Shown: one piece after another, positions 1 to 64,000 of the stretch | Position numbering within the stretch: the stretch's first letter is position 1 | Layout of the letters: each line of letters starts with the position of its first letter | From: Phoronis australis | Lineage: Eukaryota; Animalia; Phoronida | Reading direction: 5' to 3' | NCBI GenBank assembly: GCA_002633005.1 | Contig: NMRA01000338.1 | Location: forward strand, 432,106-496,105 | DNA length: 64,000 nucleotides | Translations under genes and position numbers: made by a program | Notes under the pieces: model-generated | Database searches by the model: none | Told to the model about the DNA's origin: nothing | The model's input: only the letters and a program-made list of their open reading frames with translations

Positions 1-3000
1 CGGCAAACATGGTCTTTTGGTATGGGAATGCCACCAATGGACGACCACCAACGGCAGTGAAAGTATCAACAGAAGCATTAACAAAAACAACAGCAAATAA
101 GATAACAACACCAGAAACTACGAGACCAGCCACAGGTAAAGTCGGTACCAATAATTTCCTGTGAAAAGCTTTGAAACTCATATCAACTACTACAAAGCTT
201 AGGTTAAGTTGGCTTGGTCAGTAAACTTGCGCACACCACGACAAGAGGTACTCGAAGTACTGTACATGTAGTAACAAAACATGAACAAACAGTTCCCGAT
301 TCGTCACATAATACATGTAAAATGTCAATCAACAACATAAACGACAAAAACACCAGAAACTACGAAATCAACAACAAGTAAAATTTACACGAATCTTCTG
401 CAAACATTCGAAACTAATGGTAAATAAGAGCTATGACAAATTTTAGGAAAAGTTGGCTTGATGGGTGAACTTGCCCGCACCAGGATAAGGGGTATTCAAG
501 GTTCTGTAAATGTAGTGGCAGCCATGAACAAAGAATTCCCGGTTCGTCACATAATACATGTACAACGGAAACCACAACAGAAACGACAACAACATCAAAA
601 ACTTCGAAGTCAACAACAGATAAAATTGAAACTAATTTCCTCTACAAACTTTCAAAACTAATGGTCACCAAGAGCTAGGACAAGTTTAGGTTAAGTTGGC
701 TTGGCAAATGAACTCACGCACAGCAGGATAAGAGGTACTCGAAGTATTGGAACATGTACTGGCAACAATAAACAGAGAATTCGACAAATAATATATCCAC
801 AGTGTCAACCAATACATGTCTACGTTGTCTTGTCGAACTTTTCTCGTTGTAAACAAACGTGACAGTGTTGCCTTTTTCACAGGTGCTTTGAAGAACAATT
901 CCACCAATGGACGACCACCAACGACAGTAAATGTATCAACAGAAGCATCAACAGAAACAACAGCAAATAAGACAAGAACACCAGAAATTTCGAGACCAGT
1001 CACAGGTAAAATCCGTACCAATAATTTCCTGTGCAAAGCTTTGAAACTCATAGCAACTAAGAGCTAGGAAAAAGTTTAGGTTGAATTGGCTTGGTGAGTG
1101 AAATTGCGCACACCACAATAAGAGGTACTCGAAGTACTGTACATGTAGTAACAACCATGAACAAAGAGTTCCCGATTTGTCACATAATACATCTAAAATG
1201 TCAATCAACAACATAAACGACAAAAACACCAGAAACTACGAAATCAACAACAGGTAAACTTTACACCAATCTTTTTTCTGCAAACATTCGAATCTAATGG
1301 TAACTAAGAGTTTAGCATGACAAATTTTAGGAAAACATGGCTTGATGGGTGAAATTGCCCGCACCAGGATAAGGGGTATTCAAAGTACTGTAAATGTAGT
1401 GGCAGCCATGAACAAAGAATTCCCGGTTCGTCACATTATACCCATACCATGAAAACCAATAACAGAAACGACAACAACACCAAAAACTACGAAATCAACA
1501 ACAGGTAAAATTAGCACTAATCACTTCCTCTACAAACTTTAAAAACTATTGGTAACTAAGAGCTAGGACAAATTTAGGTAAAGCTGGTTTGGCAAATGAG
1601 CTTACCCACAACAGGATGAGGTACTCGAAGTCATGCAACATGTACTGGCAATCATAAACAGAGAATTCGACGAATAATATATCCACAATGTCAACCAATA
1701 CATATCGTCGGTGTCTCGACGAATTTTTTCTCGTTGTAAACAAATTTGACAGTGTTGCCTTTTTCCCAGGTGCTTTGAAGAACAATACCACCAATGGACG
1801 ACCACCAACGACAGTGAATGTATCAACAGAAGCATCAACAAAAACAACAGCAAATAAGACAATAACAACAGAAACATCGAGACCAGCCACAGGTAAAGTC
1901 CGTACCAATAAATTCCTGTGCAATGCTTTGAAACTCATAGCAACTAAGAACTAGGGCAAATTTTAGGTGAAGTTGGCTTGATGGGGGAACTCTCCAGCAC
2001 CAGGATAAGGGGTATTCAATGTACTGTAAATGTAATGGCAATCATGAAAAAAATGAGTTCCCGGTTCGTCATATAATACATGTACAACGAAAACCAACAA
2101 CATAAACGACAACAACACCAAAAACTACCGTCGAAATCAACAACAGGTAAAATTAGCACTAATCATTTCCTCTACAAACCTTCGAAACTAATGGTAAGTA
2201 AGAGCTAGGTCATATTTATGTTAAGTTGGCTTGGCAAATGAACTTACCCACAGCAGGATAAGAGGTACTCGACGTACTGTACATGTACTGGCAATCATAA
2301 ACATAGAGTTCGACAAATAATTTATCCACAATGGCAACCAATACATAATGACGTTGTCTCGGCGAACTTTTTCTCGTTGTAAACAAATTTGACAGTGTTG
2401 CCTTTTTCCCAGGAGCTTTGAAGAACAATACAACCAATGGACGACCTCCAACGACAGTGAATGTATCAACAGAAGCATCAACAAAAACAACAGCAAATGA
2501 GACAACATCACCAGAAACTTCGAGACCAGTCTCAGGTAAAATCTGAACCTAGTATTTCCTGTGCAAAGCTTTTAAACTCATAGCAAATAAGAGCTAGGAT
2601 AAAGTTTAGGTTGACTTGGCGTAGTGCGTGAACTTTCGCACACCACAATAAGAGGTACTCGAAGTACTGTACATGTAGTAACAACCATGAACAAAGAGTT
2701 CCCGATTCGTCACATAATACATTACAATGTCAAGCAACAACATAAACGACAACAACACCAGAAACTACGAAATCAACAACAAATCAACTTTACACCAATC
2801 TTTTCTTCTGCAAGCATTTGAAACTAATGGTGACTAAGAGCTATGACAAATTTTAGGATAAGTTGGCTTGATGGGTGAACTTGCCCGCACCAGGGTAGGA
2901 GGTATTCAAGGTTCTGTAAATGTAGTGGCAGCCATGAACAAAGAATTCTCGGTTCGTCACATAATACATGTACAATGGAAACCACAACAGAAACGACAAC

Positions 3001-6000
3001 AACATCAAAAATTTCGAAATCAACAACAGATAAAATTGAAACTAATTTCCTCTACAAACTTTCGAGGCTAATGGTCACCAAGAGCTAGGACAAGTTTAGG
3101 TTAAGTTGGCTTGGCAAACGAACTTATCCACAACAGGATAAGAGGTACTCGAAGTATTGGAACATGTACTGGCAACCATAAACAGAGAATTCGGCAAATA
3201 ATACATCCACAATGTCAACCAACACATATCGTCGGTGTCTCGTCGAACTTTTTCTCGTTCTAAACAAATTTGAAAGTGTTGCCTTTTTCCCAGGTGCTTC
3301 GAAGAACAATACCACCAATGGACGACCGACAACGACAGTGAATGTATCAACAGAAGCATCAACAAAAACAACAGCAAATAAGACAACAACACCAGAAACT
3401 ACGAGACCAGCCACAGGTAAAGTCGGTACCAATCATTTCCTATGAAAAGCTTCGAAACTCATAGCAACTAAGAGGTAGGACAAAGTTTAGGTTAAGTTGA
3501 CTTGGTGAGTGAACTTGCCCACCCCAGGATAAGCGGTACTCGAAGTACTGTACATGTAGTAACAACCATGAAATTTCCCGATTCGTCACATAATACATGT
3601 ACAATGTCAACCAACAACATGAACAACAACACCAGAAACTACAAAATCAACAACAGGTCAACTTTACACCAATCTTTTCTTCTGCAAACATTCGAAACTA
3701 ATGGTAACAAAGAGCTATGACAAATTTTAGGTTAAGTTTGCTTGATGGGTGAACTTGCCCTCACCAGGATAAGGGGAATTCAAAGTACTGTAACTGTAGT
3801 CTCAGCCATGAACAAAGAATTCCCGGTTCGTCAAATAATACATGCACAATGACAACCAACAACAGAAACGACAACAACATCAAAAACTTCGAAATCAACA
3901 ACAGGTAAATTCAACACTAATCATTCCCTCTACAAACCTTCGAAAGTAATGGTAACTAAGAGCTAGGACAAATTTAGGTTAAGCTGGCTTGCCAAATGAA
4001 CTAACCAACAGCAGGATAAGAGGTACTCGACGTACTGTACATGTACTGGCAATCATAAACATAGAGTTCGACAAATAATTTATCCACAATGGCAACCAAT
4101 ACATAATGACGTTGTCTCGGCGAACTTTTTCTCGTTGTAAACAAATTTGACAGTGTTGCCTTTTTCCCAGGAGCTTTGAAGAACAATACAACCAATGGAC
4201 GACCTCCAACGACAGTGAATGTATCAACAGAAGCATCAACAAAAACAACAGCAAATGAGACAACATCACCAGAAACTTCNTTCTCGTTGTAAAATAATTT
4301 GACAGTGTTGCCTTTTTCACAGGTGCTTTGAAGAACAATTCCACCAATGGACGACCACCAACGACAGTGAATGTATCAACAGAAGCATCAACAGAAACAA
4401 CAGCAAATAAAACAAGAACTCCAGAAATTTCGAGACCAGTCACAGGTAAAATCCGTACCAATAATTTCCTGTGCAAAGCTTTGAAACTCATAGCAACTAA
4501 GAGCTAGGAAAAAGTTTAGGTTGAGTTGGCTTGGTGAGTGAACTTGCGCACACCACGATAAGAGGTTCTCGAAGTACAGTACATGTAGTAACAACCATGA
4601 ACAAAGAGTTCCCGAATCGTCACATAATACATGTACAAAGTCAACCAACAACATAAGCGACAACAATAGCAGAAACTACGAAATCAACAACCGTAAACTT
4701 TACACCAATCTTTTCTTCTGCAAACCTTCGAAACTGATGGTAACTAAGAGCTATGACAAATTTTAGGATAAGTTGGCTTGATGGGTGATCTTGCCCTCAC
4801 CAGGATAAGGGGTATTCAAGGTTCTGTAAATGTAGTGGCAGCCATGAACAAAGAATTCCCGGTTCGTCACATAATACATGTACAATGGAAACCACAACAG
4901 AAACGACAACAACATCAAAAACTTCGAAATCAACAACAGATAAAATTGAAACTAATTTCCTCTACAAACTTTCGAAACTAATGGTCACCAAGAGCTAGGA
5001 CAACTTTAGGTTAAGTTGGCTTGGCAAATGAACTTACCCGCAACAGGATAAGAGGTACTCGAAGTATTGGAACATGTACTGGCAACCATAAACAGAGAAT
5101 TCGACAAATAATACATCCACAATGTCAAACAATACATGTCTACGTTGACTCGTCGAACTTTTCTCGTTGTAAATGAATGTGACAGTGTTACCTTTTTCAC
5201 AGGTACTTTGGAGAACAATGCAACCAATGGACGACCACCAACGGCAGTGAATGTATCAACAGAAGCATCAACAAAAACAGCAGCAAATCAGACAACAACA
5301 CCAGAAACTTCGAGATCAGCCACAGGTAAATACCGTACCAATAATTTCCTGTTCAAAGCTTTAAAACTCTTAGCAACTAAGAATTGAACAAAGAGTTCCC
5401 GATTCGTCACATAACACATGTACAATGTCAACCAACAACATAAACGACAAAAACACCAGAAACTACGAAATCAACAACAAGTAAACTTTACACCAATCTT
5501 TTTTCTGCAAACATTCGAAACTAATGGTAACTCATAGCGACTAGTCTTCTTGCGACGTACAACCAAAATGTTGGGAAACAACACAAAACTCACCGCTGCA
5601 GTTTAAAGATTTTTTTAAATGGAATCCATTACACTGTGTATGCCACCGTACAGTAGCAAATCATCACAAACGACTTTCTCACATCCGAAGTGTAAGCTGA
5701 AATACACTAGCTTTCCACGCAAATACGCCATAAGTGAGAGTGTTTACATAAGTTACTTCTGAGAGTTGTCCAAGGTTAATTGCAGGATCTGGCTGAATCA
5801 TAATAATGTAATATCTTCGCCTTGGTTTGCCTAATTTTTCTGTTTTATTTATCTGCCCTCGCTGGGGTTATTATCATTGTTTAATCTATTAATTATTCCA
5901 GTGACTCGGTATTTGACAGAAGTCGGTCCTCAGGCTTTTAAATGAGTCCCTCATCTTGACGGTAGACTCCTTTGTTAAACGAAAACATTGTTCTTGTTCC

Positions 6001-6809
6001 TACTTTAGGATTGTCGTGTTACACTTGTGACCCAGATGTACGTGACTCATGTCACCAGAAACTCGAAGAATGTGATGCGGACAAACATTGGTGCGTGGAC
6101 ATTGTCACAGAATATCCTGGTGGACAAACGACTATCAAAAAGAAAGGGTAAATTCTTTTAAATGAGAACTGGTTTGGATGTCATTTGAAGGATTGTGTAC
6201 GTGCTATGTACTTTCGCATGTTCTCTCAGCAAATTCCTCAGTACCAAAAGCCCCACCTATCTGTAGGTATCAGTTCCCTCTGTAAGGTACTTAACGGTCA
6301 TCGGCACCTGTGGAATTTTGTTGACCTGTCCCACCGCGCTTCTCAATAGTGTTATGGATGGGTTTCTGTCACTCGTTCTAATATTGAACTGTCTCAGATA
6401 TCTTGATTGGTAAGTGAAAAGGTAAGGAAGAAGCACCAGCGATATATCTGTATAGAGACTGGCCGTACGTCCCTGTGCTTCCCCTTCCCGATTCTCACGC
6501 GGCGCCCTATGTTCTCCCGCACTAAAGTTCCCTGACCACCCCTTCTATTTTCTTTGGTCGTGCCTGGAGGTTTAAACCTTGAACTATCTCGAACACAAGT
6601 CACTTTCAGCAGTTTCGGGTAACAGTTGTTTTTCATTTTGTTTCAGATGTTCCCCGAAATCCGCCGAATGCGGCGGCGTTACTCTTTGTGAACAAAAGTA
6701 TAGCATGAACGATTATATCCGTAGGATTTATGAATTAGAGGCCACTGTGTGTCAGTACTGTTGCGCTACGTCAGGGTGTAACACACGCACCGGTGTGCCA
6801 ATATTTTGA
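1..6809 (+). CDS. Mucin-like Thr-rich repeat + C-terminal Ly6/uPAR (three-finger) domain protein, 5' end outside window
   Basis: Exons: <1-135, 883-1005, 1770-1892, 2413-2535, 3294-3416, 4171-(N at 4280), 4323-4445, 5203-5325 (internal intact copies 123 bp, pyrimidine-tract/CAG acceptor, GTAAA donor, phase 1-1, no stops, GALKNNTTNGRPPTTVNVSTEASTKTTANKTTTPETSRPAT-like), then 6009-6147 (phase 1-2) and 6647-6809 (stop). The last two splice to LSCYTCDPDVRDSCHQKLEECDADKHWCVDIVTEYPGGQTTIKKKGCSPKSAECGGVTLCEQKYSMNDYIRRIYELEATVCQYCCATSGCNTRTGVPIF*. Joining the repeat exons to the LU exons is inferred from phase compatibility. Confidence 0.75.
27..5540 (+). repeat. Higher-order tandem array (~880-bp period) of related ~240-bp and ~400-bp monomers
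   Basis: Recurrent blocks such as 'ggttaagttggcttg', 'agaggtactcgaagta' and 'acaacaccagaaactacga'. Exon-bearing monomers start 887, 643, 881, 877 and 880 bp apart; single-N gap at 4280. Confidence 0.95.
6009..6809 (+). CDS. Ly6/uPAR (LU, three-finger) domain exons
   Basis: tactttag|GA at 6009, AAAGG|gtaaat at 6147, tttcag|A at 6647, TGA ending 6809. LxCYxC start and CCxxxxCN end typical of LU domains; 12 Cys. Confidence 0.85.
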
Positions 6810-6856
6810 ACCTTGTATCCACATTGATGGTAGCGTGATGTGCACGACTTCAAATG

Positions 6857-6862
6857 AATAAA
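6857..6862 (+). other. Candidate polyadenylation signal of the mucin-LU gene
   Basis: AATAAA about 50 nt after the stop at 6809. Confidence 0.55.
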
Positions 6863-7877
6863 TACAACGTTCGTTCACCGACTGTTTTGCCTAGCATGCA
6901 GAATCACACTATGGTCGTATAGGAAACAGCTCACGATCGATCTCACTCCACGCACCACACATCCTGGAGTCAGAGATTAGTGTTCCCCACGCAAGCTGAC
7001 TTCTCTCGACGTTTTGTCGAGTATTGGGTTTTTAAATCAATTCTGATTTTTTGCCTTCACAGTTGTCACAAAGCATACCTGAACTATTGCATAACTATTA
7101 TCCGTCCTCTTCCTAAAAACGACTCCGCTGTGCGTTTCATTCTTTGCCAATTGTTACTGTCGTAGACTAAGGTCATTTTCCAAATGGCTCATACAAGTAA
7201 AAACTAGGACAGTTAACGTGTTAAAATGGCTCACTTTGGTTGGTTTACTTTGGAGGTCGTTTCTCAAACCACGGCATCAACTTTTCCGTAGAGGAGTCAC
7301 GTATAAAACAGGGAAAGATTTTTCTGGAACATGTTCATATTTTCCCATATGATTGCATTCACCTTTTTCTGTGTTCGCTGATTTGAGCATCGCGACTACC
7401 TCAGGTAGGGCTTTGATTAGAAAAACGTAGGCAAAGTTTTGTTGCAAGGGGTAATGACCATCTCCAGCGCCTGTGTCCTAATAATTGTTAACTGCAGACT
7501 GTTACATGTCACAGTCCAGTCGCACCCTGATCTGACATATACTGCTGACTCGACACATTTTGTCTCCCCGGCGACTTGCCAACCAAAACGTCATGTAGAA
7601 GCCGATGTTGCCGTTGGTGAATAGACCAAATCAGTGACTCACCAAGTTGCCTAGTTTAACTGCAATGCCATTGACCAGCTTCGATTGTTGACCACAAGGT
7701 GATTGTAATGAATAAACAGTCTCAGCTTTCCTGCAATTACAACTGCTACAGCTTCAGCTAGACGGATGATTGTCTGTTAATAAGTACTTTAAAGTTCTTT
7801 TAAAATCACCAATTTCATATCAAAAACACAAAAACCAATCCCAAGCGTTAATCCGCTGTCAAATTAGAACATTCTCA

Positions 7878-9510
7878 AAGGGAGAGGGAGAGGAAGAAGG
7901 AGAGGGAGAGGGAGACTGGATCGTAGTTGCTAATAATAAAATTGTTTAAGAACCTCGAGAATGCTTGCAAAGTATGTGTTTTTCTTATATTTAGAGCAGA
8001 GACTGGTATTTCGTTGTTGTTTATAAGTCGAGGAATTTCAAATCCAATGCAGGCTCTTGATGACAATCTTTGGGACGGAGGAATTAAAATTTTGGGTTGT
8101 ATTGTCGGAATAGCAGCTGAGTATTGATTCAGGTATATTGGAGTTTTAATGTGTCTGGTTGATTTATATTGGATGGGTTTGTTACTGTAAAAATACTTAG
8201 AAAGGTGATTATTGAGGAATTTGTAGTAAAACTTTGCAGTTGGGATTTTAAAGATGTCTTGAAGTAGAGGGAGGCGAAGTTCCTTATATATGGGCAGAGT
8301 GTGTGCATTATAACTGGAATTTGATATATTCCGAAGGATTCTCTTCTGGGCTGTCTGGAGCTTCTTAGTGTTGCCAAAACCCCAAGTTGTATTGCCATAG
8401 TTTAAATGTGGGAGGACAAGTGAATTATGTATTAACTTGAGAGCTGTAAGAGGAAGATAAGATTTCAATTTGTATAAGAGTCCACCGAGATTGTTAAGTT
8501 TGTTTGAGATGAGGTTTATGTGGGGGCACCACGAGAGGTTTTTGTCAACGGCAATACCAAGGAAAGGAAAACTGTTGACATGACATATTGTTTTGCTATT
8601 TATATAAATGGTGGGAATAATAAATTTTTCAATTTTCTTTTGGGGGTAGTGGAAGATCATTAATTTATTTTTGATGTGTTAATTGAAAGTTTGTTCACGG
8701 AAAACCAGTCTGAAATAGATTTTAGGTTGTTGTTGATGGTGGTTGATTGCTGTAAAGTGTGTTGGGAAGATTCAGTCAGTTTGTAAGGTGTGACGAGGCA
8801 AGTATCGTCAGCATAAAGAAGTGTGTCCATGGGAGAAGAAAACAAAAGATTGTTTATGTAAATTAAGAAGAGAAGTGGGCCACGGACAGAGCCTTGGATA
8901 ACTCCGGTAGCTATTGGTAACCAACTGGAAGGTGTCTCTCGGTGAAACATATTGGGTGCGGTTCGAGAGATGATTTTTAAACAGTGTGTATTCAACCCCA
9001 GTAATACCATAGTGGTTTATCTTTTGCAATAGTATTTGGTGGTCTATTGTGTCAAAACCTTTAGAGAGATCGAGAAAGATGACCAGGGGATTCATGTCAT
9101 TATCAAGATGGGAACAAATGCGGTCTAAAAGTTTAAGCAAAGCAAGTTCTGTAGAGTGACATTTCCTGAAGCCATATTGATGTTTATAAAGAATATTATT
9201 TTCGTTTAGGAAAGTTGAATGTTGTGTATGGATAATTTCTTCTATAATTTTTAGTGGGTTAGGAGAATAGAAATGGGTCTGTAACTGCCAGGGTGCTCTG
9301 GTTCCAACCATGTTGTTTAAATCTGGGATTCCCTTAGCAAACTTGAGAGCATCTGGAAATATACCAGTGAGCAAGCACTGGTTGATGATGGTCGTGAGAG
9401 GTTTAATTATAAAAGGACTGCTTATTTTGATAATTTTAGATGATAAATTGTCATAACCAGTAGTATTTTTTGCGTCCATGTCTCTAATAATATCTAGTAT
9501 ATGTTTATTA
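7878..9510 (-). mobile_element. 5'-truncated, frameshifted non-LTR retrotransposon (L2/Crack/CR1-group RT)
   Basis: Three broken ORFs (8808-9479, 8660-9010, 7875-8660) carry RT motifs QYGFRKCHST, IFLDLSKGFDTIDH, GVIQGSVRGPLLF, YADD and FLG..VDKNLSW; (TCTCCC)n-like 3' tail at ~7878-7915. Confidence 0.92.
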
Positions 9511-10818
9511 TTAATAGTTTGAAAGAAAACTTAAATTTGTTTGGCGTCGGAAGATAGTCTTTGAAATTCTTTTTTTTATCCTATTTATTGATTCAGGAAA
9601 CCTTTTTACACTCAGTGACGATTGTTTTGGCACGGGTCTTAAAACATAAAGTCGGGAAATAAGGCGTCTTATGTTATTTACTTTGAAGTTGGTCATTTTT
9701 ACCTGCCGATGTATGAAGAATAAGCTTTAACTAACTGATAGTTGATTTTAAAAATATCTCAATGGTTTACGAGAGCTATAAAGCATAATAAAAACTACCC
9801 TAAATGGATTGTGTATTCAATAGGCATCTTGGCTATTTTATGTGGGCATACAAGGCAGGTTTATTGGACCGCAGGCAGGAATTCAATCGCTGCTTGCTGG
9901 TTTTCAACCCCTTACTCCTCTTGCCTCCAGTTTCATTTACCACAACCCACCCCAATTTGTTACCCATTTTCGTAACAAAGACCTGCAGTGTGTATTTGGA
10001 GGGGGTAAGAGCGCAGTTTTTGGACATTGGCGTAGGAAACATTTGATGGCTGGGGGATGAAAGTCTGTTAATCTTTCAATCATATTTTAAAACAAAGTTT
10101 GTGCGCTGAAAGTTTTAATAATTATTTGTTAATTAATTGATATTAACACCTGGAATATTGGGAAAGAAAACTATCTCCGCCCCCAACATTTTGGTTGAGG
10201 GGCGCCCCCATTTTTGCTCCTAACGCTTCTTCAGCAGATCTAGCTTATATTTATTACTTCCCTGGCCCCCCTGGACAAAATCTTACAGGTTTTGTTCCTG
10301 CTCATCCTCCTGTCACCTATTTTCACCTGTTTACCTCTAATTACTGCATGAGTCACACCCTTGCTTATGATATCATGAGGAAAGTTCGCCTAGTCTCACA
10401 ATTTTCTGGCCCTTATCACAAACAATATCTAACTATAATAAACACCAGGCTAATTGCTGACAGACACATCAGACCCTTACTGAAAACCACAAATGAATGC
10501 ATGGAACTACTTTTCAAGACCAGTTGCATTGAATAAACACTTTGAGGGATATGACCCAAATTGACACACAGTTTATAGCAACGACAAGCTTTCTGTGGTA
10601 AAGTGAACTGCAGGAATTATTTAGATAAACCAGTAAGAAAACCGAAGACCCGAAAAATTTATTTTAAGCATACACTCAGAATCTCATTATTTTTATGCAA
10701 ACGTTAATCAAAGCATTGCCCTGCGTAAATGAAGAAATTTCAAACCTACAGATCAATCCAGAACCCAGGGAGGTCCAAGAAATAACAATGAATTTAAATC
10801 TCACTTGTAGTTCTACCG

Positions 10819-11044
10819 CAGAAGCGGATCTATAGGGGGTTCATGGGTTCAACCCCCCTCAGTAGAGGATCAAAATAAAAATCTAAAAACTGTCGCCAGG
10901 AAACCAAAATCAGATACTACAAACAAAAAAATACAACGGTGGGGAGACACACCTTCCCAACCTCCCCTCCGCTCGACGCCACGCGCCTCGGATTCGCGAA
11001 AATCTTAACCCCCTCCCCTTACTGAAAACCTAGATCTGCCACTG
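10819..11044. mobile_element. Small MITE with CAG(T/A)(G/A)GC(G/A)GATCTA termini
   Basis: Left CAGAAGCGGATCTA; right end reverse-complements to CAGTGGCAGATCTA; G/C runs inside both ends; no clear TSD. Confidence 0.65.
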
Positions 11045-14000
11045 CTCAATACCAACTAAGCTTATGTAAAATATACAACAACCCCAATTTCTTCGTCAAA
11101 ACCTGTTTATTCAAGAAAGACTGCCAAACATCTGATGAGAGGCACTTAGAATCAAAGTTGCTGGAACTGAATACAATGTCAAACTTTAACAACCAGCAGA
11201 CCTGCAGGCAATAACTAAAACAACAAGGATCCTGAAGAACAATAATCCTTCATTTAGAAGTGTAGTGGAATATAACAAGGTGATGTAGAATAGGAATCAC
11301 ATACAAACACTTATAAACTGAATGAATTTGTAGCAGGTACATGTATAAAAATATTTTCAACCACACGAAGTTAACAGCATTAATTTTTTCCTAACCTGTA
11401 AATGATTGAGACATTGTTGAACAAAATGCCTATCATAGTATCGCTCACATATAAAGGAAATATGTTCGCCTTCGCAAAGTACATGTATTAAGCTGTCGAA
11501 TTCTGCTCATACATTTAATTAAAATCTGATTTGGGCCCGAAAGCCAGTACATAGTGAGAGTAATATGCTGGGAACAGGACAACACCAATCACCACAGCTG
11601 TAGATGGTAAGCTCCAATTTTTAGTTAGAGGATTAGGGCAGAGTATTGGCTAGGATTTTGCACGTGAGACATTCCCCCGAACTGCCAAATGGAATATGGG
11701 AGAGTTTTAGGGGGTGCCATGGCCCCCTCAGCCCCCTCTAAATCCGCCACAGCAATGGTCCTGTTTAGATAGTGCTCACCATTTTTCATTCTGCTATATT
11801 TTAACCGAAATCACTCGTGCGAAGTCATACAGAAAGCAGCTACCACTTTTCCTGCTACATGTGTTCATGATCATCTGGTCTCTTGCAATGCTTTATGAAT
11901 GAACCTCAGATCAGCATGTTTACTACAGAAATAAGCAAAACATCGTGTGAATACTGGAAGGGACAAAGAAGTTGCTTATATACAACAAAGCAAGTTAACA
12001 CAAGGTAATTTCCGTCTGAAATCTGTTCGCTAAATAGTACTATGCGACGTGCTACCTTAAACGTAATTTTAAAATGAACATGGATTTCATGACAGCATTC
12101 AATAAAGAAACAACTTAGTAACAACAAGAATAATTTGAAAAAAAAACGTCATCCCTGGCAACAACATATGGCCGAGTGATTTTAGAATGATTACAAGAAG
12201 ATCAATTTATCAAAACAAACTCAAACAAATCAAAAATTATAACAACATTACAAGGATATTGCTGTACTGCCCAAGTTAGATGTTAATGAGAATATTCTGG
12301 CTTATACCTCCGTCTTAAGTGGCTTATTGCTCACGTTTCATATAGAGTAAGGTATTCTTCCTTTTCTTCAACAATAAGATTTTAAATGACATCTGTAGCT
12401 TATAATCTATGCAAACATTGGTATGGTGTTGTTTTCTTGAATTTTGATCTTTCCCGTTGTGTTTAGTCCGTTTTAATTTTACTGACTAAATGGGCTTTTT
12501 ACCGCAACCAAATTGTTTTTATTGACAGAAATTTCTTTAAAAACCCCAGAGTTCAACTTTTGGAGACAGACTGCCTGGGAGTGCTACATTTATGTCCATG
12601 GTAAGGGTATAATTATACTTTTACGTGATGTAATGCTGCTATGAGAACCAAACACAAGTACGATTTTATAGTAGATCTAGACTTAGTGAGAGATGGTAAA
12701 TTCTTTCGGATTTTGTCACCTTTTTCTATTATCATTAAGTGTACCTCATTATCATGGGTTACTTTCTGCGATTATAGAACCACAATTTTTATGAGTAGGC
12801 CTACGTCTGATCCTCTTCTGTGTGTGACGAGCCTTCTGCCTCAGATAGAATTTTTTTCATGTAGGCAAATTATTGTTCACTGCTTGTCATACTTGAAACA
12901 CTTTCTTGTCTTCAAAAATGTATCAGATATCCTGGGTGCCAAAATCCAATGAAACAGACACTGACATAAACATAAAATGAATTACCAATTAGTGATTGCA
13001 TATGTAAATGTTACTAATACTTAATTGAAGAGCATTGGGTACTGTGAGTACATACATGGTAATTTCAATGTTTTGGGGGGGTATTTTGGTGCTGTCTTGT
13101 GACTGAAGTCTCTGATTCATTTCTCCTAGTTTTGTCTCTTCTATCATGTACGATTCAGTCTCAGTGAATATCTGAAGTGGCTGCAGGTCACATAAAATAA
13201 ACAAAGACTGCATGCAGGGAACAGACTGCTGTACATAGGATTCCAAGGCGTTTTTCAAAAATATTTTTGTAGAAAACTTATTTTTACGCTTCTTAAGATC
13301 AGCCGAAGAATTTAAAAGCAATTGAAAACTAGATTTTATCAACAAATGTTTTATGCATAATATTTAACAGCAAAAGTATATTATCTTACCTCGCTCATCT
13401 TATTGTTTTGGTAGTAATCGTTTCCTGGTTCGGCTTCCATCAAGCGTTTGATGTTGTGACCGGGCCAAACGGGAATTATTCGACAACTAAGTCACCATTT
13501 GGAATTGATACAATAATTCCGTTGGTCCAATGTCCACATTCGTTGACAGTTTAGCAACTGTCACCAACTTTAAAAAATTCTACCATTATTTTGTTTCTTG
13601 TCCTACTCAATATTACTCATTTACATGAATGACACTACTGACGTTTGCTACACCAAGTTACCCATGCAAATTTCATTGTTCAAGTAACGTAGTATATTAT
13701 ATAGCTGTCAAAGTATTATATCCAGTGTTAAGAAAGCAACATCAAGTTTTAAACAGTGTAAGAATTAAACTAATTTTAAAATGTTTGAAATAAAACACTA
13801 GGGTGTTTATTGACGATTACTACAACTTTTGTATTCATACACCGCCTTCACATCAACTGGTTATTTCGTACAATCATAAGTATTGGGCGCAGAAAAAAAT
13901 GATGTTATGTCATACCCTGTTTCTTGTGCAGTTTTTTTGTATATTCTAACGAAAAGTCTTTAAATAGTTCATAAAATTAATTTATCGAGTATCCAGAATA

Positions 14001-16392
14001 ATAAGCCCAGCAGCTAACGGCTTGTGGCTGGGTGTCAAGCTCCATTGTTTACTATTTCTACTACTAGTGACAACAGGGGGTTTGGTAAGTTGATACTTTC
14101 TAGGTTATAAACAGCTAAATAGCAATACAGGGGCTGTGGTGCTGTAGCTGGAGACAAGGGGCCTGAAACTGACTTAAGGTCATTTTAGACTTAAGTCCAA
14201 GATTTGTCTCAAGTTCCAATCTTTGAAACTTCCACATCCGGTAAGATTAAGACAAAACGTAGTAAAAAACTTGCATCAAACTTAATATCTCTTTCTCGAA
14301 ACGGAATAGAGGCAAATTTAAGTTTTATCTTAAAATTGACAGAAATTTGTCCAAGCTAAGTCAGTATTCTCGGAACGTTTCCCACAAAGGCGAGTTTTCG
14401 TCATGATTTCTCATATTTTTTATTATCTTTACTGTCCATTTTTTTCTTGATATACTCTATATTTTGCCCATGTGTATTTTCCATTGCACTGCTCATGTTT
14501 TTTGCTTTCAATATTTCAAATAAAGACACTTTACAATTTTGAATTTGACAAACTAAAAACGGCCGTAATCAACGCCTCACGTACTTCGTCGTCGCACACA
14601 CACTCGCTAGGTGTCGCCATGGTCCATGACACCGTTGCGATGTTATTCATACTGTATGAATACAAGACAGTATCGTAAGCAAAAGTCATCGATAGTAGAA
14701 AGATGCATTCCGGAAAAGGTGCAACCAGTTTCTAGGAATTAACATTTCCTGAACATAAATTTTAAGCACCGATTTGTCTGTACAACAGACCTCATTTACA
14801 CTTCAGTCCATCAGTCATGCCAGCATAGACTATGTATATTATCCATGATGCCAGTTTGTTTGTGTAAAGCTCTGCCTGTTGAGAATTCGACCAGCTAATC
14901 AGAAACGCCGGTGTAAAAAAATTCCCGAGGAAAATTAAGTGATACCTGCGTACTGGTTACTGACCACCTAGTGGCACGCAAGGAACCAGCGAGGTTTCCA
15001 CAGGGCCCCTTTTCAGTACAGGTGGCACTGTGTCAGAGGGTAAACCCACTGATATTGGAGCTTATTTTCATATGGTTTATGGTATAACAAGGAATGGCGA
15101 AGCACTGCATTTGTTGTGGTTGTGACATCTTGGTATTTGTTCACACCGTGTCTCTCTCTTCAATTTCACCCAAAACGTTGGAGAAGCACGCATGTATTGT
15201 GGTACAAGAAACTTGCTTTTTAGTATGTTCATACGTCACACGGATGTCCCTGGAGCTATAAGAAACTTTCAGTTGAAGTTGCTTTTCTTCTACTTTCTCG
15301 CTTTTGGGATACTGAATTCATGATTGTAATATGCCGTGTTATAAACGAAGGCATAATGATGCTGACAATGTGGTCACTTGTCAAAAATAGGCAAATGGTT
15401 TGAAGCCCTTTAAACGAATGCTAGAATCAGCACTTGAGACAACGTACATGTATTTATCATTGCTTGGTCAGCAACGCCCGCATCACTTAGTTATGAACAT
15501 ACAGAAAAAAGGTGACTGGAGTACAACAGATTTATTAATGAATATTCATAGTTCATGAAACTGAGGAAAAACCAACATGGAGTACAGAGCTTTTCAACAG
15601 CTTATTAAATAAGGTGATATTTTGGCCATAAACCGGACTCTATGATATTCATGGCATACGCCAACGCTAAATGCTAATTATGTATGCCTTAACAAGGAGC
15701 ACAGAAATATATTTACAGGCACTCCATAGTTTCATCAATTGTAATCACATCACATAACATTGATTTTACCTTTAAACACTCCTTGAAGTGAGAAAAATTT
15801 AGTTTTACTCAGATTTTCATGAATCACCAATAACAAGTCTGATTGCCAATGAAAACATCTGTGAGGACGAACTCAGCAGTCAACAGTCAACAAAAATTTC
15901 CAGCCGGTCACTCCTTATAATGTTATTGTGAGAATCTTTCTTGAAACTCATCACAACAGCTAACATATTAAAACAATACTAAACCCAGTTTTGGCCTATA
16001 AACATAGTGCAACAAGTTTCCTATCCAGCTCCCTTTAAACCAAAATAATGCCCTGTAACCCTCCTCAACTTTTAATAAGTTTGCAGTAAATTCTGAAAAC
16101 TCCGGATAAAGTCTACTAAATGGGCAAGCATGACCTATGCTTTAAGCGAGTTGCAGACCACCCACCACGAACCAAAATGCCCTTTCTCTGACACGGTATG
16201 TATTTTAGTTGAAACATGTCTTGATTTCTCAATCCAGATGCCAAAGTTGTATTAGCAGGGGACAGAACAAAGATTGGATGAAATCACCAAAACAGGGTTT
16301 GGTATCCTTTTAAATGAGCACTCGTTTGGGCAAGACTGCCAAATTGCAATTTTAAATAGCTAAAATAAATTATTAATCAACAAGAGTGTACA

Positions 16393-40002
<23,610 letters not shown>

Positions 40003-41921
40003 TCTTTGCGCTCGAGTGCACCGGCAATTTTAAAATATGTGAAAAGCAGTCGACTTATCGGTTCAAAAACATCCTAGTCTTGATTTTCGTCCAGGAAGCA
40101 ATGCCGCAAAAAGAGGCTGAACGGAAGTGTCTGTCCATTTAGCTCAAGCGTTCTGATTAGACAATGACATTTCCACTAACCAATCACAAGGTGTATGACA
40201 TATTTTTTCCATTACCTCGGTGTTGTTTGCAAATGGCTGCTTCTGTAAAACAATTCCTGCGGACCAACTGATCTTCACAATGGTTTTGTATAGTATACCT
40301 TAGTTATTCATCACAGGTCGGGAAAATTTTAAGGTAGGAATATACACTCACCATTCTTATGGTAGATTATTTCGCCTGAAGACTATCGATATCAATAACT
40401 GTTACTGTTAGCCTGGTGTTCACTTGTATCTGAAACATCAGCACTGCCACTATCCTTGGTAGGCTTGGTACAAAATACTAAATATACAGCTTTGCACCGA
40501 TGTGTGTGAAAAGGGGGTAAGATAATATCTGACACAAATTTAGTGTCATTAAAAACTACAGCCTTCCTTGAGTAAACTAAATTATTCAACAGTGTTGGAA
40601 AAATGGCGTTCTACCATTATTCTGCTGCTAAAGTTGTGGAGCGATCTTCTGCGTCGGCGCCATGAAATATTGCGTCACCTATTTGCCAGTTTCTTTTTTC
40701 GCCGATTCTTCAATCAACTGTTGTTCTTTCACGAGGTTGCGTACACGTCACAATAAATCATTGGAACTGGTTTCGCTTCATTATAAGTTTTTAGAATTTC
40801 GATTCAGAAAAACCAAATTTCAGAAGAAATTTTGCTGCTGCCAAGCTATCATCATCTCCCGACAGATGTCACAAAAATTTAGGAAATGGCGCGTGAGCAT
40901 GACATGAGAGTGCTGTTTTCAAAACGACAACATACTTTTCATTGTTAGAAAAGGCGGAGAGGTACGCAAGAAATTACATTTATTGCATTGTTTTTCACTT
41001 AAATGGCCGTAACGGGCAAGGTGAGTGTCGATTGATTCCCAGATTTTGCATGCACCCCATCCGGTCTTTAGCTTTACTTGGCGAGACAAGTTTCACGGCG
41101 AGGTGACAAGCAGAACTACCCTGGCTGTGTGAAATTTCGGGGTCTACGGAAGAAATACACACAGTGGTACCTAGCTCTATTGTGATGACAGTCTTCATAT
41201 AGCTAGCTGGCTGGCTACATCAGCACTTGACGTAACGAGCACTTTTGCTCTGCACCATTTCAATTTCATTAGTATTACACGCCTGAAACTGGTAGCACTG
41301 CAAATCCCAATTATCTTCCTGATGGGCTGTGAATAATTCGCTTACAAGGAAAACACGCATTTCTTAAGATATGTGGAAATTTTCATCGCTAGTTCCTTAG
41401 TGATGTTTGAACATCTTTCAGCAGGATCAAAGAAAGCGCGGTGTCAGAATCGGACACAGTTGTGATGACCGCATTGTCCGGTGCGAGCAAAACCCAGTTA
41501 AGACAATAACCCTTCCATAAACTGTAGTAAACATCCTCTGCCATTATAAATAAACCTTATGGCAGTATTCAGCTGGAAAAAAACAATATTTTTAGATATC
41601 GATGAACTAATTTGTAAGCTAAAAACTACAAACATCGGTTACAGATGGAAGATAAATGATTGTGCGTATTTATGTATTCCTAGGACTTACGAAAACTGAT
41701 CATAATTAACAATATCATAGTTTATATTCTGTTAGTAAACAACTAAACTACATTACAACAAATAAAAACAACATGTGACCAAATTAGATGTCAATAGATT
41801 TCAAGACAGCGCTTATTGCTTGTAATGTTGAACTACTTTATTTGAGGAGTTGCACACTAACCGGGAAATTGTGTTATTTCGTAATCAGCTTGTGATGAAA
41901 CACGGGTTTTGAAGACTAACC
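40003..41921. promoter_or_regulatory. Divergent promoter interval between FAM91A1 and the EF-hand/MTBD gene
   Basis: Head-to-head ATGs ~1.9 kb apart; ETS-like CGGAAGTG 40122-40129, CCAAT 40180-40184, YY1-like AAATGGCG near 40601 and 40884. Confidence 0.45.
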
Positions 41922-44900
41922 ATGTCTGGCTTCAAAGTCAGTGAGAAAATTCAAGCAATAGGTGAGGTGTGTTGGTGGACGAAAGCTGACTTCTAAGTTT
42001 CACTGACAATCAAAATCTGCCACTGTGGCACATTAAGCTTGAAAATAAATTATATGATAGCAACCCAGCAGGAAACAAAACAAAGTTGACTGGGGTTTAT
42101 TAAAAATAAAATGATGAAAACCATTATGACACATTTAAAGCCGTCGTTTGGGAAATGGCCCTTTGTCATGATGAACCCAAGTTACCATTTTTATGGCTAT
42201 TTTGTAATATTTAAAATGTATCAAATCAAAACCGTACTTTCTACATTTCCAGCTGTAACTTTGCAAATGCCAGAGAAAACCAGTTTCAGTATAATAACAA
42301 CCACCATTGCTGAGAAAGTAGTGCTAGCATTTACCTTTCTCCTTCATTAGCTCAAGTAGGAAGGGTGTGCTAAAGAGGCATTATAAAAGTTGTCTGAGCT
42401 CTAAGGGAATCTCACTGGTGAACAGTGTAAGCTAGAAATTTCCCAGGTGTTAGAAGATAAAACGAAGACAAATTATCTACCCAAAAGGAGAGGGCTGAAC
42501 GAGTTGGCAGCACTACTTTCCCAACCTCTTCTTGTAAGAGCGCCATGTGGGTCAGCCTTGTACTTGTGAGCATAGATGATTATTCTCTGTTTTAGGACAT
42601 GGTTACTCTGGTGGAAGACAGAGGCGAGGTCTTGTCTCAAATATTCCAGCTGTACGATAAAGATGAAAGAGGTGAACTGTCACCTATCCAAGTTCAGACT
42701 CTACACGCAGCCATGAGACAAGGGGGCATTAGTCTGCCGCAGGTGACCAAAATTGATACAAGGGTCATGACAACAGGCCTTCTTAATTCATTATTTATCT
42801 TACATGAATGGACTTGAAACTTTCTATTACTAAAAAATATCCGTATATTTTTTTGCTTGATTTTTGTACTCTAAATGAGACAGCTGAGATTGCTGAAACG
42901 GTATTTTAGGACCTCTTCAAACCTTGATTTACAAATCTAGAAAGTGTCCCACTGCATACTGGAATACACTAAATATTCAGAACAGTTGCAGTTATTTGCT
43001 TTTTTGAGATTCTTATGTGTGTATATGTAGTCTTGTTCTTTGTGAAAACTGCTTCACTGAATTGAGGCATGTTGAGATGAATGACACTTTAGATTCATGT
43101 CATCATTATCCTATAAGTTCACACATTTGATTGACCATTAGTGCCTCTGCCTTTGTTTTAATCAGTCACATTCTTGTAAATCTGCAACCTAAAAGTAATT
43201 TAAACGGATCTTGAGATCTAATCTCTGAACTCAAACACAGGCTCAAGATTATTTTTAAATAAAAAATAAAATTTTTAGAAGTCCACACTTGCTGACCACT
43301 AGAATCTCACCACAAAATCAAGTTTAAGCTCTTAGCTAATGTATGAATTTATCACAATGTTAATGTTGGTATCACATGAAGCATCACATACTCGATCAAG
43401 GGCACTTTATCTTAAACAGAAAATATCAGAAATGGTTTGAAATTCTGAGTTCGCAGTTCGACATCAAGCCGTGTTATTGATCTTACAGACTCTTGCTTCC
43501 ATTGACTATGTCTGTGTCAGCCATAACTGTGAGGAGTCAGAGCTGATAGACTTGCTTCAAGAGATGGACCGGCGTTACTTCTTGGTTAAGGACTTGAGGT
43601 GGGAGTTCTCCATGCTGGACAGGGAGCACAATGACACCATCAGTGAGGAACAGGCCAGGTGATATCTCCAGCTATCAGGCATACCTTCAGCTTGGATTCT
43701 ATACTTTCTCTGCTTAACATAAAACTCCATTTTTTGGCTTGATAACAAGTAGCAGTTGACATTGCACAACTTAATTGTCACTCATTTTCTCTGCAGCTGT
43801 GACAAGGTTGTGTATAAAATGTTGTTCATGTAGAAACATTTTTTGTTAAGTAAACCTCTTAATAAATAAATATCATTATGGACAAAAACGAAGGTCATAG
43901 TTTGCTGCCTTGGCTTTTGCTTCTATACAGACAAGATTATTTCCTTTGTTTGAGCAAATTATGTAAAGATTTCAATGTACTGGTCGAACACATATTTAAT
44001 GTTGCAACGCGTAACTCGATATTCACCAATACTTTGTTGAGAAAACACTCAATACCACTTTAGATCATGTCACAAAGTCATCATTTTGATGCACCTGTTT
44101 ATACATTTTATTTTATGTTAATGGGATTACATTCCTGATCCCCATTGTGATGGTAAGGTATACTCATTTCCTGTTGAATTTCTTCTCAATTCTTCAAGAA
44201 GGCACCACTCCATTTTGTGTTGTCCCATTCTTAATGATGAAGAAATGTTGCCGTTTCCCTGACGAAACAAGTGTCGTCCTGTGAGCTCAATAATAACATT
44301 TTCCCACTTAGTCCAAACAGAAAGACATTTTCCACATCATTTTGTGTTGACGCAGTTTCTGAAATATGAGCAAGAGAAGAGCCTGTTCCTCGATCAAATT
44401 AAGCCTTTGTTTCTGATCAAAGTTGTTTTCTGCACGAATTTAAACATCTTGACAAATTTTTAATTTGATGACAAAATTGATATATTCTTGCCATGACGTG
44501 TCTAAAATTCGAAGGCTTAAACAGATACTGAAATGTGTTTTGGTGATTTCAATCAAGGCCTTCTTCTGCTTCCTGCTAAATGTATCACTGTCATCCCACA
44601 TGAGTGGTAAAAAGCAAACTACCGTACGGTAAGTTCAAGTAAACATTCATACTCTCCGAGTCACAAATTTGATATTATGGTTCTTGGTGTGTGATCTTCT
44701 CTACAGTTGTTGTGTAACTCGCCTACAGTGTAGGTCACGCCTGCCTGTTTAGCAGACTTAGTTAAGGAGTTTACAAATTTTGCAACAAACGTTTGAGGGT
44801 TGTCAAGGATTACAGAACATTATTTTGTTTCAGAGAACTGGATGGGGAAGTTGTTTTCAATATCTGTTTACAGGCAAAGACCGAGTTTGGCATCCTTTTA

Positions 44901-47900
44901 ACATTCTTTACAACAACAAAAATCAGGGCTTGGAATTTTCCACGGAAACGCGGATTTCCGCTTTTTTCAAATGTGCTTTCCGCTTTTTTTATAATATTTC
45001 CGCGTAAAAAAATCGGATTTGATATAAAATTTCCGCGGCAAATTCCTTTCTTACCGCGGCGTTGCAGACGACGTTCACCTCGAAAAGCGGAAGTTGCTCT
45101 TTATGTTTCGGAGGAACATAAATTGTCAACATTGCCAGGGCATCTGGGACAGCGTGTTGGGATTTTCAATGGCGTCTCGTGTTATTGTTAAGCGCGGCGA
45201 CAAATACTACCACTCTGCAGCCAAAAATGTGTGGGTTGGGAGTGGACGGGCGAGCTAAAAGGACGCAGACGCATGCTAGTGATGGTGGTAACTTTTTTTT
45301 TTTAGTCCTCCCGATTTTTGTCGGGGAAAGGTTTACATTGACCATTTCAAGGCTGGTTATCGGGCATGATTTGGGCCGTAATAGTTTCAAAGTTTCCGCG
45401 TTTTTTGTCATTGGTCATTCCAAGCCCTGAAAAATAGGTAGATTTGTTATGTGTTGTAAACTGCCTCCTGCAACTGTCTATGTGATCTCATAGGTGGTTC
45501 ATGCAGTCGGTTCACGGGAAGCGGTTTTCCCGCAGAAAGTGGGAGAACTTCCTTCGTTCACGGGCAGTACCTCGATCAGGAGTTTGCTTTGCTGAAATCG
45601 AGGTGGAGCTGTGTAACATTCCCAGCTCAGCAGATGTAAAGGAAGAAGAAGAAGAGGCGAGGAAACAGGCTGAAGGTAAATGGAATTGTACTGTCATGGT
45701 TGTGTTCAGCTACTCTTATTCACAAGTTTCTTAGATCCTCGATCACTATGTTTAAAACAATTACCCCAAATGTGTGTGTAGTATTTCCAACTTGAATGTG
45801 TGCTTTTACGATAGTAGCATTGAAATACCACCATTGGAGCTTTAGATTAATTGATTAGTTCATTTGTGCCTTCTTTGTATCCACCTTCAGTCATAAAAAT
45901 AAATTTCACTACTCTTGTAATTATAAGACTAGTATTGGCTTGTTCCTTATTCCAATTGAAGGTGATTTCAGGGCTTAGGAAGTACTCTGAATTTCTTGCC
46001 ACTTGAGATCATGCTTGGTGCTTAAAAGGACCAGCCAAGTCAAGCTTACTTACTGAGCCTGGTCAATTATCATGGACTACGATATTCTTGTTTTCTTTGT
46101 GATCAGTTACAGTGGTGGTATTTTGTTTTTTCGCCAAGATGAATTGAAAGTAACGCTGCTCTGTTCAGTACATGCCAACAATAATCAGACAAAATGAAAG
46201 GAATTCCCTGTCTTGATAGGTGAGTGCGAACGGAATTCACTTTCAGTGTGGCAAGAATGACCAGTCATGACGACTCTCGACGAGTCATTACATGTCGTAG
46301 CCGTGGAAACGTTGTCTGATTGTGTTTGATGTGTACTGTACTTTTATACCCATGTAACCAGTGTGGTTAGTGACCTTCAATGAGTGTTCACTTTCTTTTG
46401 TTAATGCTTCCTCTCTAATTGAAGAACGGAGCCATGTGCGAAGTAAAGAGGACCAACCATTTCACATTTCTGTTGTTGCTAAGCAACACTCTGATACTCC
46501 TGTTTCAGGCAAAACTAACCCTACTAAAGGTAGTATATCAAGTTACATCAATGTTATTGGTTCAGTGCATGCATCAGTTATCATAATTGCTTGTTTTGCT
46601 TTCCTTCAGCCAAAAAGTTGATTTTGGACTGAAGATGTTTTTTCAAAGAACTGGGCAGCTTCATGCTCTTGGAGTGTTTAATTTCAACATGAAAAATTTG
46701 CATGGACACGGCTTGTTGATGAAAGATTGTTTTATTTTTAATTACCTCTCTGTTATTACAAAAATTAAGAAGCAAGTATGAAGTTGTTGCTTTCCTCCTT
46801 CAGTTTTCTAAGTGCGTAACGCTCATAACAGTCAGACCTGAATCAACTTTACTTTCCCAATCAACATCAGTTCCGTAACCTATGGTTTTTGTAAAGAAAT
46901 TTAGAGCGGTCATTATTGTCTTCTTGTAGTTCCAACTAAAGCACAAGACTAGTTTAATTATGATTGGCAGCACAGGTGCTTGAAATTTATGTCTAAGAAT
47001 CCAGCCCTTTATTACAGACTACGCGTGCACTGTACCATGTAGTAGTAGTTTAAGGGTGTATAGTTTTGTGAATTACTACATTGTCAGCTCATGTGATTGA
47101 TGAGAGCCCTGTTTCTAGAAAAAATAACCGCACAATAAGGTGCTTAAATGCTTTGTCAATTTCTGGGAACATGAAACTGCCACCCAGAGTTACAGTTATG
47201 TGTATAAAGTTTGAATTTGAATATAAGCCAGCACATTTATGGAGCTCTGACCCAGCGATTGCCTTTACATCATACTATTACCAACAATTTCTGAAAACAG
47301 GACTGAGGAACTAAAGGTGAAAAGACTTCAAAATTGTGGATGTCAATCTGGAAAACAACAGCAACTTCCAGTCACAGTTTTTGTTTAGTTATCCTAAATG
47401 GAATGCTTTGAAAAAAAGTTATTTTCATGTTCTAATATATATCTGTGTTACTGTCAACAAATTAAACTTCTCTTGGATTCCTTCCATCTTGGTCTTCAAG
47501 TCAGATTATCACAGAGCGAAAAAAAGGCCAGGAAAAATTTTGCTGCGTTTTGCCTTAGAATTCTTTCTTACTGAACATTGAATGAACACACATTTGGATG
47601 CGAGAGTGACTTCTTTTTCAAATGTGTGTCCTGATACTTACCATCAGAATGCAGTGTTAAGGAACTGGTGTTAGCATGTTGTTACAGCTGTGGCGCCATC
47701 TGGTGCCATCGTCCTGCATGGGTAGTGCCAGTGGTGATTTGATTTAGCAAATATGTACATGTATGTGCTAGATGCTTTGCTTGCTAATGACAAAATAACC
47801 ATTGATACGCCAATATTTGATAGTGCAGAAAGATTTCAAATGACAGTATGGAAAATTATTATTAATATTTTAATTGAGTTAATATTTAACCCGTTTTAAA

Positions 47901-50900
47901 ATCTGACTTTATTATTAAGATCTTGTTACTTGTTCTTAAAAAGTTAACTTCATTTTATGGTTTGTGTCCTCATTAAAATTGTTTGTTGTATTGAACTTCC
48001 GTTGTCATTTTGCATTATTTGGCTTGCGCTCCTCTTTTTAAACAATCTACACGTCATTTTCCATGTGTAGCTAAGATGAAATGAGGTAAGGTAATGATCA
48101 GTTATGTACACGTTCAAGACGTATATGAATTTTATTACCTTCGTCGTGTTGATTTTGTTGTTTTTATTTTTGTTAGGTCTACTCAGACAAACTGAATTGT
48201 ATTTTGAAATGTGCATGACAATAAGTTTGATTAATGCAAATGACATTTTGTTTACCTACTGGCACAACATTGTTTAGAGGAAGGGCAGTTTGTTATATTT
48301 TGTCTACATTTTATTGAAGAAGACACGGTTTTGGTTGACAGGTCACTCCTATTAATATGATATTTAATGTAAGCTGTGGTTTCGAAAGGTATGCTTGCAT
48401 GTGCAGCCAAATAGCTTACCATAGCCTTACTCATTCTTCAGTATCATAATTTATGTCAACAATCATGGGATTTTTTGTGAGTTAGGCAGTGCTTCAGTGC
48501 ATGGTCCTGTCCAGTCCTCTATTTCTCTCATTCTTAATTGTTCTATCTGAAACATAGAACAGAGGACACTTAGCAAGCGCATTTTAAAAAGTGCAAAAAT
48601 TGCATAACTTTTCAGTGACTTGTAGTTTTTATCTTACTCTTGAACTTGCCACGTCTATTCAGTACTTGTCTGTGTCTGGTGGTTCTGTCTTCACTGTAAG
48701 CATTATAGGTTGGCCATTTCTTGAGAAACAATGGATATTCAGAGTCAGTGGTACTGTTTTAATTCTGAAACTGATGTAGTCAAACACAGGCTTTTTTGTC
48801 GAAATATTTCTTACTTTTCATAATTAATAAATCTAATTTTGTAAAATGTATAAGTTAAAAACTCGTGAGCCTAGCTTTTTTGTTCATCTGACGTCTTGAG
48901 TCACAGGTGTTTATAAATTTTATGACTTTTATAAACGGATTTGAGTTTTTGTTTCAAGACTACCATAGACTTAACTATTGAATGTTTGCTGTGCGTCATA
49001 CAAAGCCAGTGGACAGATTCTGTAAAACAGTACCACAACAATAACAATGCATGCATTCCAAGTAGGCCTGAATCCAAGACTTTCTTCCTTGATTGTAATA
49101 TGTAGATATTTTCAACTTCAGACAGTAATACCATCCTTGAGGTTATTTTAAAAATGTGTCGTTCATAATGCCTCTTACATACTTCACATCAACTAATGGT
49201 AAAAGCTTTGTTAGTTAATTAACCATAATTTGAAGAGGAATATTTTTCTTTGATATTTTGAATTCAAAATTGAGTCAAAATATTAAATGTTTTTCTCGTT
49301 CATTCTGATGCTGTGCATTGAAAACTGAGAAATGTTAAATATCATTACCTCCATGTTGACTGATTCTGTTGTTTTTTATTTTCTTGCTGTCTCAGTGATA
49401 CTGAAGGTGACCTTGAAGATGGCCCAGAACCTAATGATGACTAGATCAGTTTGTAGATATCACCAAAATTTGATTGCACCTTTTAGTTATAGAATTAAGA
49501 ACTATTCCAGATTGTTTATTGCTTCTAAGGAAATTGATAGTTCACCATTAACTAAAAGTTTGTTGTTCCAAGCCTCACTTAGGGTATCCATTTTAGTGTA
49601 CCTAGTTTCAGCATTGCGTATCTTGGTATTGACGCAAGGCAGTGACACCCACAAGTATTGAATCATGTGTATGAACCACTGAATCATCTATCACTTACAT
49701 GATATGTACGAGACTCACTCCTTGATAATGAATGTTCCTGTAAGAAGTGGTTTGAATGGATGGTCAGATGCTTGTGTTGGAGATTTATGTTAGTGTCCAA
49801 TTTTTATTTTGTGCACGTAATGTTGCAGTTTGTACATGTGATTTGATGTGTGTGCTTGTGTCATACAGTTGACTGTTAGAGTAAGGTGAAAAATAATATT
49901 TTGTTATCAGGGCCCATGACCGCTTAAACTGTTGTTGAGTTGAGTCTCTAGTTTTGTCTTAAAAGTGGCCATTGGCTGAGAAGATGCTTTTGATATTGCA
50001 ATTTATGTTATGTTCAGAGTTAGACCTATGAATCAAATTTTGTTGAAAATTAGCCTACAAATAATGGCTCCTAGGTGATTTAAATTAATTTGTTCCTTTG
50101 AAAATCTCCGATTATTTATACCATATTCTGCTCCTGGCAGTATAGTATTTAGCCAATTGTACCCATGTGTATCAAACTGTTTTACAAATACCATTGAAAG
50201 TAACAACAATATAATCGGATTATTTAACACAGTGCTGGTTATTTTCGGTGTCTGTATACCAGACAGTTAGGTATCACTTATGTTGTGAAGTTAATGTCAC
50301 ACTGCGTGTGTGTGCAGCACATTTCATGCATGTCGTGTATGGTTAATAAGAAAGTACTGCAGGCGTTTATATGGAAGTCAGATTTTGGGTGTATAAAGTT
50401 TGTGTTGAAAATTTTATGTTAATGAATGCCAGAATGAAAATGTTTGGAGTCACAATACAGTGTCAACTTTGAAAATCCTTTTTATTGTGGTGTGAAAACT
50501 TTCTGAAAGGTTCCAATTTTAAAGTGGGAGGCTAGCTGGTATGCTAATATTTACTATAAGTTGTTGTGTTATTTATCAAGAGCATTCCATTAATTACTTA
50601 AGCGGCTGAATTTTCTGTCGCAAAATTATGTTTTATGGTTAGAAGGAAATGACCTGAACTTAGTTAATTTTATCTGTATGTGGTCTTAATGGAAGTATGG
50701 GACAGTTAAAAGTTATTATAAGATAATTAAATTTTTAAATTCTTAAAAGATTCACTTTTTTGGATTGTAGACGTATATTACAAAGTGAATCGTTCTGCCT
50801 TTGTGTGTTAATGAAATAAAGCAATATAGTGTGAAGATGGTATAAGGGCTGTTCCAGCAGAATCTGTGTGGGAGGGGGGGAAGGCAACTGAAATAAAAAT

Positions 50901-53900
50901 TTATGGGTGGTTGCATTTGATTTAAATTCAAAATGGCTGGTGGTCGTACTTCAAAAAAATTAAAATTTACAGGTCGTTGTTGTTTCATTGGGCCATAAAT
51001 GTATGATGGTGGGTAATTTTAGTAAATGTTATAAACAATCTGCACAGAATCAAAAACGGAAACAAAAATGCAACTTGCCAAAAGCTCCGACTTTTTCACT
51101 CCCTCCGATCTCCTCATCGGCATCCCCATAACGCCATTTAACCACAGGTGCTCGAATTTCTCGATGGCTAATAACCATATATAAGAAACATACGTTTTCT
51201 TAGTAATGAATGACGTTAGTGGTTATGGAGGAACAGATAAACTCAAGCGCCTGTGCAGTCAACCACAAGAACAAAAAAAAATTATGGGTGGTTGCATTTC
51301 AAACTTATAAAAAATTACGGGTGGTAGGCTGAAGAAATAAATGAAAATTATGGGTGGTGGGTGCGAAAAAAAGGTGCCTTCCCCCCTCCCATACAGATTT
51401 TACTGGAACAGCCCTAAGTCATTACAGTTTAAAATTAAAAGATTCTAATTAACGTCATTGCTTTCTACTTTTAAGCACTTACTATGCATGTCAAACAATT
51501 TTGTTTATATAACCTTTGACTCACTGAAGGGTTTTGGATTAGGTAAGTCTAACTGCATGCAGTTCTTTTAAGCCAGTCATTTTGATTCTTGATCATGGCA
51601 AATGTTAACATGTGTCTTTTTGTTGGGATCTCATTTAAAATTAATGAATATAAATTTGTTTTTCTTGTTTTTTAGAGTGTCTGTGGAAAAGTTTTGTCTT
51701 ACTCCGCTGTTGGGGTTTTTTCCCCAAGCTGGTCAAATTAATTGTAGTTTTTGTGCCTTTGTGTATCAACCCTCTCGTTTAGTGTTGTCATTGTGAGAAT
51801 GAAGATTCTAGTTATTTGTCAACACTGACTAGTGTCAAACGTTACTAAAAGGTTAACAAACAATATATCAATAATTGGTACACTATGTGCATCGATTTCC
51901 AACTGTGTTCATGGTTAAACATTTATTGTAGAAAAACTGAGAAAACAACGAGAGGCTGAGGAGCGACGTAAAGCCAGATTGGAAGATGAGCGAAAACGTA
52001 AAGCTGAAGAGGCAAAACTCAGAGAAGAAGAGTTACGAAGAAGGGATGAAGAGCTGCGTCTCAAGGAAGAAGTAATGTTGATTTTATGATCTGTCTTCAT
52101 TGGGAACATGGCAGTCACACCATGTATTTCCCATTTAACAGGGTTCACATTTATCCAAAACAGCTGTTTTATTAGAGTTGCCATTAGCCAGCCAGCTAGC
52201 TGTGTATGACTCAATGTCAAAACACAGCTAGGATTTTATGTAGGTAAAGAGTTGGCAATTTAACCAAACCTTGCTTTTTCAATTTGCTCAAACTCATTTT
52301 GTGGTCTTCTTGCAACAAAACTCATCAAAATGTAGCATGCCCAGTAGTACGTAAGTTTTGAAACTGCGACATTTAAACAACACCTAACTTGGTTCACTTA
52401 TGAACGTTTGAAAGTAACGCATTCTGATGAATGCCGTTTACTTACGTCACTGTCTGGCTTTTGTAACATAGAGAAATCTTTTGTTGTTTTCAAAACATGA
52501 TGCTCGTGACATGCACAGGTGCCATTTTGCTGGATTTTTTGCATGTGTAAAATCTTATGACATCTTATGGAAGATGGTAACAATTTTGCCAAAACAAAAT
52601 TTTGGACAGAATTTCGGTTTGCTGGTAATTGAGTACTCAAAGCTATATGCAACTATTTCTGGCCATTTGTTGTTAAGTGTGTGCGAACTTGTGGAGAAGA
52701 TCTCAGTGGATTGAAAAATTGGCAAAATCAGAAATTGGCCTACAGGTCGCGTTCATGCTCACTTCACAAGTTCAAGTATAGAATACCCACAAAGAGTGTA
52801 GCTTTTAATGATATTCACTTCCTGTCAGATTTATTTCTGTCACTTTGTATCCAGATCAATACAAAGCTGTATGAATATGTACCTTTGCACCTAGACTAAG
52901 GTGTCTGGAAGATTATTCTGCGTGCACAAGTCTGTATCTGTATACTAGATATCTTCGTATTTATGAATTGCTTCTTAATCTTACATCAGGAGGAATTGAG
53001 GAAGAAGAAGGAAGAAGAGGAGCGGAAGAAGCGGGAAGAAGATGAAGAAGCTTTGAAGAAGAAGTTGGAAGAAGAAGAGGAGGAGAAGAAGCGCAAGAGA
53101 CTGGAAGAGAAAGAACGAGAGGAACAAGAACAAAGAGAACAGGAGGTGAGGGAGGAAGGGAAGAGATATTTACCATTTATTCAGAAGAATGTTAAGGAAC
53201 AAGTGTTTAATTAAGCATAGGTGTTGAGTTGGTTTTAGAGAGAGAGAGAGAGCTGGTGGGATTTATTTTATCAGCTGTTGTCAGAGACTACAATGAACAG
53301 ATCAGTAATGTGTTGAAGTGGTCTTGTGGTGGCAAGTGTCAGTAATGTTAACTTTGTATGAATACAGCTTAGTGTTGAAATCACGCCATGTTTCAACATT
53401 TACCATTGTCAAGCTATAATTCATGAATGACAAGCCTTGACTTTTATACCCAACTCCTAGCCTTGTCTTTCATGATGCCAATAAAACCAATTTGTTGAAC
53501 TTGATTACAGGAATTGGAAGAGAAGATAAGGAGGGAAGCAGAGGAGCGTAAACAGAGAGAGCTGGAGGAGGCCAAGGGTGCTGAACAGTTGGCTAAAGTA
53601 AGCAGACTGTCTTACCTTCAGTGACATTGTCTCACTTTTTGGGGTTGTTAGACTGTCACTTCCTAGTTTTGACCAATGCGCTCAAACGTTGAGAAACTTT
53701 AAACAATTTTTCAGTCATGCCATAGTTTTCCAAAACTTGACATTCTATAAATAAATTGCAATCATGTGTTAGAGTACGAACATAGATTTTATTGTGGCAA
53801 ACACACAGATGCTTACAGTGGTACAGAAGAAGTGAATGCGTTTCTTTGACACTGTTTCATTCCTTCATAACTTGCTTTCAAATAAGAATAAAAGAACTGG

Positions 53901-56900
53901 TTTTTCTTTAAAAACTTTAAAAAACTAACAGTTTTTTAAAATACTTTTTGTGGTAAGTTTTCTTAATGAATATGTTAATAGAAAGGGAGGGTGGTCGAGA
54001 TGATTTAGATTTTACAAAGTTGCCACAAAAAGCAGCATGAATTTTTTAGTTGTTGAACGTGCGTATTTGTTGTAGTAGTCTAAACATATGAGTGCATTCT
54101 AATAACAGGAAGCTGAGGAAAAGGAAAAGGAGGCTGGTGAAGAGTTGCTGCGAGCCCAGAAGGCATTGAAGGATGCCCAGGATGCCAAGAGTAAGAAAGA
54201 AGCAGAAGAGCTGGAGAGGATAGCAAAGGAGAAGGCTAGAGGTGTGTATGTTGTGTAGTGTGGGCGACACTATCAGGAAAAGGCCGTGACATTTTGTTAT
54301 GTATCATTTTAGTTGATCTCAAGTATTCCTCAAACAGCTAGCATGTTTGAAGAAAAGATGACAATTAAGAAATATATTCAATTGCCTATTACAGACGAGT
54401 ATAACTCTTTAATTCAAAACTTCAATCATATTGTTGATTGCTTTACCTGTTTATAGCAAATAATGAAAAGAAAGTCCGAGCCAAATTGAAGGTTGCCATC
54501 AAGTCACGTGACAAGGGTAAGCTGGAGAAGGGTATCAAATCATTCAAAGACGCCAAACTTAAGGACAACGACATGGACCTGGCAACAGCTGAGAAGATCC
54601 TGAAACAAGTGAACGCCAGAGACGGTATGGGTTTAACGCCTTGCTCTAATTCTCAGCATTATTAAGCGTGCTTGGGTTAAAATGTTGATGCATATTTATT
54701 TGCCTGAGTAGTACACATTGCAGGAGCACAAAGCTTGTCATTCACGTTTTATTTTTAATGCAAACTCGGTCAAAGCTTTCATTTGGATTGCTTGAAGCTT
54801 CAGTCAATATTGGCAATCAAAACTCTGACCCCTTCAAGTTCTAAAGCACTGCTAACCACAGCACCCATAGGTGGCACTGCAAACTGGTTTCTACTGAATA
54901 TTTCTTGATCAAGGCTTGGAATTTTCCACGGAAACGCGGATTTCCGCTTTTTTATGCGCCCACATATTTATATGTGGACGCATTATGCCGTCATCTCTGT
55001 CCGTCCGTCCGTCCGTCCGGGCGGCGTCCGTCCGGCGTCTGGCGTCCGCTGCTCTATCTCCAAAACCCTTTGACATATGTTCATGAAATTTGGCACATAT
55101 GTTCCATTCATGAATAAGACGGCATGTGCGAACTTTCGGACGGATCCGACTACCGGTGTGCCCCCTAGTGGCAATTTTAGTTTTTTACGCTTACCTTTGT
55201 ATCTTCAAAAGTCCTGAACGGATTTTCATGAAATTTGGTATGTAGGCACCTGTATTTTTGCGTCCACCCCTCTATCAACCAAACCGCTCAAAGGATGATT
55301 GTGAAAATTGGCGTGTATGTGCTTACTATAAGGAAGACAGCTGACAATGATTTTCAGACGATTTGGACTACTGTGGCGCCTCCTAGTGGCAGTTTTGTTT
55401 TTTTGCGCCCATGGCTGTATCTCCCAAACCGTTTGCAGGATCTTTACTAAATTTAGCAAGTGTATTTATGTGATGTTGACAACGGACGATGACGACTTTA
55501 GGATGATTCTGATTACCGGTATGCCTCTAGTGGCAATTTTAGTATTTGCCTCTAGTGGCAATTTTAGTATTTTACATTGACCTCTGTATTTTCATAGGTC
55601 TTCAGGTGTATACTTTGTGTTACTTCGTGACTGTGAAGGAAAAGTTCCAAGTAGAAATTTGTTTCTGGCATTCTAATGCTGTGCTAATCTCGTATGTTGG
55701 TAAATTTGTTTTTAATTCTATGTTTCTGTGGTGCTTTAAGCAACTGGTGTATAGGATGTGCTTGTATTATGAAGATTACTCACATTTTGCCCCTAGCCTA
55801 TTGAGGAGACAATGACCATGCCTTTCCATTTTGCAAAGTATGCCCTCTACTGGCCACTTTATGGTACCAATAAACAACCCTAGAAGGATACCGTATGCGG
55901 TGCAATTGTGGGCGCATTTCAACGCTCCGCGTTGCTCTTGTTTAAATGTTCTGTCCACATATTATTATATTTCTGCGTAAAAAAAATCAGATTTGATATA
56001 AAATTTCCGCTGCAAAGTCCTTTCTTACCGCGGCGTTGCCGAGAACTTTCACCTCAAAAAGCGGAAGTTGCTTTTTATGTTTCGGAGGAACGTAAATTGT
56101 CAACATTGCCGGAGCATCTGGCGACTCGTGTGATTGTAAACCGCGGTGACAAATACTAAGACTCTGCAGCCAAAAATGCGTGGTGTTGGGAGTGAGCGGA
56201 CGAGCTAAAAAGACGCAGACGCACGCTTCTGGAGACGGTACCGTTTTTTTTTTATAGTCCTCCCGATTTTGGTTTGCAAAAGGTCTCGAGGCTGGGGAGC
56301 GTGCTTCGGGCCGTAAAAGTTTCCGCGTTTTCTGTCATCGGTCATTCCAAGCCCTGCTTGATATATGTTATCGCCATCCAATTTATCTCTGTATAAACTT
56401 ATCATTAGTTTATCAACAACTTAGTAAACACTATATTTTGTGTTCTTGACTTGCACAGTTGTTTCTAATTTAAATGTACAAACTACTTCTCCCATCTACA
56501 TCCAGGCTTAAAGGGTGCAATGAGCAAGCGAGAGATTGAAGCCATTGAAAAGGCCATGACATTTGTCAAGAAGAATGGCTTTGAGAAGGATCTGGCCCCA
56601 GAGATGTTGGAGGCAAATAAGCTGCTGATCAACCTGCGACGACTGGAGCGCATCAGGGCCGAGATCCTAGAACTGAAACAGTCGACTGTGGCAGAGATCA
56701 GGAGCTACTCGACCCCGCCCATAGCTGTCCATCATGTGATGACTGCCACTTTCTTGGTGTTAGGCCATCCAGAAAAGGAGACAAAGGTCAGGAAATGAAT
56801 TGATTGATCTTGCACAGAAATAATTTTGATAACTTCTGATTGGAAAGATTATGTTGTATTTCTGGGATTCTTTTCGAATCTCTAAATACACTATACACCA

Positions 56901-58573
56901 AAACATAAACGGGTAAAATAAAACCATCATAGTAGCTGAGTGCATGCAGAGTTTGTGTCATGGCGGTAATTCATCACCTCCTGAAATGATGGGAAGGCTG
57001 AACAAAGCGAGAAGTGCTGTGTGACCTGAAGGAACAGAGACCGAATTAACTGTTATGGCTCGTCATTTTTGCTGTGAATTGAATTTGCTGTCATTATTGG
57101 AAATGGTATTTTGTCTAGTTACTTGTGGCATGTGCTCTATGATAGTATATTTCTTTGCTGATTCTGTTCATTCTAGAAGAAATATTTTGTACTATTCCAT
57201 GCATGCCAAAAGTAATCGGACATGATGATGGATGAGCCTAAGTTGAATTCCTGTCATGACATTTGAGTGTAAGCAGAATTGACTGTCATAGGCAGCCGGA
57301 AGCCATGACCAGGAATTTACCAGAAAGTTAGTTTAATGGCAAGGCTATTTCTACAGTTAGGATCTAATCAAGATACAAACCTGGTGATATGTAATAAAGG
57401 CGCAGCTCGTACCGCACATGCCTGCCTAATTAGGTCACCCTTTGCTACATCACTATGCATGAGAGCTGTGTTTTCGTCAAAATTGCATCACAGTGGCTAT
57501 ACATTTAAGATAGTCAGTTGCATTAGAAGATTGACGGAGGCATTCTTCTTGTCGCTGGGCAAACAGTGGTTCTTTCAATGTATTGCAAATACGTAAGCAA
57601 TTATTTGTCATGATTATTTTGAGACTGAGTTTGATGTACGCAGACATTGGTCTTCATAGGGCAATGAAATCTGGATTTAACACCACATCCGTGCATGTTA
57701 TCAAAACGAGATTTTGACCAATCGGAAGATGGTAAAACTTTCACTCTTTCACCATCACATTAGGAAGCCTAGAACACGGACAATACTGTGCTCTGTACTA
57801 TGATAATGAAGTTGTTGACATGATGCCGCTTATTATGTTCTACATGACTGTACACTGAAATTATGCCTACACTGTGCACCTATATACTGAAGATTGCAAG
57901 AATAGGTTACAGGCAGAATGGCTAGTCATAACTGGTCCTTTCCCGCCGTTCTTAGTGGGAAAAGTCTTTAGGCAGGATTAACGGTCACGACGTAAACAGT
58001 ATTTTATCTGACATGTGGTTTCTTTTGCAGTGTGCTCTACTTACCACAGTGTCTAATATAATGCATTATAGTTTAGTTTTGTTGGCACTGTTGAGTGAAC
58101 AAAAAGCACGAAAATAATTGTATAATTACATGAACACTAAAAGCATTTTTCTTGCTATAGGTTTGGAAGACAGTTCAGGCCCTGGTAGGCAAGACGGGCA
58201 AGGATGGTCTGAAGAGACGGTGTCTAGAGCTTAATCCTGATAAGTTGGATTTGAAGCAAGCATCAAGGGCAAAAGAACTGCTGAATAAATACGAGTTGGA
58301 TGAGATACGTGACGTGTCTGCTGGAGCGGCAACCTTCTATTGCTGGGTAAGGGAATTTGTCTCCATGTACCGTTTGTGTGTCAGTTAGTTAAAAAACTTT
58401 AAACATATTTCAAATGATCATCTTTCAATATGACTCCATTTATTTTTGAAATTAAACACCTTTAAGTTTACATTTTATTTTAGGCCACAAGCATGATTGA
58501 AGAAAAAGAAGCCAGAATGGAGGCTAAGCAAAGAGAAGAGGAAGAGAAGAAACAATCTGCAGCCGCTAACTAG
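41922..58573 (+). CDS. EF-hand + ER/K single-alpha-helix + dynein-like microtubule-binding domain protein (~584 aa)
   Basis: Exons: 41922-41936 (tentative, MSGFK|gtcagt; otherwise start at Met 42599), 42596-42742, 43489-43658, 45494-45675, 51932-52071, 52990-53145, 53511-53597, 54109-54241, 54457-54624, 56506-56786, 58161-58346, 58484-58573 (TAG). All GT-AG with continuous frame. EF-like loops DKDERGELSPIQ and DREHNDTISEEQ; C-terminal EIRSYSTPP..V..VM.A....LG...W...VSAGAATFYCWA. Confidence 0.88.
44924..45429. mobile_element. hAT-like MITE, TIR CAGGGCTTGGAAT, 6-bp TSD (AAAAAT)
   Basis: CAGGGCTTGGAAT...ATTCCAAGCCCTG; AAAAAT on both flanks; second copy at 54910-56356. Confidence 0.85.
50846..51414. 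mobile_element. PIF/Harbinger (Tourist-like) MITE, 40-bp TIR, TAA TSD
   Basis: TIR GGGCTGTTCCAG(C/T)A(G/A)AATCTGT(G/A)TGGGAGGGGGGAAGGCA (3 mismatches); TAA on both sides; internal repeats of aattatgggtggt. Confidence 0.9.
54910..56356. mobile_element. Second copy of the hAT-like MITE (6-bp TSD CTTGAT), interrupted by a Helentron
   Basis: CAAGGCTTGGAAT...ATTCCAAGCCCTG; CTTGAT on both flanks; sequence either side of the insert is collinear with 44924-45429. Confidence 0.88.
54948..55943 (+). mobile_element. Non-autonomous Helentron/HINE nested in the MITE
   Basis: Inserted in a T-run; 5' subTIR ATGCGCCCACA within a stem-loop, (GTCC)n microsatellite, internal repeats, 3' subTIR TGTGGGCGCAT, 3' hairpin CAACGC-TCC-GCGTTG, then CTCTTGTTT. 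Confidence 0.88.
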
Positions 58574-58770
58574 CATTAGGTGTTATTTGTTAATATTCAG
58601 AAAACTTAAATCGGAATGTATGTGTCATGGTTTTAAGTGCGGTGGTACTATTTCTGGTCTTATGGAAGAGAAGAAACAATCAGTAGCCGCTAACTAGAAT
58701 TAGTTTTGTTATTTGTTAATATCGGATATTAAACTTAAATAATGAAATGTATGTGTCATGGTTTTAAGTG
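58540..58770 (+). repeat. Tandem duplication of the stop-codon region/proximal 3'UTR
   Basis: gaagagaagaaacaatc..agccgctaactag...atgtatgtgtcatggttttaagtgc occurs twice, about 124 bp apart. Confidence 0.85.
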
Positions 58771-60153
58771 CACTGGGATTATTTTACTATAACTTTTCTA
58801 GTCCCATGCTTGTATGAAACTCAGTTAAAATATACTTATAAGCAGTTACGATGATATTCTGTTCTTGCAATACTGTGAACTCACTGAGTCATCCTTTGTT
58901 TCAAGCCACTTCTTTTCGTGAAATCAATAAATGCGGCAATTTGGCCTGTCAATATCCACTTGTAAAACTGCTTATCGTGTTGGCATCGGTTTCAACATTC
59001 AGTTGGACTTGTTAGATAACCTGTGACTGAATTGGAGAGGTCACATTTTGGATGCCTGGGTAAACCTTTGGTTTTCTGAAATATTTTTGTCTGTTAAATG
59101 ATATTCTTTGTAGCAATGACAATGAAGTGATAGCATAACGAAGAATTGTTTGGCCAATTTTGTTGTATTGTAACGGTTTTAATTTGTTTTTCTCGGACAG
59201 ACCAACTGGAGGAAATGTTTAAGTGTTGTGTAAACATGAATTTAGCTTCATTTGAAGTCGTAGTGCATAAAAATAATTGACGTCTCAAAATTGCCATTTT
59301 CCATTATTCAAAAGCTGATTAATTTACGACAATTAATGGAAAAAGTTGTTTTATTACATCTACACAGTACAAAAGCATAGTAATAAACTATAATTTTCTT
59401 AATCTTTAATTATTTTTGTGGAGAAATTTAATGAATTAAGAAATATTTCCTTTGTCGGCCAAATTGTGTGCTAAATAAGCGAAGGATTACCTATTAATTA
59501 AGTCATGGGACTTTGATGTAATGTCAAAATATTATTGTCTTTCTTTTTCTTGTTCTAATTATCACCATGTGTCTTAATTATGAAGAAATTAATTTCTTAT
59601 CTAAACAATGATCCTTGTTATTTTAGTGTTTTCATTTGCAGATATTAGGAATATTAATCGGTGTGATTAATATATTAGTGGCTGGCCACTGTAATACTGT
59701 TTACTTTAATAAATAGTCTTTTTATTTGACATGTTTGTTTTTTATACAATGCTTTGTGTGTGCCATGTAAGGGTGGGACTGTCTACCATTTCCTTATTGA
59801 GAACGAGAAGACAATTTCATTTTTGTTCAAAACATATCACATACACTGTAAAAGGTTCTTTTCATCAAGTTGAACATGCTCCCCTATGCTGTCTGCTTAG
59901 AAGAAGTACCTCCAGGTGCAGCCAGGTGGCGATGAAGTCAAAGCGGCCCCCATTGCTTCCTAAAAGAATCCGATTAATTTTACCACACATGAATTCTTGG
60001 CTTCTAAAGAAGTCCCGCTTCATTAACTAGTAATAGTGTATATGTTTTAAAGCAATCTCTTGAAAACGGACTAGTAAAAATTTCAGTTAAAACTATGACC
60101 CTCGTACATTAGTTTTGAGGTTGTGTAGTACTGTCATGCTACAGGTGGCACTC

Positions 60154-60182
60154 TGTGTGTGTGTGTGTGTCTGTGTGTGTGT
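60154..60182. repeat. (TG)n microsatellite
   Basis: Direct reading. Confidence 0.9.
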
Positions 60183-60387
60183 TTGTTTTGTTCATAACTC
60201 ATACACTGTGTGATATGGTGATATGTACTTTTATTTTCTTAGTTTAGCTCTTTAATATGGAATTGTCGATTACTAGCTTCATGCCACGCTCTATCCAGTC
60301 ATAAGAGCGCCTGGTAGGTCAAATGTCGCAAAGCTTGGACACTGGTAACTGAAAGCGCTCGGAGGATTGACACTTCACGGCAATGGA

Positions 60388-60458
60388 GATGACGACGACG
60401 ACGAGGATGCTGATGATGATGATGATGATAAAGGCGGCGATGATGACCATGATGATAG
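60388..60458. repeat. Imperfect (GAC/GAT)n trinucleotide repeat
   Basis: gatgacgacgacgacgaggatgctgatgatgat... Confidence 0.85.
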
Positions 60459-60464
60459 CAGTCG

Positions 60465-60760
60465 CAGTGGCGGATCTAGGATATCATAAGGGCGACCCCG
60501 GCAACATTTTGGTCTCGGGCAACAGCACAAAGTACGCTTGCATGGGCACCCACCCAAAATTCTAGCAGTGCCTTGAACGTAAACCTCATACTAAAGAAGG
60601 AACGGAGGACTAAAAAAAAAAAACGGAAAATGATTGCGCCTACGGTGTCGATCGAACACTTGCATGCGGGTCTTGCCCCCTCCCCCCTATACACACACAC
60701 AAACACAAACTAAATCTGCACACATTTTTAAATCTTGTTTCACCCGCATGTTAATTACAT
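60465..60760. mobile_element. Truncated relative of the 38756-39742 MITE
   Basis: Shares GGCGGATCTAGGATATCA 5' end and the ctgcacacattt..aaatctt..ttaattac segment; right TIR not seen. Confidence 0.6.
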
Positions 60761-62675
60761 GTACAAATTACCAGTTCGCCACGCTAAGATGAATTAGGTA
60801 CTAGGACAAGTATTACCAGGAAGTGGTTATCTCTATCTAATAATACTAGATAGTTAAAGAAAAGTAGCGTATTACTGAAGTAATTGCCTTGAGACATGCA
60901 TCTCAGCACACCTTACGTGCGTTTCATTTTTTGAAAAAAACGTCTGCATATCAATGTTATTATTATTCCTTGGTATAACGTGAAGTAGACAATTCCAATC
61001 ACCTTTCTGGAATTTGGGTCTGTGCAAATGCATACGTCGACCACCGGCTTCGGCCGCCCAACAGCTTGTTCACAGGCACCCGCGGGTAACCGATCGATGT
61101 ATAGACAATGTATGTGCGTGCCTTACCAACCATTACAGAGTGTTTTTGGTGTCGTGCATTCTTCTTTTTTCAATGTTAGCATATCATTTTTTATAACTCT
61201 ATCGTTTTTTAAAATTTTGCTGCCACCTTTTATTCAAACTGACTTATGCCCTCATTTCCGAATATGCACATGAACACATACATGTACAGTTCCATTGGTC
61301 AGTTCAGTGTTGTATACAATGATAAGACGTTACATGCACGCATATTGCTCATCGATTTCCATGGGTTTCTATTAATTTTGTTCTACTTTGTGTTCAAGTG
61401 TTTCACACGAACCCATTTGTTAGAATAAATCAAGTGGCGTCGGGTCAAGGAATTTTTGACCCATAGCCTACTAAAAACTTTGGGAATGCAGTGATGTAAT
61501 GGCTCGCCGGAGAGCGGCCCGATTGACAGCTGATCGTCTTGTCGGAACAACCGGAACTGAAAAACAGGTACTATACAATTATAGCGACGAAAAAGGTTAA
61601 TCACTGTGTCAGTAATACCATTTTCTAAACTTGGCAGTGATTGTCTTTTCGAGTGACGGAGCCGGCAAAATCTCAAAGGCCCTAGCAGCACTCCGTGACT
61701 GAAAATTTCAGCCAAAGCATTAGGAATTTTGTCTTTGCATTGGCTTATATGACCGTTTAACCAATGCATGGGTTTACATTGCTTTATGTTACCAATATTT
61801 TAGAACCTCGTTAGTATTTGAAATTTCAAATTTTATTCTGAAAATTCCCCGGCTTCCATAAAGCCACCGTGCTTTTGTTTACATAGCGTTCATCATCAAT
61901 ATGTCGGACCGCGTGCCTCGCGCTGTCGGGCTTGCGAGTATGGTCGTGTCGTCTCTCTATACATAGCTCATTGGTGCTAGCCATTCAGTTTTCTTAGAAT
62001 GAGATCTGATCAGTCAGGTTTCAAGTCATACACTAATGGCGTCTGACGGTTGATATTGGAAGCTCATGTCGTATGACGTGTGAGGTGTGACGCCTCATTT
62101 CAGTGACATCTAACGGTCAAAGTAATAAGAGGATCGTGCCCGAGAACAGGCGTCTTTTGTAAGGGTAAAACATGTCATGCTCAAAGCATCACAGCGCCAC
62201 TAGACTATTTAGTCTTTGGGAACCGAGGCGGTGTCATTTTGTAGGTAAAGAGTTCAAATTTCAAACAAGCACAATGCTTGGATAGCCGACAATTTGAACC
62301 TTTACTTTTGAAATCACGTTTGCCCACGTTAAAATTCACCGTGACCAAAACGGCTGTCCCTTCCTGCAAGTAATGCCTTCCTACTTGTCTGCTGGAGTCT
62401 CCCAGAATGTTCTTTAGTACGTATTCTACACAAATTACATTTTTACTGCTACACAAATAAATGACAACACATTGAAGTACAAAAAATAAGCGAACCATTA
62501 AATCCGGGTTTTTAAGTATAAAACAACGACATAGTAAAGGAAACAAAAACCAAGAACAATATCATCTATCATCATCGGTTATATCAGTCAAGTGCTATCC
62601 GCTAGTGAACAACCAGAACAGCAAAATAAAACTTATGGAACTAAGATCAGTGTCAGTCTAATGTAGATGGACAAT

Positions 62676-63796
62676 TTACACTGTTTGCCATTTGTTACAT
62701 GCACTTCCCTCCCTGAACCACGGACGGCCGTCGACATCCAGTGCCCAGATAGTACCACTTACGTCGTCGATATCAATCAGTTTAAAATTTCCTTCAAAGC
62801 TCGACCATTTTCGTCCAGTGGGGTTTCGCGCACACATTCCGTAACGGAAATACACCAAGTTGTCTGTAGTAGTGATAAAAACCGCGTCATCACCAACGCT
62901 TATTCTACTGACAGTGTATGGGCAATGTACCGTCTCCCAGCCACTTCCAGTCGTCCCTGGTGTCTGATAAGTTCCTTTCCTGTAGATTAGTTCCCCCGTT
63001 GATCTCAAGGCCCAAATGCCTGCTTTTCCCGCGGACACTTGTGCAATGTTAGCTTCAATGTAAGTCCAGCCACTTCCAAACGATGCCAACGATGAACCAA
63101 GCCGCCGGTAAAGATTTTGTCTGCTGTTTACGCACCAAACTTCATTTGAATGGGAGGAAACACTGATTTGGCGCATATAAACATTAACTGACACCCAACT
63201 ACTTCCTCCCGGTTGGTTTGCACTTACTGACGACCTGTAGTAGGTAATTTCATTACTGCCCGTTGCCCAAATCACGTTTGTCCCGGATGAGATGTATCTT
63301 AAGCCGCCTTGTATTTGCATCCAATCACCTCCTGCTGATGGGTTGGTTCCGGGCGCTCTGTATGTGCCTCTTTTGTGCCAGATGGAACCATCCGTATGTG
63401 TCGCCCACACTCCAGACTGTCCGGATGAGATCCAAAAAAATCCGTTTTCGGTTGTATGTGAATCCATCTGTAACCAAATTCCGTAACTGTTGTTTTCTCA
63501 TAAAGATTGGAGCCATTTTGTTTTGTTTCGAGAACAAGGTCACATGACGTAGTTAAGTTGCATATGACGGAGCCTGTGTCCTCTTCCTGTACTGAAAAAG
63601 CAGTACATTCCAGATCCCGAAGGCACACTCGTGCGCACTGTGACACGAAATTCTTCACAATAGTTTGGCTGGTCGCTCTCACGGCAGCCCCTGTTTGTTT
63701 CGAAAACCAACATTCTCTCTTGTTATGTTGAGAGCTAAGTACATATTTCGCACAAAACACCATTGCCACAATTTTCAAAGCATTTAACGGACTCAT
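62676..63796 (-). CDS. Secreted PAN/apple + tectonin-repeat beta-propeller lectin-like protein, intronless, 1-bp frameshift (pseudogene or sequence error)
   Basis: ORF 63299-63796 gives a hydrophobic N-terminus and PAN motif CARVCLRDLECTAFS...CNL...LYEK; ORF 62676-63467 gives tectonin repeats (ISSG..GVWA, WxQIxGGL, VSAGKAGIWA, IWALD..GRPWFR). One extra A in the A4 run (63493-63496) fuses them as LYEKNNSYGIWLQMDS, 373 aa. Confidence 0.8.
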
Positions 63797-64000
63797 CTCG
63801 CTGGCGACTTAACCTTTTCTGAGGCTACGAATCAGTCGCGGGATTAAAAAAAAACGAAAACGAAGGTTATACCGGGAAATCGATTAATGAGCGCCTACTG
63901 AATTGCTAATGTACATTGACATTTAACGCATTCCAAAATAATATGAGATTTTCACAAAGTCTCAAAAATTTTTTTCACTTAATTCAATTGAAAGTGGGTG

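What the first reader, a model, noticed from the sequence alone, without database searches (positions are those of the whole stretch)
56506..58573. Stand-alone dynein-type microtubule-binding domain on a motorless EF-hand protein
Seen: the last three exons encode AEILELKQSTVAEIRSYSTPPIAVHHVMTATFLVLGHPEKETKVWKTVQALVGKTGKDGLKRRCLELNPDKLDLKQASRAKELLNKYELDEIRDVSAGAATFYCWATSMI, and the gene stops about 25 aa later. Known: the dynein heavy-chain stalk-tip MTBD has the pattern L...I.EI(K/R)S...PP..V..VM.AV..LL...W...D.I...S.AA..L..W..A, which this follows closely. The spliced gene has no AAA+ ring; its N-terminus is EF-hand-like. Inference: a dynein MTBD reused as a passive microtubule anchor linked to a possible Ca2+ sensor, e.g. 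a ciliary or cytoskeletal cross-linker. I do not recognise this architecture as a characterised family.
Basis: partly seen in the sequence, partly recalled or inferred. Interest (0 to 1): 0.85.

Follow-up and report, generated by a model that had tools for sequence, protein, structure and literature searches.

The report
Motorless dynein foot on EF-hand protein
This expressed animal gene, with full-length relatives from sponges to sea squirts, carries the microtubule-gripping foot of the dynein motor but no motor, and the same foot is joined to many unrelated proteins, so it is likely a reusable passive anchor, although microtubule binding is untested and half of dynein's known contact residues are changed.

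Summary
Observation confirmed. RNA reads support one 12-exon, 585-aa gene: four-EF-hand head, charged single-helix spacer, helical cap, C-terminal dynein-MTBD-like domain. MTBD homology is firm: family profile versus yeast dynein MTBD E 3e-13; ortholog model matches dynein stalk heads at Z 16. There is no AAA ring, and both stalk prolines and the long stalk are missing. The same architecture occurs in sponges, cnidarians, spiralians, echinoderms, amphioxus and a tunicate. New here: the module is mobile. It matches 908 clusters and ends KY/hillarin-like, CLCA/VWA, EGF and CD20-like proteins, mostly behind a membrane segment in the membrane-type ones. Three solved non-dynein chains (radial spokes, Toxoplasma microtubule) share the fold, so non-motor use is not unique. 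Ten literature searches found no description. This scan noted one other motorless dynein stalk, in a protist (unchecked). Best reading: passive microtubule anchor (0.5); rival: non-tubulin docking domain (0.3).

The parts
42599..45675 (+). Coding exons 1-3 (42599-42742, 43489-43658, 45494-45675): four-EF-hand head, aa 1-165, degenerate calcium loops
   Evidence: RNA joints; weak Pfam EF-hand hits; ortholog model matches penta-EF-hand, FCaBP and calmodulin folds at Z 8-9.7; loop tally. Start codon inferred from ortholog N-termini.
46509..46529 (+). 21-nt in-frame microexon (7 aa) between head and spacer
   Evidence: Letters found between 45680 and 51930 in 3 and 6 reads; AG/GT flanks and frame checked.
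51932..54241 (+). Four exons (51932-52071, 52990-53145, 53511-53597, 54109-54241): E/K/R-rich single-alpha-helix-type spacer, about aa 173-344
   Evidence: 69% E/K/R and 47% opposite-charge i,i+4 pairs over 185 residues (model without the microexon); RNA joints and a 640-nt contig; long helices in the ortholog model.
54457..56645 (+). Helical cap, about aa 345-447 (exon 54457-54624 and the start of exon 56506-56786); its last helix runs into the CC1 stub
   Evidence: Helices in both models; found with the MTBD-like domain in 76 of 81 longer representatives.
56646..58346 (+). Dynein-MTBD-like domain, about aa 448-556 (CC1 stub, H1-H6, start of CC2), split by intron 56787-58160
   Evidence: sequence; fold of orthologs; shuffle control on the window's own protein; coordinates.
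58484..58573 (+). Last coding exon: CC2 stub (29 aa) and stop
   Evidence: RNA joint 58346>58484; translation.

Best explanation
This is a real, conserved 585-aa protein whose C-terminal domain is a dynein microtubule-binding domain cut free of motor and stalk, and which likely works as a passive, ATP-independent microtubule anchor. Shown: the gene, its expression, the homology, the missing motor, stalk and stalk prolines, and the spread of the module. Inferred: the helical cap would hold the CC1/CC2 stubs in one register, so affinity would be fixed rather than cycled. Binding would use the kept H1 Glu/Arg and H3 Lys plus a new basic H3-H4 insertion in place of the lost H6 Arg, so the pose probably differs from dynein's. 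The charged helix would act as a spacer of up to about 28 nm (185 residues at 0.15 nm), and the degenerate EF-hand head would more likely dock on a partner than sense calcium. The same module would tether KY/hillarin-like proteins and the cytoplasmic tails of membrane proteins to microtubules.
For: Homology: family profile versus yeast MTBD E 2.8e-13, with 58 of 60 shown PDB rows dynein; Foldseek 30 of 32 rows dynein; VIA Z 16.4, rmsd 3.1 A over 137 residues, with the best unrelated row at 7.5. The domain is the best conserved part: mean identity 68% over 52 relatives, against 53% for the head and 36% for the spacer. Kept in 43 EF-type domains: E3122-equivalent 43, R3124 (R/K) 42, R3152 (K) 39; new basic positions 508, 512 and 513 in 43 each. 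Core net charge +4.9 versus +4.2 in four dynein fragments. The module is within 60 aa of the C-terminus in 67 of 81 longer representatives. In 11 of 12 CLCA/VWA, EGF or CD20-like fusions scanned it follows a hydrophobic segment, and in four of them a signal-like N-terminus plus one such segment puts it on the cytoplasmic side. A chain of a Toxoplasma intraconoidal-microtubule structure shares the fold (9ya2_L, Z 9.4-10.3). I infer it is ICMAP2, which binds the lattice and holds two microtubules together (PMC12819142, passages).
Against: No binding or localisation data. Of six yeast salt-bridge residues, each lowering affinity more than 2-fold when mutated (PMC7042235, passages), three are changed: K3117 to Gln in 41 of 43, R3159 to Gly in 41, R3201 to Asp/Glu in 42. 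H6 net charge is -1.7 versus +0.2 in dyneins. The mapping is by alignment, not docking, with only four dynein sequences as controls. The fold also occurs in radial-spoke chains (7jtk_C Z 12.7; 9fqr_Xl Z 11.2, inferred to be one) at places where lattice contact is not expected. Those Z values are in the range the tool flags as uncertain for helical bundles. Ortholog models scored slightly higher against low-affinity than high-affinity yeast MTBD (14.3 vs 12.2; 14.5 vs 13.3), a weak sign.
Confidence: 0.5

Rival explanations
1. The dynein foot fold was re-purposed as a protein-protein docking domain that no longer binds tubulin, as seems likely for the similar domains in radial spokes; the invariant basic patch binds an acidic partner.
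For: Conserved charge reversal in H6 and loss of two more contacts; fold shared with radial-spoke chains; the long C-terminal part of RSP2 reaches the spoke head surface (PMC10774353, passage); very varied fusion partners.
Against: The H1 Glu that pairs with alpha-tubulin R402 is invariant in all 169 family domains aligned (43+126), though it could also be structural; the core stays as basic as dynein's; the Toxoplasma chain with this fold lies on a microtubule.
Confidence: 0.3
2. One reading: a calcium-regulated microtubule cross-linker, in which the EF-hand head binds Ca2+ and switches binding or dimerisation.
For: Four-EF-hand fold; loop position 1 is Asp in 43 and 45 of 48; position 12 is Glu in EF2 (46 of 48) and EF4 (47 of 48); head and foot stay linked from sponges to tunicates.
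Against: EF1 and EF3 mostly have Gln at position 12 and Lys/Thr at position 5 (canonical pattern recalled); EF2 and EF4 loops lack the other acidic ligands; the head is about 275 residues (median) from the foot; many carriers of the module have no EF-hand (7 of 81 have one).
Confidence: 0.12
3. The module is a decoy that sits on the dynein/kinesin site of the lattice and so gates motor traffic or damps axonemal sliding, rather than tethering cargo.
For: It derives from the domain that binds the tubulin intradimer cleft (PMC6629372, passages); it has no way to release by ATP.
Against: No data on motors; fusions to membrane proteins and KY-like proteins fit tethering better; the changed contacts suggest a different pose.
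Confidence: 0.06
4. Artefact: a stray dynein fragment or a wrongly joined gene model.
For: Pfam MT is only E 0.14 on the single exon and absent at E<=1 in 14 of 14 close relatives scanned.
Against: RNA joints link head to foot; 52 stored relatives carry both domains; no dynein match in the window; the family lies on its own side of a 98-supported branch from the four dyneins (quick tree).
Confidence: 0.01

Closest known systems
Dynein heavy-chain stalk head / MTBD (Pfam PF12777 MT; PDB 3ERR, 5AYH, 6KJO, 6RZB, 8I3J)
   Same: Six-helix fold with CC1/CC2 stubs (Z 12-18); H1 E-I-R-S motif, Pro-Pro, the H3 Trp and the CC2 Trp; sequence homology E 3e-13.
   Different: No AAA ring, linker or tail; no long stalk (median 23 aa after the CC2 Trp); CC1 proline absent in 43 of 43 but present in 4 of 4 dyneins; 3 of 6 contact residues changed; basic H3-H4 insertion; N-terminal helical cap.
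Toxoplasma intraconoidal-microtubule chain 9ya2_L (inferred ICMAP2; PMC12819142)
   Same: Non-motor chain with this fold (Z 9.4-10.3, rmsd about 3 A over 123-124 residues); ICMAP2 binds the lattice as a dimer and links two microtubules.
   Different: 10-13% identity; fold split by an insertion; apicomplexan. Identity is inferred from size (162 of 1,678 residues). The paper's data statement lists 9YA2 as ICMT-2 while the PDB title says ICMT1. The paper's main text does not use the term MTBD; its domain figure was not visible.
Radial-spoke chains 7jtk_C / 7jrj_I (inferred RSP2) and 9fqr_Xl (inferred EFCAB5); trypanosome 9e5c_2e
   Same: Non-motor axonemal chains with a similar fold (Z 12.7, 7.4, 11.2, 8.6). 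If Xl is EFCAB5, it too pairs an EF-hand with a C-terminal domain of this fold.
   Different: 10-18% identity; not among the rows shown in my PDB sequence searches. Chain names are inferred from recalled lengths and were not confirmed. EFCAB5 has a DPY30 motif and sits in the RS3 stalk (PMC11779644, passages); no DPY30 was found here.
KY/hillarin-like transglutaminase-core proteins, CLCA/VWA and CD20-like proteins of molluscs, brachiopod, amphioxus, tunicates
   Same: Carry the same cap+MTBD-like module at the C-terminus, at 29-53% identity.
   Different: Different N-termini, no EF-hand head; database names ignore the module.
DNAHX non-motile dynein (bioRxiv 10.1101/2025.01.18.633724)
   Same: Dynein derivative that lost motility in animals.
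   Different: Keeps the whole heavy chain and has a disrupted MTBD (passages); here only the MTBD is kept.

Membership tests
Dynein heavy chain | AAA+ ring, linker and tail | tested here: not met
   585-aa complete gene; no AAA Pfam hit in 14 relatives; no tblastn hit of four dynein fragments in the window.
Dynein heavy chain | Long antiparallel stalk with prolines near the head (role recalled) | tested here: not met
   CC1 Pro 0 of 43 versus 4 of 4 dyneins; CC2-window Pro 4 of 30 versus 4 of 4; median tail 23 aa.
Dynein MTBD | Sequence homology to the stalk head | tested here: met
   E 2.8e-13; E 6e-4 for a single ortholog; reciprocal 26.3 bits versus shuffle maximum 10.5.
Dynein MTBD | H1-H6 fold closed by CC1 and CC2 | tested here: met
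   Ortholog models pLDDT 86 and 85; Z 16.4, rmsd 3.1 A. The window's own spliced protein was not folded.
Dynein MTBD | Pfam PF12777 gathering score | tested here: inconclusive
   Passed by the sponge relative P0060 (26 vs 24 bits); 14 of 24 module sequences hit at E<=0.1; 11.6 bits for the window's single exon; no hit in 14 close relatives. The model covers the whole 344-position stalk.
Dynein MTBD | Six tubulin salt-bridge residues of H1, H3, H6 (yeast; PMC7042235) | tested here: not met
   3 of 6 kept; K3117>Q, R3159>G, R3201>D/E.
Dynein MTBD | Binds the microtubule intradimer cleft | not testable with these tools
   No tubulin sequence was on hand for a complex model; needs an assay.
EF-hand calcium sensor (calmodulin / penta-EF type) | Paired helix-loop-helix fold | tested here: met
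   (Z 8-9.7).
EF-hand calcium sensor (calmodulin / penta-EF type) | Canonical 12-residue loop with ligands at 1, 3, 5 and Glu 12 (pattern recalled) | tested here: not met
   Position 12 Gln in 38 and 28 of 48; position 5 mostly Lys/Thr; Pfam scores below gathering.
EF-hand calcium sensor (calmodulin / penta-EF type) | Binds Ca2+ | not testable with these tools
   Needs ITC or similar.
Radial-spoke EFCAB5/RSP2-type proteins | DPY30-type docking motif and presence in spokes | tested here: inconclusive
   No DPY30 Pfam hit; no relative of this family among the PDB rows shown; only fold similarity.

The most novel reading that the evidence does not exclude
Early in animal evolution the dynein foot was freed from its motor, capped, and became a mobile microtubule-anchoring module: an undescribed microtubule-binding domain class. 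It is kept on an ancient EF-hand protein from sponges to tunicates and grafted onto KY/hillarin-like proteins and the cytoplasmic tails of CLCA, EGF and CD20-like membrane proteins. With the radial-spoke, Toxoplasma and CFAP97-linked cases, the motor's foot would have been released several times.
Probability: 0.4. Interest if true: 0.85.

Novelty: new variant of a known kind. Interest (0 to 1): 0.7.

Why it matters
The dynein MTBD is normally treated as a part of the motor only. A large invertebrate family that uses it alone gives natural, fixed-register versions for testing which contacts set affinity and how the stalk controls release. It would also give a microtubule link to hundreds of proteins now labelled trichohyalin-like or uncharacterised, including hillarin-like and CLCA-like proteins. 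If it does not bind microtubules, it shows a motor part re-used for another partner, which bears on the similar domains in radial spokes.

Tried and rejected
Own-genome search: no genome is held, so paralogs and copy number in this species are untested. Homodimer model of the EF-hand head (Lottia ortholog aa 1-175): no verdict. TTLL11 'MTBD-like' is an unrelated helix-loop-helix usage. First exon at 41003-41020: dropped in favour of ATG 42599, since no joint was among the rows shown and ortholog N-termini fit the latter. Internal duplication within the helical cap: not significant, 122 of 1000 shuffles scored as high. The careful tree did not finish; only the quick tree is used, and it does not resolve which architecture is oldest or which dynein class was the donor. 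Gui 2021 and Grossman-Haham 2021 are not held and may already describe the RSP2 fold. Chain Xl could not be named from supplements; file 1 was unreadable. Literature: ten searches found no paper on this family or on six ortholog ids; subscription papers and supplements are not covered. No vertebrate, arthropod or nematode name appears among named hits, but 758 of 908 clusters were not listed and most listed ones are unnamed, so absence is not shown. The EF-domain search from the sponge protein returned only 4 proteins. ESM Atlas gave unnamed mollusc-rich clusters and one with MT in 14% of members at score 0.81, a lead only.
Full report
Gene. The finding is the 3' end of a + strand gene. Joining GT-AG exons gives an open frame. 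RNA (four runs, two studies; one is a contig set only guessed to be RNA) supports the joints 42742>43489, 43658>45494, 53145>53511, 53597>54109, 54241>54457, 54624>56506, 56786>58161 and 58346>58484, almost all with the first mate on the minus strand, which fits a + strand transcript. It adds a 21-nt microexon at 46509-46529 between 45675 and 51932. The joint 52071>52990 was not a listed row, but a 640-nt contig covers 51931-52072 and 54109-54550 with 242 letters between, matching the two exons there (243 nt). With ATG 42599, inferred from ortholog N-termini, the protein is 585 aa in 12 coding exons.

The domain is a dynein MTBD homolog. Pfam alone is weak: E 0.14 on one exon, none in 14 close relatives. 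A Mytilus ortholog fragment (P0034) finds dyneins in 12 of 15 PDB rows, best E 6e-4. A profile of 24 family members reaches E 2.8e-13 against yeast dynein MTBD, aligning H1 to CC2, with 58 of 60 shown rows dynein (73 matches in all). In reverse, a profile of four dynein MTBDs scores the window's own region 26.3 bits against at most 10.5 for shuffles (those four segments were themselves picked by the family profile). AlphaFold models of two orthologs (pLDDT 86 and 85) match dynein stalk heads: 30 of 32 Foldseek rows, VIA Z 16.4, rmsd 3.1 A over 137 residues. The window's own spliced protein was not folded; its domain averages 68% identity to 52 relatives.

It is not part of a dynein. Four dynein fragments find nothing in the window. 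The CC1 proline is present in 4 of 4 dyneins and 0 of 43 EF-type domains, and the chain ends a median 23 residues after the CC2 Trp. In dynein, sliding of CC1 against CC2 sets affinity (PMC6629372, passages). Here a helical cap runs into CC1 and there is nothing to slide it, so fixed affinity is inferred.

Range. Full-length EF + spacer + cap + MTBD-like proteins occur in molluscs, annelids, a bryozoan, nemerteans, a brachiopod and echinoderms, two sponges and an orthonectid, a jellyfish and corals, a tunicate and amphioxus. Databases call them trichohyalin-like, caldesmon-like or uncharacterised. The window's closest listed relatives are molluscs and annelids (70-75% over the exon searched).

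The module is mobile. A search of 50%-identity representatives found 908 clusters at E<=0.001 and listed 150. Of these, 111 hold a near-complete domain; among the 81 of 300 aa or more, 76 also have the cap, 67 end within 60 aa of it, and only 7 have the EF head. Of 43 longer hits that I chose for a Pfam scan, 29 have KY-like Ig domains (most with a transglutaminase-like core), 4 have VWA or CLCA domains, and one each has EGF or CD20-like domains; named ones are from bivalves, gastropods, Lingula, amphioxus, a hemichordate, tunicates and a rotifer. In 11 of 12 CLCA/VWA, EGF or CD20-like fusions scanned by hydropathy the module follows a hydrophobic segment, which fits a cytoplasmic anchor. In a quick tree (66 of 185 domains chosen, 127 columns) the family and the four dyneins fall on opposite sides of a branch with SH-aLRT 98, but long branches meet and inner order is unresolved.

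Evidence against simple dynein-like binding. PMC7042235 (passages) lists six yeast salt bridges. I mapped them by counting along the alignment. In 43 distinct EF-type domains three are kept (E3122 43, R3124 42, R3152 39) and three are not (K3117 Gln 41, R3159 Gly 41, R3201 Asp/Glu 42); the four dyneins keep a basic residue at these three in 4, 3 and 4 cases. Compensation is plausible: Lys/Arg one residue after R3159 (42 of 43), Arg one residue before R3201 (40), and an invariant basic insertion between H3 and H4. Net charge moves from H6 (-1.7 vs +0.2) to H3-H4 (+4.1 vs +1.0), with the total unchanged. The surface is remodelled under strong conservation: a changed pose on tubulin, or a different partner.

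The head. It models as four EF-hands, closest to penta-EF-hand and FCaBP domains at Z about 9. EF1 and EF3 have Gln at position 12 in 38 and 28 of 48 sequences and mostly Lys/Thr at position 5; EF2 and EF4 keep Glu 12 but lack the other ligands, and EF2 has a Cys invariant in 48 of 48. By the canonical loop pattern (recalled), high-affinity Ca2+ binding is doubtful.

What is known. VIA found non-dynein chains with the fold: 7jtk_C (Z 12.7), 9fqr_Xl (11.2), 9ya2_L (9.4), 9e5c_2e (8.6), 7jrj_I (7.4). I infer RSP2, EFCAB5 and ICMAP2 for the first three; only the ICMAP2 inference rests on numbers I read (PMC12819142, passages), and the tool warns that Z under 13 can be a common helical arrangement. 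The passages I read in PMC11779644, PMC12423330, PMC13443885, PMC10774353 and PMC12819142 do not describe these domains as MTBD-like; term look-ups in PMC12399478 and bioRxiv 2025.05.19.654877 gave no hits. I could not see the two 2021 radial-spoke papers, any figures, or one supplement file, and they may bear on novelty. Ten searches found no paper on this family. This scan earlier noted a motorless dynein stalk in a marine protist RING protein (e1-9581352, unchecked), a different architecture.

Verdict. Real gene, real dynein-foot homolog, no motor: shown. Ancient conserved architecture and mobile module: shown by sequence. Passive microtubule anchor: inferred, 0.5. Non-tubulin docking domain: 0.3. 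Calcium-switched cross-linker: 0.12. It is not a member of the dynein family, and it fails the contact-residue test for a typical MTBD, but it may work like one. Novelty: new variant of a known kind; interest 0.7.

Noticed in passing
P0189 and P0212 (unnamed ENA proteins): Five and nine near-identical tandem MTBD-like repeats; P0189 starts with a CFAP97/Hemingway domain. They lack the basic insertion, keep the K3117 equivalent and group with dyneins in the quick tree: possibly a separate release of the dynein foot, or a gene-calling artefact.
   Followed up: partly
PDB 9ya2_L, 9fqr_Xl, 7jtk_C, 9e5c_2e: Solved non-dynein chains with a dynein-MTBD-like fold; the passages I read do not name it as such.
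   Followed up: partly
P0053 (Pinctada): KY/hillarin-like protein with three copies of the cap+MTBD-like module; amphioxus versions place a CARD domain just before it (P0069, P0070, P0080).
   Followed up: no
window 18366-40029 (-): FAM91A1-type gene (Pfam FAM91_N and FAM91_C), head-to-head with this gene, about 2.6 kb from ATG 42599.
   Followed up: partly
window 62676-63808 (-): Tectonin-propeller ORF with a PAN-like ORF just upstream in another frame; possibly one secreted lectin gene.
   Followed up: no
window 58540-58784: The end of the coding sequence, stop codon and start of the 3' UTR are duplicated about 125-130 nt downstream at 90-93% identity.
   Followed up: no
window 46774-50511: Low, even sense-strand read depth (up to about 4) across this intron part, above most other repeat-free introns; could be a short EF-head-only isoform or retained intron.
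   Followed up: no
window 44640-45430, 50500-51570, 54780-56390: High-copy repeats in introns with read depth in the hundreds to thousands.
   Followed up: no
window 7875-9530 (-); about 690-5390: Broken LINE-type reverse-transcriptase ORFs (RVT_1), and a degenerate tandem array near the window start.
   Followed up: no
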